A DNA stretch of 64,000 nucleotides from Bacillota bacterium (GCA_023421675.1 JAEZTC010000009.1:52408-116407); one strand, 5' to 3'; positions 1 through 64,000 are shown, counted from the first letter of the stretch. The notes: generated from the sequence alone by a model not told the origin. Made by a program: numbers and translations.

Positions 1-296
1 TCTTCAGCAACAACCTCGGTAACATAACGCTTTTTGCCTTCGTTATCGTCCCAAGACCTTGTCTGAATTCTTCCTACAACGGCTACCTGTCTTCCTTTTT
101 GAAAATACTTACCACAAAATTCCCCCAGTTTACTCCATGCAACAACAGGAATAAAATCAGCCTGTCTTTCCTCACCCTGTCTGGCGAATTTTCTTTCTAT
201 AGCCAAAGTGAAGCTGCATACTGCGGTGTTGTTTGAACTGGTATACCTTAATTCAGGATCCTTTGTAAGTCTTCCCATTAAAATAGCCTTGTTCAT
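1..296 (-). CDS. ssb: single-stranded DNA-binding protein, N-terminal OB-fold part (3' end of the gene lies left of the window)
   Basis: Own translation of the minus strand from ATG at 296..294 gives MNKAILMGRLTKDPELRYTSSNNTAVCSFTLAIERKFARQGEERQADFIPVVAWSKLGEFCGKYFQKGRQVAVVGRIQTRSWDDNEGKKRYVTEVVAE, a classic bacterial SSB N-terminus. It lies 9 nt downstream of rpsF, as in the conserved rpsF-ssb-rpsR operon. It is absent from the ORF track because it runs off the window. Confidence 0.9.
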   Translation of the reverse strand, partial: MNKAILMGRLTKDPELRYTSSNNTAVCSFTLAIERKFARQGEERQADFIPVVAWSKLGEFCGKYFQKGRQVAVVGRIQTRSWDDNEGKKRYVTEVVAE

Positions 297-305
297 AAAA
301 TCACC

Positions 306-593
306 CTACTTATCCTTTTTTATAACTAGGTATTTTAAAACACCATCAGTTATTTTGTAAATTCTTTCGAGTTCGCGAGGAAATTCAGGTTCAGCACTGA
401 AATTGAGCATAACATAATAGCCGTCATTGATATCATCAATAGGGTATGCGAGTTTCCTCTTGCCCCACTCATCAATGCTTTCCAATTGAGCCGATGACTC
501 AAGCAATCCTTTGAATTTTTCTACAATGGCTTTTGTGTTATCCTCACCCAATTCAGGGTTAATGATAAAAATAGACTCATACTTGTTTAACAT
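306..593 (-). CDS. rpsF: 30S ribosomal protein S6
   Basis: Track ORF 306..674. The S6-like sequence starts at the internal Met (MLNKYESIFIINPELGED...), which is preceded by AGGAGG (cagaaggaggtgaatcaaATG). The upstream 27 codons are probably untranslated leader. Confidence 0.9.
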   Translation of the reverse strand: MLNKYESIFIINPELGEDNTKAIVEKFKGLLESSAQLESIDEWGKRKLAYPIDDINDGYYVMLNFSAEPEFPRELERIYKITDGVLKYLVIKKDK

Positions 594-693
594 TTGATTC
601 ACCTCCTTCTGGACTAAACGGCCCTGCAGCTCGAGTGCAGAGCAAGGAATACGTACGGTTATAAATTTTATCACATTGTGTCAGATTTAACAA
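594..693 (-). promoter_or_regulatory. candidate sigma-A promoter (TTGTTA-17-TAAAAT) plus 5' leader hairpin of the rpsF operon
   Basis: On the minus strand, TTGTTA (693..688), a 17-nt spacer, then TAAAAT (670..665). The leader contains the hairpin GCUCUGCA-cucgagc-UGCAGGGC (8 bp, one G-U) just upstream of the SD. S6 operons are known to carry an S6:S18-binding leader, but identity with that motif was not verified. Confidence 0.35.
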
Positions 694-789
694 GGGGAAT
701 TTTTTTAAAACTGCAAAAGGACTACACTTATAAGCGGTATAGTCCCTTTACAGTCAACAGAGGATTTTGTTGAGATTATTCAATTATAT

Positions 790-2205
790 TTATTTGCTGT
801 AAACTTCAAATTCCAGGAGAGAATATCCGTAATTGGTAGCGCGCTGAACTCCCTGAACCTTTACATACCTGGCATTAACAGGATTGAATGTGATTTCATC
901 AACACCGCCGTCTCCAGTTGTAGTGTTATAGACCTCTGCCCAGTATATATTATCAGCTGATACCAGCACCTTATATGCTTTAGCATATGCTGTTTCCCAT
1001 GAAAGCTTAACTTTGCCTATACTCTGTACCTGTCCCAGATCAACAGTTATCCACTGGTTATCGGTAAACTGACTAGACCACCTGGTATCGGTCTTACCAT
1101 CAAAAGCCTTATCGGAAGTCATTGTAGTATCGAAAACGGAAGATGCTGCAGATGCTTTGTTAATGGCAAGGTTTGTAATGACAGGTGCGGATGTATTATT
1201 TATAATTTCAACCTTGTCTGCATTTACATTGGTTCCGGTAGCAGCTGAGCTCTTTGTTCCTGTAACTCTGACTTTCAGTACGTGCTGACCGCTTGCAAGT
1301 ACCGGGCTTGTATATATTACAACATTATTAGTTCTTGTTGCAGAATATAAATCAACCAGTGATTCTGGCGAACCATCTATTGAAATACCTGCTATTCCAT
1401 GTGTTGGATCAAGAGCTGCATAAACCTTAATCTGAGTTCCCTGGAATAGTACCTGGTAATATGCGTCTGTCTGATTAGACCAGTGATCATCAGTATTGTA
1501 TGCTCCCTGCTGCTGTCCGTAGCTCCATGCACCCTGGTAATTGAACTGGCTTAGGCCTGTTCCGGTAGTATTGTCATTTATAAATACTGAAGAAGGAGTT
1601 GTATTGTTTTGATCCTTATCTTCTATTATTATAGAACCGGTTGAACTGTCCCACTCAACATTCTGTCCGAACTGTTCGGCAATAAATCTTAAAGGTATAA
1701 CAGTTCTTCCGTTGCAGTTGCTTGCCGGAACTCCTATTTTGACTTCCTTGCCATTAACAAGTACTATATCGCTGTCCAGCTTCAAAACTATTTTTATGCC
1801 TCCCTTTGTAACAGTGACAGTTTTTGTCGCCTGATCCCAGGTTACCTGAGCTCCAAGTGCAGTCATAAGAGCCCTTACAGGAATAAGAGTCGTATTGTAC
1901 TTAACTACTGGAGGAACATCAGTAACCATTTCTTCTCCATTGACGAAAACCAACATCATATTCTTTGAATTGCTTTTCGAAGCGCTTTTCTTTTTCTCAA
2001 GAATCTGCTTAAGAATGGCTGTCCTCTTACTTTTATCCTTATGGTACTGTTTGAACATCTTATAAAGGTCACTCAAGCTATAAACATTCAAGCCTGATAA
2101 CTGAGTGTTTGATTGGGGTACTGTTACGGAATGTGCGAATGCCGCCGGTACTGAAACTGTTATTACCAAAACAACAGTTACAATAAGTGCTATAAGCTTT
2201 TTCAT
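790..2205 (-). CDS. secreted protein with a copper-amine-oxidase-N-terminal-like (stalk) domain, a central beta-sandwich CBM-like region and a C-terminal F5/8 type C (discoidin/CBM32-like) domain
   Basis: Track ORF 790..2259. The likely start is the internal Met (MKKLIALIVTVVLVITVSVPAAFA, a signal peptide) preceded by AGGAGG. The C-terminus DGKTDTRWSSQFTDNQWITVDLGQVQSIGKVKLSWETAYAKAYKVLVSAD...YVKVQGVQRATNYGYSLLEFEVY is a typical discoidin-domain pattern. VPPVVKYNTTLIPVRALMTALGAQVTWD is typical of the Cu-amine-oxidase N-terminal-like fold. Confidence 0.8.
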   Translation of the reverse strand: MKKLIALIVTVVLVITVSVPAAFAHSVTVPQSNTQLSGLNVYSLSDLYKMFKQYHKDKSKRTAILKQILEKKKSASKSNSKNMMLVFVNGEEMVTDVPPVVKYNTTLIPVRALMTALGAQVTWDQATKTVTVTKGGIKIVLKLDSDIVLVNGKEVKIGVPASNCNGRTVIPLRFIAEQFGQNVEWDSSTGSIIIEDKDQNNTTPSSVFINDNTTGTGLSQFNYQGAWSYGQQQGAYNTDDHWSNQTDAYYQVLFQGTQIKVYAALDPTHGIAGISIDGSPESLVDLYSATRTNNVVIYTSPVLASGQHVLKVRVTGTKSSAATGTNVNADKVEIINNTSAPVITNLAINKASAASSVFDTTMTSDKAFDGKTDTRWSSQFTDNQWITVDLGQVQSIGKVKLSWETAYAKAYKVLVSADNIYWAEVYNTTTGDGGVDEITFNPVNARYVKVQGVQRATNYGYSLLEFEVYSK

Positions 2206-2289
2206 AATAATTACCTCCTTGGTAAATTCATCATTTAGCAGCTTACCTGCATTAATCAAAGCTGGTAAGTTATGCTTTTAATAAATATA

Positions 2290-2318
2290 TTCGGGGGAGT
2301 TGGTAAGCATTATGGGGT
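2290..2318 (-). promoter_or_regulatory. candidate SigI-type promoter (ACCCC-N20-CGAA) upstream of the discoidin-domain protein gene
   Basis: Minus strand reads gtACCCCataatgcttaccaactccccCGAAtat. ACCCC = 2318..2314 and CGAA = 2293..2290, with a 20-nt spacer. The elements and spacing are the same as the candidate upstream of sigI at 4273..4301. SigI promoters are described as having a C-rich -35 (ACCC) and a CGWA -10. Confidence 0.45.
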
Positions 2319-2387
2319 ACATATGATAAAAATATAAACGTAATAAAGCTGTAACATCAGCGTAACAAAGCTTACCTAAATACATGC

Positions 2388-2418
2388 AAAATAAAAAACC
2401 GGAGAAAAATCCCCGGTT
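2388..2418 (-). terminator. rho-independent terminator after rsgI
   Basis: Minus strand reads AACCGGGGA-uuuu-UCUCCGGUU followed by UUUUAUUUU. It starts about 17 nt after the rsgI stop codon. Confidence 0.75.
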
Positions 2419-2434
2419 TCAGCACTTATTCAAC

Positions 2435-3439
2435 TTAATGGTTATTGCGCCCTTTGCCTTGTTCCTTATTGTTTTTATATTTATTCCACATATCATTATA
2501 TCTATCGCCGGCAGTACTGTTATTTTTAATATCCTTTTTATCAGATTTCTCTCTGTCTTTGTCGTACTTTTGCTGACTTGATTTATTATCCTTTTTATTC
2601 TGCTCAGCTTTATCCTGCTGCTCCTTCCGCTCTTTGTCCTGCTGCTTAACTGTAGACTTTTGCGGCTGTGTGACACTCTGGCTCTTTTCGTTTTCTTTAT
2701 TAATAGTTTTGCTTTCCTTTTTCTTTTCATTAATAGCTGACAGTATTTCCTTAACAGGTTTGTCTACATAATCCTCAGGCTTGATTTCTGGGCTGACTGC
2801 CTTAAGCCTCTCTATAAGCAGCATCTTTCCAGGTGATATTCCAAGCTTTTGCGCTTCCTGATGTCTGACCAGAGGAACCTTTTCTACAACAACCTGTGCA
2901 TCCTTGCTGGCTTGCTTAACCTTAGCCTCTGCCGTGTCCTTGACTTGTTCCTCTATTTCAGTAACCTTATCCTCATCCTTGCCTGATACGGTTATCATAA
3001 CAGCATTCTTCTGCTCGTCATTAAAATAACCCTCATCCCTTGCGTCCTGGAGAAGTTCATCCACGCCATCCTCCAGTTTCATATTCTTATATGAACCAAG
3101 CTCAAGAAGCTTTTGTCCATCTTCATTAAGCGGCTTCACGCTAATAATCCTGTCATATATGTTTGTGGCAATTTCAACACTTGGGTTTATATCAATATTA
3201 AGATAGCTGTATGGAGTGTTATAAGAATAAATTCCATAACTCAGTCCCGCCACAAGAATAACTGCTGCTGCGGCTGAAACCATCTTTGTAAGCCTGCTCA
3301 TTTTGAAATTTGTAACACTGCTTATATCGATTTCTTTTCCAACCTCATAGCCTTTACATTTTTTTATTTTCATAAAATCGCCGTTTTTACATAACACTAC
3401 TGCTTTATCTTCGATAAGTTCAACGATTACAGCCTTCAT
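2435..3439 (-). CDS. rsgI: anti-sigma-I factor RsgI (single-pass membrane protein with a Lys/Gln/Asp-rich C-terminal tail)
   Basis: N-terminus MKAVIVELIEDKAVVLCKNGDFMKIKK..GYEVGKEI is the RsgI_N pattern. One TM helix (MVSAAAAVILVAGLSYGIYSY). The start overlaps the sigI stop (ATGA). Confidence 0.85.
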   Translation of the reverse strand: MKAVIVELIEDKAVVLCKNGDFMKIKKCKGYEVGKEIDISSVTNFKMSRLTKMVSAAAAVILVAGLSYGIYSYNTPYSYLNIDINPSVEIATNIYDRIISVKPLNEDGQKLLELGSYKNMKLEDGVDELLQDARDEGYFNDEQKNAVMITVSGKDEDKVTEIEEQVKDTAEAKVKQASKDAQVVVEKVPLVRHQEAQKLGISPGKMLLIERLKAVSPEIKPEDYVDKPVKEILSAINEKKKESKTINKENEKSQSVTQPQKSTVKQQDKERKEQQDKAEQNKKDNKSSQQKYDKDREKSDKKDIKNNSTAGDRYNDMWNKYKNNKEQGKGRNNH

Positions 3440-4149
3440 CTAACATTCCCCCATGTATCAACATAACTTTTTATGTATTGGTAATCTCCGCTCGCAACAA
3501 CTATTACTGCTACTATATACTTTCGTGCACGTTCTATTGTTTTACGGGGTATTTTTGTAACTTTTTCAATTTCCACTATAGGCAAACATTTACTCTTCTT
3601 AATTGATACAACCATTTCAGGTCGTGATAATAGAAATGAAGTAATCTGACTATAGGCTTTCCTGGTCTTTTTATGTTTGGGAGAGGCATCTGCAAGATCC
3701 AGGAAGCTTATGCCCCATTCATCAAGCTCATCCTTGAGCTGCTTTATTTCCAGCCTTCTGTATTGTGTAAATTCTTCTTCGGTAAATCTTTCAACAGACC
3801 GGGATTCAGTAAAATCAGTCGTGTTTTCATCATCATTCATATACTCATTTAAAGATACTACCTTGCTATTTTTCTTCTCTTTTCTATAATAATCAATAAG
3901 CCTGCGCTTAATAATATTCTGGGAAAACGAAAGAAAATTGCCCTTATTCAAATCATAAGCTTTTATTGCCTCCACAAATGCAATAAGGCCTATACTCAGT
4001 TCATCATCAGTTCCGTAAGATACATACCTTCTCGTTGCTTTCTCTACACAGGATGCAATAAAAGGCTTGTACTCTTCAACAAAGCTGTTTATCTCCGTTT
4101 CATTGTCTTTTATGTATGTTACCCTTTCATTTATAGATAAAGGACTCAT
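3436..4149 (-). CDS. sigI: RNA polymerase sigma factor SigI
   Basis: 237 aa. FVEEYKPFIASCVEK...DDELSIGLIAFVEAIKAYD...FLSFSQNIIKRRLIDYYRKE is a SigI-family region 2, and a C-terminal HTH is present. The gene is translationally coupled to rsgI. Confidence 0.85.
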   Translation of the reverse strand: MSPLSINERVTYIKDNETEINSFVEEYKPFIASCVEKATRRYVSYGTDDELSIGLIAFVEAIKAYDLNKGNFLSFSQNIIKRRLIDYYRKEKKNSKVVSLNEYMNDDENTTDFTESRSVERFTEEEFTQYRRLEIKQLKDELDEWGISFLDLADASPKHKKTRKAYSQITSFLLSRPEMVVSIKKSKCLPIVEIEKVTKIPRKTIERARKYIVAVIVVASGDYQYIKSYVDTWGNVR

Positions 4150-4272
4150 CAGTTCCTCCCCGGAATTTGCTATGTTTATTATAACGCATCAGTAGAAAAT
4201 TTTTTGGTTGTAGAAAAATTTTCCTACCCTCGTTATATATCATTTGGAACATAAGGAAACGTTATTATACAT

Positions 4273-4301
4273 TTCGAAAAACCTGCAATATTTTCCGGGG
4301 T
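4273..4301 (-). promoter_or_regulatory. candidate autoregulatory SigI-type promoter (ACCCC-N20-CGAA) upstream of sigI-rsgI
   Basis: Minus strand reads atACCCCggaaaatattgcaggtttttCGAAatg. ACCCC = 4301..4297 and CGAA = 4276..4273. It lies about 125 nt upstream of the sigI ATG. Confidence 0.45.
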
Positions 4302-4529
4302 ATATTAATAACAATTAAAAAAACTTTATAACAAATTTATCCAGTGGTTTTGTGATTGACAATGACATGCTGTAACAATTATAATGAAATTGTCCGTAAA
4401 AATTATACAGATTAGAGAGTAAGCGGTTTTCGACATATTTTTGTGCCACATTAACAAAAACTTTTGTTTTAATCCATACTCTAGTTTCTGTAAAACCTTA
4501 TGCTATATACTGCAAGGGAGTGAGCTGCT

Positions 4530-4925
4530 TTGAAGGACATTATGATAGATGAATTCCAATATATGGTACAGGAATTGCTTGTAAGGAATAAGAGCATTGT
4601 GGACTCAATTACTAAATATCAGGATTCAAATGCCCGTGTCAACCGTGCAATTGTCAAAGCCGTAACACAATGCGGATGTATTAAGATTCATGCAAAGAAA
4701 CAGAACATACCTGAGAACGGGGATTTCGACGAAATAAAGACCTCAATGAAAACCCATTTAGAAGGTAAACTTTGTGATAATTGCAGGGATCAGATTGAAA
4801 AAGACATAGGAAGAAATGTTTTTTATCTGGCATCTATATGCAATGCATTAGATTTAAACCTTTACGACATTATGATAAAAGAATACGACAGGCTGAAAAT
4901 GCTCGGAAAATATAATTTAAGATAA
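4530..4925 (+). CDS. hypothetical cytoplasmic protein with CGC...CDNC cysteine pairs
   Basis: 131-aa ORF with a TTG start 9 nt after GGGAG, followed by a strong terminator. I do not recognise a family with confidence. Confidence 0.55.
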   Translation: MKDIMIDEFQYMVQELLVRNKSIVDSITKYQDSNARVNRAIVKAVTQCGCIKIHAKKQNIPENGDFDEIKTSMKTHLEGKLCDNCRDQIEKDIGRNVFYLASICNALDLNLYDIMIKEYDRLKMLGKYNLR

Positions 4926-4930
4926 AAGAT

Positions 4931-4956
4931 AAAAAGACGGGTATCCCGTCTTTTTT
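4931..4956. terminator. bidirectional rho-independent terminator
   Basis: aaaaaGACGGGtatCCCGTCtttttt has A-run and T-run flanks. It sits between the convergent 4530..4925(+) gene and disA(-). Confidence 0.85.
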
Positions 4957-4974
4957 ATTTATCCAAATATATAT

Positions 4975-6054
4975 TTATGACTTGAAGCTGCTTATCCTAA
5001 CCTGCTCCTGAAGCCTGCGGAGTCCGTCTTTTATAACTCTCGCACGCACACTACCTATTCCTTCTACTTCATCAAGATCCTCAATTGAAGCTTTTAAAAT
5101 ACTTTGGAGACTTGAAAATGCATCTGCTACCTTTCGTGCAATTCCCATAGGTACTTTCGGAACTTTGTTCATAACGCGGTAGCCTCTTGCTTCAATAATA
5201 GTTTCATTCGGGCTTGTACTGTGGTACCCCATTATACGATATACACGTGATATATCTGCAAGTTCGTCATAGTTAAGCTGTCTTATTTGTCTTAAAATCT
5301 CCTCTATAGGTCTGTTCTCGTATATATTTCTATAATCCTCGATTACTAGCCTTCCGTCACTTTCAGTATTGTCCAAAACCTCGTTCAGCTGCATACTTAA
5401 GAGCCTGCCTTCATTACCAAGTTCACAAATGTACCTGTCAATTTCAGCGGCAATCCTCATAACCATTTCGGTTCTTTGAATAACAAGTGCCATGTCTTCA
5501 ATAGTTACAGCATTTTCAAACTCAAGTGCATTAAGGTTCGCAAGTGCATTATCCAACACCATTTTGTATCTCTCAAGGGTTTCTAGTGCCTGATTTGCTT
5601 TGGCTAGAATTACCGAAGAGTCTCTCAGAATATATTTTTTATATCCCTTATATAGGGTGATTATATTACGCCTTTGAGAGATACAGATTACTACTTCCCC
5701 TGTCTGCTTTGCAAACCTGTCGGCATTAATATGTCTTGTCCCCGTTTCGCCTGTAGGTATTGACGGATCAGGTATAAGAAGTGAATTGCAGCACAATATT
5801 TTTTTAGTATCCTTGCTCAGTATAATAGCGCCATCCATCTTTGCAAGCTCATAAATATGTGAAGGCGAATACTCCTTGTTAATAAAAAAGCCCTGGTCAA
5901 CGATTTTCATAACCTCGGGTGAATCTCCAATAACAATAAGAGCACCTGTCCTTGCACGCAGTATGTTTTCAAGACCTTCCCTCATGGGAGTTCCCGGCGA
6001 AACCATGCGCAGGCAGTCCATCATATCATTATCTTTGATATACTCTTCCCTCAT
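4975..6054 (-). CDS. disA: DNA integrity scanning protein / diadenylate cyclase DisA
   Basis: DAC-domain motifs are present (DGAIIL, GTRHINADRF) and there is a C-terminal HhH (VEGIGSVRARVIKDGL). The start is taken at Met4 (ATG 9 nt after AGGAGG); the track start at 6063 is a TTG abutting the SD. Confidence 0.92.
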   Translation of the reverse strand: MREEYIKDNDMMDCLRMVSPGTPMREGLENILRARTGALIVIGDSPEVMKIVDQGFFINKEYSPSHIYELAKMDGAIILSKDTKKILCCNSLLIPDPSIPTGETGTRHINADRFAKQTGEVVICISQRRNIITLYKGYKKYILRDSSVILAKANQALETLERYKMVLDNALANLNALEFENAVTIEDMALVIQRTEMVMRIAAEIDRYICELGNEGRLLSMQLNEVLDNTESDGRLVIEDYRNIYENRPIEEILRQIRQLNYDELADISRVYRIMGYHSTSPNETIIEARGYRVMNKVPKVPMGIARKVADAFSSLQSILKASIEDLDEVEGIGSVRARVIKDGLRRLQEQVRISSFKS

Positions 6055-6218
6055 AGAATGCAACCTCCTGAAAAACAGGAATAATTATATATAAGTCTGG
6101 TCCTTACCTCCCGGTTTTAAACATAATAATAGTGATCCTATTTATATATACGCTGCATTATGTGTAAGACATGCTTATTTCCAATGAACACTTAAGACTA
6201 CTGGTTGACTCCAGAGTA

Positions 6219-7580
6219 TTAAAGAATCAGATTAAGTGCCTGCTGAACTGTTTTTACACCCTTTATTTCTATATCTTCAATGCCTTTTATCTTTTCCATT
6301 AGCTTATAATTCCCTTCAGGGATGATACAGCTTTTAAACCCTATTCTTGCAGCTTCCATAAGCCTTTTATCGATCTGGCTGACAGCCCGAACTTCGCCTG
6401 TCAGACCCACCTCACCTATCACTACACAGTTTGGGTCTACTGATGTATCCCTGAAGCTGGATGCCAGAGCAGTGATTATTCCCATATCGCAAGCAGGCTC
6501 GTCCACTTTTAATCCCCCTATTACATTTACATAAGCATCAAAGCTGCTAAGCTGCATTCCCATACGCTTTTCAAGTACTGCCATAAGAAGGCACACCCTG
6601 TTATAATCCACACCTGTTGCCATCCTTCTAGGCATTCCAAAATTGGTTGCGCAAACAAGCGCCTGTATTTCAATAAGCATGGGCCTGGTCCCCTCAAGGC
6701 TTGAAACAACCACTGTTCCCGGTACGTTTTCCGGCCTGCCTGCAAGCATTGACATTGAAGGATTATCAACCTCGGCAAGTCCCATATCCCTCATTTCAAA
6801 AATACCAATTTCATTTGTCGACCCAAACCTGTTCTTTACTGCCCTCAGTATTCTATAGCTTACATGCCTGTCCCCTTCAAAATATAATACGGTATCCACC
6901 ATATGCTCAAGTACTCTTGGACCGGCAATTGAACCTTCCTTAGTGACATGTCCTACTACGAAAATCGCTATTCCAAGTCCCTTCGCCAGCTTCATGAGTC
7001 TTGCAGTAACTTCCCTTACCTGGCTTACACTCCCGGGGGCAGAGCTGATGTCGTCACTGAACATTGTTTGTATGGAATCTATTATTGCAAGCAATGGTCT
7101 TTCCCTCTCAATAACCTCCTCAACTGCTTTAAAATTGGTTTCGGAAGCCATCATAATTCCGGGGTTTTTTATTCCAAGCCTGTCTGCTCTGAGTTTAATC
7201 TGTTTTACTGATTCCTCTCCTGAGACATATAGTATCTTTGAGCCTGGCTTGATTTTTTCACATACCTGAAGCAGCAGAGTAGATTTGCCTATTCCTGGGT
7301 CACCACCGACAAGTATAAGAGAGCCTTTTACTATACCTCCCCCAAGAACACGGTCCATTTCCTTGATACCGGTGGAATATCTCTCTTCGTTATCAACCCT
7401 TACATCACTCAGATTCACAGGCTCAATACTGCTCACCTGAGCAGGGCTTGAAGCCGAACCTGTTATTCTTTTTTCCTCCACAAAGGTATTCCACTGATTG
7501 CATGCCGGACATTTGCCGAGCCAGCCCATGGATTCATAGCCGCACTCCTGGCATATAAACAAAGATTTACTTTTAGCCAT
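6219..7580 (-). CDS. radA: DNA repair protein RadA/Sms
   Basis: Zinc ribbon CQECGYESMGWLGKCPACNQW, Walker A GDPGIGKST, the KNRFG motif, and a Lon-like C-terminal domain. The conserved radA-disA order is present. Confidence 0.95.
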   Translation of the reverse strand: MAKSKSLFICQECGYESMGWLGKCPACNQWNTFVEEKRITGSASSPAQVSSIEPVNLSDVRVDNEERYSTGIKEMDRVLGGGIVKGSLILVGGDPGIGKSTLLLQVCEKIKPGSKILYVSGEESVKQIKLRADRLGIKNPGIMMASETNFKAVEEVIERERPLLAIIDSIQTMFSDDISSAPGSVSQVREVTARLMKLAKGLGIAIFVVGHVTKEGSIAGPRVLEHMVDTVLYFEGDRHVSYRILRAVKNRFGSTNEIGIFEMRDMGLAEVDNPSMSMLAGRPENVPGTVVVSSLEGTRPMLIEIQALVCATNFGMPRRMATGVDYNRVCLLMAVLEKRMGMQLSSFDAYVNVIGGLKVDEPACDMGIITALASSFRDTSVDPNCVVIGEVGLTGEVRAVSQIDKRLMEAARIGFKSCIIPEGNYKLMEKIKGIEDIEIKGVKTVQQALNLIL

Positions 7581-7858
7581 AAGACCTCACTTATTTTCAA
7601 ATTATGCGAGTTTTATTTTATGTCAAGAAACCCTCTAAACCATGAAGATGCTAGTTCTTGACAAAAACAAAACATACATAACATAAAATCAACAGAACTG
7701 GAACAACTGGTTAAATTATATCATATTTTGATATATGAAGGTAAAGGAGGTCAATTATGATCTCAGCTATAAAGAAATTTTTTATTTTTCTCGACCTTGT
7801 AATTAACCATGGAATAAGCCCTTCGACAATATTTAAGAATTCAAAGCCGCTAAACGGC

Positions 7859-9784
7859 TCATTTGCCGAAGAGCTTGAAGAGAACAAGAACAAACATGGC
7901 ATGTGACCATGTAAGAGGTATTACCCATTGGGGCTTTCCATCATCTTTTCCCACCTGTTCAGGCAAAAGTCCGATATCTGTACAACCCTTTACAGCCCAA
8001 TCAAGGTATTCAAAAGCTTTTTGAACGTTACCATTTTCAGCATGATAGAGTGCAGCCCAAAGAGTAGTTAAAATCCAGGGATTACCGCCAATGTAATTAT
8101 CATATTCATATCTTTTTAACCCGCCAATTCCAGGATTAGACAACACCTTTTCAACAAGTTCAACTGTACTTTTAACTCTATAGTCGTCGGTGTACAGAAT
8201 GTCAAAGGGCACACTGATACCAAGCAGGCTTATATCGACAAGCCAATCCTCAAGAGTGACATCTCGCTTATAACCCTTGGGATTTACCTTTACAAAGGTT
8301 GTATTATCACTGTTTTCACGGCCCCAGGGATTAAGCTTTACCCTTATGCTTCTGATAAATCTCTTTTCATTATCCTTCCAGAAGTACTTAATGATTGCTG
8401 CTTCGATATTTTCAGCTGTTGCTATCCACTTTCCAATATAGTCTATGTCCTTGCCAAGAATGCCTGCTATTTCAACACATGCTTTTATTCCTGCCAATAC
8501 TGCGGCCGAAGAGTAAAAATGTTCACCGAATCTTTCTTCCCACAAGTCGAAGCTTTGCAAAGGAAGCCCAGTTTCTTCATCTATAAAATCAGTCATAAAA
8601 TTGACTGCCTTCGCAGCTGTTTCCCACATTTCAGACAGGAAGCTCCTGTCCCCTGTATTTTTGTAATGCCTTAGAATTCCCCATACCAGTGTTCCAGTTT
8701 CATCTATCTGCAAGCCCCAGGAAGGCCCGAGGTTTCCGTCCATGTGATAACGCTGTTCCCACGACCCATCATCATTTTGAACCGAAGCTGCCCATCTGTA
8801 AAATTTATCAACAGACTCATGTAAGCCGCTTTTATCCATTGCTTCAGTTATAAATGCAGCATCCCTGCCCCAGCAATATGCATATCTGCCGCATTTGGTA
8901 AATTCTTCATCTATTTCAGGTGCAGCCAGCAATCCACCGGTTTTTTTGTCGGACATAAGTTTGAAAACCAGGAGAGATCGCCTGTACAGGTCATCCAAAT
9001 CGCTTCTGCCTGTATTAATCACAACTGACTTTTTAAGAAAAGCGTGCCAGTAATCTATAGTTTTCTTTAGTTCTATATCGCTATCCAGCTGTTTAGACTT
9101 TTTCGCTGCATTTTTTACATCCTTGAGAGTATGTGCGGCGGACAGATATAAGTTAAAAATCTTTTTTTCTCCAGGCAGAAATGATCCCAGTTTCCAGAGA
9201 ACAGACCCATCCGGCATCATACCTATGCTGTCAAAGCCATTCAATACAGTACTGCTTGCAGCATCGAAAGCATTATTGCCGAGCTGGAACTGGCAAGCCT
9301 CCCTATCAGCACAAATGGATATATAGTAATTATGTCTGTAATGAATAAGCGCATCGGTATCAAAATCAAACAAAGTACCGGCTAGAGCAGGATTTGTAGT
9401 AATAATGCCCGAATAAGCAGCAAAACCAAGGTTCAATTCATTATTACATATATTTTCAATGTTATAGCTTCTGACAAGAATATCTGATTCAGGGAGTACA
9501 AAATCGGTTTGCGTAATTTTAATACCTCTGTCACGAGCTTCAAATATAGTCTCCACAATATTTGTATCACAAATATACCTTTGAGAATGCTTAAAAATAT
9601 CCCTATCCATCCATAAGGTGCTATTCTCAAATTCGGTGAAATAAATACCCGTAAAAAAATTGTCCATATGCTGCGGATAATCTATATTTGGCCAGAATAG
9701 CCTTACAAGCTCACCCTTATCGCCGAGACAGCCCAGCATGCTGGAATTCCCGACTATTGCACTATTAAAATATGTCTTAGCCAT
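7859..9784 (-). CDS. glycoside hydrolase family 15 (glucoamylase/glucodextranase/trehalase-like), cytoplasmic
   Basis: 641 aa with no signal peptide. It has an (alpha/alpha)6-type C-terminal half with DLWEERFGEHFYSSA (the GH15 WEE catalytic motif) and YCWGRDAAF. Confidence 0.8.
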   Translation of the reverse strand: MAKTYFNSAIVGNSSMLGCLGDKGELVRLFWPNIDYPQHMDNFFTGIYFTEFENSTLWMDRDIFKHSQRYICDTNIVETIFEARDRGIKITQTDFVLPESDILVRSYNIENICNNELNLGFAAYSGIITTNPALAGTLFDFDTDALIHYRHNYYISICADREACQFQLGNNAFDAASSTVLNGFDSIGMMPDGSVLWKLGSFLPGEKKIFNLYLSAAHTLKDVKNAAKKSKQLDSDIELKKTIDYWHAFLKKSVVINTGRSDLDDLYRRSLLVFKLMSDKKTGGLLAAPEIDEEFTKCGRYAYCWGRDAAFITEAMDKSGLHESVDKFYRWAASVQNDDGSWEQRYHMDGNLGPSWGLQIDETGTLVWGILRHYKNTGDRSFLSEMWETAAKAVNFMTDFIDEETGLPLQSFDLWEERFGEHFYSSAAVLAGIKACVEIAGILGKDIDYIGKWIATAENIEAAIIKYFWKDNEKRFIRSIRVKLNPWGRENSDNTTFVKVNPKGYKRDVTLEDWLVDISLLGISVPFDILYTDDYRVKSTVELVEKVLSNPGIGGLKRYEYDNYIGGNPWILTTLWAALYHAENGNVQKAFEYLDWAVKGCTDIGLLPEQVGKDDGKPQWVIPLTWSHAMFVLVLFKLFGK

Positions 9785-10002
9785 TTAGCCTCCATAATTG
9801 AACATCGAGTTTAATAATTAACATTCACCAAAGCCTTTATTTTTACACTAAATTATAACACATAAATATCTTATCCAGCTTGCTGAAAGTTCTGGTCGTA
9901 ATAAATAATTTGCTGCTTTAAGTATAAAATAATAATGTTTAAGAAACAATTTAACTGGAAAAGTGTGTATATATTGCGTTATGAAAACTTCGGAGGTTAT
10001 TG

Positions 10003-11247
10003 ATGAACTCTGTTATATATTGGACAACTCAAGTAATACAAGTATTGATTTTTATCGCTGGATGCTACTTTTTAGGTGTATCGGTTTTCGGATGGATAAA
10101 GTTTAAGGAAGAGCCGGCAGAAAAATATAAGCCGGTTAAAAGATTCGCTTTAGTAGTGGCAGCCCATAATGAGGAAAAGGTAATAGGCCATGTGGTAGAC
10201 AGCCTCTCAAGGCAAAACTATCCCAAGGAGCTTTATGACATATTCGTAATAGCTGACAACTGTACCGATAAGACAGCCGATATTGCCAAAGCTCATGGAG
10301 CCATTGTTTATAAAAGAGTAAATCTTGAGGAAAGAGGCAAGGGTTTTGCTCTTGAATGGATGTTCAGTAAAATATATCAGATGGAAGACAAATACGATGT
10401 TGTAAGCGTTTTTGATGCAGACAACCTTGTTTCTGCAAACTTTCTTCTTGAGATGAACAAGCAGCTTTGCAAAGGACATAAGGTGGTACAGGGTTACATT
10501 GACAGTAAAAATCCCTTTGATTCATGGATTACCTGCTCTTATTCCATAGCTTTCTGGATGTCCAACAGAGTATTCCAGCTTGCAAGATTTTATCTCGGAT
10601 TAAGCTGTGGCCTTTGCGGGACAGGCTTTTGCATCGATCTTGAGGTGCTCAAGAAAATCGGATGGGGTGCAACTTGTCTTACAGAAGATCTTGAATTTAC
10701 AATGAAGCTTGCAATGAACGACATGAAGGTTGGATGGGCTCATAACGCGGTTGTCTATGATGAAAAGCCTTTGACACTCGCACAATCATGGAGGCAAAGA
10801 AAACGCTGGATGCAGGGTCATGCTGATTGTGCAAGCAGATTTTTAAAACCGCTTTTTAAGAAAGCTTTCAAGGATGCCAATTTAACTGCTTTTGATTGTG
10901 CTATTTATCTGTTTCAGCCTATAAGGTTTATATTTATAGGGCTTATAACAATTATGCTGTGGATTCAGACAGTTTTCCCCCAATCCCCGTTTTATACCCT
11001 AAAATATGTTTTCCCAACGGCAGTATGGTATGTATTTGTAACTTTGCAATTCTTTTATGGGCCTTTGATTGTAATGGCCGAGAAGAAATTTAGACTCAAA
11101 ATAGTGTTGGGCTTTTTGATATATCCATTTTACTGCCTGACCTGGGTACCTATAACCATACAGGGCTTTATGAGCAAAAACAATAAAAATTGGAGCCATA
11201 CATCTCACACTAGGGAAATCAGTATAAACGACCTTGAAAAGGCCTGA
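10003..11247 (+). CDS. membrane-embedded family-2 glycosyltransferase (processive-type; FDADN and QRKRWMQGH motifs), paralog A
   Basis: An N-terminal TM helix, a GT-A core (VAAHNEEKVIG...IADNCTDKT...FDADN...TEDLEF...QRKRWMQGH), then C-terminal TM helices. The ATG at 10003 lies 6 nt after GGAGG. It is a paralog of 18886..20139. Confidence 0.85.
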   Translation: MNSVIYWTTQVIQVLIFIAGCYFLGVSVFGWIKFKEEPAEKYKPVKRFALVVAAHNEEKVIGHVVDSLSRQNYPKELYDIFVIADNCTDKTADIAKAHGAIVYKRVNLEERGKGFALEWMFSKIYQMEDKYDVVSVFDADNLVSANFLLEMNKQLCKGHKVVQGYIDSKNPFDSWITCSYSIAFWMSNRVFQLARFYLGLSCGLCGTGFCIDLEVLKKIGWGATCLTEDLEFTMKLAMNDMKVGWAHNAVVYDEKPLTLAQSWRQRKRWMQGHADCASRFLKPLFKKAFKDANLTAFDCAIYLFQPIRFIFIGLITIMLWIQTVFPQSPFYTLKYVFPTAVWYVFVTLQFFYGPLIVMAEKKFRLKIVLGFLIYPFYCLTWVPITIQGFMSKNNKNWSHTSHTREISINDLEKA

Positions 11248-11260
11248 AAGACTTTACTAA

Positions 11261-13111
11261 TTATTTTACCCTAAAATAATTACCTGAGATAATTTCGTCT
11301 GCTTTTTCAAGTCCCTCAATTGCAGTCTGTTTTTCCTTTTCTGAAGCAGCATCTCCTATAAACGTTCCATTTGCAAGGACCGCATAGTTCTTGGTTGTCT
11401 TAAGCAGAATCCGGCCCATTGCAGTATTACTGAATTTATTTTCATCAATACCCATCAAATAAGCAACTGTTGGCATTATATCTACCTGTCCTCCGATAAC
11501 AGGGCTTATTTCACCCTGATAACTCTTTTGATAAATTATAAGAGGCACCCGTTTATTTTCTTCCTGCCACCAGCTTTCAGAGGGTTCGATCTTTTCTATT
11601 TCATCCTGATAATACTTATGCACACCGCAATGGTCACCGTAAACTACAACTACAGTGTTATCCAACATATGATCTTGATCCAGCTTTTCAATGAACTTGC
11701 CTATTTGTTCATCAGTATAATGTACGCTTTGTAAATAGCCTCCCATTTTAGTTGTATCAAAATCTTCTTTTAGTTTTAACTTCCTGTATTTCTGCGGAAT
11801 ATCAAACGGACCATGGCTTGTAAGAGTAACCATAAATGTATAAAAAGGTTGTTTTTGCGCAGCAATTATAGGTTCAACCTGCTTGAAATATGAGCCGTCA
11901 CTAAGCCCTAGACCTATAAGCTCATCCTGTTTAAAGCGTTTTGCATCAATACATTCCTGAAAACCTATTGATTTCAAGGCCGGCATCCAGTTCCAGTAAG
12001 CACCTTTGTCCGGGTGTATTGCAAGTGTGCTGTAACCCTTGGACTGCATCATTAAAGGCAATGAGTTATAGCTATTGTTGGGGAAACGGAAAAATGTGCT
12101 TCCCCTTCTAACAGGATAAACAGAGGTATTTGTCATTAAGTCCGCATCTGAGCTGGTTCCAAGATTAACCTGTTCATAAATATTCGGAATGTATATGCTG
12201 TTTCCAAGCAGCTTGTTTAAGTTAGGAGTTATTTCCTGCCCGTCAATACTTTTACCTATAACAAAGTTTTCCAGTGATTCCACCTGGAGTATAAGCAGGT
12301 TCTTCCCTTTGAATATGCCTTTATACTTGTTGTCGGGGAGATTTTCCTTTTTATCATTGAACCAGTTTTCCAGTTCTTGTCGGCTTGATGTATTGAGTGA
12401 TACCGTCCTAGAATCCTTAAAGTAGGTATAAACATCATATATATGATATCCGATAGGCGAAAGATCTGTTATTGTCTGCGCAGGTGTCCAGCAAGTTTTG
12501 AACAAAAACTGAGGTCCTGTCTTCTGTATATCAAGTTTGTAATGGGCATAGGTAAGTGTCAATACAGGCACAATAATAAAAATCAAAAAATACGGAATGT
12601 TTCTTTTAGTATTCTTGTAAGGTTTTTTTATAAAGAAAGCACCTATGAAAATAACGAGCGAATCAAATATTACAAAAATGTCGAGCGGCCTGGCCATTGA
12701 AAGAATGCTATCACCGAGGTTATCCAGGTTTACAAGCTCACTTAGCTGATGCATTGAAAGAAAAGCCCCGAAACCTCTGAAGTGCCAGATGTCGAATATA
12801 AGTATAATGGAAAAAACAAGGTTAAAAATCGCAAGATACCACATATGCTTTCTGCCTTTTAAAAGCAGACAGAAAGAAAGAGCAATCAGTGCAAAACACA
12901 TGTAAATTATCAGACCGGGCAAAAACTTTGTTATGCTTCCGGCACTTGAAATCTTAAAGCTTGCATTTACAACAAGTGATATAGACAATATGGATTTAAG
13001 AATTATAGCAACAAATGTGTAATGAAATAAAAAATCCTTTAACTGAGATTTAGACCTTATTTTTAAGCCGTTAAAAACTTTTTTTACAAATTCTAATACT
13101 TGCTGTTTCAT
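11261..13111 (-). CDS. LtaS/MdoB-family (sulfatase-fold) polytopic membrane protein, paralog 1 of 4
   Basis: 616 aa with about five N-terminal hydrophobic helices followed by an ectodomain carrying LQVESLENF, GTSSDADLMTNTSVYP and VVYGDHCGVH. This matches the architecture and metal-site motifs of lipoteichoic acid synthase / phosphoglycerol transferase enzymes. Confidence 0.85.
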   Translation of the reverse strand: MKQQVLEFVKKVFNGLKIRSKSQLKDFLFHYTFVAIILKSILSISLVVNASFKISSAGSITKFLPGLIIYMCFALIALSFCLLLKGRKHMWYLAIFNLVFSIILIFDIWHFRGFGAFLSMHQLSELVNLDNLGDSILSMARPLDIFVIFDSLVIFIGAFFIKKPYKNTKRNIPYFLIFIIVPVLTLTYAHYKLDIQKTGPQFLFKTCWTPAQTITDLSPIGYHIYDVYTYFKDSRTVSLNTSSRQELENWFNDKKENLPDNKYKGIFKGKNLLILQVESLENFVIGKSIDGQEITPNLNKLLGNSIYIPNIYEQVNLGTSSDADLMTNTSVYPVRRGSTFFRFPNNSYNSLPLMMQSKGYSTLAIHPDKGAYWNWMPALKSIGFQECIDAKRFKQDELIGLGLSDGSYFKQVEPIIAAQKQPFYTFMVTLTSHGPFDIPQKYRKLKLKEDFDTTKMGGYLQSVHYTDEQIGKFIEKLDQDHMLDNTVVVVYGDHCGVHKYYQDEIEKIEPSESWWQEENKRVPLIIYQKSYQGEISPVIGGQVDIMPTVAYLMGIDENKFSNTAMGRILLKTTKNYAVLANGTFIGDAASEKEKQTAIEGLEKADEIISGNYFRVK

Positions 13112-13154
13112 ACTTACCCCTATTTCAACTATCTTTTATTTAAACTTATTCGTA

Positions 13155-15005
13155 TCATTTATATTCTTTACTGAAATAATCCGATGTTACTATTTTATCA
13201 GCTATATCTATACCTTTCAAAGCCTTATTTTTATTTTCCGCATCTGTGGTTGTGCCCACATAGGCGTAATCATTCAGTACAGCAAAATCCTTATTGGTTT
13301 TTACAAGAATTCTACCCATAGCAGTATTCTTGAAGCTATTCTCATCTATACCCATAAGATAGGCTATTGTAGGCATTATATCTATTTGTCCGCCAGTTAT
13401 GGTAAGTTTTTCGGCAGCAGCATTCTTCTGATAAATTATCAGTGGTACGCGTTTATTCTTTTCAAGCCACCAGTTTTCCTGAGGCTTAATATTGTTCAGT
13501 TCATCCTGGTAATATTTATGAACTCCACAATGGTCACCATATATAACTACTACAGTATTATCAAGTAAATGCTTATTATCAAGCTCATTAAGAAATTTCC
13601 CAATCTGCTCATCAGTATAATGTGCACTCTGAAAATACCCGCCAAGCCTGTTAGAATCCAGGCCTTTATCAAGCTTCATTGTTCTTAATCTTTGCGGAAG
13701 ATTAAACGGGCTATGGCTTGTAAGTGTAACTGCGAAGGTATAAAACGGCTGCTTTTGTGACTCAATTACAGGAACCAGCTGTCTGAAATATGAAGCATCA
13801 CTAAGTCCAAGACCTATCATATCATCCTGAACAAAGTATTTTGAGTCCATTGTTTTCTGGAAGCCTATTGATTTTAAGGACGGAGCCCAGTTCCAGTAAC
13901 CACCCTTATCCGAGTGTATCGCAGTAGTAGTGTAGCCCATTGACTGCATAAGCTTTGGCAGGGAATTGTATTTGTTGTTAGGGTACCTGAAAAAGGTACT
14001 TCCCTTTCGGATGGGATAAACAGACGTATTTGTCATAAGGTCTGCATCCGAGCTGCAGCCGGTATTCACCTGCTCATATATGTTTGAAAAATAAAGGCTG
14101 TTTTTTAATAACCTATTTAAGTTTGGAGTTATTTCCTGACCTTCAACGCTTTGATTTATAACAAAGTTCTCCAGTGACTCTATTTGCAGGATTAAAAGGT
14201 TTTTCCCCTTAAACATGCTCTTATACTTATTGTCGGGGAGATTTTCCTGTTTGTCTTTATACCACTGTGTTATTTCTTTCTTGTCTTTTGAGCTCAGCGA
14301 AGTATTCATATCCTCAAAAAAGAAGGAGTATGCATCTACAAAGTGATAGCCTAAGGGTGAGAGATTGGTTATTGTCTGAGGTGGATTCCAATACTTGTAA
14401 AACAGTCTCTGAGGTCCCGCTTGTTTTACATCAAGCTCATAATATGCAAGTAACAATGTAAGTATTGGTACTATAAGAAAAATAAAAAAGTACGGAACAT
14501 TTCTTTCCGCTTTTTTATAAGGCTTTTTAAAAAATAGAAAAGCAATGAAAATACCTAAAGCATCAATTATAAACAAAAAGTCCCATTGACGTGACATTGA
14601 AAAAATACTGTCACCCAGATTATCCAGGTTAACCAGCTGTCCGAGCTGATGCACCGAAAGGAATGACGCAAATCCTCTGTAGTACCAGATATCAAAAATA
14701 AGAAGTATTGAAAAGACAAGGTTTAATATTACAAGATACCACAGCCTTTTCCTACCTTTAAAAAGAAGAGCAAACGACATGACTATTAGAACAAAGGTAC
14801 TGTATACTACAAGTCCAATAAAAAGCACAAGAAAATTTATCTTACCGGAGGAATTGTTTACTATCAGTACAGTGGTAAGTATGGACTTCAGCAGTATAGC
14901 CAAAAAGGTATAGTGAAAAAGGTAATCTCTTACCTGATTACCCGATTTAGTTTTAAAGTAACTGAAAAAGCGCTTGGTATTAACCAGAAGTAATTCCCTA
15001 TTCAT
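13155..15005 (-). CDS. LtaS/MdoB-family polytopic membrane protein, paralog 2 of 4
   Basis: 616 aa with the same architecture. Motifs are LQIESLENF, GCSSDADLMTNTSVYP and VIYGDHCGVH. It is most similar to paralog 3. Confidence 0.85.
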   Translation of the reverse strand: MNRELLLVNTKRFFSYFKTKSGNQVRDYLFHYTFLAILLKSILTTVLIVNNSSGKINFLVLFIGLVVYSTFVLIVMSFALLFKGRKRLWYLVILNLVFSILLIFDIWYYRGFASFLSVHQLGQLVNLDNLGDSIFSMSRQWDFLFIIDALGIFIAFLFFKKPYKKAERNVPYFFIFLIVPILTLLLAYYELDVKQAGPQRLFYKYWNPPQTITNLSPLGYHFVDAYSFFFEDMNTSLSSKDKKEITQWYKDKQENLPDNKYKSMFKGKNLLILQIESLENFVINQSVEGQEITPNLNRLLKNSLYFSNIYEQVNTGCSSDADLMTNTSVYPIRKGSTFFRYPNNKYNSLPKLMQSMGYTTTAIHSDKGGYWNWAPSLKSIGFQKTMDSKYFVQDDMIGLGLSDASYFRQLVPVIESQKQPFYTFAVTLTSHSPFNLPQRLRTMKLDKGLDSNRLGGYFQSAHYTDEQIGKFLNELDNKHLLDNTVVVIYGDHCGVHKYYQDELNNIKPQENWWLEKNKRVPLIIYQKNAAAEKLTITGGQIDIMPTIAYLMGIDENSFKNTAMGRILVKTNKDFAVLNDYAYVGTTTDAENKNKALKGIDIADKIVTSDYFSKEYK

Positions 15006-15057
15006 CCTGCACCCTCTTTAACCGCAAATTTATATTAATATACAATTTATAATTTTA

Positions 15058-16926
15058 CTACTTTTTCTTATTTGAATATGCCGGGTAAAAATAATTGGAT
15101 GATATTATTTTATCAGCAAAATCAATACCTTTCAAAGCCCAGTTTTTAGTTTTTTCATCAGTAGTAGATCCCACATAGGTACGATTGTTTAGAACTGCAA
15201 AATCCCTGTTTGTATTAACCAGGATTCTACCCATTGCGGTATCTTTAAAGTTATTTTTATCAATCCCCATAAGGTATGATATTGTTGGCATAATGTCTAT
15301 CTGCCCGCCTGTTACCGTTAGTTTTTCTGCAGGCATATTCTTCTGATAAATAATGAGCGGTACACATCTATTCTTCTCCAGCCACCAGTTTTCCTGCGGC
15401 TTTATATTGTATAGCTCATCTTGGTAATACTTGTGAACACCGCAATGATCGCCATAAATAACTACAACGGTATTGTCAAGTAAGTGGTTTTGATCAAGCT
15501 CATCAAGAAACTTTCCGATTTTTTCATCTGTATAGTGAAAACTTTGGAAATAACCTCCGAGCTTTGTAGAATCAAACTCTTTATCAAGGTTCAGAGATCT
15601 ATACTTTTGTGGAATATTAAATGGTCCGTGACTGCTCAGTGTTACTATGAAATTAAAAAATGGCTGCTTCTGTGAAACAATCTTAGGTACCAATTGCCTG
15701 AAATATGAGCCGTCACTAAGTCCAAGGCCTATTTCCTCATCATGTACAAAGCTCTTTGAATCTATGCACTTCTGGAAACCTATTGATTTTAATGCAGGCA
15801 TCCAATTCCAATAGCCTCCCTTATCGGAATGTATTGCCGTAGTACTATAACCCATTGACTGCATGAGTTTGGGCAGGGAATTATATGTATTGTTTGGATA
15901 CCTAAAAAATGTACTTCCCTTTCTTATTGGATACACAGAAGTGTTTATCATTAAATCTGCATCCGAGCTGGTTCCAAGGTTTACCTGCTCATAAATATTA
16001 GGGAAATAGATGCTGTTCTTTAATATCCTGTTCAGGGTTGGGGTTATTTCCTCTCCATTAATACTTTGGTTTATGACAAAGTTTTCAAGAGATTCTACCT
16101 GTAAAACTAAAAGGTTTTTACCCTTGAACATGCCTTTATACTTATTATCGGGGAGGTCCTCCTGTTTATCCCTATACCATTGTTCAATCTCTTTCTTTTC
16201 TTGAGAACTGATAGATGAAGCGCTTAAATCCTTAAAATAGGAGTAAACATCAAAAAAGTGGTATCCGATTGGTGACAAATCCGTTATAGTTTGTGCAGGC
16301 GTCCAAAAAGTATCAAACAATCTCTGGGGTCCGACTTTTTTTATATCCATTTCATAATGCGCAATTGATAAAAGTACTATCGGTACCATAAGAAAGATAA
16401 AGAAATATGGTACATTTCTTTTAATATTTCTATATGGCTTCTTTACAAATATACTTGCAATAAGAATTCCTATCGCATCAATAACAAAAAGAAAGTCCCA
16501 CTGTCGTGACATTGAAAAAATACTATCCCCAAGATTGTCCAGGTTGACAAGCTGCCCAAGCTGCTGAACCGAGAGAAATGCTCCAAAGCCCCTGTAATAC
16601 CATATATCAAAAACTAGCAGTACTGAAAATACAAGATTTAATATTACAAGATACCACAGACGTTTTCTCCCTTTAAAAAGAAGAGAAAAAGACATGGTAA
16701 TTAATACAAAGGTACTGTATAACACAAATCCTGCAAGCAACACTAGTAGGTTTAAATTTTTAATATCTGAAGAATCATTTACTATCAATGCTGTTGAAAG
16801 AATTGATTTTATCAATATTGATAAATAAGTATAATGAAATAAATAATCTCTGACCTGATCACCTGATTTAATTTTAAAGTAACTGAAAAAACGTTTTATA
16901 TTAGCTTGCAGTAATACCCGATTCAT
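15058..16926 (-). CDS. LtaS/MdoB-family polytopic membrane protein, paralog 3 of 4
   Basis: 622 aa. Motifs are LQVESLENF, GTSSDADLMINTSVYP and VIYGDHCGVH. It shares the C-terminal tail NYFYPAYSNKKK with paralog 4. Confidence 0.85.
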   Translation of the reverse strand: MNRVLLQANIKRFFSYFKIKSGDQVRDYLFHYTYLSILIKSILSTALIVNDSSDIKNLNLLVLLAGFVLYSTFVLITMSFSLLFKGRKRLWYLVILNLVFSVLLVFDIWYYRGFGAFLSVQQLGQLVNLDNLGDSIFSMSRQWDFLFVIDAIGILIASIFVKKPYRNIKRNVPYFFIFLMVPIVLLSIAHYEMDIKKVGPQRLFDTFWTPAQTITDLSPIGYHFFDVYSYFKDLSASSISSQEKKEIEQWYRDKQEDLPDNKYKGMFKGKNLLVLQVESLENFVINQSINGEEITPTLNRILKNSIYFPNIYEQVNLGTSSDADLMINTSVYPIRKGSTFFRYPNNTYNSLPKLMQSMGYSTTAIHSDKGGYWNWMPALKSIGFQKCIDSKSFVHDEEIGLGLSDGSYFRQLVPKIVSQKQPFFNFIVTLSSHGPFNIPQKYRSLNLDKEFDSTKLGGYFQSFHYTDEKIGKFLDELDQNHLLDNTVVVIYGDHCGVHKYYQDELYNIKPQENWWLEKNRCVPLIIYQKNMPAEKLTVTGGQIDIMPTISYLMGIDKNNFKDTAMGRILVNTNRDFAVLNNRTYVGSTTDEKTKNWALKGIDFADKIISSNYFYPAYSNKKK

Positions 16927-16975
16927 TCTACCCGTACCCCTTATACCTCAAACCAATTCAATAACAGTAGTTCGC

Positions 16976-18844
16976 TTATTTTTTGTTTGCATATGCCGGA
17001 TAGAAATAATTTGATGAAATTATTTTATCTGCAATATCTATTCCTTTTAAAGCTTTATTTTTATCATTGCTGTCTTTATCAGAACCTATAAAACTGTAGT
17101 CATTGAGGACTGCAAAGTCTTTGTTTGTCTTTACAAGTATCCTTCCCATTGCAGTATCCTTGAACTTGTTCTCATCTATTCCCATAAGGTATGCCACCGT
17201 AGGCATTATGTCTATCTGACCGCCTGTTACCGATAGCTTTTCACCTTTTGTATTTTTCTGATAAATTATAAGTGGAATTCTTTTATTGTTATCCAGCCAC
17301 CAGTTTTCCTGAGGATGAATACTGTACAATTCATCCTGATAATACTTATGAACACCGCAGTGATCACCAAAGAATACCACTACCGAATTGTCCAATATGC
17401 CATCAGCATCAAGCATTGATAAGAATTCTCCTATTTGCCTGTCAGTATAGTTAAAACTCTGGAAATATCCGCCGAGCTTAGTTTTATCCATACTTTCATC
17501 CAGCTTCAGCTGCCTGTACTGCTGTGGAATGTTAAATGGCCCATGGCTTGATAAGGTTACAATAAAATTATAAAATGGCTGTTTTTCGGACTTAATTACA
17601 GGTTCAAGCTGCTTAAAATACGATCCGTCACTTAAACCCAAACCTATTTGCTCATTCTGATTAAAGAATTTTGCATCAATACACTTTTGGAAACCGATAT
17701 TTTTTAATGACATCATCCAGTTCCAATAAGCACCCTTGTCTGAGTGTATTGCAATGGTATTATAACCTTCTGCCTGCATCAGCTTGGGCATTGAGTTGTA
17801 TGAATTTGCCGGAAAGCGGAAAAATGTACTGCCGCGTCTTACAGGATAAACTGAAGTATTGATCATCAAATCCGAATCCGAGCTTGTTCCATTGTTTACC
17901 TGTTCATATATATTCGGGAAATAAATGCTGTTCGGCAGAAGCTTATTAAGGTTTGGCGTTATTTCCTGTCCGTTTATCTTCTGGCCTATAACAAAGTTCT
18001 CCAATGATTCAACCTGAACCATAATGAGGTTTTTGCCTTTAAACATGCCTTTATATTTATTGTCAGGCAGGCTTTCATTCTTGCTTTGGTACCAGTCGTT
18101 GATTTCTTTTTCCTCAGATTTAGTCAGAGTTTTAGTACTGTTTTCACTTAAATATTCATACGCATCAAAAAGATGATATCCTAAAGGTGAAAGATTAAAT
18201 ATTGTTTCTCTGGGAGTCCAGCATACTTTGAACAATCTGAATTTGGGGTATCTGTCATGAATATCCACCCTATAATGTGTGTAGGAGATAACACCTACTG
18301 AAAAAGCAAGGATTATAAAGAAGAATAATACGTTTCTTTTGGCATCCCTATACTGGCCTTTTACAAAAAACGCTGTTATAAAAATGACTACAGCATCTGC
18401 GACAAGCACAAAATCCATCGGCCTTACCATGGAGAATATGCTGTCGCCAAGATTATCAAGGTTTACAAGCTGGTTTAGCTGGTGGACAGATAAAAAGGAA
18501 TTGTAGCCCCTGTAATACCATAAATCGAAAATCATAAGGATAGAAACTACAACGTTAAAAAGCACCAGATACCAAAATCTCTTCCTTCCCTTGAAAAGAA
18601 GGGCAAAAGACATAGGCCCCAGAATAAAGCAGGCATATACAAGATTTGAAGAAATACTTGTTGATGCCCTTTTAATATCTATAGAAGTAAAGTTGGCACT
18701 TGCTATGATACCAAGAAGTGCCAATGATTTTAAAAGTACTATAATAAATGTATATGCAAACAAATAATCTGTAAGTTGATCTATTGTCTTTTCTTTCAAA
18801 TAACTTAAAGACTTCTTACAATGGATAGCCAGTTCTTTCCTCAT
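16976..18844 (-). CDS. LtaS/MdoB-family polytopic membrane protein, paralog 4 of 4
   Basis: 622 aa. Motifs are VQVESLENF, GTSSDSDLMINTSVYP and VFFGDHCGVH. Confidence 0.85.
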   Translation of the reverse strand: MRKELAIHCKKSLSYLKEKTIDQLTDYLFAYTFIIVLLKSLALLGIIASANFTSIDIKRASTSISSNLVYACFILGPMSFALLFKGRKRFWYLVLFNVVVSILMIFDLWYYRGYNSFLSVHQLNQLVNLDNLGDSIFSMVRPMDFVLVADAVVIFITAFFVKGQYRDAKRNVLFFFIILAFSVGVISYTHYRVDIHDRYPKFRLFKVCWTPRETIFNLSPLGYHLFDAYEYLSENSTKTLTKSEEKEINDWYQSKNESLPDNKYKGMFKGKNLIMVQVESLENFVIGQKINGQEITPNLNKLLPNSIYFPNIYEQVNNGTSSDSDLMINTSVYPVRRGSTFFRFPANSYNSMPKLMQAEGYNTIAIHSDKGAYWNWMMSLKNIGFQKCIDAKFFNQNEQIGLGLSDGSYFKQLEPVIKSEKQPFYNFIVTLSSHGPFNIPQQYRQLKLDESMDKTKLGGYFQSFNYTDRQIGEFLSMLDADGILDNSVVVFFGDHCGVHKYYQDELYSIHPQENWWLDNNKRIPLIIYQKNTKGEKLSVTGGQIDIMPTVAYLMGIDENKFKDTAMGRILVKTNKDFAVLNDYSFIGSDKDSNDKNKALKGIDIADKIISSNYFYPAYANKK

Positions 18845-18885
18845 GCGTTCCCTTTCATAACAAAGGAAAAATGCCGTAGCCTTGA

Positions 18886-20139
18886 TCAGCTGACTTTTTC
18901 CAATCCCTCTATATCAGATATATCTATTGCGCGGGTATGTATTGTGTGTAACCATTCACGCTTATTCCTGTTAAAAAAGCCTTGAATGCTTATTGGTATC
19001 CAGGTAAGCCCATAAATCGGGAATAGAATAAAATATTTTATGACCTTCAATTTAAATTTACCTTCAGCTGTTATGAAGATCAGACTGAAGAGTAAGAGTG
19101 CTGCTCCTGAAACCAACGATGAAATAATTGTAAATGCAGTGATATTGTTTAAAATAATCATCATTATAATGGAGAATAATCCTACAACACCATTTGCGAT
19201 GGTTATAAACGGCTGCATAAGGTAAAGACCACAGTCAAAAGCCCTGAAATCCTTATCCTTAAAAGCCTTAACAAAAAGACTTTTTAAATATCTTCCTGCA
19301 CAGTCACAATGTCCCTGCATCCATCTGGTACGCTGTCTCCATGATTGCTTCAATTTCAAAGGCTTTTCATCATACACCTTTGCATTGTGCGACCAGGAAA
19401 CCCTCATGTTTTTTAAAACAAGTCTTAATGAAAACTCAAGATCTTCTGTCAGACATGTAGCTTCCCAACCGATTTCCTTCAATACATCCATGGACATTAC
19501 AAATCCTGTTCCGCCAAGAGCGCAGTTAAGTCCGAGATAATGACGAGGAAGCTGGAAGATCCTGTTGCTTATCCAGTAAGTCATTGAGTAATTTCCTGAA
19601 ATCCATGAATCGCCAGGATTCTTGCTGTCGAGATAGCCCTGGATAACCTTGTTTCCAAGGCATAATTCCTTGTTCATCTCCATAAGAAAATTCGATGAGG
19701 CAAGGTTATCTGCGTCGAAAATGCACACTGCATCATATTTAGTATCCATTTTGAATAATTTTTTAAATGCCCATTCAAGTGAAAAACCTTTTCCTTTTTT
19801 TGTTTCATCAAATCTTTCAAGTGTTTTCGCACCATTTTCCTGTGCTATCTTCGCAGTTTTATCTGAGCAATTATCTGCAATTACAAATACATCATACATG
19901 TTCCTTGGATAATTGAGTTTGTTTAAGTTCTTTACAATGCTTCCTACAACCTTCTCTTCATTATGAGCTGCTACCAGCACTGCAAATCTATTTACAGGTT
20001 TGAAACTTTCTGCAGGTAATTCCTTTCTTCTGAACCATCCAAAAATACCTATTATAAAGTAATAAACAAGTATTACCGCTAATATAACCTGTGCAACTAA
20101 TAACACAATCCAAAAAATATTACCTAAATCCGCTAACAT
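18886..20139 (-). CDS. membrane-embedded family-2 glycosyltransferase (FDADN, QRTRWMQGH), paralog B; first gene of the LtaS-like array operon
   Basis: 417 aa, collinear with 10003..11247 along its whole length (VAAHNEEKVVG...IADNCSDKT...FDADN...TEDLEF...QRTRWMQGH). It lies 41 nt upstream of LtaS-like paralog 4 on the same strand. Confidence 0.85.
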   Translation of the reverse strand: MLADLGNIFWIVLLVAQVILAVILVYYFIIGIFGWFRRKELPAESFKPVNRFAVLVAAHNEEKVVGSIVKNLNKLNYPRNMYDVFVIADNCSDKTAKIAQENGAKTLERFDETKKGKGFSLEWAFKKLFKMDTKYDAVCIFDADNLASSNFLMEMNKELCLGNKVIQGYLDSKNPGDSWISGNYSMTYWISNRIFQLPRHYLGLNCALGGTGFVMSMDVLKEIGWEATCLTEDLEFSLRLVLKNMRVSWSHNAKVYDEKPLKLKQSWRQRTRWMQGHCDCAGRYLKSLFVKAFKDKDFRAFDCGLYLMQPFITIANGVVGLFSIIMMIILNNITAFTIISSLVSGAALLLFSLIFITAEGKFKLKVIKYFILFPIYGLTWIPISIQGFFNRNKREWLHTIHTRAIDISDIEGLEKVS

Positions 20140-20312
20140 AATTATCTATAACCCCTTATTAAAAATAACATTCTAATAAAAATTACTCTATATTAATATT
20201 ATTGTCAACACATGTTTTACATAATAAATTGCTGATTACCTTATATATTTACTGTTAAAATGAGTATAAGCGTTAATTTGTTAACATATTGACGATAATA
20301 AAAAAAAATCGT

Positions 20313-20349
20313 AAAAAAAAGGAAACAACGTAAAATAAACATCGTTTCC
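20313..20349 (-). terminator. rho-independent terminator of the ctsR-clpC operon
   Basis: Minus-strand RNA GGAAACGAUG-uuuauuuua-CGUUGUUUCC forms 10 bp (including 2 G-U pairs that work only on this strand) followed by UUUUUUUU. It lies 45 nt after the clpC stop. Confidence 0.8.
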
Positions 20350-20393
20350 TTAAATTATTTACAATTTGGTAATATTTTTTTAGAATCCCTTCG

Positions 20394-22826
20394 TTACTTT
20401 TTGTTTAGTACAAGCTGGTCGTCCTTGACATCAATAACCACCTCATCGCCTGATGTTACCTTTCCTTCAAGCATTTCTTCCGCAAGACGGTCCTCAATCA
20501 TGCTTTGTATGGATCTTCTAAGAGGTCTTGCACCATAAACCTGATCATAGCCCTTTTTTGCGAGGAAAGATTTTACCTCTTCAGTAAGCTCAAGTGTAAT
20601 CCCATTCTGCTTAAGCCTGTTGATGAGGCCTCCAAGCATTATTCCTACAATATTCCTGAGATGCTCTTCTTCAAGCGGATGGAATACAATAACTTCATCC
20701 ACTCTATTAAGGAATTCAGGCCTGAAAGTCTTTTTCAATTCCCCCATGACATTATTCTTCATTTCCTGGTAGTTACGTGCCTTCTCATCCCCGCCTACAG
20801 AAAAGCCCATTCGTTTGGGCTCTGTAATGAGCCTTGCACCAACATTTGATGTCATAATTATTACAGCATTCCTGAAGTCTACAGTTCTTCCCTGAGAGTC
20901 TGTAAGCCTTCCGTCTTCAAGAATTTGAAGCAGTATATTAAATACATCAGGGTGCGCCTTCTCTATTTCATCAAACAATACAACCGAATATGGCTTTCTT
21001 CTTACCTTCTCGGTAAGCTGTCCGCCTTCTTCAAAGCCAACATAGCCTGGAGGTGCTCCTATGAGCCTTGCCACAGTATGCTTTTCCATGTATTCGGACA
21101 TATCAATTCTTATAATTGAATTTTCATCCCCAAACAAAGCTTCCGCTAAAGCTTTGCTCAGCTCGGTTTTACCAACACCGGTAGGTCCCAGGAAAATGAA
21201 TGACCCAACAGGTCTCTTGGGGTCTTTAAGTCCGACACGGCCTCTTCTTATTGCTTTGGAAACTGCTTTTGCCGCTTCATCCTGTCCTACAACCCTAAGA
21301 TGCAATACATCTTCCATCTTTCTAAGTCTTTCAGATTCTTCTTCAGCAAGCTTTTTAACAGGAATTCCAGTCCAGCTTGCAACAATTTCTGCAATATCAT
21401 CTTCCGTTACGGTATCGGTACTGGTCTGATGCTTCTGCTGCCAATTATTCTTGGCCTTTTCAAGCTCTGCCTTAAGCTTTTGTTCTTCATCCCTTATACG
21501 GGCTGCCTTTTCAAATTCCTGACATCTTATTGAGTCTTCCTTTTCCTTTGCAAGCTTCTCAACCTTGCTTTCAAGCTCCTTCAAATCAGGCGGAGCTGTG
21601 AAGGATTTGAGCCTTACTCTGGAAGCCGCTTCATCAATAAGGTCAATTGCCTTATCGGGGAGGAATCTGTCAGTAATATACCTATCTGAGTATTTTACAG
21701 CTGCATCAAGTGCATCGTCGGTAATTTTTACCCTGTGATGGGCTTCATACTTATCTCTTACACCCTTTAATATCTCATATGCCTCTTCCTTTGAAGGTTC
21801 ACCTACCGTTATAGGCTGAAATCTTCTTTCGAGCGCAGCATCCTTTTCAACATGCTTTCTGTATTCATCAAGGGTAGTTGCACCGATTACCTGTATCTCA
21901 CCCCTTGCAAGCAGTGGTTTTAAAATATTGCTGGCATCGATGGCACCCTCTGCGGCACCTGCACCGATTATTGTATGCATTTCATCTATAAACAGGATTA
22001 CATTTCCGGCTTTCCTTATCTCTTCGACAGCCTTTTTGAGCCTTTCTTCAAATTCGCCTCTATATTTGGCCCCGGCGACCATCGATGAAAGGTCAAGCGT
22101 TACAACCCTTTTTTCCTTTAATATTTCAGGAATATTACCTTCAACAATCTTTTGCGCAAGGCCTTCGGCAATAGCAGTCTTACCAACACCGGGTTCTCCG
22201 ATGAGGCAGGGATTGTTTTTTGTTCTTCTTGAAAGTATTTGAATAACCCTTTCAATTTCCTTATCACGGCCTATTACAGGGTCAAATTTTCCTTCCTTAG
22301 CCATTTCTGTAAGGTCACGCCCGAACTGGTTAAGTGTCGGTGTATTTGAATAATTTGCGCTGCTTCTTGGCTCACCAGATGACCCTGGTGATTCTTCATT
22401 CAGGATTTTCACTATTTCATTCAAAAGCTTGGAAGGGTCAACCCCTAAATCCATAAGGATCCTTACAGCAACACTTTCTCCCTCCTTCATTATTCCTAGA
22501 AGAAGGTGTTCTGTACCTATATAGTTATGTCCCAGTCTTCTTGCCTCCCTAAAGGACAATTCAAGTACCCTCTTTGTCCTGGGTGTAAACCCAAGAGGCT
22601 GCTGGCCGGTTTCTTCACCTCTGCCTATAAGCTCTTCTATTTCCTTTAAAACCTTATCTTCAACAACACCTTGCCCCTGCAAAACTCTTGCAGCAACACC
22701 CGTACCTTCTCTTACGAGCCCGAGCAGGATATGTTCAGTTCCTACGTAATTATGGCCAAGCTGCATAGCACTTTCCTGGGAATATGCTATTGCTTTTTCT
22801 GCCTTTTCTGTAAAACGTCCGTACAT
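20394..22826 (-). CDS. clpC: ATP-dependent Clp protease ATP-binding subunit ClpC
   Basis: Two Clp_N repeats, two AAA+ modules (GEPGVGKTA; GPTGVGKTE) and a UVR-like linker. The start is taken at [13 protein letters not shown] (ATG 8 nt after AAGGAG); the track start at 22835 is 3 codons upstream. Confidence 0.95.
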
Positions 22827-22850
22827 ATTTATCACTCCTTTTCAAGTGCA

Positions 22851-23888
22851 TTATTCAAGTGTCAAACTTTTTCTTACTATTTCAGCACGTTTAATGTCTC
22901 TCTCTTCAGGATTTAATGTCTTACCTGAATTTTTCTGCAGATTTGCAGGTTGAATTGCAACCAGCAAATTATCTAAAATCTCTTTTTTAACACTCATAAT
23001 TATACCCATATCCACTCCAAGTCTAACATCAGATAGAAGTTTTAAAGCCTCTTCGGTAGACATGATTCTTGCATTTGAAACAAGTCCCAAAGAGCGGTAT
23101 ACCTTGTCTTCGAACCTGTATGGGTTTTGCTTGAGCATATCATTCCGTATAGTTCTTTCCTGGTCTACAATCTGCTCAACAATCCTTGAAATGCTGGATA
23201 CAATCTCTTCTTCACTCTGGCCAAGCGTTACTTGGTTTGAAATCTGAAACATGTTGCCTGAAGCTTCGCTGTTCTCGCCATACAGGCCCCTTACAGCCAC
23301 GCCAAGCTTCCTGCAGGCTTCAAGCAGGTTTTTTATATAACCGGTCATTGTAAGCGCTGGCAAATGAAGCATTGCAGATGCTCTTATTCCGGTACCTGCA
23401 TTAGTGGGGCAGCAGGTAAGATAACCATAATCACGGCTGAATGCGAAATCAACCTTTTCCTCAAGCAGACTATCAATCTCGCTACACTTTTTCCATGCAT
23501 CGTCTATCCTCATTCCTGGATATATACACTGGAGCCTTACATGATCCTCTTCATTTATCATAATGCTTATGGTACCGTCACCGCTAATCAGAACCCCTCG
23601 TTCTCTGGAGCTTTGGGCCATATCCGGGCTTATAAGGTGTTTTTCCAGAAGCACCTGCCTGTTTAACGCATCAAGCTGTCCAATATCTATAAAAGTGAAT
23701 TTATTTTTCTGACTTTTTTTAATATTTAAAACCGAGTCTCTTACACGGTCCAAAACCTTTAATTCATGTTCCCTGGTCATTTTTAACGGGAACGGGAAAT
23801 CATTAAGATTACGCGCAAGTCTTACCCTGCTGCTGATTACAACATCTGACCCATTGCTTTCAAAAGGCGTACCTGGCATACGATGCAC
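22851..23888 (-). CDS. mcsB: protein arginine kinase McsB
   Basis: Phosphagen-kinase-type catalytic domain (SRVRLARNL, NEEDHVRLQ, CPTNAGTGIRAS). It occupies the conserved position between mcsA and clpC. Confidence 0.92.
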   Translation of the reverse strand: MHRMPGTPFESNGSDVVISSRVRLARNLNDFPFPLKMTREHELKVLDRVRDSVLNIKKSQKNKFTFIDIGQLDALNRQVLLEKHLISPDMAQSSRERGVLISGDGTISIMINEEDHVRLQCIYPGMRIDDAWKKCSEIDSLLEEKVDFAFSRDYGYLTCCPTNAGTGIRASAMLHLPALTMTGYIKNLLEACRKLGVAVRGLYGENSEASGNMFQISNQVTLGQSEEEIVSSISRIVEQIVDQERTIRNDMLKQNPYRFEDKVYRSLGLVSNARIMSTEEALKLLSDVRLGVDMGIIMSVKKEILDNLLVAIQPANLQKNSGKTLNPEERDIKRAEIVRKSLTLE

Positions 23889-23910
23889 CTCCTATCATAA
23901 AACTGTTTTA

Positions 23911-24420
23911 TTATTTTCCTGTTTTGTCAGCTTCAAGCTCTTTAATCCGATCCCTCAGTTTAGCCGCATCTTCATATTCTTCTGCCTGAATTGCCTTATT
24001 CAAAAGTTCCTTAAGCCTATCTACATCATTAGAGATCTTGATGTGTTCAGACTGTTTAGCCGGAGCCTTACCACTGTGGACAGTATTACCGTGAAGCTGC
24101 TTAAGCAGCGGATTCAGCCTTTCGCCAAACAGTTTATAACAGTTACTGCATCCAAGCTTGCCTGTCTTTTGAAATTCTTCATATGTCATACCGCATACAT
24201 CGCATACCTTATCCGGCACCCTTGGAATTTGAAATTCCTGATTTGAACCCAGATTCAATATGCCTGAAAAGAAATCACTTATGCTGAAAGGTGACTCAAA
24301 GCTTATTTGTCCCTGTTGGGATGCACATTGTTCACACAGGTACATGTCCATTTTAGTACTGTTTATTATTTGTGTAAGGTGTACGCTTGCAGGCCTTTTC
24401 TGACACAATTGGCATAACAT
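23911..24420 (-). CDS. mcsA: McsA (UvrB/C-motif, zinc-finger activator of McsB)
   Basis: CxxC pairs (CQLCQ, CEQCA, CDVCG, CSNCY) and a C-terminal UVR motif (AIQAEEYEDAAKLRDRIKELE). Confidence 0.9.
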   Translation of the reverse strand: MLCQLCQKRPASVHLTQIINSTKMDMYLCEQCASQQGQISFESPFSISDFFSGILNLGSNQEFQIPRVPDKVCDVCGMTYEEFQKTGKLGCSNCYKLFGERLNPLLKQLHGNTVHSGKAPAKQSEHIKISNDVDRLKELLNKAIQAEEYEDAAKLRDRIKELEADKTGK

Positions 24421-24454
24421 AGGCTCACTCCCTGACTATTCTATCTTCAACACT

Positions 24455-24640
24455 ATATATGATGAAGTAATTACTTATACATCATTTGCATTTTTAAAGC
24501 CAAATGCAAATAGGTGTCTAATCAGAATTTACTTAATCATATTATAGATGTAATAAGTTGAATTAAAATCATTTATCATACCATCATGGCCGGCATTAAG
24601 GACATGATGCATACTAAGTATTTAATTCAACTTATATAAT
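24455..24640. repeat. copy 1 of an approximately 185-nt multi-hairpin intergenic repeat (second copy at 42208..42395)
   Basis: By-eye alignment to 42208..42395 gives roughly 90% identity in the same orientation. Perfect stems are 24484..24493/24502..24511 (ATTTGCATTT/AAATGCAAAT), 24553..24567/24621..24635 (ATAAGTTGAATTAAA/TTTAATTCAACTTAT) and, nested inside that, 24582..24588/24603..24609 (CATCATG/CATGATG). It contains no ORF. Confidence 0.85.
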
Positions 24641-24684
24641 ATATTTCCAATAAAATCAAAATGTATCTTTTAACAAAGTTATTT

Positions 24685-25149
24685 TTATATTAAAAGGCTT
24701 GCAAGCATGTTTTTAAGTATTGAAGCCCTAATAATATCTCTTGCCTGAGGCGGTACTGCTATAAGCGCTTTATCGCTTACCGCAGCCTTAAGAATCAAGC
24801 CTTCCCTGTCGGTTACAACCTCATAATCCATAAAGTTATTAATAAACGCTTCTGCAGTCTGCTGTGAAAGACTGTTCCCCATTGAGGCAACAATATGCAT
24901 CAGATAATTCCCAGCCTTTGAAATATTGACCCTTTTTATCCTGATACAGCCTCCTCCGCCTCTTCTGCTTTCAACGTAAAAGCCTCTTTCGACAGTAAAC
25001 CGTGTATCTATAACATAATTGATCTGGGACGGTACACATTTAAACTGATTTGCGAGTTCATTCCTTTGAATCTCTATTACCCCATCCGTATCGTTTATGA
25101 GCTGCTTTATAAATGCTTCTATTAAATCACTTAAAATAGCCATTCCCAT
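24685..25149 (-). CDS. ctsR: class III stress-gene repressor CtsR
   Basis: MGMAILSDLIEAFIKQLIND...RRGGGGCIRI is the CtsR signature. The track ORF extends to 25200, but that extension contains the CtsR operator and the -10 box, so the start is taken at Met18 (25149). Confidence 0.9.
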   Translation of the reverse strand: MGMAILSDLIEAFIKQLINDTDGVIEIQRNELANQFKCVPSQINYVIDTRFTVERGFYVESRRGGGGCIRIKRVNISKAGNYLMHIVASMGNSLSQQTAEAFINNFMDYEVVTDREGLILKAAVSDKALIAVPPQARDIIRASILKNMLASLLI

Positions 25150-25162
25150 CACCTTTTCTGAT

Positions 25163-25217
25163 TTTGACTTTCCTTGACCTTCAAAAATATTATACTGCAT
25201 TTCATATTTAATTTCAA
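25163..25217 (-). promoter_or_regulatory. ctsR operon promoter (TTGAAA-17-TATAAT) with a CtsR operator directly downstream
   Basis: On the minus strand, TTGAAA = 25217..25212, TATAAT = 25194..25189, and the operator GGTCAAGGAAAGTCAAA = 25179..25163. The operator matches the heptad direct-repeat consensus (A/G)GTCAAA-NAN-(A/G)GTCAAA. Confidence 0.85.
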
Positions 25218-25277
25218 TATGCTAATTTATTTTATAGTTTTTGCAGATTTAAGACTAATATTCCCTTTGACAGTGAA

Positions 25278-25312
25278 ATAAAAAAGTGCCGGTTTGTTAA
25301 ATCGACACTTTT
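25278..25312 (-). terminator. rho-independent terminator after the CDF transporter gene
   Basis: Minus-strand RNA AAAAGUGUCG-(11-nt loop)-CGGCACUUUU followed by UUAUUU. It starts 10 nt after the stop at 25322. Confidence 0.75.
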
Positions 25313-25321
25313 GAGACTTAA

Positions 25322-26737
25322 TCAGTTTGAACCCACCGGTTCAAAATGGATGTGGACGCTTTCTATATCGCTTATGTTGTCACGTATCTTGTTTGTAATC
25401 TTTTTTGTGATCTGTTCAGTAATTTCTGTTGTATAATCTTCCTCAACCTCACAATGAAGGAAAATTGTCAGCTTGTTCCCCTGCCTGTAAACCTTTATAT
25501 CATGGCAGTTGATTGTTTCTGATACTTCCTTGATATGACCGCAGATTTTCGAAATGGTTTCTCCGCTGCTTTCGGTTATATCCTCTGCCTGTATACTTCG
25601 GCGGTTAACATATTCAAAGTTAACACTGACTTCAACTACATCCCTTACAGCCTCTTCTATCAATCCGCCGATTGTGTGTGAAAGCTCATGAGATTGATTA
25701 AGGTTCATACATTCCTTTACTTCAATATGAATAGCAATATATTTTTTTCCTGAAATCTCATAAATATGGATATTGTGTATATTAGTACATACCGGAAACT
25801 TATCGACGATTTTCTTTACTACATGATAAACTTCATTATCCTCTGTTCCCGCTACATCAATCGGATAAGTGCTTATTACTATGTCGCTGTTTGCAATTTT
25901 ATGCTGCAGTCTTTCTCTTATCTCATCAACTATGGAATGAACAACCCTGTGACTTTCATTTCTTGATATTCCTACGTTTAAATCTATAAAATAGCTAGGT
26001 CCGGAAGGTCTTATACGTACTTTTCCTACTTCCATAACACCTTTTACCTCATTAACCTCATGAAGAACATCATTGACCATTCCCTTTGGTGCAGTATCCA
26101 AAAGTGCGTCAATTGTCCGCTTACCAAGCTTTGCACTTACAACTATTACGAGAACCGAAACACCCAGAGCCGCTATAGGGTCACCATACTTGAGTACTGA
26201 TATCTTAAAGAGGTCACCCACACCAACTAATAAAAGTCCGGCTATTACAACATATGAACTCCATACATCTGTATCAAAATGCAGAGCATCTGCTTCCAGT
26301 GCCTGACTTCCATACTTCTTGGCAGTCTTTCTCAGTAACCTTGCCCTGGAAATATTAATCACAACCGAGAGTACCATAATTCCCATACCCCAAAGTGATT
26401 CTGTAAAGCTGACTATAACAAGTCCCCCGAAGAACAACCTATGAACAGCTTCATATATAATCCATGCACATGTAACAAAAAGCAGGAAGGTTTCAATAAG
26501 GGCTGAAAAACTTTCAATCTTCCCATGTCCATAATTGTGTTCATTATCTGCAGGCTTATCAGAAATCCTTACTGCAAAAAATGTAACTACTGCAGCACAC
26601 AAATCGAGAAGCGAATGTGCTGCTTCAGACAAAATACCCAAGCTTCCTGTGAAAACACCGACTACTACTTTAATAACCGTAAGGAATACGGCTGCAATAA
26701 CCGAGCTGAATGCAACCTTTTGCTTTTCCCCTGTCAT
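25322..26737 (-). CDS. cation diffusion facilitator (CDF) metal efflux transporter with three tandem cytoplasmic CTD-like domains
   Basis: Six-TM core with HSLLD (TM2) and HFDTD (TM5) metal-site motifs, followed by three successive alpha-beta-beta-alpha-beta-like repeats (about aa 220-295, 305-378 and 395-470). The ATG at 26737 lies 7 nt after GGAGGG. Confidence 0.85.
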   Translation of the reverse strand: MTGEKQKVAFSSVIAAVFLTVIKVVVGVFTGSLGILSEAAHSLLDLCAAVVTFFAVRISDKPADNEHNYGHGKIESFSALIETFLLFVTCAWIIYEAVHRLFFGGLVIVSFTESLWGMGIMVLSVVINISRARLLRKTAKKYGSQALEADALHFDTDVWSSYVVIAGLLLVGVGDLFKISVLKYGDPIAALGVSVLVIVVSAKLGKRTIDALLDTAPKGMVNDVLHEVNEVKGVMEVGKVRIRPSGPSYFIDLNVGISRNESHRVVHSIVDEIRERLQHKIANSDIVISTYPIDVAGTEDNEVYHVVKKIVDKFPVCTNIHNIHIYEISGKKYIAIHIEVKECMNLNQSHELSHTIGGLIEEAVRDVVEVSVNFEYVNRRSIQAEDITESSGETISKICGHIKEVSETINCHDIKVYRQGNKLTIFLHCEVEEDYTTEITEQITKKITNKIRDNISDIESVHIHFEPVGSN

Positions 26738-26801
26738 CAACTAACCCTCCAATAATAACCGCCGGATTAACTTCCGGCTTTGTTAAAGTAAATCAAGTGT
26801 C

Positions 26802-26973
26802 AAAAAAACCCGCATGACAAAATATTTTGTCTGCGGGCCAACTTCTTATCTGCCCTTTGGACCCAGCCCCACATATCATTTTGTGTAATGATACATCGCC
26901 TGCTCAACCGTCCAATTTCTTTAGCCAGTATTATCTTTTCAAGAGTATATAATATACAAATGTTGTTAGTCAA
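26802..26973 (-). promoter_or_regulatory. promoter, structured leader and intrinsic terminator upstream of the CDF gene (riboswitch/attenuator candidate)
   Basis: On the minus strand, TTGACT (26973..26968) with TATATA/TATACT 16-18 nt downstream. A 10-bp hairpin 26896..26887/26880..26871 has two G-U pairs that work only on this strand. A UUGGAC/GUCCAA helix (26915..26910 / 26862..26857) encloses G-rich internal loops. The terminator CCCGCAGACAAAAU/AUUUUGUCAUGCGGG + U7 (26837..26802) ends about 60 nt before the CDF start. Confidence 0.5.
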
Positions 26974-26983
26974 GGATAACCTT

Positions 26984-27466
26984 TTAATTATTATGATCAT
27001 GGCAAGCCATATCTATCACTATGGCAAGTGCAAGGTTGACGACCTGATCTTCAGCATCATCTATATCCACTCCGTATGTATCCGAAAATGAGAAAAACTG
27101 TTTGGAAATCCTTGCAGCAATCATACCATTTTTGATAAGTGCAAACTCATGCCCCCAAAAATCTCCATCGATTTCATACTGATCCATATTATATGTAGTA
27201 ATTACAAAATTGTTCTTGAAAAGCATAAACTTCTTTTTTACGTTAATTACAGGCTGTCCGCCTATATAAATATTGTACTCAGGCATGAACCTGAATAACT
27301 TTTGTTCTATATAACAAAGCTCGTTTCCCAAAACATCAAATATCTTAAGCTTATGTCCTATTGAAAGCACCTGGCTTCTTACAATAAAAATATCATTTCC
27401 TGCAATATCCTTTATAGCAAAGCTGTCACCGAGTGAAAAAATCTTTTGCCGTACAATATACTGCAT
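26984..27466 (-). CDS. LURP-one-related / DUF567 (tubby C-terminal-like fold) protein
   Basis: MQYIVRQKIFSLGDSFAIKDIAGNDIFIVRSQVLSIGHKLKIFD...FALIKNGMIAARISKQFFSFSDTYGVDI fits the LURP-one-related pattern. The start is at the internal ATG preceded by GGGGGA; the track ORF begins at an upstream TTG. Confidence 0.75.
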   Translation of the reverse strand: MQYIVRQKIFSLGDSFAIKDIAGNDIFIVRSQVLSIGHKLKIFDVLGNELCYIEQKLFRFMPEYNIYIGGQPVINVKKKFMLFKNNFVITTYNMDQYEIDGDFWGHEFALIKNGMIAARISKQFFSFSDTYGVDIDDAEDQVVNLALAIVIDMACHDHNN

Positions 27467-27618
27467 AATAGTTCCCCCTAATATCAAATAAAGGTATATA
27501 GCTATTATATCATACAAGCCGGATTCAAATGCTACTTAGTTTAAAATTCATTAATACCTTTTAAAAAATTGATAATTGTGGTATAACACATGTGAAGACA
27601 TTAACAGGAGGTAAAGTC

Positions 27619-28116
27619 ATGCCATGGTGTCCTAAATGCAAGACAGAATACGAAAAAGGCTATACTGTATGTAACGACTGCGGTTCAGAGCTTGTCGAAA
27701 AATTACCTCAGGAAGCGCCTATTGAATATGACGAGCAGGTACTTCTGACAACAGTAAATAATGATATGCAGGCAAGCTTGATAGAAAGTCTTCTGACAGC
27801 TTATAAGATACCGGTATATAAACGGTATAAGGAAGCAGGCGCTTATATGGAAGTTTACATGGGTATGTCAAGATTCGGCGTTGATATATTCGTACCTTCA
27901 AAGCTAAAGCAGCAGGCACTTGAAATTATGAACAGTCAGATAGAAGGTCTTTCTGAGGACACAGATTTTCAGGACGATGAAGCTAATATGGAACAGCTTG
28001 AAGAAGAGTATCAAAAGAAAAGGCAATCACGTACCTGGCTACTACTTCTTATTATTCTTATACCTTTAGGCATTGGAGCAATCGGAGGTTTTATTTATAT
28101 GCTATTAGACATATAA
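27619..28116 (+). CDS. zinc-ribbon protein with a DUF2007-like domain and a C-terminal TM anchor
   Basis: MPWCPKCKTEYEKGYTVCNDCGSEL zinc ribbon and a C-terminal hydrophobic helix (WLLLLIILIPLGIGAIGGFIYMLL). The ATG lies 8 nt after AGGAGG. Confidence 0.6.
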   Translation: MPWCPKCKTEYEKGYTVCNDCGSELVEKLPQEAPIEYDEQVLLTTVNNDMQASLIESLLTAYKIPVYKRYKEAGAYMEVYMGMSRFGVDIFVPSKLKQQALEIMNSQIEGLSEDTDFQDDEANMEQLEEEYQKKRQSRTWLLLLIILIPLGIGAIGGFIYMLLDI

Positions 28117-28130
28117 TTAAGCATAAATAT

Positions 28131-28156
28131 AAAGACGGGCTGAAGCCCGTCTTTTA
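28131..28156. terminator. bidirectional rho-independent terminator
   Basis: AGACGGGC-tgaa-GCCCGTCT is flanked by A/T runs and sits between convergent genes. Confidence 0.8.
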
Positions 28157-28163
28157 AAATTAT

Positions 28164-29105
28164 CTACCTTTTCATTTTTATTGCTTCCTTAACCTTTTCA
28201 ACAATATTGGAAGCTGTAAGTCCATACATTTCAATAAGCTTATCCGGCTTTCCGGATTTTCCGAACTTGTCCTGAACACCTACAAGCTTCACGGGAACCG
28301 GATAGTTTTCTGAGACAACCTCAGTCACAGCACCACCAAGCCCACCCATTACAGTATGCTCTTCAGCAGTAACAATCGCCCCTGTCTCCCGTGCCGCCTT
28401 AATTATGAGTTCTTTATCTATAGGCTTGATTGTATGGATATCTATTACTCTTACATTGATACCTTCCTTCTTAAGTATGTCTGCGGCTTCTATTGCAGCA
28501 TGTACCATAAATCCTGTAGCAATTATTGCTGCATCATTTCCGTCTCTTACCGTAACTCCCTTACCAAGTTCAAATTTATATGTGTTTTCATCATAAATGA
28601 CAGGTACAGACAAACGTCCAAGCCTTAAGTATACAGGTCCTTCATATTCAATTGCAGCCTTAACCGCGAGCCTTGCTTCAACCGCATCAGCGGGGCTTAT
28701 AACAACCATGTTTGGTATGGATCTCATAATCGCTATATCCTCAATAACCTGATGAGATGCTCCATCTTCTCCGACCGTAATTCCTGCATGTGTTGCACCG
28801 ATTTTTACGTTGAGATTGGGATAGCATATCGAATTTCTTACCTGCTCGCAAGCCCTTTCAGATGCAAATATTGCAAAGGTGCTGGCAAAAACAACTTTTC
28901 CGCAGGAAGCAATTCCTGCCGCAACTGCCATCATGTTTCCTTCAGCTATTCCCATGTTCAGGAACCTTTCAGGATATTTCTTCTTAAATACCTCTGTCTT
29001 GGTTGATTTGGATAAATCGGCGTCCAGTACCACAACTCTTGGATCGCTTCCGAATTCCGCCAGTGCATTTCCATATGCTTCTCTTGTTGCAATTTTATCA
29101 CCCAT
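28164..29105 (-). CDS. transketolase, C-terminal (pyrimidine-binding) subunit
   Basis: MGDKIATREAYGNALAEFG...GIAEGNMMAVAAGIA... The start is taken at the Met29 ATG (29105), 1 nt after the stop of the N-terminal subunit gene and preceded by GGAGGTGG. The longer track ORF overlap is spurious. Confidence 0.9.
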   Translation of the reverse strand: MGDKIATREAYGNALAEFGSDPRVVVLDADLSKSTKTEVFKKKYPERFLNMGIAEGNMMAVAAGIASCGKVVFASTFAIFASERACEQVRNSICYPNLNVKIGATHAGITVGEDGASHQVIEDIAIMRSIPNMVVISPADAVEARLAVKAAIEYEGPVYLRLGRLSVPVIYDENTYKFELGKGVTVRDGNDAAIIATGFMVHAAIEAADILKKEGINVRVIDIHTIKPIDKELIIKAARETGAIVTAEEHTVMGGLGGAVTEVVSENYPVPVKLVGVQDKFGKSGKPDKLIEMYGLTASNIVEKVKEAIKMKR

Positions 29106-29106
29106 G

Positions 29107-29961
29107 TTATTCCACCTCCAGTTTTGCAAGGACTGCATCCAGTTCAGAAAAGGCCTGGTCGCGCTGTTCCTTATTTGGTGCATTACCATGCCAGCCAGCT
29201 ATATTTTCCATAAAGGATACTCCCTTGCCCTTAACTGTCTCAGCAATAATGGCAACAGGCTTTCCCTTTGATTTTTTTGCTTCATTCAGCGCTTCACTTA
29301 TCTGGGTATAATCATGCCCGTTTATTCCTATTACCTTCCAGCCAAACGCCTCAAATTTATTGGAGACCGGTTCGGGTGACATTACTTCCTGTATTTTACC
29401 ATCTATCTGCAGGCCGTTATGATCAATAAATATTGTAAGATTATCCAACTTGTAATGGGCGGCACACATGGATGCTTCCCACACCTGACCCTCTTCAAGT
29501 TCACCGTCTCCAAGCAAGGCATAAACTCTATAATCTTTTTTATCAAGCTTTCCTGCAAGTGCCATACCTACTGCTGTTGAAATCCCCTGTCCAAGAGAAC
29601 CCGTAGACATGTCCACACCAGGAACAGATTTCATACTTGGATGTCCTTCAAGATACCCTTCAGCACTTCTGAATTTAATCAAATCCTCATATGGGAAAAA
29701 ACCTTTTTCGGCAAGAACACCGTATAAAGCAGGTGCACAATGTCCTTTTGAAAGAACAAACCTGTCTCTGTCCTCCCATTTCGGGTTGGAAGGATCAATG
29801 TTCATTTCTTCAAAATATAAAACCGTAAGTATGTCGGTACAAGATAGGGAGCCTCCGGGATGTCCGGACGATGCACTGTAAATTTCGTCAATAATATGTT
29901 TTCTGACTAATGTTGCGGTTTTTTTAAGCTGCGTTGTGTTCATCTTCTGCTTTTCCATCAT
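29107..29961 (-). CDS. transketolase, N-terminal (TPP-binding) subunit
   Basis: [19 protein letters not shown]...[13 protein letters not shown] are typical split-transketolase motifs. Confidence 0.9.
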
Positions 29962-30079
29962 TAACTCCTTAGAACAAAATTATAATAAACCCTAGTATAC
30001 TACAATTATTATCTTCAAGTCCATAATCATGTATACCAAAAAACTTTAGTTACTCCACATAAAAATTATTTTTTATGCA

Positions 30080-30105
30080 TGAACTTTTGAACTCCATTAT
30101 CCGTA
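30080..30105 (+). promoter_or_regulatory. candidate ECF-type autoregulated promoter (TGAAC-N17-CGTA)
   Basis: TGAAC at 30080..30084, a 17-nt spacer, then CGTA at 30102..30105. It lies about 65 nt upstream of the ECF sigma gene. ECF promoters typically have an AAC -35 and a CGT -10. Confidence 0.4.
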
Positions 30106-30171
30106 TTACAAATGAAACATTGCTGATATAATTGATTCAATAAATATAACAAAATCCGGAAGGATTAAACA

Positions 30172-30702
30172 ATGGATGATAATTTGATTCAGCGGGCAAT
30201 AAACGGGGACCAAAATGCATTAGCAGAGCTTCTTTATAATAATTACGAGTTTGTTTTTAAGTTTATGGTCAAATTAACTTATAACAAAAGCTTATCGGAA
30301 GATTTGACGCAGGAAACAATGATACGGGCTATAGAAAAAATAAAATTATATGTTCCTGGAAAATCAAAGTTTTCCTCATGGCTGATAACGCTTGCAAAAA
30401 ATATTTATATAGATCACCTTAGAAAGCATAAGTATGAAGAAAACTTTTTCAATCTGGATGAACTGCTTCCCCAATTTGAAGTACACACCGGTGAAAATTC
30501 AGATTCAATAAGAAATATGCTTGAGGTTTTAAAAAAGCTGGCTGATGATATACGCATTCCAATAATCTTAAAGCACTTTTATGGTTATTCATATGATGAG
30601 ATTGCCTCTATTATGGGCAAACCGCAAGGAACAATAAAATCAAGGATTCACAATGGAATCGGGTCACTAAGAAAGGAGCTGGAAGCAAGTGAAATGGGAT
30701 AA
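30172..30702 (+). CDS. ECF-family RNA polymerase sigma factor (SigY-like by operon context)
   Basis: Region 2 (DLTQETMIRAIEKI...FSSWLITLAKNIYIDHLRK) and region 4 (YGYSYDEIASIMGKPQGTIKSRIHNG). It is followed by the five-gene set typical of B. subtilis sigY-yxlCDEFG. Confidence 0.85.
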   Translation: MDDNLIQRAINGDQNALAELLYNNYEFVFKFMVKLTYNKSLSEDLTQETMIRAIEKIKLYVPGKSKFSSWLITLAKNIYIDHLRKHKYEENFFNLDELLPQFEVHTGENSDSIRNMLEVLKKLADDIRIPIILKHFYGYSYDEIASIMGKPQGTIKSRIHNGIGSLRKELEASEMG

Positions 30703-31012
30703 AGATGAACAAATAGAACAAAAAATAAAGGATAGTCTTGAATACGTTGATAACAATATAGACGTTAAGCCTACTTATCTGGCTACCTACAAAGCGTTGG
30801 TACAGGAAACCGTTAAAAAACAGAAGCAGAAAAACTTGCGAGAAACTCTAACTTTTTTGCTTACTCTAACTGTAATACTTTTTGCACAAGTGTTTGCTTT
30901 TACCAGCTCCATTACAGCTTTCATTATAACTCAGGCTCTGGCCGGGTTAATGATTCCTTTATCCCTTATAATATTCAGGCTGATAAAGGTAAGGAGGGAA
31001 GAAATCACATGA
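30689..31012 (+). CDS. putative anti-sigma / membrane protein (YxlC-like position)
   Basis: 107 aa with two C-terminal hydrophobic helices. It overlaps the sigma gene by 14 nt. Confidence 0.6.
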   Translation: MKWDKDEQIEQKIKDSLEYVDNNIDVKPTYLATYKALVQETVKKQKQKNLRETLTFLLTLTVILFAQVFAFTSSITAFIITQALAGLMIPLSLIIFRLIKVRREEIT

Positions 31013-31239
31013 CATCAGATTTGGATAAAATACCTCTTCCACTTCTTATACTAGTATTAGTCCTTTTAATATCACAAAGTGTATTTTTGTTTCAGGATGC
31101 CCGTAGAAGAAACCTGCACCCATGGTTCTGGGGTATATATGGAATTATACAAGCACCTATGCCAACAATATTATACTTTATAATTGAGCGAAAAATATTT
31201 AAAAATATAAGGAAAAAAAGGAGTGAAAATAGTGGATAA
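31009..31239 (+). CDS. small membrane protein (YxlD-like position)
   Basis: 76 aa with two TM helices. It has an ATGA overlap with the upstream gene. Confidence 0.6.
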   Translation: MTSDLDKIPLPLLILVLVLLISQSVFLFQDARRRNLHPWFWGIYGIIQAPMPTILYFIIERKIFKNIRKKRSENSG

Positions 31240-31432
31240 ACTTGTTGAAATGCTACCTTATATTATACCTATTCTTGTAATACATTGGACACTGGCTATA
31301 ATTGCATTGGTAGATCTGGTTAAGAGAAAGAAAGTCAGGTTTAATAATAAATTCCTGTGGGGAGCAATTATCATTATTATTGAAATAATAGGACCTGTAA
31401 TATACTTCCTGGCAAGAGGAGATGAAGATTAA
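31223..31432 (+). CDS. PLD-nuclease-N-terminal (PLDc_N) small membrane protein (YxlE-like position)
   Basis: KFLWGAIIIIIEIIGPVIYFLARG is the PLDc_N pattern. The true start may be the GTG at 31232 (8 nt after AAGGAG). Confidence 0.65.
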   Translation: MKIVDKLVEMLPYIIPILVIHWTLAIIALVDLVKRKKVRFNNKFLWGAIIIIIEIIGPVIYFLARGDED

Positions 31433-32354
31433 TATGCTTGCAATTGAAACAAGCGGCCTCACAAAGCAGTTTGGTTCGGCAAAAGCAGTTGACGGACTTG
31501 ACCTTAGAGTCCCAGAAGGCTCAATATACGGATTTCTTGGTCCTAACGGAGCAGGAAAAACAACAACTATAAAAATGCTTACAGGTCTGTCGGCTCCTAC
31601 ATCAGGCAGCATGAAAATCTGCGGAAGGGATGTAACCTTCGGCAGTATAAAGAACCGTTCGGATATCGGCTATCTTCCTGATGTTCCTTACTTTTACGGA
31701 TGGATGTCAGCCAGGGAATACCTTGGATTTTCAGCTGATATGTTCGGACTTAATAAAGCAGTACTTGGTAATAGAATAAGCGAATTACTTCAGCTTGTGG
31801 GACTTGAAGATAATAAAAAACGTATAAAAGGCTACTCCAGAGGCATGAAACAGAGATTGGGGATAGCTCAGGCTTTGATCAGCGAGCCAAAGGTGCTTTT
31901 TCTGGATGAACCCACATCGGCCCTTGATCCCATTGGTAGGAAGGAAATAATGGAGGTTATCAGGAAACTTACAGGTAAAATTACTGTATTCTTTTCAACC
32001 CACATATTATCCGACGTTGAAAGGGTATGCGACAGGGTTGTTATACTGGATAAGGGAAAGGTCGTTTCTGAAGATTCAATAAACAATCTCCGCGAGCAAT
32101 ATACAGTAAACGGATTCCTGCTAAAGGTTCCTGAAGACAGGACTAATGAGATTTTTACTATATTAAAAAATACCGGATGGGTCAAAAAAATTGAGAAGAC
32201 TGAGGATGGAGATTTAAAGGCATATGTGAAGACTATAGAAAAAGCAGAGGCCGAGATACCTGTTATTCTTGCCTCCAAAGGAATTCCCCTCAATAAGTTT
32301 ACAATATTGGAACCATCCCTTGAAGATATTTTTATGAAGGTGGTGAATGAATAG
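31422..32354 (+). CDS. ABC transporter ATP-binding protein (YxlF-like)
   Basis: Walker A GPNGAGKTT, signature YSRGMKQRL, Walker [12 protein letters not shown]. The start could instead be the ATG at 31434. Confidence 0.9.
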   Translation: MKINMLAIETSGLTKQFGSAKAVDGLDLRVPEGSIYGFLGPNGAGKTTTIKMLTGLSAPTSGSMKICGRDVTFGSIKNRSDIGYLPDVPYFYGWMSAREYLGFSADMFGLNKAVLGNRISELLQLVGLEDNKKRIKGYSRGMKQRLGIAQALISEPKVLFLDEPTSALDPIGRKEIMEVIRKLTGKITVFFSTHILSDVERVCDRVVILDKGKVVSEDSINNLREQYTVNGFLLKVPEDRTNEIFTILKNTGWVKKIEKTEDGDLKAYVKTIEKAEAEIPVILASKGIPLNKFTILEPSLEDIFMKVVNE

Positions 32355-33115
32355 TGCCTGCAGTTAAATTTCTCAAAAAGGAACTTTCTGAAATTATTAG
32401 AACACACAAAATATTTGTGCTTCCTGCTATATTTCTATTTTTCGGATTTCTCAGCCCTCTGCTTGCAAAATATACTCCCGAATTACTTAAGTCGGTAGGC
32501 GGTGTTACTATTGACCCCAAAATGTTTAATACAACCTATACAGCAGCCTACGAACAGCTGTTCAGAAACATAAACCAAATTGGCTTTATAATAATGATCC
32601 TTGTTTTTATGGGAATTGTTGTGGACGAAAAGGTTAAAGGCTCTGTTACAATGGTGCTTACAAAAAGCCTTTCAAGGAACTGGTTTATTATTGATAAATT
32701 TATAGCATCTGCAGCTCTTTATACGCTTTCATTCATACTGTCTGCAGGAGCATGCACCTATTATTCATTCCTTCTGTTTCCTGAATTCAGCACAGCTAAT
32801 TTGCTGACAGGAATGCTGCTGTTGTGGGTATATGGTATTTTTATAATCTCATTTACAATACTCTCAAGCGCAATAAGCAAATCACATGTTATTTCTGCAG
32901 TACTAAGCCTTGCTTTTTTCCTTGGAACATCTGCATTAGGAGCAATACCAAAGGTGGGAGATTACCTTCCGGGTGCACTTTCAAGCCTTGGACTTGGGCT
33001 GATAACAGGCACAAGCAAATATGGAGATGTACTTACTCCATTAGTGATATGTATAGCTCTGATATTGGTTTTCATATCACTTGCAGCTGTATCGTTCAGG
33101 AAGCAGGAACTGTAA
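32354..33115 (+). CDS. ABC-2 type transporter permease (YxlG-like)
   Basis: 253 aa with six hydrophobic segments. Its start overlaps the ATPase gene stop. Confidence 0.8.
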   Translation: MPAVKFLKKELSEIIRTHKIFVLPAIFLFFGFLSPLLAKYTPELLKSVGGVTIDPKMFNTTYTAAYEQLFRNINQIGFIIMILVFMGIVVDEKVKGSVTMVLTKSLSRNWFIIDKFIASAALYTLSFILSAGACTYYSFLLFPEFSTANLLTGMLLLWVYGIFIISFTILSSAISKSHVISAVLSLAFFLGTSALGAIPKVGDYLPGALSSLGLGLITGTSKYGDVLTPLVICIALILVFISLAAVSFRKQEL

Positions 33116-33129
33116 TAAAAGGGAGGGTT

Positions 33130-34035
33130 TTAATCATACGTTTTGAAGCCTTCCCCCAGAACCTCCCTTATATCAGTCAATATTATGAAAGCTTTTTCAT
33201 CTATTTTCTGCGCAATCTCCTTAAGTGCCGGCAGCTGTCCTCTTTGAATGACACAAAGCAGGACTTCCTTCTCGTTACCGGTGTAAAGTCCCTTACCATG
33301 CAGTGCAGTAACACCCCTGTCCAGGTCGGTAAGTATCCTTTGCGCAATCTCTTCAGATTTTTCAGATATAATAAGCACAACCTTTGCGAAATTTACACCT
33401 TCCAACATGGCGTCTACCACTTTTGAAGAAACATATAGGGTAACTATTGCATATAATCCTAAAAGAACACTGCTAAAAGCCGCTGACGCAAAAACTACAA
33501 CACCCCCGTCAATTATCAGCATAAGCTGACCCATTGTAAGGTTCGGAATGAAGTGGTTCACAATCCTTGCTGCAAGATCGGTTCCTCCCGTTGTGGCTCC
33601 CGATCTGAAAACCATACCAAGGCCTGCCCCCATTATAAAGCCTCCAAATAATGAGTATAAAAGCAGATCCGGGATATTTGCATTATTCTGAAATTGCGTA
33701 AGATATGACTCAAGAAAACGGGTTGTAAATGGCTCTGAGACATCAATAACTACCGATAACATAATAGTTGCATAGAGTGTTTTTATAATAAACCGTTTAC
33801 CGATATACTTAATGCCCAAAAGAAACAACGGTATGTTTAAAATGAGCATGGTTATTCCAACCGGGAATTTACCACCGCTCATATAATAAATTACAGTAGC
33901 TGCACCGCTGACTCCTCCCGGTGCAATTTTAAAAGGCACCAGAAATATATTTATGGATAATGCGGTAAGTATTACACCTAACGTTATCCACACATAATGC
34001 TTCCATTCTTTAAAGACTTTTCTAAAAAAGCTCAC
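33130..34035 (-). CDS. YitT-family membrane protein (DUF2179 C-terminal domain)
   Basis: KIAPGGVSGAATVIYY...GGTDLAARI... plus a C-terminal soluble domain (VTALHGKGLYTGNEKEVLLCVI). Confidence 0.85.
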   Translation of the reverse strand: MSFFRKVFKEWKHYVWITLGVILTALSINIFLVPFKIAPGGVSGAATVIYYMSGGKFPVGITMLILNIPLFLLGIKYIGKRFIIKTLYATIMLSVVIDVSEPFTTRFLESYLTQFQNNANIPDLLLYSLFGGFIMGAGLGMVFRSGATTGGTDLAARIVNHFIPNLTMGQLMLIIDGGVVVFASAAFSSVLLGLYAIVTLYVSSKVVDAMLEGVNFAKVVLIISEKSEEIAQRILTDLDRGVTALHGKGLYTGNEKEVLLCVIQRGQLPALKEIAQKIDEKAFIILTDIREVLGEGFKTYD

Positions 34036-34117
34036 TTTTAATCATCCTTATTGATTACACATGTGCTTAAAATTACTATTCCCAACTTTTAAAATAAAAA
34101 TCCAATTAATAAGCACA

Positions 34118-34154
34118 TCAAAAAAGCTGCTTACCTTTTTTAGGTAAACAGCTT
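34118..34154 (-). terminator. rho-independent terminator of the amino-acid ABC operon
   Basis: Minus-strand AAGCUGUUUACC-loop-GGUAAGCAGCUU forms 12 bp (one G-U that works only on this strand) followed by a U-run. It lies 15 nt after the stop at 34169. Confidence 0.8.
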
Positions 34155-34168
34155 AAATACTTTACTAA

Positions 34169-34927
34169 TTACAGTACCTTTTGCAGGAAGGATTTTGTCC
34201 TTTCATGCTTCGGATTTGAGAAAATCTCTTCAGGCTTGCCTTCCTCAAGGATTTCTCCCTTATCCATAAATATAACCCTGCTTCCAACTTCTCTTGCGAA
34301 GCCCATTTCATGGGTTACAACAACCATCGTCATTCCTTCTCTTGCCAGATCCTTCATAACCTCAAGAACCTCTCCAACAAGTTCAGGGTCAAGTGCCGAC
34401 GTAGGTTCATCGAAAAGCATTATATGCGGCTTCATTGCAAGAGCTCTTGCAATAGCAACTCTCTGCTGCTGTCCGCCTGAAAGCCTTGAAGGATATTCAT
34501 CAACCTTGTCCGCGAGTCCTACCTTTTCAAGTAAAATCTTTGCATACTCTACTGCTTCCTGCTTTGGAACCTTCCTTACTGTAACAGGAGCTTCCATTAC
34601 ATTCTGAAGAACCGTCATATGTGGAAATAAGTTAAATCTTTGAAACACCATTCCAAGATCTGAACATATCTCAGAAATCCTTTTATGGGATACCTTAAGC
34701 TGATCCTTACCGTCAACCCTCTCATCTGTAAGGTTGTCTTCTATATAAACCCGACCGCTTGTAATCCTTTCAAGATGGTTAAGCGACCTGAGCAGTGTGC
34801 TTTTTCCTGAACCACTGGGCCCTATTATACAAACAACCTCGCCCTTTTGAACCTCAAGATTTATATTCTTCAGAACCTCCAGAGGGCCGAACGATTTGCA
34901 TACATTTTCTACTTTAATCATTGACAT
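34169..34927 (-). CDS. polar amino acid ABC transporter ATP-binding protein (GlnQ-like)
   Basis: [37 protein letters not shown]. Confidence 0.92.
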
Positions 34928-34942
34928 ATTAATCGCCCTCCT

Positions 34943-35590
34943 TTATTCATATACTGAATATTTCTTCTCGAGTCTTTGGAATATAAATGTAAATATTGAT
35001 GTCATTATAAGATACAATATGGCAGCAGGTATATAAATCGCAGCATCAGCTTTTGAGTTTGATATTGAAGTTGTAGTTTTCATCAATTCAGTCATTCCTA
35101 TCATAGACACAAGGGATGAGTCTTTTAGCAATGCAATAAGCTCATTACCAACAGGCGGAATCAATCTTCTGTATGACTGTGGAATGATTACTCTTTTCAT
35201 AGCTTGTCCGTAGCTCATTCCCAAGGCTTTAGACGCTTCCATCTGTCCCTTGTCTATTGATTGTATAGCTGCCCTTATTATTTCTGCCAGATAGGCTGCA
35301 GAATTCAATGCAAGAGCTATAAAGGCAGCAGGCATCTGCGGCAGTGTAATAGGAGTAAATAAAGGCAATGCAAAATAAATGAAGAATATCTGCATAAGCA
35401 GTGGAGTGCCCCTGAAAATCCAGATATAAACCCACGATATACCGTTTAGTGCTTTATTTTTTGATAATCTGCCCAGTGCAAGGAAAAGTCCTAAAACCAT
35501 ACCTCCAATAACAGAAACAACAGTTAATTCAAGGGTTTTAAGTGCACCTGGCGCTAGAGTAACAATATCATTCCAACTCAAAGCGAACAA
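34943..35590 (-). CDS. polar amino acid ABC transporter permease (His/Glu/Gln/Arg/opine family)
   Basis: EAA-loop region EASKALGMSYGQAMKRVIIPQ; five hydrophobic segments. Confidence 0.9.
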   Translation of the reverse strand: MFALSWNDIVTLAPGALKTLELTVVSVIGGMVLGLFLALGRLSKNKALNGISWVYIWIFRGTPLLMQIFFIYFALPLFTPITLPQMPAAFIALALNSAAYLAEIIRAAIQSIDKGQMEASKALGMSYGQAMKRVIIPQSYRRLIPPVGNELIALLKDSSLVSMIGMTELMKTTTSISNSKADAAIYIPAAILYLIMTSIFTFIFQRLEKKYSVYE

Positions 35591-35630
35591 CTCCTTAATA
35601 TTCCAAATGATATATTATTTTAGTCAGACA

Positions 35631-35654
35631 GCGAACCGGAATTAACCGGTTCGC
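35631..35654 (-). other. intercistronic GC-rich hairpin between the binding-protein and permease genes
   Basis: GCGAACCGG-aattaa-CCGGTTCGC is a perfect 9-bp stem with no clear U-tract. It sits 21 nt downstream of the binding-protein stop. Confidence 0.6.
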
Positions 35655-35674
35655 CTATTGTAATAAATAATTCT

Positions 35675-36490
35675 TTATTCTTCAGTAAGTTTTTCATCTA
35701 TATTATTAGTCAAGTCCTTACCGTTGTTCCACTTTTCAGATATCTTTTTAAGTGTTCCATCAGCTTTTATTTCTTCTAAAGCTTTATTCAGTTTTGACTG
35801 CAAATCTGAATTTGCCTTAGTCATACAAATTGAAATAGGTTCGTTTGTAAGTTTAACACTGCTTACCTTAAAGCTACTGGAATCTTTAGCTGCGTAGTCC
35901 TCAGCAACCATACCATCTGCTACAACAGCATCAAGCCTGCCTGTTTTTAAATCTGCAAATGGCTGTATAACCTGATCATATGATACTACTTCAAAACCTA
36001 TCTGGCTTTTATATTTATCTGCAGAACTGGATGCTGTAGTACCTCTCTGAACACCAATCTTTTTGCCTTTGAGATCCTCTAATTTATTTATACTGTTATT
36101 ACCGGGAGCAACAACTATGTATTGTCCGTTTGCAAGGTATGGCTTTGTGAAGAGATATTTTTCTGTTCTTGACTTAGTCATACTTACTGATGAAACTATT
36201 ATATCGTATTTATTTGTATCGAGTGCTGCAAATATTCCATCAAATATGATAGGAGTATATTCAGTCTTTACTCCCAGCTTTTGTGCAAGTGCCTCCGCGA
36301 GGTCTACATCAAAACCTACAAGCTTGTTTTTGTCATCCCTATACTCCATTGGAGGGTAGGAATCATCAACACCGATTCTTAAAACTTTTCCATCCCATGC
36401 TTTAGCCTTCGTACCACAAGCGCTTAATGTAAATGACATAATAAAAAGCATTGCCAGCGCTATACTCAATTTCTTAAACGAAATTGACAT
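35675..36490 (-). CDS. amino acid ABC transporter substrate-binding lipoprotein
   Basis: Lipobox LSAC after a signal peptide, and a type-3 SBP pattern (GVDDSYPPMEY.D..NKLVGFDVDLA). Confidence 0.9.
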   Translation of the reverse strand: MSISFKKLSIALAMLFIMSFTLSACGTKAKAWDGKVLRIGVDDSYPPMEYRDDKNKLVGFDVDLAEALAQKLGVKTEYTPIIFDGIFAALDTNKYDIIVSSVSMTKSRTEKYLFTKPYLANGQYIVVAPGNNSINKLEDLKGKKIGVQRGTTASSSADKYKSQIGFEVVSYDQVIQPFADLKTGRLDAVVADGMVAEDYAAKDSSSFKVSSVKLTNEPISICMTKANSDLQSKLNKALEEIKADGTLKKISEKWNNGKDLTNNIDEKLTEE

Positions 36491-36690
36491 AAATTTTCCC
36501 CCTTTAAAATTATATCTTTTAATGTTTTACTCCTCTTTATATTGAAAATTGTTAATAATCAAATGAAATTAAACAGAACTGAGCACGACATTGTGCGGTT
36601 TTCTCTACAATAAATTATAATATAACAAATCAGTATGGTTTACAACAATTTATACAGCGATATTTTTAGGAAATAATTATACAATTTCTC

Positions 36691-37077
36691 CTAGTTCTCA
36701 TTCAGTTTTTTAAATATCGCATCTTTCACTTTATTACTTACATGCATCACATTTGTACCTTCATTTATCAAGGCCTTACGAATATACTCTATTTCAGCCT
36801 CGGTCAAATGTACAACCCTGCCTTTAACATCAGACTTAACATCCTTCATGATTTCAGCTATGGTATTTTTAGCACTATCCATGCTGTTAAAGTAATAAAC
36901 CTCAAGTGCTTCATCATAAACTGCATTATTATTAAGAAACTTTTCTTTTACTGCGGAAGCTTTAACACCGACTATCCTGGCCAAATCATTTATTTTATAA
37001 ACTCCAAGGTAATCTATGTAGTAGCATTCATCTTTTCTTCCGGATTTCCTTACAACAAAATTGGACTCACTTACCAT
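36691..37077 (-). CDS. hypothetical protein
   Basis: 128-aa ORF with ordinary amino-acid composition. The overlapping plus-strand ORF 36742..37191 is Ile/Phe/Tyr-rich and looks like a shadow. No family recognised. Confidence 0.5.
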   Translation of the reverse strand: MVSESNFVVRKSGRKDECYYIDYLGVYKINDLARIVGVKASAVKEKFLNNNAVYDEALEVYYFNSMDSAKNTIAEIMKDVKSDVKGRVVHLTEAEIEYIRKALINEGTNVMHVSNKVKDAIFKKLNEN

Positions 37078-37323
37078 AAACTGTACCTCCCGAGAGATTA
37101 CATAAAATATGCAGCCTTACTAACTATTATATTATATCAGCGTCTTTTGCATGAAACAATATATTATATTATACACCCCGCAAAAGCATAAAAATATAAT
37201 TTTCCGGCTAATAACATAAATCATTTCACTTACTTTATTTTTTATACTACATTATATATAATTGTAAACATAGTCTTTGAGAAAATCCTATAAAGACTCC
37301 AATAAAAAAAGGCAGGTGCACAA

Positions 37324-39582
37324 ATGAAAATTCTTCATCTTATCGGAGGCGGAGATGTAGGCGGAGCAAGAGTACATGTCCTGTCTCTCGTTAAGGAACT
37401 AGGCAAGCACATTGATGTTAAAATAATAAGTCTCAGGCCCGGCATGTTTTCAGACGAAGCCCGTGAAATGGGAATAGACATAGAAGTAGTTAAAACAGGT
37501 AACATTGTTTCAGATATAAAAAGAGTAATCCATGTTGTACGGGAAGGTAAATTTGAGGCTGTTCACTCTCATGGTGCAAAAGCAAACATGATTGCCATTG
37601 TAGTCAAGTACTTTACCGGTATTCCTACTGTTACAACTGTTCACAGTGATTACAGGCTTGACTATCTTGAAAGTAAGGCAAAACAATATACCTTTGGTTT
37701 AATCAATTCATTTGCTTTGCGCCACATAGACTATTACACAGGCGTTTCAGACAACTTTAAAAAAATGCTTATCGAGAGGAAATTCTCTCCTTCAAAAATA
37801 TTTACCGTTTATAATGGTATCAGCTTTGATCGAAAGATACTGACTTACTCTAAAGAGGCTTTTATAAAAAAATACGGTTTAAGCCTAAATCAGGATGATA
37901 TTGCCGTGGGCATTCTTGCAAGGCTGTACCCTGTAAAAGGCATTGATACCTTCATAGCTGCCGCCAACGAGGTTGTCGCAAAAAATCCTTCAATAAAATT
38001 TATAATTGGAGGTGACGGCGAAGACCGCGCTGCACTCGAAAAAAAGGTTGCACAGCTTGGAATCGGCAATAATGTTTATTTTGCCGGCTGGGTGGATGAC
38101 CCTTACGAATTTATGAGCAACATGGATATAAATGTCCTCACATCAATAAGCGAGAGCTTCCCTTATTCCATTTTGGAGGGAGCGCTTCTTAAAAAAGCAA
38201 CCATCAGCAGCGATGTGGGAGGTATATCAGACCTTATAGAAAACAACTCAAATGGGTATCTGTTTAATTCCGGCGATTATAAGAAGCTGGCGGAACATAT
38301 AATCGAACTTTCGGGTAATACAGATTTAAGACTGAAATTCGGTGAAAAAATCTATGAAAAAGCCCGTAAATTCTTTTCCATCGAAAGTATGTGCTCAAGA
38401 CAGATAGAAATATATGAAAAGGTACTGTTTTTTGAGTCTCCCGAAAGACGCAAAAAACACCTTAACAGGAAATACTACTTTGATGCGATAGTTTCTGGTT
38501 ATTATGGTTCAGGCAATCTGGGTGACGATGCCATATTAACAGCATTAATAAAAGATCTAGGTTTATATAAGGAAAACATAAGACTGCTTGTAATTTCCAG
38601 AAATGCTATGGCTACTAAAAAAGCCTTTCTTGTAGATTCAATAGAGCGTCTGAGCCTGATAAAGTTCATTCGCGCATTAAAAAACTCCAAATTGTTTATT
38701 AACGGAGGCGGAAGCCTTATACAGGATATAAAAAGTACACGATCCCTTATTTACTACCTTGGAACTATCTGGCTTGCAAAAAAAATGCACACAAAAGTAA
38801 TGCTTTATGCCAATGGTATTGGTCCGGTTATAAGGGGCGGAAACAGAAAGCTTACCCGTCATGTACTTAGCAAGGTAGACTATATAACTTTAAGAGAAAA
38901 TGCATCAATTTCAGAGTTGGAAGCAATGAACATTACTAAACCGAAATATCAGGTAACTTCTGACCCTGCAATGGCGTTGGAATTACCGACAGATATAGAC
39001 GTTGAAGCCATCTTCAGAAATGAAGGTTATACATATGAAGGCCCTTATGCGTGCTTCTCAATAAGACGATGGGGCATGCACAAAAATTATAAGGAAGTTA
39101 TAGCAAAAACAGCAGACTATATAACTCAAAATTATAATCTTAAATGTGTGTTTGTACCAATGCACCATCCGGCAGATGCAATTGTTGCTGAAGAAGTTGC
39201 ATCGCTTATGAATGAAAAGGCTTATGTATTCAAAAACAAATACACGGTTGCTCAAATGGTTGCTATTACAATGAAGATGGACATGCTTGTAGGGATGAGA
39301 CTTCATGCCTTAATATTTGCAGCAATAGCAGGAGTCCCTTTTGTAGGGCTTGAGTATGAAAATAAAATTGAAGGCTTTTTAAGGCATGTTAATCAATTTG
39401 AAAATACAATGGCGGGACATGTAAGTGAACTCAGATACGACAAGCTTAAGGAAATCGTTGATAATGTGTGGAACAACAGGGAGCAAATAAAAAAAGAGCT
39501 GGCGGAAATCACTCCCGAGCTTAAGGAAAAGGCTCTTTTGAACGCAAAAATTGCCGTCGAACTTATAGAGGAGGACAAATGA
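37324..39582 (+). CDS. fusion protein: N-terminal GT4 (family-1 fold) glycosyltransferase plus C-terminal polysaccharide pyruvyl transferase CsaB
   Basis: aa 1-370 carry GT4 motifs (GGDVGGARVHV; SISESFPYSILEGALLKKATISSDVGG). aa about 385-752 carry CsaB motifs (VSGYYGSGNLGDDAILTAL; INGGGSLIQDIKSTRSLIYYLG; GMRLHALIFA). Confidence 0.85.
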   Translation: MKILHLIGGGDVGGARVHVLSLVKELGKHIDVKIISLRPGMFSDEAREMGIDIEVVKTGNIVSDIKRVIHVVREGKFEAVHSHGAKANMIAIVVKYFTGIPTVTTVHSDYRLDYLESKAKQYTFGLINSFALRHIDYYTGVSDNFKKMLIERKFSPSKIFTVYNGISFDRKILTYSKEAFIKKYGLSLNQDDIAVGILARLYPVKGIDTFIAAANEVVAKNPSIKFIIGGDGEDRAALEKKVAQLGIGNNVYFAGWVDDPYEFMSNMDINVLTSISESFPYSILEGALLKKATISSDVGGISDLIENNSNGYLFNSGDYKKLAEHIIELSGNTDLRLKFGEKIYEKARKFFSIESMCSRQIEIYEKVLFFESPERRKKHLNRKYYFDAIVSGYYGSGNLGDDAILTALIKDLGLYKENIRLLVISRNAMATKKAFLVDSIERLSLIKFIRALKNSKLFINGGGSLIQDIKSTRSLIYYLGTIWLAKKMHTKVMLYANGIGPVIRGGNRKLTRHVLSKVDYITLRENASISELEAMNITKPKYQVTSDPAMALELPTDIDVEAIFRNEGYTYEGPYACFSIRRWGMHKNYKEVIAKTADYITQNYNLKCVFVPMHHPADAIVAEEVASLMNEKAYVFKNKYTVAQMVAITMKMDMLVGMRLHALIFAAIAGVPFVGLEYENKIEGFLRHVNQFENTMAGHVSELRYDKLKEIVDNVWNNREQIKKELAEITPELKEKALLNAKIAVELIEEDK

Positions 39583-40322
39583 GAAAAACTGCAGAAATTT
39601 TAGGGGTTCCTTTAGACAGTGTTACAATGCATCAGGCAGTTGATATTACTCTTAGTTTCCTTAAAGAAGACAGAAATCATGCTGTTTATACACCCAATTC
39701 AGAGATAATCATGGCCGCACACCGGGATGAACAGTTGAAAAATATATTAAAGAATTCCGATATGACAGTAGCTGACGGAGCAGGCGTAATACTGGCCTCA
39801 AAAATTTTAAAGCTCGGACTTCCCGAAAAGGTTTCTGGTATAGATCTTGTTAGGAACTTATTCAAAATTTCACCTGAAAACAACATAAGCTACTTCTTTT
39901 TCGGCAGCAAACCGGGAGTAGCAGAAGCAGCAGGTGAAAAAATACGTTCAGCTTACGGAGATATAAATATAAATGGTTACAGGAACGGTTATTTTGCAGA
40001 AACAGACGAAGCTGATATTGTAGAACAAATCAACTCTTCAGGGGCTGATGTCCTTTTAGTTGCTCTTGGTGCTCCAAAACAGGAAAAGTGGATATATAAA
40101 CATAAGAGTGAACTTAAAGTAAAGGTTTGCATTGGTATAGGAGGAAGCCTGGATGTTTTTGCGGGAACAGTAAAGCTGGCTCCTGAATTTTACAGAAAAC
40201 ACGGTCTCGAATGGTTTTACAGGCTTTGTAAGGAGCCATGGAGATATAAGAGGATGCTTGATTTGCCAAGGTTTATATTAAGAATTCTGGCAATAAAGCT
40301 TCATTTAAGAAAAAATGTTTAA
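39579..40322 (+). CDS. WecB/TagA/CpsF-family (GT26) N-acetylmannosaminyltransferase-like protein
   Basis: ILGVPLDSVTMHQAVD...VYTPNSEIIMAA...VADGAGVILASK...GAPKQEKWI. It has an ATGA overlap with the CsaB fusion gene. Confidence 0.88.
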   Translation: MRKTAEILGVPLDSVTMHQAVDITLSFLKEDRNHAVYTPNSEIIMAAHRDEQLKNILKNSDMTVADGAGVILASKILKLGLPEKVSGIDLVRNLFKISPENNISYFFFGSKPGVAEAAGEKIRSAYGDININGYRNGYFAETDEADIVEQINSSGADVLLVALGAPKQEKWIYKHKSELKVKVCIGIGGSLDVFAGTVKLAPEFYRKHGLEWFYRLCKEPWRYKRMLDLPRFILRILAIKLHLRKNV

Positions 40323-40324
40323 CT

Positions 40325-42166
40325 TCAATCTATTGTTTTTCCAGTATAATCCCTTAAGTTGAAGTCAGCAAGATAATAAGCCATATCCATAGTCAAAACG
40401 TCATTTGGAGTGTTTTCAATCTTTGCTTTAACCTTGCTGTCAATGTAACCCAGATCACAGGCCTTTTCATAAGCACCCGGAAGATCTATTTCTACAGAAT
40501 TCAAAGCAGTAAGGATTTTACCTGCAATATCTTTTGTGAGTTTATCTTCAGTAAAAAACGGTCTGAGCTTTGCATCAAATTCAAGGTTATACTGCGAAGC
40601 ATCAATTCTGTAAACACCGTTAAGCAGCATCATTGCAAGGTCCTGTGATGTTGCTTCCTTATTGTATTTATAATTATTTTCATCTCCTCCGGCAATAAGT
40701 CCCAGACTTCTAAGACGTTTTACGGAATCATACGACCAGTTCGAAGCATTAATATCCTTGGATTTTATAGGCGGAATACTGACGCCCTGTCTCCTTAAAA
40801 ATTGTCCCAGTTCCTTGATCAGTTTGCTATCACCAGATATGTCTGCAGGTAAAACATTTTTATATGATGAATATACAGCAACTACCCCTGCAGCTTCACC
40901 TGTGGATATACTTGCATCAAATCTGCCGGCACTGCTGGAAACCAATGAGGAATAGGACGCTTTCCCCCCTGTCATAAGTAGATTGTCTACCTTGTCAGCT
41001 ATTATACATCCAAGCGGAATTCCATACTGGTCAGGTTTACCTATAACATACTCAGGACTTTTATCAGCAAGCTTACCTCCATAAACAGGTGCAGATCCCA
41101 TCGCAATTTTATCCGGGAAATCCTTGTTTGTAAGTACATCGTTAACACTCAAAGTGTAATGTCCCTTAAAATGCTTATATTCAGGCATCAGAAATCCTTC
41201 AGCCGCTTTAACAAATTTGGCATTCCTAAAAACCTTGAAGGTTTTGCTTAAGAATTCGGCAAGATCCTTGGACTCATTAACTGCGGCATTATATATTTCC
41301 TGCGTCCTCTTTTGATTTGAAAAATCTATTCCAAAGGCTTCTACACCTTTAACAATGATTTTCCCGTCTCCCTGGTCATAAACATTGAAGTCGTTTATTC
41401 TTAAATTTACATCAGACGTCTTGTATTTTCCAAGCGCTTCGTAGAATTCCTTTGATTTGGAACTAAACACCATTTTTACATCAGACCACTTAATGCCTTC
41501 AATTTCAAAATTCAACTGTGCAGGCTGAAAACTCTGCGGAAGGTTTAAGTCACCCGAACCATAATAGAAAGGCACACCGCAGCTTTCGAGAAGCTTTCCT
41601 TCACGGGTGGAATCTATGAACACCATCCCACTGTAGGTGGTTGTTTTCCCACTTACACTCACGCTTATACTCTTTAGTTTTCCGTCCTCAACAACAGACT
41701 TTTCAAGCTTTGCATCATATACTACCTTAATACGGCTCTCATCCTTTACAAGCTCTGTCATTGTTTTAGTATAATTTTCAAGACTGGTATTGTTCCCAAG
41801 CCTGCTCATAAACTCCTGAACCAGTCCCCTGTTTACACCAATACCTTTAGAATTTTTACTTATATAGAAATCAGTAGATAAGTTTTTACTGATAAAACCT
41901 CCCAGATTACTGTCTTGTGTTATAAGCAGAGTATTTGCACCTATTCTTGCAGACGATATAGCAGCGGCAATACCTTCAGGATCACTACCTACCACAACTA
42001 CATCATATACATTCTCCGATTTTGGAAGCTTACCCTTTGCCCAGGTATTCTGCTTTCTGTCCTTAAACGAATAATCGCTGCTGAATATAGGGCGTACCCC
42101 AAATTGATACACAAGGAAGAATACAACTAATATTAATACTATTCTGAAAATGGATTCCTTTTTCAT
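40325..42166 (-). CDS. membrane-anchored or secreted FAD-dependent oxidoreductase-family protein with a C-terminal SLH-like segment
   Basis: N-terminal TM helix, then a dinucleotide-binding motif YDVVVVGSDPEGIAAAISSAR.GANTLLI. The C-terminal segment NWSYDSVKRLRSLGLIAGGDENNYKYNKEATSQDLAMMLLN resembles an S-layer homology motif. Confidence 0.65.
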   Translation of the reverse strand: MKKESIFRIVLILVVFFLVYQFGVRPIFSSDYSFKDRKQNTWAKGKLPKSENVYDVVVVGSDPEGIAAAISSARIGANTLLITQDSNLGGFISKNLSTDFYISKNSKGIGVNRGLVQEFMSRLGNNTSLENYTKTMTELVKDESRIKVVYDAKLEKSVVEDGKLKSISVSVSGKTTTYSGMVFIDSTREGKLLESCGVPFYYGSGDLNLPQSFQPAQLNFEIEGIKWSDVKMVFSSKSKEFYEALGKYKTSDVNLRINDFNVYDQGDGKIIVKGVEAFGIDFSNQKRTQEIYNAAVNESKDLAEFLSKTFKVFRNAKFVKAAEGFLMPEYKHFKGHYTLSVNDVLTNKDFPDKIAMGSAPVYGGKLADKSPEYVIGKPDQYGIPLGCIIADKVDNLLMTGGKASYSSLVSSSAGRFDASISTGEAAGVVAVYSSYKNVLPADISGDSKLIKELGQFLRRQGVSIPPIKSKDINASNWSYDSVKRLRSLGLIAGGDENNYKYNKEATSQDLAMMLLNGVYRIDASQYNLEFDAKLRPFFTEDKLTKDIAGKILTALNSVEIDLPGAYEKACDLGYIDSKVKAKIENTPNDVLTMDMAYYLADFNLRDYTGKTID

Positions 42167-42207
42167 TTTTCCTCCATGTATTTAACAATAAAAAAAATGC
42201 TCTTATG

Positions 42208-42395
42208 TATATAGGATGAAGTAAATTTCTTATACATCATTTGCATTTCTACAGCCAAATGCAAATCGGTATCAAATCAGATTTACTTTATCCTATTACA
42301 GATGTAATAAGTTGAATTAAAATCATTTATCATACCATCATGTCCGGCATTAAGGACATGATGCATATTGAAAATTTAATTCAACTTATATTAAA
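42208..42395. repeat. copy 2 of the approximately 185-nt multi-hairpin intergenic repeat
   Basis: See copy 1. The conserved perfect stems are 42239..42248/42257..42266 and 42307..42321/42375..42389, plus the nested CATCATG/CATGATG stem. Differences from copy 1 fall mainly in loops and spacers. Confidence 0.85.
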
Positions 42396-42482
42396 TATTA
42401 TATCGGCATATAAGAGTATTTTTATTACATGTCTATAAATTTCAATTTTTTGGTTAAAAAATGTAAAATTTCATCTTATTGC

Positions 42483-42511
42483 ATTGACATACATTTACAT
42501 TTATTTTATAA
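42483..42511 (+). promoter_or_regulatory. perfect-consensus sigma-A promoter (TTGACA-17-TATAAT)
   Basis: TTGACA at 42483..42488, a 17-nt spacer, then TATAAT at 42506..42511. A second TG-extended -10 (TGgTATAAT) is at 42572..42580. Both lie upstream of the 42740 ORF. Confidence 0.6.
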
Positions 42512-42739
42512 TATGTTATATGTATTACAATATTATACATTATTTACACTATTATTCATTCCATAATTCTATGGTATAATCTTATAAACCTTTATTCTAA
42601 TACCTACAACAATATTCTTACTTTCTTTGCAAAAAATATTGAAAGAAGGTGAGCAAATGGGAAGAATTAGATCCCCTAACAAGTATGGTATTTTATGACC
42701 GAACGTAATATATAATAGGCGAGAGAGGATGATATTATT

Positions 42740-43492
42740 ATGTTAAAAAAAGTACTATGTTTACTAATGTGTTTTAGTCTATTAAGTATAGGTGTTGTTA
42801 ATGCCCAAACTAAAGAAAATGTTAGCAAAGTAGTTTTTAAAGCGGAAGAAATTACTGACATAAGTAAAATTGAGGAACGAGCTGATAAGGGAATTACAGA
42901 TGACAAAAATTTTACTGCAGCAAGTTGTATTATTAAAGATAATAATGGATCACCTATTGATATTAAATCTGCGAAAACTACCTCACAAAAAATCAAAGAA
43001 ACAAAAAGCGATAATGGTGATACCATAACTGAATACTCAGCTAATATAATTGCATCAATTCCAGGACCAGAAGAAATTTCAGCATATGATAGCAATGGCT
43101 ATAATGCATTATTATATGTTAATGTATCATATGAAGTAGGAACATTAGGGACTTACAATCTATACAAAATTAATTCCCTTAAAGGGAAATTAGTTAAATT
43201 AGATTCATCAATAGTGTTATCAAGAATGGATATACAAGAAATGTGTTACGGAACAAAATATACAAGTGTTAGTTCTTCTGGGTTCGCTGGAGTAGATTCA
43301 TATAATATGACGGCTATTGCAAACAGTCCTACAAATAATACATATTATTATAATAATAGTTTATCACCTTATTATTGGAACCTTGCAGATGGCACCGCCG
43401 GCACTTACATAAAAGGTATTACAACAGGATATTTTTCAAGAGCTGGTAGTTCATGGTCAGCACAAGTAGATTGGAAAAGAACTGCTTCTTAA
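42740..43492 (+). CDS. secreted protein of unknown function (AT-rich orphan)
   Basis: Signal peptide MLKKVLCLLMCFSLLSIGVVNA|QT. The mature part is Asn/Ser/Tyr-rich. The gene has its own promoter(s) and terminator. No family recognised. Confidence 0.7.
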   Translation: MLKKVLCLLMCFSLLSIGVVNAQTKENVSKVVFKAEEITDISKIEERADKGITDDKNFTAASCIIKDNNGSPIDIKSAKTTSQKIKETKSDNGDTITEYSANIIASIPGPEEISAYDSNGYNALLYVNVSYEVGTLGTYNLYKINSLKGKLVKLDSSIVLSRMDIQEMCYGTKYTSVSSSGFAGVDSYNMTAIANSPTNNTYYYNNSLSPYYWNLADGTAGTYIKGITTGYFSRAGSSWSAQVDWKRTAS

Positions 43493-43512
43493 TTTAAAAT
43501 TACTCTAATTTA

Positions 43513-43541
43513 ACTCTTTCCCATTATGGGAAAGAGTTTTT
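43513..43541 (+). terminator. rho-independent terminator
   Basis: ACTCTTTCCC-attat-GGGAAAGAGT followed by TTTT. Confidence 0.8.
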
Positions 43542-43578
43542 ATATGACACAATTTTACAATGACTATATGTGTTGTTC

Positions 43579-43929
43579 TTATGTATCACCAAGGCCGAAG
43601 CTTACATTTAAAGCCTCATTGACCATATCCATAAGATCATCGTCAAGGTGCCCAATTTTTTCCCTCAGCCTTTTTTTATCAATTGTTCGTATTTGCTCAA
43701 GCAATATAACAGAGTCTTTTAAAAGCCCATATTCCTGTGCACTTATTTCTATGTGCGTAGGAAGCTTTGCCTTGTTAATCTGTGAAGTTATTGCAGCGGC
43801 AATTACTGTAGGACTATACTTATTGCCTATATCATTCTGCACAATCAATACCGGCCTTATTCCTCCCTGTTCCGAGCCTATGACAGGACTAAGGTCAGCA
43901 TAGAATATATCTCCGCGTTTTATTACCAC
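43579..43929 (-). CDS. mazF: MazF/EndoA(NdoA)-type mRNA interferase toxin
   Basis: [62 protein letters not shown]...[15 protein letters not shown] is almost collinear with B. subtilis EndoA. It shows the conserved alr-antitoxin-toxin synteny. Confidence 0.95.
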
Positions 43930-44222
43930 TATTTTTCCAACTCCCCGAGCCTTTCTTCATACTTTTGCTGCTGTTCCTCATCCACTTCAAAGAATATTTC
44001 TGCAAGTTTTGCGTTTATTTCAGCCATTTCCTGATATCCTTTTTTCATCCTGTCACTCATTTCAATTCTTTTCTTCTGGCCTATATACACCTTCATCGCT
44101 TCACGGACAAATTCACTCCTGTTAGTGTTCTCCATTGATACGATATTATCTACTTCCTTCAGTAAATTATCAGGAAGGCTTATTAATATTTTCTTTAATT
44201 GTGCCAAAAATATAACCCCCAC
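43929..44222 (-). CDS. ribbon-helix-helix (CopG/EndoAI-like) antitoxin
   Basis: [38 protein letters not shown] is an RHH pattern. It overlaps the mazF start by 1 nt. The true start may be the TTG at 44207 (after GGGGG). Confidence 0.85.
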
Positions 44223-44397
44223 TTCATAATTTCGGTACCAAATTATTTTTAGGAACCGTTAAGTTATGAACACCCCACAAAAAAAGCATAAAACAAAATA
44301 AAAAGCCCCAATCTTATTCTTATTATATGCAATCCCAAAAGCAAAATTGCAGATATCTATCACTGTGAAAAACAATAAAGCAGCTTATATCAAACTT

Positions 44398-45567
44398 CTA
44401 AATAAGATAGTTCAAAACATTACAGACATGTCCTCCCTGAAGGTATACCCTGGGAATTCTCTTTCCAACAATACAGGTAATTTCATAGTTTATCGTGCCT
44501 ATACTTGCTGCAAGCTCATCAACAGACATTTCACAGTCTCCCTGTTTTCCGAACAGTACAACTTCGTCACCAACACGTACTGGATTTTTCATATCTGTAA
44601 CATCAACCATGCACTGGTCCATGCAAATTTTCCCTACAACAGGGGCAAATTCACCATTTATAAGAACTCTTGCCTTACCGTTAAGGAGTCTAGTATAACC
44701 ATCTGCATAGCCTATCGGTATAGTCGCAATTTTACTTTCTCTCTTAGTTGTAAATATTCTGCCATAGCTGATACAGGTATTTTTTTCAACATCCTTAACA
44801 AGAATTACATTAGCCTTCAGCGACATGGCAGGTTTTAAATCTATCTTGTCCCTGTTTACTTCATTTGAAGGATAAAGTCCGTAAAGGATAATTCCCGGTC
44901 TTACCATGTCCAGGTGCATCTCAGGATACTCTATTATGCCTGCACTGTTTGCGACATGCTTGACAGGTATGTACAAACCAATTCTGTTCAGTTCACTGCA
45001 TATGCTCATAAATCTTTCAAACTGCATGTAGGTATAGCTTCTGTCTGTCTCATCGGCAGAAGCAAAATGTGTAAACAACCCTTCAATAATCAGACCTGGA
45101 AGCTTTCCTATCTCAGTAACATTTTTAATCGCACTGTAGCCGGGCATAAACCCAACCCTGGTCATTCCGGTATCTATCTTTATATGAATTTTTACATTCT
45201 TTTTATTTCTTAAGGACGCATCTGATAAAGCTTGTGCCAGATCATGGCTGAAAACCGTCTGAGTTACATCATAGTTAACAATTTCGTCGGCTCTCCTCGG
45301 ATCGGTATAACTTAAAATTAGGATAGGAACCTTGAAACCGCTTTTTCTCAACTGAATGGCTTCATCAAGCATTGAAACTGCAAGACGTGTAACACCATTA
45401 TTCAAAAGCGTGTTTGCCACTTCCATAACTCCGTGTCCATACGCGTCTGCCTTAACAACACCCATTATCTCGGCATTTTTATTTGTAATTCTGCGTATCT
45501 CTTTTACATTATGAGCTATATTGTCGAGATTGACCTCAGCCCATGCCCTGTTAAAATTATAATCCAT
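44398..45567 (-). CDS. alr: alanine racemase
   Basis: GVVKADAYGHG (the PLP-binding Lys motif); 389 aa of typical length and pattern. Confidence 0.95.
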   Translation of the reverse strand: MDYNFNRAWAEVNLDNIAHNVKEIRRITNKNAEIMGVVKADAYGHGVMEVANTLLNNGVTRLAVSMLDEAIQLRKSGFKVPILILSYTDPRRADEIVNYDVTQTVFSHDLAQALSDASLRNKKNVKIHIKIDTGMTRVGFMPGYSAIKNVTEIGKLPGLIIEGLFTHFASADETDRSYTYMQFERFMSICSELNRIGLYIPVKHVANSAGIIEYPEMHLDMVRPGIILYGLYPSNEVNRDKIDLKPAMSLKANVILVKDVEKNTCISYGRIFTTKRESKIATIPIGYADGYTRLLNGKARVLINGEFAPVVGKICMDQCMVDVTDMKNPVRVGDEVVLFGKQGDCEMSVDELAASIGTINYEITCIVGKRIPRVYLQGGHVCNVLNYLI

Positions 45568-45643
45568 TATGAATCCCCCCGAAGTTGGACAAAAAAGCCC
45601 CTAGCCGAATATTCTGCCGGCTTTATATTAATTGAAAAGTAAC

Positions 45644-46093
45644 TTACATTGATTCGGCAATGAACTTAACCAAATCAGAGCGGCTTATAATTCCTGCAAG
45701 TTTTCCGCCGCTTACAACAGGAATCCTGTTAATACCCTTTTCAATCATGATTTCAGCAACTTTTGTAACATCGGTATCTTCACTAACGGTTATAACATGC
45801 TTTTTCATAATATCTTTCGCCTTGGTTGCCACAAGCTTTTTAAGCTCATCGTTATAATGTTTGCCGCCTAAAAAAACCAACCCCCCGAGAAGCTCTACAA
45901 CAGGAGGAAAACGTGGTTCGATATCCTTATATAGGATGTCTCTTTCTGTAACAATTCCTACAACCTTATTTTCAGCATCTACGACAGGCAAACCACTGAT
46001 ATTTTTATCTACAAGAATATGTGCAATTTCTTCAATTGTAGTTTCCGTATTAATAACAACTACATCTTTGGACATGATTTCTTTGGCTTTCAT
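45644..46093 (-). CDS. CBS-pair domain protein
   Basis: Two CBS repeats (IMSKDVVVINTETTIEE...SGLPVVD; IMKKHVITVSEDTDV...NRIPVVS). Confidence 0.85.
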   Translation of the reverse strand: MKAKEIMSKDVVVINTETTIEEIAHILVDKNISGLPVVDAENKVVGIVTERDILYKDIEPRFPPVVELLGGLVFLGGKHYNDELKKLVATKAKDIMKKHVITVSEDTDVTKVAEIMIEKGINRIPVVSGGKLAGIISRSDLVKFIAESM

Positions 46094-46123
46094 ACGGTTA
46101 CCTCCTTAATTATTTGTTGGATT

Positions 46124-47671
46124 TTAGATAATGCTTTTTATGGCATATGGAATCTCATTAAGGATATCACCGGCAGTCAGCCCGTGTTCTCCTATAATTT
46201 TAGCCTGTATATCCCCTGCAAGTCCATGTAAATATACACCAGCCAAAGCTGCATCCAAAGCCCTGGAACCCTGTGCCATTAAACCTGCAATCAAGCCAGT
46301 CAGCACATCTCCAGCACCTGCTGTAGCCATTCCCGGGTTGCCTGTAGTATTTATGTATATAATACCATCAGGAGATGCTACCACCGTTGCAGCACCTTTG
46401 AGCACAGTTACAGTATTCCATTTACATGCAAATTCTCTTGCAATTTCTATTCTATTATTCTGTACTTGGTCGATTGTTATACCTGCAAGCCTTGCCATCT
46501 CACCAGGGTGGGGAGTTATTACGGCAGGTGCTTTCAATTTCTTTAAAACCGAAATATCCTTTGCAACAGCATTAAGTCCATCTGCATCGATTACAACAGG
46601 TTTATCAATATATTCTATGATACTGTGAACAAATTTAACAGTGTCTTCGTTCAAAGACATACCAGGGCCCAAAGCCACTGTATTGCAGCTATCAATTTTG
46701 GTTTTAATGACTTCCAAGCAGCCCGGCAAGAAATGACCCTTTTCTTCATCTTCAAAAGGAAGAATAATCGGCTCATGAAACATTGTACTGCAAACAGTCG
46801 CAAGGCTCTTTGGAACACCCAGGTAAACCAATCCGGCACCTGATTTCAAAGCTGCACCTGCAGCCATACAGCCTGCGCCCGTCATCCCTGTTGAACAGCC
46901 TATTACAAGTACCCTGCCATAGCTGCCTTTATTTGAATCTTTCTTTCTGTCTGGAATATGCGATGACACATAGTCTTCATCTATAGTATTAACATTTATA
47001 TTCATGCGTTCCGAAACATTTGCAGGTATTCCTATATCGGCAAGTATAATTTCACCGCAGTATCCCTTCCCCGGGTATACCGCCATACCTGTTTTCAGCA
47101 GCCCAAATGTCACTGTTTTATCCGCTTTTATACACATACCTGGAACCTTGCCTGTATCGCTGTCCAGACCTGACGGAACATCGATAGCTATGACAGGACG
47201 TCCGCTTTTATTAATAATTTCAATGAGGCTTAGTGCCAAACCTCTTGTCTCACCCTTTATTCCTGTTCCCAGCATTCCATCAACAATTATATCTTCATCA
47301 ATAAGTTCTGCTTCTACCTCATTATTCCTGCTGTCATCCTTTATTTCAATACATTCAACTCCGGTGTTGATCATTGCTTTATAATTAATTCCGGAATCTC
47401 CGGTTAGTTGGGTTGTATCTGCATAGGTATATACTTTAACTTTTGAGCCCTTATTAAAAAGATGCCTTGCAACAGCAAACGCATCTCCGCCATTATTACC
47501 TTTCCCTGCAAATACAGCTATTCGCTTGCCCTTAAGGCTAATCAGGGTTTTCTCAATTTCCATGACCACCCTTAAGGCTGCATTCTCCATCAGTACAATT
47601 CCAGGAATCCCAGTTTCATTAATGGTTCTGGCATCTATCTCACGCATCTGGGCTGATGTTGCAAGTTTCAT
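46124..47671 (-). CDS. nnr: bifunctional NAD(P)H-hydrate epimerase / ADP-dependent dehydratase
   Basis: N-terminal YjeF_N (GKGNNGGDA) and a C-terminal carbohydrate-kinase-like domain (GAGDVLTGLIAG). Confidence 0.9.
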   Translation of the reverse strand: MKLATSAQMREIDARTINETGIPGIVLMENAALRVVMEIEKTLISLKGKRIAVFAGKGNNGGDAFAVARHLFNKGSKVKVYTYADTTQLTGDSGINYKAMINTGVECIEIKDDSRNNEVEAELIDEDIIVDGMLGTGIKGETRGLALSLIEIINKSGRPVIAIDVPSGLDSDTGKVPGMCIKADKTVTFGLLKTGMAVYPGKGYCGEIILADIGIPANVSERMNINVNTIDEDYVSSHIPDRKKDSNKGSYGRVLVIGCSTGMTGAGCMAAGAALKSGAGLVYLGVPKSLATVCSTMFHEPIILPFEDEEKGHFLPGCLEVIKTKIDSCNTVALGPGMSLNEDTVKFVHSIIEYIDKPVVIDADGLNAVAKDISVLKKLKAPAVITPHPGEMARLAGITIDQVQNNRIEIAREFACKWNTVTVLKGAATVVASPDGIIYINTTGNPGMATAGAGDVLTGLIAGLMAQGSRALDAALAGVYLHGLAGDIQAKIIGEHGLTAGDILNEIPYAIKSII

Positions 47672-47730
47672 TTAAGCCTCCATTTTATATCAGTTCTAGT
47701 AATAAAGTAAAACCATCATGAGTAATTAAT

Positions 47731-48348
47731 TTACCCGAAAAACTCTTTGTCGAGCTTCTCAAGTTCTTCTGCCCCCAGGAGGTCATGGAAATAGCTATAT
47801 ATATCGGTATCATCCTGGGAGAGCGACTCTTTCTCGTCTATATGTTCCTTAAGACTTTGTCTTTCCTGCTCAATAATCCTTTCCAGTTCTTCCACCCTTT
47901 TTTGATTGGTTCTTATTTTAAAATATACTAAATTTACTGTATTTTCAAGGAGTCTTAAGTTTGCTTCCTTAAGCTTGCCAGGCATGTCATCCAATTCTTC
48001 CTCAATTTTTGCCAATCTCTCATTTATCCTCTTTATTTCTTTCTCGCACTCCTGCATTTCGCTTTTCGCGCTTTCATTTCCATGGTCAAAAACTTCGGTA
48101 GTAAGCTCAAGAATCCTATCCATACAAACCTTTTTATGAGCTGAAATCTCCTTTGATTCAGCACTTATACGAGCCTGATCCTTTAGCAGTTCCTTTAGAC
48201 TTTCTTCACATTTTATAATTTCCGGTGATTTGTCAGCAGCTCCGAATAGGCTATTCCAGCGCTCATCAAGTATAAGAATAGATATATCGTTTTTCCTCAA
48301 AACCTTGGTATCGAATTTTTTCTTTTTCTTTTTAAGAAATCCGAACAT
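47731..48348 (-). CDS. hypothetical coiled-coil protein
   Basis: 205 aa with a basic N-terminus (KKKKKK) and a long Glu/Lys/Leu heptad-like region. No family recognised. Confidence 0.6.
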   Translation of the reverse strand: MFGFLKKKKKKFDTKVLRKNDISILILDERWNSLFGAADKSPEIIKCEESLKELLKDQARISAESKEISAHKKVCMDRILELTTEVFDHGNESAKSEMQECEKEIKRINERLAKIEEELDDMPGKLKEANLRLLENTVNLVYFKIRTNQKRVEELERIIEQERQSLKEHIDEKESLSQDDTDIYSYFHDLLGAEELEKLDKEFFG

Positions 48349-48473
48349 GGCGGCACCCCGATCTAAAAGCGCACCAGTAATTCGCGGTGCATTAGTTTAA
48401 ATTAAATACAAATTTCTACATTTAATTTATCGGCAAAAATTTTATAATTAACAAGTATTAGAAATTTTAGTTT

Positions 48474-50168
48474 TTAATTTCGCTTTTCGGAATTAAACTT
48501 TTGAAAAATTACTAAAACAATACACATGACACATCCAACCACCAAACCTATAAGCATACCATAAAGACCCCGAAAAAAAGATATATCAACAGGTGTATAG
48601 GAATGACAAAAGCTGTTTGTAAGCGATACTCCCGAAACGGCTGCTGCAATAACGAGTGGTAAAAGAATAAGCTTATTGCTATATTTTTTTACACATAAAA
48701 CAAGCAATATAAAAGCAGGGTATCCAACCAGAATTTCCTTAAACCTTGGCCTTACCATCATGAACTGCTCCAGGGCCTCCCTTAAATGTATTTCCAGTTT
48801 TGAAGCTCCTGTCCCCAAGCCATTTCCGCTTCTGCCCAGATAATAATAAAAGATAAACAGTGTAGAAGCAATTAATAGAACCTTAACCGCAATTCCGTGG
48901 TTTGAATTAAACTGCCTAGCATCTGATACAATGTTTTTAAAGTGTTTGAAGTATGAGCAATAAGCTGCAAATGCGGCCAAAAGAGGAACAGAGTATGCAA
49001 CAGCAACTCCCGGACCGGGAAAGCCTGATAAGCCCATTATGTAACGGATACCCAAAAACGATGCAATTATAAGGCATGCACCGGCTGCATTTATAATGAG
49101 AAAAACTATAAGACTTGTAAGCAGGCGAAGTGAAAATTTCTTACCCAAGCATGTCTTTAATAGTTTTACCATGACTGTTATAGCCAGGGACGGGAATACC
49201 AATGCTGCAAGAAAAGCTGTCAGGCCTCCAGCATCGGATTTCAGCAGGAAAACCGGTATTCCAATTGTTAATAGAATTATAAATAGTGCTGCAAATAAGC
49301 CTTTTGCCTTAGGCTCTAAAAGATAAAGAACAAGCAGAAATAATGCAGCCATTATTCCAAAGGGTATTGAAATACTTCCAAGAGGTGATGTCTCAACAGT
49401 AAGCTTTTCAATATCTGAACCAACCTCATAGCCATGTGAAGAAATATATCTTTTCAATCTTAATACTGCATTCAGGGTTTCTTTAAGACTGGAACCTTCA
49501 GAAGTAAGGGGTCTTAAGTAAACAAATCTTATATTTCTATCCACAATCGCCCTGAGATATCTTAAATACAATTCATCTGAATTAAGTAATTTAAGGTCTT
49601 TATCAGGCACTTGGTATATCCTGCCTATAGAATAACCGGTTTTCGCAATTACGCCCTCAAGATTACCCTGTCCTGTAATTCCTGGTCCTGCAGCTGCTTC
49701 AAACACTCCCACTACAATGTGATTTTGGTTTATTATATCTGAAAGACCTTCATAATATGAAAGGCTCTTTTTATAAGAGCCATCAAGGAATAAATATCTA
49801 ATGTTAAATTGTTGAATCAGTTTACTTAACAGTGACAAATCACTGTTTGTCCCGTCGTTAGCTGCCGTGAGATAGGGTATGAGCTTAAACCCATTACCTG
49901 AAAGGACGGCAAACATATCGGTACTCTTAACGTCAAGGGGTGTTTTCATTATTAAGCTGTAAATTCCATTATCTTTGAATAAATTCAATACGTCCTGTTG
50001 GGTCAAACCTGCTTGACCAGCCTGCTTAGCGAATTCTTCATAGTCAGCAGCAATTATTACATTTTTATTTTTCTGTTCTACCAAAACCCTGTTGTATATC
50101 CCGGGAAATAGTGACAAAGTGCATATCAGAAGACATACCCAGGAGATATATTTCAAAGTCCTATTCAA
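48474..50168 (-). CDS. large polytopic membrane protein with an N-terminal extracytoplasmic domain (possibly the DUF5693 family)
   Basis: One TM helix, an approximately 250-aa soluble domain, then at least 8 TM helices. The start is taken at the TTG at 50168 (7 nt after AAGGAG), overlapping the upstream gene by 8 nt. The family name is from memory and unverified. Confidence 0.65.
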   Translation of the reverse strand: MNRTLKYISWVCLLICTLSLFPGIYNRVLVEQKNKNVIIAADYEEFAKQAGQAGLTQQDVLNLFKDNGIYSLIMKTPLDVKSTDMFAVLSGNGFKLIPYLTAANDGTNSDLSLLSKLIQQFNIRYLFLDGSYKKSLSYYEGLSDIINQNHIVVGVFEAAAGPGITGQGNLEGVIAKTGYSIGRIYQVPDKDLKLLNSDELYLRYLRAIVDRNIRFVYLRPLTSEGSSLKETLNAVLRLKRYISSHGYEVGSDIEKLTVETSPLGSISIPFGIMAALFLLVLYLLEPKAKGLFAALFIILLTIGIPVFLLKSDAGGLTAFLAALVFPSLAITVMVKLLKTCLGKKFSLRLLTSLIVFLIINAAGACLIIASFLGIRYIMGLSGFPGPGVAVAYSVPLLAAFAAYCSYFKHFKNIVSDARQFNSNHGIAVKVLLIASTLFIFYYYLGRSGNGLGTGASKLEIHLREALEQFMMVRPRFKEILVGYPAFILLVLCVKKYSNKLILLPLVIAAAVSGVSLTNSFCHSYTPVDISFFRGLYGMLIGLVVGCVMCIVLVIFQKFNSEKRN

Positions 50169-51696
50169 CTTTTGTCTCCTTATGGGTTTTAAGCATTCCG
50201 AGTGCTGCGAGAATAATTCCAACAACAGCCCAGAAAATAATCATTACTCTCGGATAGAACCATATATATTCTACGAATCCAATCAATAGAGCGCCTGCAA
50301 TACCTGCAACTCCAGCGACAAGAATATTCTTCAACATTTTATCTGCTTCACCGAATATTGCCTTTATACTTTTCTTTATCATCCTGAGCATAAACCATAC
50401 GAACGATAAAAGGCCAAAGATACCCATCTGAATCCACAATTCAAGATATACATTATGTGCATGGGCTATTACTCCCGTACCCGTGAATTTATAGTACCTG
50501 TTAAACAGTCTGGCGAAAACTTCGTTTCCAAGCCCGCCCCCCGTTAACCAAAAATCACTTATTATGGGCGTTACCGATTTATAAATCAGTAATCGATACT
50601 GAGACGATTTATCTGCACTAAAATTGGTAAGAGTCATAATCCTGTCTGTAATCTGTGCTGGAAGCAGCGGGAAGCATGCAATTCCTAGTAATATGAAAAC
50701 AGGAATAAGCTTTCTGTTTTTGAACAATATAATTATAAATATTGAGAAAACCAAAGCAAGCCACGCTGCTCTAGTACCGGTCAGGAATAATGCAATTACC
50801 GGCGGAACAGCCATAACTATAAACAGAAGCTTCCTTAACAATGTCTTTGCATTTAATACCGAACTAAAGAAAAACGGCAGTGTAATTATAAGAAATATTG
50901 CATAGTTATTTGGATTAAAGAATGTAGACGGCATTCTCCTAAGCCCGTAAGACATTGTGATATCAGTATACTCCAGGCTTACCTTTACACTATTGGTTAC
51001 ATACTGCCATACTGAAAAGAGTCCTGTAATTGTTACACCCACCAGCATCAATCCTATTAAAAGGTTCAGATCAGATGGTGTTTTTACTGAGCTCATGATT
51101 AAAAGTACTATAAGAAAACATGTAACATAGAATATAAAACCTTTAAGGCTTTGTGAAGGTGATATGGAGAATACCTCTGCTATAATTACCATAACCATAA
51201 AAATAGCAAGTACAAAATCGATATTGCTTACCTTAAACCTTTCATTTCTAAGGCATATTCCTATAAAATACAACACAGTTAAAGCCAGTATAACAATAGA
51301 ACTATATTGATCATGCCAGCTTTCATGCTTTATGATTACCATTAACAGCAGGAATGAACCTATTAGAATCTGGAACTTACCAGTTAAATACTTCACCAGC
51401 CTTAAAATAAGACTTGCCCCGAATAGATTCTCAAACCTGAGGCATATCTTACTTCCCAATACAACAAAACCATTTATTACAAGGTTCATTGCCTTGTAAA
51501 ATACACTTTCGGTCCACGTTTTTGAGAAGTAATCATCTCTTTTTATAAAGTTCCATACAGCACTACCGCTGAAAAGCATCTTAAAAAAACGCCCTATTTT
51601 ATCAGCTATCCTTGAAATAAAACTGTTATAATAAAAATCTCTGATTTTCTTTATAATTATATAAAGGAAGTTCAAAAAAACACTATCGTAATACAA
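50161..51696 (-). CDS. O-antigen ligase / polymerase-like (Wzy_C-type) polytopic membrane protein
   Basis: At least 10 hydrophobic segments and an O-antigen-ligase-like loop motif (LTGTRAAWLALVFSIFI). TTG start. Confidence 0.75.
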   Translation of the reverse strand: MYYDSVFLNFLYIIIKKIRDFYYNSFISRIADKIGRFFKMLFSGSAVWNFIKRDDYFSKTWTESVFYKAMNLVINGFVVLGSKICLRFENLFGASLILRLVKYLTGKFQILIGSFLLLMVIIKHESWHDQYSSIVILALTVLYFIGICLRNERFKVSNIDFVLAIFMVMVIIAEVFSISPSQSLKGFIFYVTCFLIVLLIMSSVKTPSDLNLLIGLMLVGVTITGLFSVWQYVTNSVKVSLEYTDITMSYGLRRMPSTFFNPNNYAIFLIITLPFFFSSVLNAKTLLRKLLFIVMAVPPVIALFLTGTRAAWLALVFSIFIIILFKNRKLIPVFILLGIACFPLLPAQITDRIMTLTNFSADKSSQYRLLIYKSVTPIISDFWLTGGGLGNEVFARLFNRYYKFTGTGVIAHAHNVYLELWIQMGIFGLLSFVWFMLRMIKKSIKAIFGEADKMLKNILVAGVAGIAGALLIGFVEYIWFYPRVMIIFWAVVGIILAALGMLKTHKETKVE

Positions 51697-51702
51697 AATT
51701 TA

Positions 51703-52200
51703 TTACCCCTTTTTACCGACATCACTTACTTTAGCTTTTTCAAACTGGACTTTACCGAGTTTTACATTATAATTCTGACCTATAAGGTAATCATTTCCCG
51801 ATATTGTTAATCCGTTGCCTCCCAGGGTTCCTTTTCCTTCAACTGTAACCTTAAGTGATACATAACCTTCTTTTGATGCTTTTACAAGCTTGCCGTCTGA
51901 GGTTGGGCTAAAAGCTACGGATGGAGCCGTTTCAACCTTTGTAACTTTTCCTATTGTGGTACTCTGCACAAAATCAACTACATTGTCCCCTACATTAATA
52001 CCCTTTGCTGTAAAGTCATTTGCTTCTTCCACATAAAAAGTCATTTGTACATCCTGAGCTTTGTTGAAAACCGTACTGGTTGTGCCTGATTTAACAAACT
52101 TGTATCCTACAAACGCAACTGCCAGCACAACAACCAACACAATTATTATGTCAATAATACTTATTTTCCCGAACAATTTTCCCTTTTTATCAATTATCAT
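51703..52200 (-). CDS. DUF4330-like single-pass membrane protein
   Basis: MIIDKKGKLFGKISIIDIIIVLVVVLAVAF... is the typical N-terminus of this family. The rest is beta-rich. Confidence 0.65.
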   Translation of the reverse strand: MIIDKKGKLFGKISIIDIIIVLVVVLAVAFVGYKFVKSGTTSTVFNKAQDVQMTFYVEEANDFTAKGINVGDNVVDFVQSTTIGKVTKVETAPSVAFSPTSDGKLVKASKEGYVSLKVTVEGKGTLGGNGLTISGNDYLIGQNYNVKLGKVQFEKAKVSDVGKKG

Positions 52201-52249
52201 TTTTTACACACCTTTCAAGTCTTTTAGCTTTATTTTAAGAAGGCTTGGA

Positions 52250-53353
52250 TTATCCCTCACCTTTATATAGATTATAAGTTTCCCTGACAGTATTATCAAG
52301 ATTGAACTTTTCATAAGCAATTTTATAAGCATTATTTTTAAGCCGCTGATACAGGTTTTTATCCTTCATTACATTTAATATGCTTTCAGCAAGTTTCTGC
52401 CTGTCACCGTAATCAACCAGGATTCCACAGTCGTTATCAGCATTTATTACCTCCGAGGTTCCTCCAACATCAGTAGAGATGACCGGAAGACTGCACGCCA
52501 GCGCTTCAATTATGGACATGCTCAATGCCTCTGTTTTAGATGGTGAAACATAAAGATCACTACCATAAAGAATATTTTTAATATCCTTACGAAAGCCTGT
52601 GAAAATTATCTTATCAGCAACTCCAAGACTTTCTGCCAGCTTTTTGCATTGCTCAAGCAATTCCCCATCACCTGCAAGTATCACCTTGTATTTAATGTTC
52701 TGTCCCTGTGTAATCAAATCAAGCTCCTTTATGGATTCTATAAAGAAGGCCTGACCCTTTAACTCGTTAAACCGTCCGGTAGTTGTCATTACAAATTCGT
52801 CTTGTGCGATACCAAACTCCTCTCTTATAGTGGATTGAATTTCTTCACTCCAGTAAGATACATTAACTCCATTATGTATAACCTTTATTTTATCCTGCTT
52901 TAGTCCTTCTTCAAGCATCTGTTCACGTCCTGCATAGCAAACTGCTATCATTTTGTACTCCCGTGAAGAAACCAGTCTGTTTGTAAACTTCAGAGCAGCG
53001 CTTTTGGGTACTACAACATGGCTCGTGTATATTAGACGGGCTTTATTACCCATAAGTTTCGATAATGCAGCTATGTACCTCTCTCTTATAAAGTGAGTTT
53101 GAATTGTATCTATAGACAGCTCTTTACAAAGCTTCGCAACTTTTCTTGCTGCCGATAGGTCATACGGACTTTTCATAGGAATTTCAAAGGCTTCTATCTC
53201 CAGTTCCTTAACCTTTTCCGGCATTGGAAGCCTTTCGGAATATGCTATGTAAAACTTGCATTCCTTATTATGAAGCATGGTTGCCAGAGTTGCCACATAG
53301 CTTTCGTAGCCGCCCTGTCCCCAATTGTAAACCAATTGCAGAACCTTTAACAT
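52250..53353 (-). CDS. GT4 (family-1 fold) glycosyltransferase
   Basis: GRFNELKGQ...SPSKTEALSMSIIEALACSLPVISTDVGG is the E-x7-E region. Confidence 0.88.
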   Translation of the reverse strand: MLKVLQLVYNWGQGGYESYVATLATMLHNKECKFYIAYSERLPMPEKVKELEIEAFEIPMKSPYDLSAARKVAKLCKELSIDTIQTHFIRERYIAALSKLMGNKARLIYTSHVVVPKSAALKFTNRLVSSREYKMIAVCYAGREQMLEEGLKQDKIKVIHNGVNVSYWSEEIQSTIREEFGIAQDEFVMTTTGRFNELKGQAFFIESIKELDLITQGQNIKYKVILAGDGELLEQCKKLAESLGVADKIIFTGFRKDIKNILYGSDLYVSPSKTEALSMSIIEALACSLPVISTDVGGTSEVINADNDCGILVDYGDRQKLAESILNVMKDKNLYQRLKNNAYKIAYEKFNLDNTVRETYNLYKGEG

Positions 53354-53904
53354 TACAGCTTTGTCTCTCCTTTATCTTTACCTTCTCTATATTTAAGCAC
53401 TTTTGCGGGGTTGCCCGCAGCAATTGCATATGGCGGCACATCCTTTGTAACAACCGATGCTGCACCGATAACAGCACCTTCACCAATCTTAACACCGGGG
53501 AGGATTATTACCCTTGATGCTATCCAGACATCATCACCTATTTCTACAGCCTTCGGCTCAGAGTCGCCCTGCTTTATCATAGGTATATCAACTCTTGAAA
53601 AATTATGGTTCCGGGTATAGATCATTACTTCAGGTCCCATCATTACATTGCTTCCAATCTTAAGAGGTCCGGAAACCTTACAGTCCAGCCCTATTCCCGA
53701 AAAATCACCTATTTCAATATTATCTCCATTTCCGAAAAAAACACCATGTTCGATGTTTATGGATTTTCCCGTCTGGCTGAAAATCCTCCTGCAAAGAAAT
53801 CCTCTTATATGTTTGGCGCCAAGGCTGTAAGGCCTGTCCGATCCCGGAAGGTGACGACCCACTATGTAATAAAGCATCAGACATATATTCTTTCCTATTC
53901 TCAT
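53353..53904 (-). CDS. hexapeptide-repeat (LbH) O-acetyltransferase
   Basis: [47 protein letters not shown]. Confidence 0.88.
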   Translation of the reverse strand: MRIGKNICLMLYYIVGRHLPGSDRPYSLGAKHIRGFLCRRIFSQTGKSINIEHGVFFGNGDNIEIGDFSGIGLDCKVSGPLKIGSNVMMGPEVMIYTRNHNFSRVDIPMIKQGDSEPKAVEIGDDVWIASRVIILPGVKIGEGAVIGAASVVTKDVPPYAIAAGNPAKVLKYREGKDKGETKL

Positions 53905-55478
53905 ATATCCTCCTGCTTGTCCCCGGTTTGTGCCGGTTTTTTTACTAATCTTCTTTTTACTGAATTGAGCATAGCGTAAGCTTCTTCAACCTTTAAGATA
54001 TATGTACAGACGAAGTACACAGTACCTCCGACAGCAACCGGAACAAAAAGCTTTATTCCCTTTTCAATGATATTTCCACCCAGACTTATTCCGCCTAATA
54101 GATGATTTATACATATTACTGCTGCAAACATTACAGCACTTGATGTAAGTATTTTTACAATTGTAATTAATAAACTGTTTATATTAAAAGTCTTTACTTT
54201 TTTCTTCATCATTAACATGATAATGACCGCACCAGTTATGGCTGAAATCGAGTATGCCAGAGGGATACCCAGTACTCCCATCACCTGAATAAGTATCAGG
54301 CTTGCACCTATATTTACAGCCATTATTATAACACCGTTAACAGCAGGTCTTACAGTATCTTTAAGCGAATAAAAGGCCCTGTCCATAACCTCTTTGATCC
54401 CTATGCCCAATACACTGAAGGCATACAAAGCAAGTATGTCGCTGGAAAGCGATATATTGTCGGGAGTGATTTTATTACCCCATCCCATAAGGAAGCTCAT
54501 CAGCTGGTACCTTACTCCTATAAAGCCCGCAGCAGCAGGTATAAGGAAAAACACAACTGATTTTAAAGCCTTTTGAAGGTGCGTATTAAAGCCATCCATT
54601 TCACCTCGTGCAGCCATCATGGTCAGCTTGGGATAAATAACTGCGGTCAGCGAATAGACAAGCGCAAGTATCGAGTAAAGTACTGTATACTGTACAAAAT
54701 ACATAATTGTTACAGTGTTCTTGAAGTTTGCAGTAACGGTTATATTAAAGAAAAGATTTATCTGGTATGCCGACGTTCCTATTAACACTGGCGGTATAAG
54801 CTTTAAAGCCTTTTTTACATCTTCATCCCTGAAATTGAAAGATGGTTTAAACCTGTATTCGGTTTTATAAAGCGGCGGAATAAGTACAATCGCCTGAAAC
54901 GCAAGGCCAATGAATGTTGCAATCAAAAGTCCGGTAACCCCGAATTTGTTTCCTGCTATAAACACATATAAAATTACAATCAAACTGCTTGGTATACTTA
55001 CTGCCGCCGGAGCCGCAAACTTTCCGAGAGATTGGAGCAGACCCTGGAAAATATAATTAAGAGCATAAAAAATCATGACGGGGAACATTATGCATAATGC
55101 CAGCACAGCAAAGCCATAACCGTCTGTTTTAAACTTTGTAAGGCTGATTATAAGCGGAGATATTGCCATTCCTATACCTGATAATATAATTGTAGCAATT
55201 ACTGAGAGACTGGTTATATTGTTAGCAAATTTAAATGCCCGTTCCTTTTCATTTGTACCCAAAAAGCCTGCAAAAGTTGGAATTACAGCAATTGTAATTG
55301 CAGTTCCAAGGATTGTGAATATGGTATTTGGCAAAGTTATTGCGTAATTATAGATATTTATTTCGGTGCTTTCAACACCAAAGAAATTGGTATAAACCAT
55401 TGTCATTATAAAAGCCATAAACCTTGAAAAAAGCATTATGACCATTACAAGTCCAACGGTTTTCGCAGTGCTTTTCAT
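53901..55478 (-). CDS. MurJ/MviN-like MOP-superfamily flippase
   Basis: 525 aa with about 14 TM helices. The N-terminus KTVGLVMVIMLFSRFMAFIMTMVYTNFFG is MurJ-like. It has a 4-nt overlap with the downstream acetyltransferase gene. Confidence 0.8.
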   Translation of the reverse strand: MKSTAKTVGLVMVIMLFSRFMAFIMTMVYTNFFGVESTEINIYNYAITLPNTIFTILGTAITIAVIPTFAGFLGTNEKERAFKFANNITSLSVIATIILSGIGMAISPLIISLTKFKTDGYGFAVLALCIMFPVMIFYALNYIFQGLLQSLGKFAAPAAVSIPSSLIVILYVFIAGNKFGVTGLLIATFIGLAFQAIVLIPPLYKTEYRFKPSFNFRDEDVKKALKLIPPVLIGTSAYQINLFFNITVTANFKNTVTIMYFVQYTVLYSILALVYSLTAVIYPKLTMMAARGEMDGFNTHLQKALKSVVFFLIPAAAGFIGVRYQLMSFLMGWGNKITPDNISLSSDILALYAFSVLGIGIKEVMDRAFYSLKDTVRPAVNGVIIMAVNIGASLILIQVMGVLGIPLAYSISAITGAVIIMLMMKKKVKTFNINSLLITIVKILTSSAVMFAAVICINHLLGGISLGGNIIEKGIKLFVPVAVGGTVYFVCTYILKVEEAYAMLNSVKRRLVKKPAQTGDKQEDI

Positions 55479-55516
55479 GTATTAAAGTTCTCCTCAAAAT
55501 TTCTATATAACATTCA

Positions 55517-55725
55517 TGCTCTAAGCTGGTTTAATTTTGTTTTAAGACATATGTGGAGGGAGTCTGTTAATCCAAGCGAGGACAGCAAATTCACTGTTTG
55601 AGGCTAATAATTTCATGAAATTAATTCAGTATTATTTGCCGAGTTTGAATTTGCCCGAAGCTGAATTTACAGACTCTAAACCTCGTAACATCCGCTCTTA
55701 AAATAAAATTAAACCAACTCAAGCA
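55517..55725. repeat. approximately 209-nt imperfect palindrome (long-hairpin RNA or MITE-like element) filling the gap between the acetyltransferase and flippase genes
   Basis: The symmetry centre is at 55615/55616 (AATTTCA|TGAAATT). Perfect paired blocks are 55528..55538/55705..55715 (GGTTTAATTTT/AAAATTAAACC), 55560..55567/55669..55676 and 55585..55593/55646..55654. Several arm differences are transitions. It contains no ORF. Confidence 0.8.
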
Positions 55726-55727
55726 CT

Positions 55728-56330
55728 TTACGGTATCCAATATATATCTTCCTTCAAAATCCTGGCAGGATTGCCTCCCACAAGCACTCCGGGGGGAACA
55801 TCCTTTGTAACTACACTTCCTGCTGCTACAACAGCACCATCACCTATAGTCACACCTTTTAAAACAATTGAATTACACCCTATCCAGACATTGTCCCCTA
55901 TTTTAACAGGCTCTATAATTTCTGTCTGGCTGTTGAACTTGTGATAGTCCCTGTCCATTATACAAACATCCCAGGCAATATTGCTTCCCGAACCTATTTC
56001 AACCCTTTTGCCCGCATGTATCTCTGTTCTGTCTCCAATGGAGGTCTCATTTCCTATAAGTATCTCCGAGAAACACTCATTTCCCCAGGCGCTAAGCTTA
56101 ACATGCCTGTGAATCTGAACTTTTCGTCCCAAGTCAATCGCGGCATTTCTTTTAAGTACCCTTACACCTTTTTCAACACGCAGAAGTTTTCCGCAACTTC
56201 TTGTTTTAAATTTAAAAAATATACCTCTTATGAGTTTAATACCTTCCGACATCACTTGGAGCAGGGAACGTCCGGTTAAGGCCTTCCTGTCCAGCGTAAA
56301 TTCAGTTTTCTCTTTCAAGCCTGTTTCCAT
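55728..56330 (-). CDS. hexapeptide-repeat (LbH) acetyltransferase
   Basis: [47 protein letters not shown]. It is preceded by AGGAGG and a TG-extended TATAAT. Confidence 0.88.
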
Positions 56331-56679
56331 TAGTCCCGCCTCCTGTCTTTTTTATCAATTATGCTGTACTGATTATACCATTAGATTTTTAATTATGCCA
56401 TAAGGATAAAATTAATTGAGGCTGTGCTTTTGGCACAGCCTCTATATATACATACGGGCATTTTATAACAGAGGGGTAGACATTGCCCGTTTGCTTTTTT
56501 AATTTAATTATTCTTGTAATAAATATAGCTCAAATTTGTTTAAAAATTATATCTAAATTATTAATAATTTGTGAACTTTTATAGATGTTATTAATCCTCA
56601 TAAATCAGGCTTTTCTTTACTTGTTACTGTTGTTTTGATATGATTGTATCGATACAATTTTTGGATAAGGCGGAATACT

Positions 56680-58182
56680 ATGCTTGAAATATTTAATTCA
56701 ATTATATTGGACAAAAACATAAAAACTCCATTATATGTTCAGCTACAGGGAAAGCTTCAGCAACTGATAACCGAAGGTATACTGACACCGGGTTTAAGGC
56801 TTCCTTCTGTCCGTGAACTGTCAAAAAGCCTTGCTATAAATCAGATAACGGTCGTTTCTGCATACAGGCGGCTTGAAGAACTAGGTTTGTGCTATTCCAA
56901 GCCAGGTAGCGGTATATATGTTGAAAGCACTATTCCAAAAGTGGAAATTATAAAATCCCCCGGTGCAGAAATGATAACCGATGAATTATATATAAATGAA
57001 GATATTGCAATAATAAACGATGGTCAGGTCAAGGTTGACGAGAATACAATCAATTTCGCCAGTGCCACACCTGCCTCGGATTTGTTTCCGGTAGATGATT
57101 TCAAGACCGCTCTCGATGAAGTTCTGGAAAGGGATAAGGGAAACGCCTTTGCTTATCAGGAGAGCCAAGGCTACATGCCTTTGCTTGAATGTATTTTTGA
57201 TATTGTAAAAAACCAGATACGCTGCGAAAATACTGAAAGCATACAGGTTATATCAGGAGCACAGCAGGGAATAGATATTATATCTAAAGCCTTGTTAAAA
57301 CAGGGTGATTGTGTTATTGCCGAAAGTCCCACATATAAAGGTGCTGTGGCTGTATTCAAGTCAAGGGGTGCGGAAGTAATAGACATTGCAATGGAAGACG
57401 GCGGCCCCAGTATGAATATAATGGAATATCAGCTTAAGAAGTACAGACCCAGGTTGATTTACAGCATTCCTTCATTTCAGAACCCTACCGGATTTTCATA
57501 CACTAATGAAAATAGGAAAAAATTGCTTGAGCTTGCAGAAAAATATAACACATATGTTATAGAGGATGGGTATGTAAGCGACCTCGACTTTGAGAACAGG
57601 AATCTTAGCCCTCTTAAACAGCTGGACAAAAACGACAGGGTAATTTATATCAAAAGCTTTTCAAAGATATTTATGCCGGGCTTGAGGCTTGGGTTTATGG
57701 TTGTGCCTTATACGCTAAAGAACAATATACTTGAAGCAAAGCATACCACCGATATATCCACTTCCGGGCTTATTCAGCGTGCCTTTGATGTTTATATAAG
57801 AAAGGGCTTCTGGAATAGGCACATGGACTTTATGTATAACACTTATAAACAGCGCTATATGGATCTGGTTAAGTGTCTTGACAGCAATCTTCCAAAGGGA
57901 ATAACCTATACCAGACCCGGTGGCGGTCTTAATGTATGGCTTAACCTTCCTTACGGATTTCCGGTTAATACACTGCTGCTGCAGTCGGCAGCCCAAGGCG
58001 TGGTTTTCGCACCAGGAAGAATATTCTACGGCTCCAATTCAACACAAAAATCAAATAACATACGTTTGAGCTTTGCGGCAGTGGACAATCAGCAGATAAG
58101 TACAGGAATCGAAACATTATGCAGTATTGCAGGTAAACTAAGCAGTGATCAAAAACCTTATACAAGCATGCCTATTCTTTAA
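56680..58182 (+). CDS. MocR-family regulator (GntR-type HTH fused to a PLP-dependent aminotransferase-like domain)
   Basis: HTH LPSVRELSKSLAINQITVVSAYRRLEELG and an aminotransferase-fold domain with SFSKIFMPGLRLGF (the PLP Lys). The start is taken at Met13 of the track ORF. Confidence 0.88.
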   Translation: MLEIFNSIILDKNIKTPLYVQLQGKLQQLITEGILTPGLRLPSVRELSKSLAINQITVVSAYRRLEELGLCYSKPGSGIYVESTIPKVEIIKSPGAEMITDELYINEDIAIINDGQVKVDENTINFASATPASDLFPVDDFKTALDEVLERDKGNAFAYQESQGYMPLLECIFDIVKNQIRCENTESIQVISGAQQGIDIISKALLKQGDCVIAESPTYKGAVAVFKSRGAEVIDIAMEDGGPSMNIMEYQLKKYRPRLIYSIPSFQNPTGFSYTNENRKKLLELAEKYNTYVIEDGYVSDLDFENRNLSPLKQLDKNDRVIYIKSFSKIFMPGLRLGFMVVPYTLKNNILEAKHTTDISTSGLIQRAFDVYIRKGFWNRHMDFMYNTYKQRYMDLVKCLDSNLPKGITYTRPGGGLNVWLNLPYGFPVNTLLLQSAAQGVVFAPGRIFYGSNSTQKSNNIRLSFAAVDNQQISTGIETLCSIAGKLSSDQKPYTSMPIL

Positions 58183-58667
58183 TTCTTAAAAGGGTCTGCT
58201 TCATGACCTAACACATTAAGATATACTGAGTTATTGTCTCCGGTTAGGCACCAAAATAAATCTCCGTTAATGACAAAAAGATGAACATTTTCTGTTAAAA
58301 TACTTTTTGTTATTGGATAGCTCCTATGCTCAAAAATATTAATAATTTCTTCATATGTAACAGGCAATTCCCTTTTATCAACTTTACCATCTTCATAAAA
58401 TATGACCGCACATTCTTTTCGTGAGTCATTTTTTGCAATAGTTATAAAAGGACTATGAAAATATGGCATTGCAGCAACTTCTGTCAGTCCCAATTCAGCT
58501 AACTTATCCATATATCCGTCAGCTATGTAAAGTTTATCCCCAGCAATGGAGACAGGTATAGTGCTATCATTTTGTTTACCAGTCTGCTGTTTATCTCCTG
58601 TAGTACCGCATCCGGATAAAGCTATGCAAAAAGCAACTATAATAAAAGAGATTTTAATTTTTAACAA
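58179..58667 (-). CDS. lipoprotein of unknown function
   Basis: Signal peptide plus lipobox (FCIALSGC). Confidence 0.7.
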   Translation of the reverse strand: MLKIKISFIIVAFCIALSGCGTTGDKQQTGKQNDSTIPVSIAGDKLYIADGYMDKLAELGLTEVAAMPYFHSPFITIAKNDSRKECAVIFYEDGKVDKRELPVTYEEIINIFEHRSYPITKSILTENVHLFVINGDLFWCLTGDNNSVYLNVLGHEADPFKN

Positions 58668-58681
58668 ATTATATCACCTCA

Positions 58682-58828
58682 TTAATTCCACTGACGCTTG
58701 AAATAATGCCATGACCCCCATACAACCTGTATTAATTCCCAGCCCTGCTGTCCTAATTCATTTAAAGTTCTTATGGCATTTTCACCGGTTCCTTTTATAC
58801 GGATTACCTTATACTCAAACTTCTGCAT
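58682..58828 (-). CDS. DUF4177-like small protein (48 aa; below the ORF-track length cutoff)
   Basis: Own translation gives MQKFEYKVIRIKGTGENAIRTLNELGQQGWELIQVVWGSWHYFKRQWN. It is preceded by AGGGGGG, and the pattern (YEYKV...LNELG..GWEL) fits DUF4177. Confidence 0.6.
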   Translation of the reverse strand: MQKFEYKVIRIKGTGENAIRTLNELGQQGWELIQVVWGSWHYFKRQWN

Positions 58829-58903
58829 TGTTACCCCCCTGAAATACTTATATAGTAAGTTTACTAATAATTGTAAACTAATTCAATGATTTTTTCATAT
58901 TTG

Positions 58904-58938
58904 CAAAAACGAAAGCCCTGATACTTCTGTATCAGGGC
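58904..58938 (-). terminator. rho-independent terminator after hsp20
   Basis: Minus-strand GCCCUGAUAC-agaa-GUAUCAGGGC followed by UUUCGUUUUU. Confidence 0.85.
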
Positions 58939-58956
58939 CTAGTGCTATGCGCCTTT

Positions 58957-59409
58957 CTAATTTATCTCGATTGAACGGCTATTCCTTTTTTCAGTTTCGT
59001 TTTTAGGGAGGTTAATTGTAAGAATTCCGTCATTGTATTTTGCTGTAACCGCATCCTGATTTACATTTTCTACGGCGAAGCTTCTGCTGTAGGAGCCAAA
59101 CCTTCTTTCCTTCCTGATGAAACTGTCCCTTTCTTCATTGACTTCTTCGTTTCTTTCAATTGATACTGTAAGAACTTCATCTCTTAAATCCAACTTGATA
59201 TCTTCCTTTTTTGCACCAGGCATTTCAACATCTACAATGTATTCCTTACCTGTGTCACGGATATCAGCCTTCATTGGATGATCTACCGAGAAGAATGCAG
59301 GAAAGATATTGTCATCAAAGAAACTGTCAAAAATACTTCTCATTCCCCAGTCATCTTTTCTTTTTTCCAATCCATTGTTTTTTCTGTTATATGGTGTAAG
59401 TGAAAACAT
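58957..59409 (-). CDS. Hsp20/alpha-crystallin family small heat-shock protein
   Basis: Alpha-crystallin domain (DIRDTGKEYIVDVEMPGAKKEDIKLDL...GILTINLPK). Confidence 0.92.
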   Translation of the reverse strand: MFSLTPYNRKNNGLEKRKDDWGMRSIFDSFFDDNIFPAFFSVDHPMKADIRDTGKEYIVDVEMPGAKKEDIKLDLRDEVLTVSIERNEEVNEERDSFIRKERRFGSYSRSFAVENVNQDAVTAKYNDGILTINLPKNETEKRNSRSIEIN

Positions 59410-59438
59410 AGTTCTGCACCTCCGATTTTTTATTTTGT

Positions 59439-59513
59439 CCTTGACTTTCCTTGACCTTAATATAACATAGGTACAATTAGTCTTTCAAAACCCATTTTTG
59501 ACTTTCCCTGACC
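59439..59513 (-). promoter_or_regulatory. hsp20 promoter flanked by two CtsR operators
   Basis: On the minus strand, GGTCAGGGAAAGTCAAA (59513..59497), TTGAAA (59488..59483), 17-18 nt, TTATAT/TATATT (about 59665..59659 is NOT meant; the -10 lies at 59465..59459), then GGTCAAGGAAAGTCAAGG (59456..59439). Both operators fit (A/G)GTCAAA-NAN-(A/G)GTCAAA. Confidence 0.8.
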
Positions 59514-59559
59514 TACTTAATCATAAGAATTCAATTAGGCTTAATTATTGGCGTATATC

Positions 59560-61122
59560 TTAATTTTTCTTAATATTTCTTTTCTTTTTAAATCCAATTA
59601 AATTAAGAATTTCTTTTTTATCCATTGCCCCTACAACTACCATAAGACCCAATGCAATCAATACATATCCTATTATTGTAGCAAGAACAGTATAAGCCTC
59701 AGGCAGTTTGAAAATAGTAAAGAAGCTGTATATGTAACGCCCTGTGAAAAACATTATAATGCCTGCTAACCCTGGTCTTATAATCCAGTTACCTATGTCT
59801 ACCGCCATACTTGTCGCTTTTATTACAGAGTAAAGATTCATACCGCAGACAAGAATCGTACTGATTATAACACCCCACATATACCCCTGTATCCCGTGAA
59901 AAGGTACAAAATAGTATACAAAACCTATTCTTATTACCGAACCTATTACTGAGTTTCTTAAGGTAACAGCCTGTTTCCCAAGACCATTGAGTACTCCAAG
60001 AAGGGTTTGCTGCAAGTATATGAAAATGCATGTAAATGACATTATATAAAGCATTTGGCCAATATTTTGCTTGCGGTAAAGGAGGTTGCCTATTTCATTT
60101 GGGAAGGTCATAAACATGGATGTAAAAATAAATCCTAATATAAATGTGTATTGGATGGACTTTGATATCCTATAATTAACCGATTTAAAATCCTTCAGGG
60201 ATATTGCCTCAGAAATAGCCGGGACAAGGGTTGTTGCAAGCGATGAAGTCACAAGCGAAGGGAAGAAAATTAGCGGCATAGCCATTCCTGTCAATCTGCC
60301 ATACATTTCTATACTTTCGTGGTATACCAGTCCCCCGGCCATAAGCCTTCTTGGTATAAGTATATATTCCACTGCCGACATTGCAGAGGTTACAAACCTG
60401 TTAAAAGAAACAGGGACTGAAACCTTAAGCATTTCAATAATTATAAAACGTTTTCTTACAAACCCTTTCTTGGACAGATTCCTTGCCTTGCGCTTTTTAT
60501 ACTTGTAGACAATATAAAGTACAAGCATGTTGGCAATCTCTCCAAGTGCCATTCCAATAGTTGCAAGCGCACATGCGTATTCCAGACCAAGTTTGAGGAA
60601 AAAAGAGGCGGCCCCTATTACAAGCCCTATCCTTACCAACTGCTCCACTATCTGTGATATTGCAGTAGGAACAACATCCTGCATACCATAAAAATAGCCC
60701 TTGTATGCCGATGCTGCCGCTACTGCCGGTATGCATAATATAAGCATAAGCAATGAATAGTGCGTTCTCGGATCCTTTAATATTTTATTGGCTATGAAAT
60801 CTATGTTGAAATACATTAACACCGATATGAAAAGACCAACTGCCATAATAACAAAAAAAGCACACTTTGTAATCCTATGAATATTGATATGATGGCCTTT
60901 TGCCAGTTCAGAGGCAACCATACGTGATACTGCAATTGAAATTCCGGAAGTCAATGTAAGAACAATTAAGGTATAAACAGGGGCAATGAGCTGAAAAACA
61001 CCCATACCTTCAGCCCCAATGAGGTTAGATAAATAAATCCTGTAGACAAAGCCAAGGATTCTGACAATGAATCCGGCAAACATCAATATTATAGCCCCGC
61101 CCACAAAAGACCTTTTAGTCAT
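59560..61122 (-). CDS. SpoVB-like / polysaccharide-biosynthesis MOP-family flippase
   Basis: MTKRSFVGGAIILMFAGFIVRILGFVYRIYLSNLIGAEGMGVFQL is typical of stage V sporulation protein B-type flippases. The start is taken at Met33 (61122), preceded by GGGGTG. The track ORF extension would overlap the upstream gene. Confidence 0.8.
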   Translation of the reverse strand: MTKRSFVGGAIILMFAGFIVRILGFVYRIYLSNLIGAEGMGVFQLIAPVYTLIVLTLTSGISIAVSRMVASELAKGHHINIHRITKCAFFVIMAVGLFISVLMYFNIDFIANKILKDPRTHYSLLMLILCIPAVAAASAYKGYFYGMQDVVPTAISQIVEQLVRIGLVIGAASFFLKLGLEYACALATIGMALGEIANMLVLYIVYKYKKRKARNLSKKGFVRKRFIIIEMLKVSVPVSFNRFVTSAMSAVEYILIPRRLMAGGLVYHESIEMYGRLTGMAMPLIFFPSLVTSSLATTLVPAISEAISLKDFKSVNYRISKSIQYTFILGFIFTSMFMTFPNEIGNLLYRKQNIGQMLYIMSFTCIFIYLQQTLLGVLNGLGKQAVTLRNSVIGSVIRIGFVYYFVPFHGIQGYMWGVIISTILVCGMNLYSVIKATSMAVDIGNWIIRPGLAGIIMFFTGRYIYSFFTIFKLPEAYTVLATIIGYVLIALGLMVVVGAMDKKEILNLIGFKKKRNIKKN

Positions 61123-61207
61123 TACACACCCCGGCAAATATACTCTGATTATAAATACTAGAGGACTTGCCAAGTTATGCCTAAATAATAAGACAATCCT
61201 TATTAAC

Positions 61208-63043
61208 CTAAGGTACAATTATGCCGCGAATATTGCAGCTTGGAGCTTCAGTCCATCCCAATACTCTTGGGTCCTTGCTGAAATCAACAATCCAGCCTTC
61301 CTTGGAGGTATATACAATAAATTTTCTATTGGACAGCCATTTCACAGAAACCTGTGCATCTCTGGCTTTACCGTTAAGGACAATTTTTCTGAGGTTTTTG
61401 CCTTCCTTATCAATCAGGTTGACAGCTATGAATCCGTTTTCCATCTGAAGAACGCTGAAAAAAGCTTTATCAGGAGAGACCTGAATGCAATCTGAATATT
61501 CTAAAGTAAAATCCGAGGCAGAACTTTTTTTGGTAAGAAGGCTGCTGCTGCCCAATTTTACTGAAACAGTTCCGTTCATATAAACAACGCTGTTTGTTGG
61601 ATCATCAAAAACGATTATATAAGGACCGTTTTGAGACAGACTGTAAATATATTTAGTGTTTTGAGGAAGAGGCATTATCCATTTGTCTGAGCCGTTGGTT
61701 TCACAAAAAACATTAGTACCGTCAGTATAAAGGATATCGCCAGATACAGTATTACCCAGTCTCCGCCAATTGCTACCCACTGTGCCCATAAAACTGCCGC
61801 TGCCTTCAAAAAGCTCAGAACCGTTTTCAGTCTTCAAAAGTATTTTATTATTGGTTATCCATACAGCCTGAGTTCCATCACCCATGTACTCTGTATAAGA
61901 ACCGTCAGATCCTGCTGCATAATAGCCATAGCCATCTTTATAATGAATTACCCTTTTCCCGTCAGGAGAAAAAATCATATTACCCTTAAGAACAACCCTT
62001 CCTCCTCTTTCTATGAAGGTGTAATTACTGTTTTGCTCCTCGTTTGTAAGCGAAACTCTTTTATAATAACTGCCGTCCCTGTAATCCGAAAGTAATACGC
62101 CGCCATTAATGAGGTTTCCATCCGGGTCGCCGGTTTTAATTCTTGAAAAATAATTGCCGATTTTCTTTACATAGTCGTTCTCTATATCATAAATATATGA
62201 GGTATTCTGATTCATATCTGCCCAATACAGGTATCTCCCGTCTATCGACAGTGTTGCAGCGGGATTTATATTAACTAAATATGGATTGACCTTTTTGCCT
62301 CTACTTACAATGTAAATTTTATCATCTGTTTTGACTATACTTGTATTTCCTTTGGATGAGACATAGAACTTCTCATTTTGTGAAAAGCTGCCTTTTCTGT
62401 CCCAGAATTGTTTTTTGTTGAAAATATCTGAAACTTGTGCAAAACCGCCATTCTGCCTTAAAACCTGTATTTTGCTCTCATTACCATTTTCATAATCGGT
62501 ATAATAGTTAACAAAAGCGATGAAATCCTCGCCGTATTCATAGGTTTTAAAGCCTGGAACAGCAGAAAGAAGGTCTATAGGGACAAATACATGCTGCTTT
62601 GAAGGAACAGGGCATGCTGAAAGCATAATTTCCTTTCCGTTATATATGAAGCTTTCTTTATATAGCTTTATAGTCAGTTTCTTTTTATCAATAACCGTTT
62701 CAAAGATATCATCAGAACTGAAATAGCTGTACTTAATGCCAAGTAAATCCATAATGACATCAAAAGGAACAAAATATTGATTTTTACCTGCTACAAGAGC
62801 ACTCGCACCTTTAATACTTTGCCCGTTGAAGAAAAAGCCCGCTTCTTTTGCATTGTCAATGTTTATAAGCTTTTTATTCTGATTTGCAGCAACAGACTGC
62901 CCGGAAGATTGTCCCTTGATAAGCTGATCCTGCTTGGACAGCATTGTTACCGTAATATTTACAGCAATGTAAACAGCTGCAATACAAAGTATTGTAAGCA
63001 ACGAAACACCTATTATAAGTAACTTGCCACGTAAAAATCTCAT
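61208..63043 (-). CDS. membrane-anchored protein with a Cu-amine-oxidase-N-terminal-like domain and a beta-propeller-like C-terminal region
   Basis: N-terminal TM helix, a stalk-domain pattern (GKNQYFVPFDVIMDLLGIKYSYF...HVFVPIDLLSAVPGF), then repeated Gly/Tyr/Asp-rich beta-strand blocks. Confidence 0.6.
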   Translation of the reverse strand: MRFLRGKLLIIGVSLLTILCIAAVYIAVNITVTMLSKQDQLIKGQSSGQSVAANQNKKLINIDNAKEAGFFFNGQSIKGASALVAGKNQYFVPFDVIMDLLGIKYSYFSSDDIFETVIDKKKLTIKLYKESFIYNGKEIMLSACPVPSKQHVFVPIDLLSAVPGFKTYEYGEDFIAFVNYYTDYENGNESKIQVLRQNGGFAQVSDIFNKKQFWDRKGSFSQNEKFYVSSKGNTSIVKTDDKIYIVSRGKKVNPYLVNINPAATLSIDGRYLYWADMNQNTSYIYDIENDYVKKIGNYFSRIKTGDPDGNLINGGVLLSDYRDGSYYKRVSLTNEEQNSNYTFIERGGRVVLKGNMIFSPDGKRVIHYKDGYGYYAAGSDGSYTEYMGDGTQAVWITNNKILLKTENGSELFEGSGSFMGTVGSNWRRLGNTVSGDILYTDGTNVFCETNGSDKWIMPLPQNTKYIYSLSQNGPYIIVFDDPTNSVVYMNGTVSVKLGSSSLLTKKSSASDFTLEYSDCIQVSPDKAFFSVLQMENGFIAVNLIDKEGKNLRKIVLNGKARDAQVSVKWLSNRKFIVYTSKEGWIVDFSKDPRVLGWTEAPSCNIRGIIVP

Positions 63044-63190
63044 TAAAACTATCTCCGTAAAAACGTCAAAAATGTGTAAATTTCACTTTGATTATACCAG
63101 CCGTGTTTAATTCCTGCAAAATCTGCAAAGTAACTAAAACCTGTTCTAAAGTATTTCCATGTTTTATGCCATATTTAACCTTATAAGCAT

Positions 63191-63712
63191 TTACCAGTTC
63201 AAATCGTTTCTTTTTCTTTCCAGCCTTTGCTGACGCCTTTTTTCAGCTTCAATGTAATCATTCTTTTCAGTATCTGTCTCAGGCAATAGCGGCGGAACCG
63301 AAGCAGGCTTTCCACTGTCATCAAGTGCCACAAAAGTGAGGTAAGCCTTGTTTGTCATTATGACATTGCCTGATCTCATATTTTCAGCGTAAGCTTTCAC
63401 CAGTACCTCCATGGAAGTTTTACCCGTCCAGGTAAGCTTTGCTTTAAGTCTTACAAGTTCACCCATTCTTGCGGGATGTCTGAAATCAAGGCTGTCGAGC
63501 GCAACCGTAGCTACTATTCTATTTGAATGTCTTGAAGCAGCCATAGCTCCTGCAAGGTCCATCCAATGCATAAGTCTTCCGCCCAGAAGATTTCCAAGCA
63601 GGTTAGTATCATTGGGAAGTACAAGCTCTGTCATTTCAACTTCGGACTGATATGGTGTCTTTCCCTGTACACCATTGGTTTGTTCGTTTTCCTTGCTCTG
63701 CACAATAAACAC
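63191..63712 (-). CDS. acyl-CoA thioesterase (hotdog fold, YciA/BFIT-like)
   Basis: MTELVLPNDTNLLGNLLGGRLMHWMDLAGAMAASRH...VATVALDSLDFRHP... Confidence 0.88.
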   Translation of the reverse strand: MFIVQSKENEQTNGVQGKTPYQSEVEMTELVLPNDTNLLGNLLGGRLMHWMDLAGAMAASRHSNRIVATVALDSLDFRHPARMGELVRLKAKLTWTGKTSMEVLVKAYAENMRSGNVIMTNKAYLTFVALDDSGKPASVPPLLPETDTEKNDYIEAEKRRQQRLERKRNDLNW

Positions 63713-63717
63713 CTCTT

Positions 63718-64000
63718 TTATTCTTTTTCGGCTTTCATATATTCGTATAAAAGGTTCATGATTTCATCCCTGGTACTTGCAGCAAAAACCTTCTCCTTTA
63801 TTCTTGTGGCATTACGCATGCCTTTGATATACCATGCTACATGCTTTCTCATTTCAAGTACACCTGTACGTTCCCCTTTTAATTCAATCAGCATATTTGC
63901 ATGACGGATGATTGTCTGAATTTTATCTTCAGGAACAGGATCAGGAAGCAATTCCCCATGCTTAAGAAAATGCAGCGTGTTACGGAATATCCAGGGATTA
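63718..64000 (-). CDS. dusB: tRNA-dihydrouridine synthase, C-terminal part (5' end lies right of the window)
   Basis: The reading frame is open to the window edge. ...GERTGVLEMRKHVAWYIKGMRNATRIKEKVFAASTRDEIMNLL is the typical DusB C-terminal helical domain. Confidence 0.8.
   Translation of the reverse strand, partial: NPWIFRNTLHFLKHGELLPDPVPEDKIQTIIRHANMLIELKGERTGVLEMRKHVAWYIKGMRNATRIKEKVFAASTRDEIMNLLYEYMKAEKE

Follow-up and report, generated by a model that had tools for sequence, protein, structure and literature searches.

A tandem array of four LtaS-family genes beside hyaluronan synthase-like GT2 genes in a clostridial genome, most likely an expanded version of a known glycerol-phosphate surface-polymer pathway

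The closest described counterparts of the locus presented here are the lipoteichoic acid (LTA) synthase systems of Firmicutes, represented by LtaS of S. aureus, LtaP and LtaS of Listeria, and LtaS, YfnI, YqgS and YvgJ of B. subtilis. [quoted passage not shown] In the osmoregulated periplasmic glucan (OPG) system, the phosphoglycerol transferase OpgB acts together with OpgH, a GT2 of about 850 amino acids, and the periplasmic protein OpgG. The GT2/GT21 glycolipid synthases MgdA (Sll1377) of cyanobacteria, MG517 of Mycoplasma and Pgt of rhizobia glycosylate diacylglycerol (DAG). GacH, an enzyme of the LtaS superfamily, takes sn-glycerol-1-phosphate from phosphatidylglycerol and transfers it onto a glycan whose synthesis depends on other enzymes encoded at its locus. 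The LtaS paralogs of B. subtilis and Listeria have divided roles (PMC3089915), and MG517, a member of GT2, is processive on DAG and MGDG and attaches to the membrane through an amphipathic helix instead of TM helices (PMC6506492).

The window, that is, the whole stretch of 64,000 nucleotides analysed (Bacillota bacterium, GCA_023421675.1 JAEZTC010000009.1:52408-116407), appears to derive from an uncultured, Acetivibrionales-like member of the Clostridia in which SigI/RsgI are present. The block of interest is located in a conserved interval between ctsR-mcsA-mcsB-clpC and radA-disA, flanked by clpC (20394..22835, minus strand; mcsB, mcsA and ctsR further upstream) and radA (6219..7580, minus strand; disA at 4975-6063). 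All seven ORFs reported in the first-pass annotation were confirmed at the stated positions, as were the family assignments, the motifs, the spacing and the paralogy. Five are co-directional on the minus strand: GT2a (18886..20139), encoding an integral-membrane inverting GT2 of 417 amino acids, followed by the LtaS-family paralogs Lta4 (16976..18844; 622 amino acids), Lta3 (15058..16926; 622), Lta2 (13155..15005; 616, with the motif GCSSDAD) and Lta1 (11261..13111; 616). GT2b, a membrane GT2 of 414 or 415 amino acids on the plus strand (10003..11247), converges on Lta1; its ORF comprises 10000-11247, the likelier start being the ATG at 10003, which is preceded by a GGAGG site. A GH15 gene (7859..9784, minus strand; 641 amino acids) follows towards radA. 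The intergenic gaps from GT2b to GT2a are 13, 43, 52, 49 and 41 nt.

GT2a had been described as the head of a transcription unit, and this is plausible. A terminator-like hairpin with a 13-bp stem and a T-run (20319..20351, minus strand) lies just after clpC and parts the clpC unit from GT2a, a promoter-like element (TTGACA-17-TAATTT, a consensus match only) followed by an AAGGGG ribosome-binding site (RBS) is located upstream of GT2a (20181..20209, minus strand), and each gene of the unit is preceded by an RBS. No CtsR operator was found at the GT2a promoter region and no internal terminator between GT2a and Lta1, so that GT2a-Lta4-Lta3-Lta2-Lta1 probably forms an operon.

All four paralogs contain the Sulfatase domain (PF00884, E-values of 1e-34 to 1e-37), LtaS_N (PF27449) in the precomputed Pfam assignments, and five N-terminal hydrophobic segments, which, together with the presence of all quoted motifs, bears out the domain plan initially proposed. 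The best-scoring model is the NCBIfam LTA synthase NF053595, whose cut-off of 970 bits is not reached (315-327 bits); the paralogs are thus not equivalogs in the sense of this model. Their best sequence matches in the PDB are BsLtaS (E-value 1e-58), LmLtaS, SaLtaS and LtaP. An AF2 model of the Lta3 ectodomain (pLDDT 86) superimposed in Foldseek on the LtaS and LtaP structures of Bs, Lm and Sa (2w8d, 4uoo, 2w5q, 4uop) with TM-scores of 0.78-0.81, at about 25-28% identity over the structural alignment, and more weakly on GacH (0.62-0.65). The paralogs are accordingly true LtaS-family proteins, and they share with the Firmicutes systems the domain plan, the metal ligands, most residues of the glycerophosphate (GroP) site and the multiplicity per genome, the last in the form of one tandem array. 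No annotation source assigned a specific function to the genes of the block, in agreement with its original designation as possibly uncharacterised.

The array originated by serial duplication and is not an assembly artefact, both as first suggested: the block is identical in independent ENA and Logan assemblies, and dS between the copies, which are 60-77% identical in pairwise comparisons (Lta2 and Lta3 being the closest pair, 77%), is saturated. With dN/dS values of 0.07-0.09, the copies are under purifying selection. At the same locus of close relatives, the slot beside GT2a contains 0, 1, 3 or 4 LtaS genes or, alternatively, a glycosyltransferase of the GT-C class, and all copies of the array are monophyletic with those of the 1-, 3- and 4-copy relatives; the array was therefore built by tandem duplication in situ, the copy number rising from one to three to four. 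Lta3 is the youngest copy, duplicated from Lta2 and missing in the 3-copy relative; orthologs in L163 are 77% (Lta4), 92% (Lta2) and 90% (Lta1) identical, and Lta1 is closest to the single LtaS copy of L165.

Most probably, the block represents the known glycerol-phosphate surface-polymer pathway in an enlarged and slightly atypical form, and not a new kind of system. To the more specific proposal that it represents a lineage-specific, amplified module of the lipoteichoic acid type built into the clpC-radA interval, we attach an even degree of belief. The model that best accounts for the sequences combines a lipid-linked acceptor made by the GT2s with glycerophosphate transfer of the LtaS type. 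The single unit headed by GT2a would start after the clpC terminator, with GT2b transcribed convergently. GT2a and GT2b would glycosylate a membrane lipid, most likely DAG, on the cytoplasmic face, and the resulting beta-mono- and dihexosyl-DAG would supply a membrane-anchored acceptor; MgdA and MG517 offer precedents for such a reaction by GT2 enzymes. At the outer face, the Mn-dependent ectodomains of the Lta paralogs would act on phosphatidylglycerol, cleaving it to leave glycerophosphate covalently bound to the Ser, from which sn-glycerol-1-phosphate would be handed on to the glycolipid acceptor and the growing chain. The four paralogs may each specialise in priming, in elongation or in particular growth conditions, like those of B. 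subtilis and Listeria.

Both GT2s contain Glyco_tranf_2_3 and Glyco_trans_2_3 domains (PF13641, PF13632) above cut-off, with a GT-A domain between TM and interface helices; PF13506 (Glyco_transf_21), a model touched by many homologs, matches GT2b marginally (23.0 bits, cut-off 21.7) and GT2a not at all. With the inverting GT-A glycolipid synthases MgdA, MG517 and Pgt they share the D, DxD and (Q/R)xxRW motifs, and, as indirect evidence, a 60%-identical homolog of GT2a (P0082) is labelled 'Beta-monoglucosyldiacylglycerol synthase' by one source. The wide distribution of the family, mostly as a single copy in housekeeping neighbourhoods, also favours a lipid glycosyltransferase. Unlike MG517, they carry TM helices, about four, including an N-terminal one. 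The motifs of GT2a are D89, D142xD144, T231-E-D233, Q269RTRW273 and W396xHTxHTR403; D89, D142-A-D144, T231-E-D233 and Q269-R-T-R-W273 are invariant in an alignment of 49 sequences, as is the C-terminal W-x-H-T-x-H-T-R motif in the family alignment, which we take to resemble the WGTR gating loop of HAS/BcsA-type synthases.

These features also suit a different product. GT2a and/or GT2b could be processive synthases similar to hyaluronan synthase (HAS), BcsA or NodC that export a beta-linked glycan or lipoglycan, and the Lta paralogs could decorate it with glycerophosphate at different positions in the manner of GacH or OpgB, no poly-GroP chain being formed. We regard this possibility, which is close to the second suggestion of the first-pass annotation, as unlikely. 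In Foldseek, the GT2 model matched the hyaluronan synthases of Cv and Xl (TM-score 0.70, about 420 columns for Cv-HAS) and also BcsA, membrane part included; this ranking covers solved structures only, and to our knowledge no GT2 glycolipid synthase is among them. The best sequence-profile match is likewise HAS1 (E-value 8.5e-9). TED, QxxRW and the WGTR-like motif suit processive synthases equally well, and this, like the proximity to such synthases among solved structures, counts against the lipid-linked acceptor. A synthase that exports its product would need no flippase, and no LtaA-like flippase was found at the locus; several paralogs could mean several sites of decoration. The GT2s differ, however, from class I HAS, BcsA, NodC and PgaC/IcaA, whose fold, TED and QxxRW they share, in having fewer TM helices, no accessory subunits such as PgaD/IcaD or BcsB, and housekeeping contexts: the family is widespread in Clostridia, usually as a single copy with hyaluronan/cellulose synthase-like architecture, lies near ftsA/ftsZ, parE/parC or radA, and also occurs in Anaerolineales and the diderm Negativicutes. 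The equivalog models of PgaC_IcaA (66-68 bits, cut-off 422) and CelA (24-26 bits, cut-off 699) score far below cut-off, and the Lta ectodomain is nearer to LtaS and LtaP than to GacH, an enzyme of a separate clade with 11 TM helices, whereas the array enzymes are of the five-TM LtaS_N type. The related analogy to OPGs finds no support either, since the OpgB models PRK12363 and PRK03776 reach only 21-36 bits on the paralogs (cut-offs 572-574) and a search of the window ORFs of 150 or more amino acids revealed nothing resembling OpgG or OpgH.

A CsbB/GtrB identity of the GT2s, raised at the outset in connection with LTA glycosylation, is not supported. Enzymes of this type are GT2s of about 310-340 amino acids with two C-terminal TM helices, make C55-P-sugar and act with a GtrA flippase and a YfhO/GT-C, whereas GT2a and GT2b are longer (415-417 amino acids), contain QxxRW and a TM helix at the N-terminus, and are HAS-like in fold. 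Polyprenyl-phosphate glycosyltransferase models gave only 20-36 bits, and neither GtrA nor YfhO was found among window ORFs of at least 150 amino acids, a size below which GtrA-type flippases fall.

GT2a and GT2b, which bracket the array, are indeed paralogs (53% identity), but they fall in two old clades and did not arise by a recent duplication. GT2b is orthologous to the 'housekeeping' GT2 of Clostridia, which is syntenic and usually present as a single copy; its counterparts in the same clpC-radA interval of relatives are 67-94% identical. In one relative, ClpC and RadA are 97% identical to those of the window, but the gene in the position of GT2a shares only 55% identity with it. GT2a has been replaced by a divergent allele between these nearly identical relatives, as happens at surface-antigen loci, a pattern that would suit a decorated glycan.

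The genes might also be neighbours by history only, the clpC-radA interval being a permissive site for insertion and amplification; the LtaS copies would then make ordinary LTA on an anchor supplied from elsewhere, and the GT2s would be unrelated housekeeping enzymes. We consider this rather improbable. A general system of GT2, LtaS and GH15, as initially envisaged, finds no support: this type of GT2 was found near none of 80 loci of the LtaS subfamily, and 78 of 80 GT2 loci were without LtaS, which was present at the other two. This lack of co-location beyond one small clade, to which the GT2a-LtaS linkage is confined, also counts against the preferred amplified module. The cargo of the interval varies among relatives, examples being GlgX, a GT-C and small ORFs, and in some cases there is none; the array has a lower GC content (0.35-0.365 compared with about 0.39-0.41 in the same-strand flanks) and a flatter GC skew. 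Against mere neighbourhood, a GT2a-type gene is followed at short distance by a co-directional LtaS gene in five related genomes (the window, L163/L164, L165, L007 and L166). In L166, the LtaS belongs to the canonical Thr/Arg type, which differs from that of the array (30% identity), and hence represents an independent association with a GT2a-type gene, so that the order recurs with two LtaS subfamilies. In L168, the LtaS slot is occupied by a GT-C of the PMT_2 type, again an extracytoplasmic membrane enzyme of glycoconjugate synthesis; being lipid-dependent, it fits display of the GT2a product in the outer leaflet, and it also fits an exported, decorated glycan.

The active site of the paralogs was compared with that of SaLtaS, the roles of whose residues are taken from published work on LtaS and GacH. 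The metal site is intact: equivalents of the Mn2+ ligands E255, D475 and H476 are present in (V/I)ESLENF and (Y/F)GDHCGVH of all four paralogs and near-invariant among 150 family representatives. Equivalents of H347, D349, W354 and H416 of the GroP site are also kept in all four; in Lta4, the relevant positions are E279, S321, H367, D369, W374, W376, H434, D494 and H495. The first-pass annotation had left open whether metal and nucleophile residues are retained; the former are, but the nucleophile Thr300 is replaced in all four by the first Ser of SSD (G[TC]S-SD). Ser occupies this position in 96 of the 150 representatives and is therefore a common natural variant and a conservative change, although absent from the characterised enzymes. 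The second difference from the Firmicutes systems concerns Arg356, whose counterpart in GacH is R589; in both SaLtaS and GacH this residue makes hydrogen bonds to the glycerol hydroxyls of GroP, and it is retained in SaLtaS, BsLtaS, LmLtaS and LmLtaP. At this position, each of the four paralogs has Trp (H[PS]DKG[AG]YWNW), which is invariant in an alignment of 43 sequences and also occurs in nearly every one of the 120 closest homologs and in 53 of the 150 representatives, including the closest 50 or so. The combination of Ser and Trp marks a large, uncharacterised clostridial subfamily of LtaS. As the glycerol-binding Arg is replaced, the transferred headgroup could differ, and this subfamily might transfer another phospho-headgroup (e.g. 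phosphoethanolamine from PE) or mainly hydrolyse phospholipid, giving no glycerophosphate polymer, in line with scores of about one third of the LTA synthase cut-off; this is very unlikely given the conserved metal site and the other, retained residues of the GroP site, the frequency of Ser, the canonical enzyme at the equivalent position of L166, which suggests equivalent roles, and the placement of known phosphoethanolamine transferases in another branch with an EptA-type N-domain, MCR-1 being a far weaker structural match. Trp at the Arg356 position, the NF053595 scores and the lack of an LtaA-like flippase at the locus, where the array neighbours a HAS-like GT2 and not a GT28/GT4 synthase, are further points against the LTA-type module.

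The GH15 protein was tried as a member of the module and rejected. It matches PF00723 (78 bits, cut-off 22), scores below cut-off with the oligosaccharide amylase model TIGR01577 (565 bits, cut-off 820), contains a WEE motif and has only distant relatives of solved structure. An N-terminal hydrophobic segment was not found and the quoted motif is present, in keeping with its description as a cytoplasmic protein without signal peptide. GH15 enzymes (glucoamylase, trehalase, glucodextranase) have an (alpha/alpha)6 domain and are inverting hydrolases of alpha-glucosides, whereas inverting GT2s make beta-linkages. The gene is always located upstream of radA in the same orientation, and in many genomes it lies beside radA and GT2 irrespective of LtaS; it would thus encode a cytoplasmic hydrolase of alpha-glucosides that is linked to radA by synteny and stands outside the module.

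The interval between clpC (20394-22835) and radA (6219-7580) of the window, which lies within the order ctsR-mcsA-mcsB-clpC ... radA-disA, contains a block of seven open reading frames whose positions, as described in the first-pass annotation, were confirmed exactly. This gene order is a conserved arrangement in firmicutes. The block comprises four tandem LtaS-family paralogs (Lta1, Lta2, Lta3 and Lta4; 11261-18844, minus strand), two paralogous membrane glycosyltransferases of family GT2 (GT2a, 18886-20139, minus strand, and GT2b, 10000-11247, plus strand, for which ATG 10003 is the likelier start) and a glycoside hydrolase of family GH15 (7859-9784, minus strand). The Pfam check proposed at first pass assigned each of the four 616-622-aa proteins a Sulfatase domain (E 1e-34 to 1e-37), the 415-aa and 417-aa GT2 proteins Glyco_tranf_2_3 and Glyco_trans_2_3, and the 641-aa GH15 Glyco_hydro_15. 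The intergenic gaps from GT2b through the Lta genes to GT2a are 13-52 nt, the shortest being that between Lta1 and the convergent GT2b.

A strong terminator-like hairpin is located 3' of clpC (20351-20319), GT2a is preceded by a promoter-like TTGACA-17-TAATTT element and a ribosome-binding site, each Lta gene has its own ribosome-binding site, and no terminator was found in the 41-52-nt Lta spacers; on these features, GT2a-Lta4-Lta3-Lta2-Lta1 plausibly form a single transcript. The promoter calls themselves are weak, since a sigma-70 scan yielded 52 sites against 47 expected from shuffled sequence and thus no excess. Control of GT2a by CtsR was considered and rejected: no CtsR operator lies upstream of the gene, and good matches occur at ctsR and hsp20 instead. 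Rfam searches of the entire window at the gathering threshold, and of 7.5-20.5 kb at E<=1, returned no riboswitch or other RNA element, and no tRNAs were found in the window. An extended -10 promoter-like site (TTGAAA-17-TAAAAT with TG) occurs twice in identical form on the minus strand, within the 3' end of Lta3 (15107-15135) and within that of Lta2 (13192-13220), each time about 80-100 nt upstream of the start of the next paralog; duplication of the genes may have carried an internal promoter with it, or the sites may be a by-product of conserved coding sequence. The GC content of the LtaS/GT2a stretch (12000-20000) is 0.35-0.365 and its GC skew is close to zero (-0.02 to -0.10), compared with 0.39-0.42 and -0.21 to -0.22 in same-strand neighbours, which may reflect membrane-protein composition or foreign origin.

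The four Lta paralogs are 60-77% identical, with Lta2 and Lta3 at 77%, and each has five N-terminal hydrophobic segments, for which precomputed Pfam data assign an LtaS_N domain. Their top NCBIfam model is the Gram-positive LTA synthase (315-327 bits, cut-off 970), and among PDB entries their sequences best match LtaS of B. subtilis (E 1e-58), Listeria and S. aureus and LtaP of Listeria. The Lta3 structure predicted by AlphaFold (pLDDT 85.9) superimposes on the LtaS ectodomains of B. subtilis, Listeria and S. aureus and on that of LtaP with TM-scores of 0.78-0.81, on GacH with 0.62-0.65, and more weakly on YejM and MCR-1; on this prediction, the paralogs belong structurally to the multi-enzyme LtaS family of Bacilli. 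In S. aureus LtaS, manganese is coordinated by E255, T300, D475 and H476, and the glycerophosphate site is formed by H347, D349, W354, R356 and H416, with H347 and R356 hydrogen-bonded to the glycerol. All four paralogs retain the equivalent E, H, D, W, H, D and H residues, with Ser at the T300 position and Trp at the R356 position (motif H[PS]DKG[AG]YWNW). They thus depart from a strict LtaS on three counts: they lack the Thr nucleophile, they lack Arg356, and they score a third of what the equivalog cut-off demands. Trp at position 356 is invariant in a 43-sequence alignment, and of the 120 closest homologs almost all have it. An exhaustive search gave 1,406 cluster representatives at E<=1e-30; among the best 150 of these, 96 have Ser and 53 Thr at the nucleophile position, and at position 356 there are 66 with Arg, 53 with Trp and 11 with Tyr, Trp dominating among the approximately 50 closest representatives. 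As Ser outnumbers Thr, it is, judged by these counts, a common natural variant, and Trp at 356 defines by alignment a large, uncharacterised LtaS subfamily with members in Clostridium, Desulfosporosinus, Desulfitobacterium, Haloimpatiens and many MAGs, annotated no more specifically than 'LTA synthase family protein'.

GT2a and GT2b are 53% identical, and both contain the invariant D, DxD, TED and QxxRW motifs and a C-terminal W-x-H-T-x-H-T-R. In the GT2a model (pLDDT 88.8), a single N-terminal transmembrane helix accompanies a GT-A domain; QRTRW is on an interface helix, and roughly three more helices are membrane-embedded. Relatives were found by genome scan in at least 585 species genomes of Clostridia, Negativicutes and Anaerolineales, and the tree has two old clades. 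Members of the GT2b clade are single-copy and syntenic: in Acetivibrionales-like genomes they are located in the clpC-radA interval, and in Clostridium sensu stricto their neighbours are ftsA/ftsZ or topoisomerase genes. The GT2a clade also holds the member from locus L003 and members from Anaerolineales. Only two weak positions separate the clades, so clade-specific residues provide no evidence that GT2a and GT2b differ in donor or acceptor. The neighbours of other family members (gyrase/topoisomerase, ftsA/ftsZ, PBP, glutamine synthetase, transposase, ATP synthase) are uninformative.

For the joint action of these enzymes, a two-step model is best supported, and we give it an even chance. 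In the first step, the GT2s would glycosylate a membrane lipid, probably diacylglycerol, to form an anchor; in the second, the LtaS paralogs on the outer face would transfer glycerophosphate from phosphatidylglycerol via a Ser-phospho intermediate, and would share out priming, elongation or growth conditions as do the paralogs of B. subtilis and Listeria, which have divided roles (PMC3089915). A lipid acceptor is favoured by the housekeeping distribution of the GT2 family, a 60%-identical homolog bearing the source name 'Beta-monoglucosyldiacylglycerol synthase', marginal Glyco_transf_21 matches in Pfam and the existence of GT2 enzymes that make glycolipids, MG517 among them (PMC6506492). The main rival, which we regard as unlikely, casts the GT2s as true polymer synthases and the LtaS copies as enzymes that decorate a glycan as GacH or OpgB do. 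The structures closest to the GT2a model are the hyaluronan synthases of Chlorella virus and Xenopus (TM 0.70) and BcsA, and the family profile matches HAS1 (E 8.5e-9); models for PgaC/IcaA, CelA and polyprenyl-phosphate glycosyltransferases score the GT2s far below cut-off. The last of these scores also argues against a CsbB/GtrB-type glycosylation set, named at first pass as one example of what would overturn its envelope-polymer proposal, and the locus is no such set. Literature searches yielded no usable characterised clostridial homolog; C. difficile UgtA, UgtB and HexS were discovered by homology to non-GT2 enzymes and are functional analogies only.

That the array is not an assembly artefact, as initially argued, is borne out by the same block on independent public assemblies; moreover, synonymous sites between the copies are saturated and dN/dS is 0.07-0.09, which marks them as old, constrained duplicates. 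Within the shared frame clpC-GT2a-[..]-GT2b-GH15-radA, the window has four LtaS copies, the related loci L163/L164 three, and L165 and L007 one each. The array copies all group in a single clade. In L163, Lta1 has an ortholog of 90%, Lta2 one of 92% and Lta4 one of 77% identity, and Lta3 is an additional copy of Lta2; the serial duplication proposed earlier hence took place in situ. Such arrays are rare, as 78 of 80 metagenomic loci of the Lta subfamily have one copy and the other two have two. Protein identities between the window and L163 are 97% for ClpC, 55% for GT2a, 77% for Lta4, 92% for Lta2, 90% for Lta1, 94% for GT2b, 88% for GH15 and 97% for RadA. The low values for GT2a and Lta4 beside 90-97% for ClpC, RadA, GT2b, Lta1 and Lta2 suggest that GT2a, and partly Lta4, was replaced by a divergent allele. 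This drop in identity amounts to a sharp mosaic boundary, the suggested replacement lying at the GT2a end of the locus (GT2a at 18886-20139 in the window and 8707-9975 in L163).

The linkage between GT2 and LtaS is not functional family-wide and recurs within one clade. No member of this GT2 family was found near any of the 80 metagenomic loci of the LtaS subfamily, whose conserved neighbours are housekeeping genes only (no glycolipid synthase, dlt or flippase), and LtaS is absent near 78 of 80 GT2 loci. LtaS comes after a GT2a-type gene in the window and in L163, L165, L007 and L166; the LtaS of L166 is of the canonical Thr/Arg type and only 30% identical, which indicates an independent pairing. 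That the GT2s and LtaS copies lack any functional coupling is a further rival, and a rather doubtful one. The LtaS slot is empty in L167, L169, L170 and L171. In L168, from a related MAG, a 425-aa PMT_2 membrane glycosyltransferase of the GT-C fold (8422-9699) fills it, between a GT2a-type gene and a convergent GT2b. Both types of cargo are extracytoplasmic enzymes acting on membrane-linked glycoconjugates, which fits a GT2 product that ends on the outer leaflet. A bolder reading, in our view also doubtful, is a hypervariable surface-chemistry cassette between two HAS-like GT2s within a synthase-dependent, lipid-anchored glycopolymer pathway undescribed in Clostridia: the GT2s would polymerise and export a beta-glycan without a flippase, and the cargo of zero to four Trp-pocket LtaS enzymes (with non-canonical headgroup or acceptor) or a GT-C enzyme, together with allelic replacement of GT2a, would set strain-specific decoration, e.g. 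for phage or host evasion. The Trp pocket also raises the possibility that the paralogs transfer a different headgroup, which, with seven of the S. aureus active-site residues retained, we consider improbable.

GH15 is predicted to be cytoplasmic, has a WEE motif and resembles the 'oligosaccharide amylase' model (565 bits, under the cut-off of 820); its solved relatives are distant only. The substrates of GH15 enzymes are alpha-glucosides, and inverting GT2 enzymes produce beta-linkages. This stereochemistry, the retention of GH15 beside GT2 and radA in many genomes without LtaS there, and its orientation, always that of radA, speak against the earlier view of GH15 as a partner in the module, and no mechanistic tie to the LtaS array was seen. 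A link between GH15 and GT2 may exist and is kept as a possibility because the two genes are 4 nt apart in L167. In L167 (7001-10199) and L170 (7001-10288), a single GT2a-type gene is followed by a co-directional GH15 gene (gaps of 4 and 90 nt) and then radA; GT2-GH15 adjacency is conserved in both orientations. In L012, GH15 adjoins a putative GlgX-like glycogen debranching enzyme, read as such from its sequence.

In the two-step model, the locus would work like the multi-enzyme LtaS systems of Bacilli, and the analogy with osmoregulated periplasmic glucans put forward at first pass is dropped, the locus not being such a system. New features are the tandem amplification of LtaS, its pairing with an HAS-like GT2 in place of a GT28/GT4 glycolipid synthase with LtaA, the cassette slot with its changing content and the uncharacterised Trp subfamily. 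If true, the model extends a known pathway and reveals no new one, and the most likely function would not surprise a specialist; the locus is real, tidy and testable. LTA synthesis was worked out almost entirely in Bacilli, and to our knowledge it has not been established for most Clostridia which glycosyltransferase forms the anchor or which LtaS type is active. The locus physically joins a large uncharacterised Ser/Trp LtaS subfamily to a very widespread uncharacterised clostridial membrane GT2 family, and the natural series of 0, 1, 3 and 4 LtaS copies with a swapped GT2a allele offers concrete candidate genes for a clostridial LTA anchor pathway. It also illustrates how envelope-polymer loci diversify through tandem amplification.

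Elsewhere in the window, a separate gene cluster of the secondary-cell-wall-polymer type (37324-63043) encodes a fusion of GT4 and polysaccharide pyruvyl-transferase (37324-39582), TagA/WecG (39579-40322), a DUF5693 protein (48474-50225), a Wzy_C/O-antigen-ligase-like protein (50161-51696), a GT4 (52250-53353), a MurJ-like flippase (53901-55478) and a Wzx-like Polysacc_synt protein (59560-61218), as well as DUF4330, two hexapeptide acyltransferases and a Cu_amine_oxidN1 protein. CtsR-operator-like repeats (GGTCAAGGAAAGTCAA[AG] and GGTCAGGGAAAGTCAAA) are located directly upstream of hsp20 (58957-59409), at 59440-59513 on the minus strand. A further such repeat (25163-25179, minus strand) falls within the 5' part of the longest ORF for ctsR (24685-25200), so the true start is probably further downstream; CtsR of relatives has 152 aa. 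Beside disA, on the opposite strand, a 131-aa ORF (4530-4925, plus strand) without a Pfam match has counterparts in the same place and orientation in L165, L167, L168 and L171 and looks like a conserved small protein of no assigned family. SigI/RsgI pairs are typical of cellulolytic clostridia of the Acetivibrio group, and the window (790-4149) encodes a sigma factor resembling SigI (3436-4149), the anti-sigma factor RsgI (2435-3439) and, adjoining them, a protein with Cu_amine_oxidN1 and F5/8-type-C domains (790-2259); these three genes are also found 3' of radA in L165.
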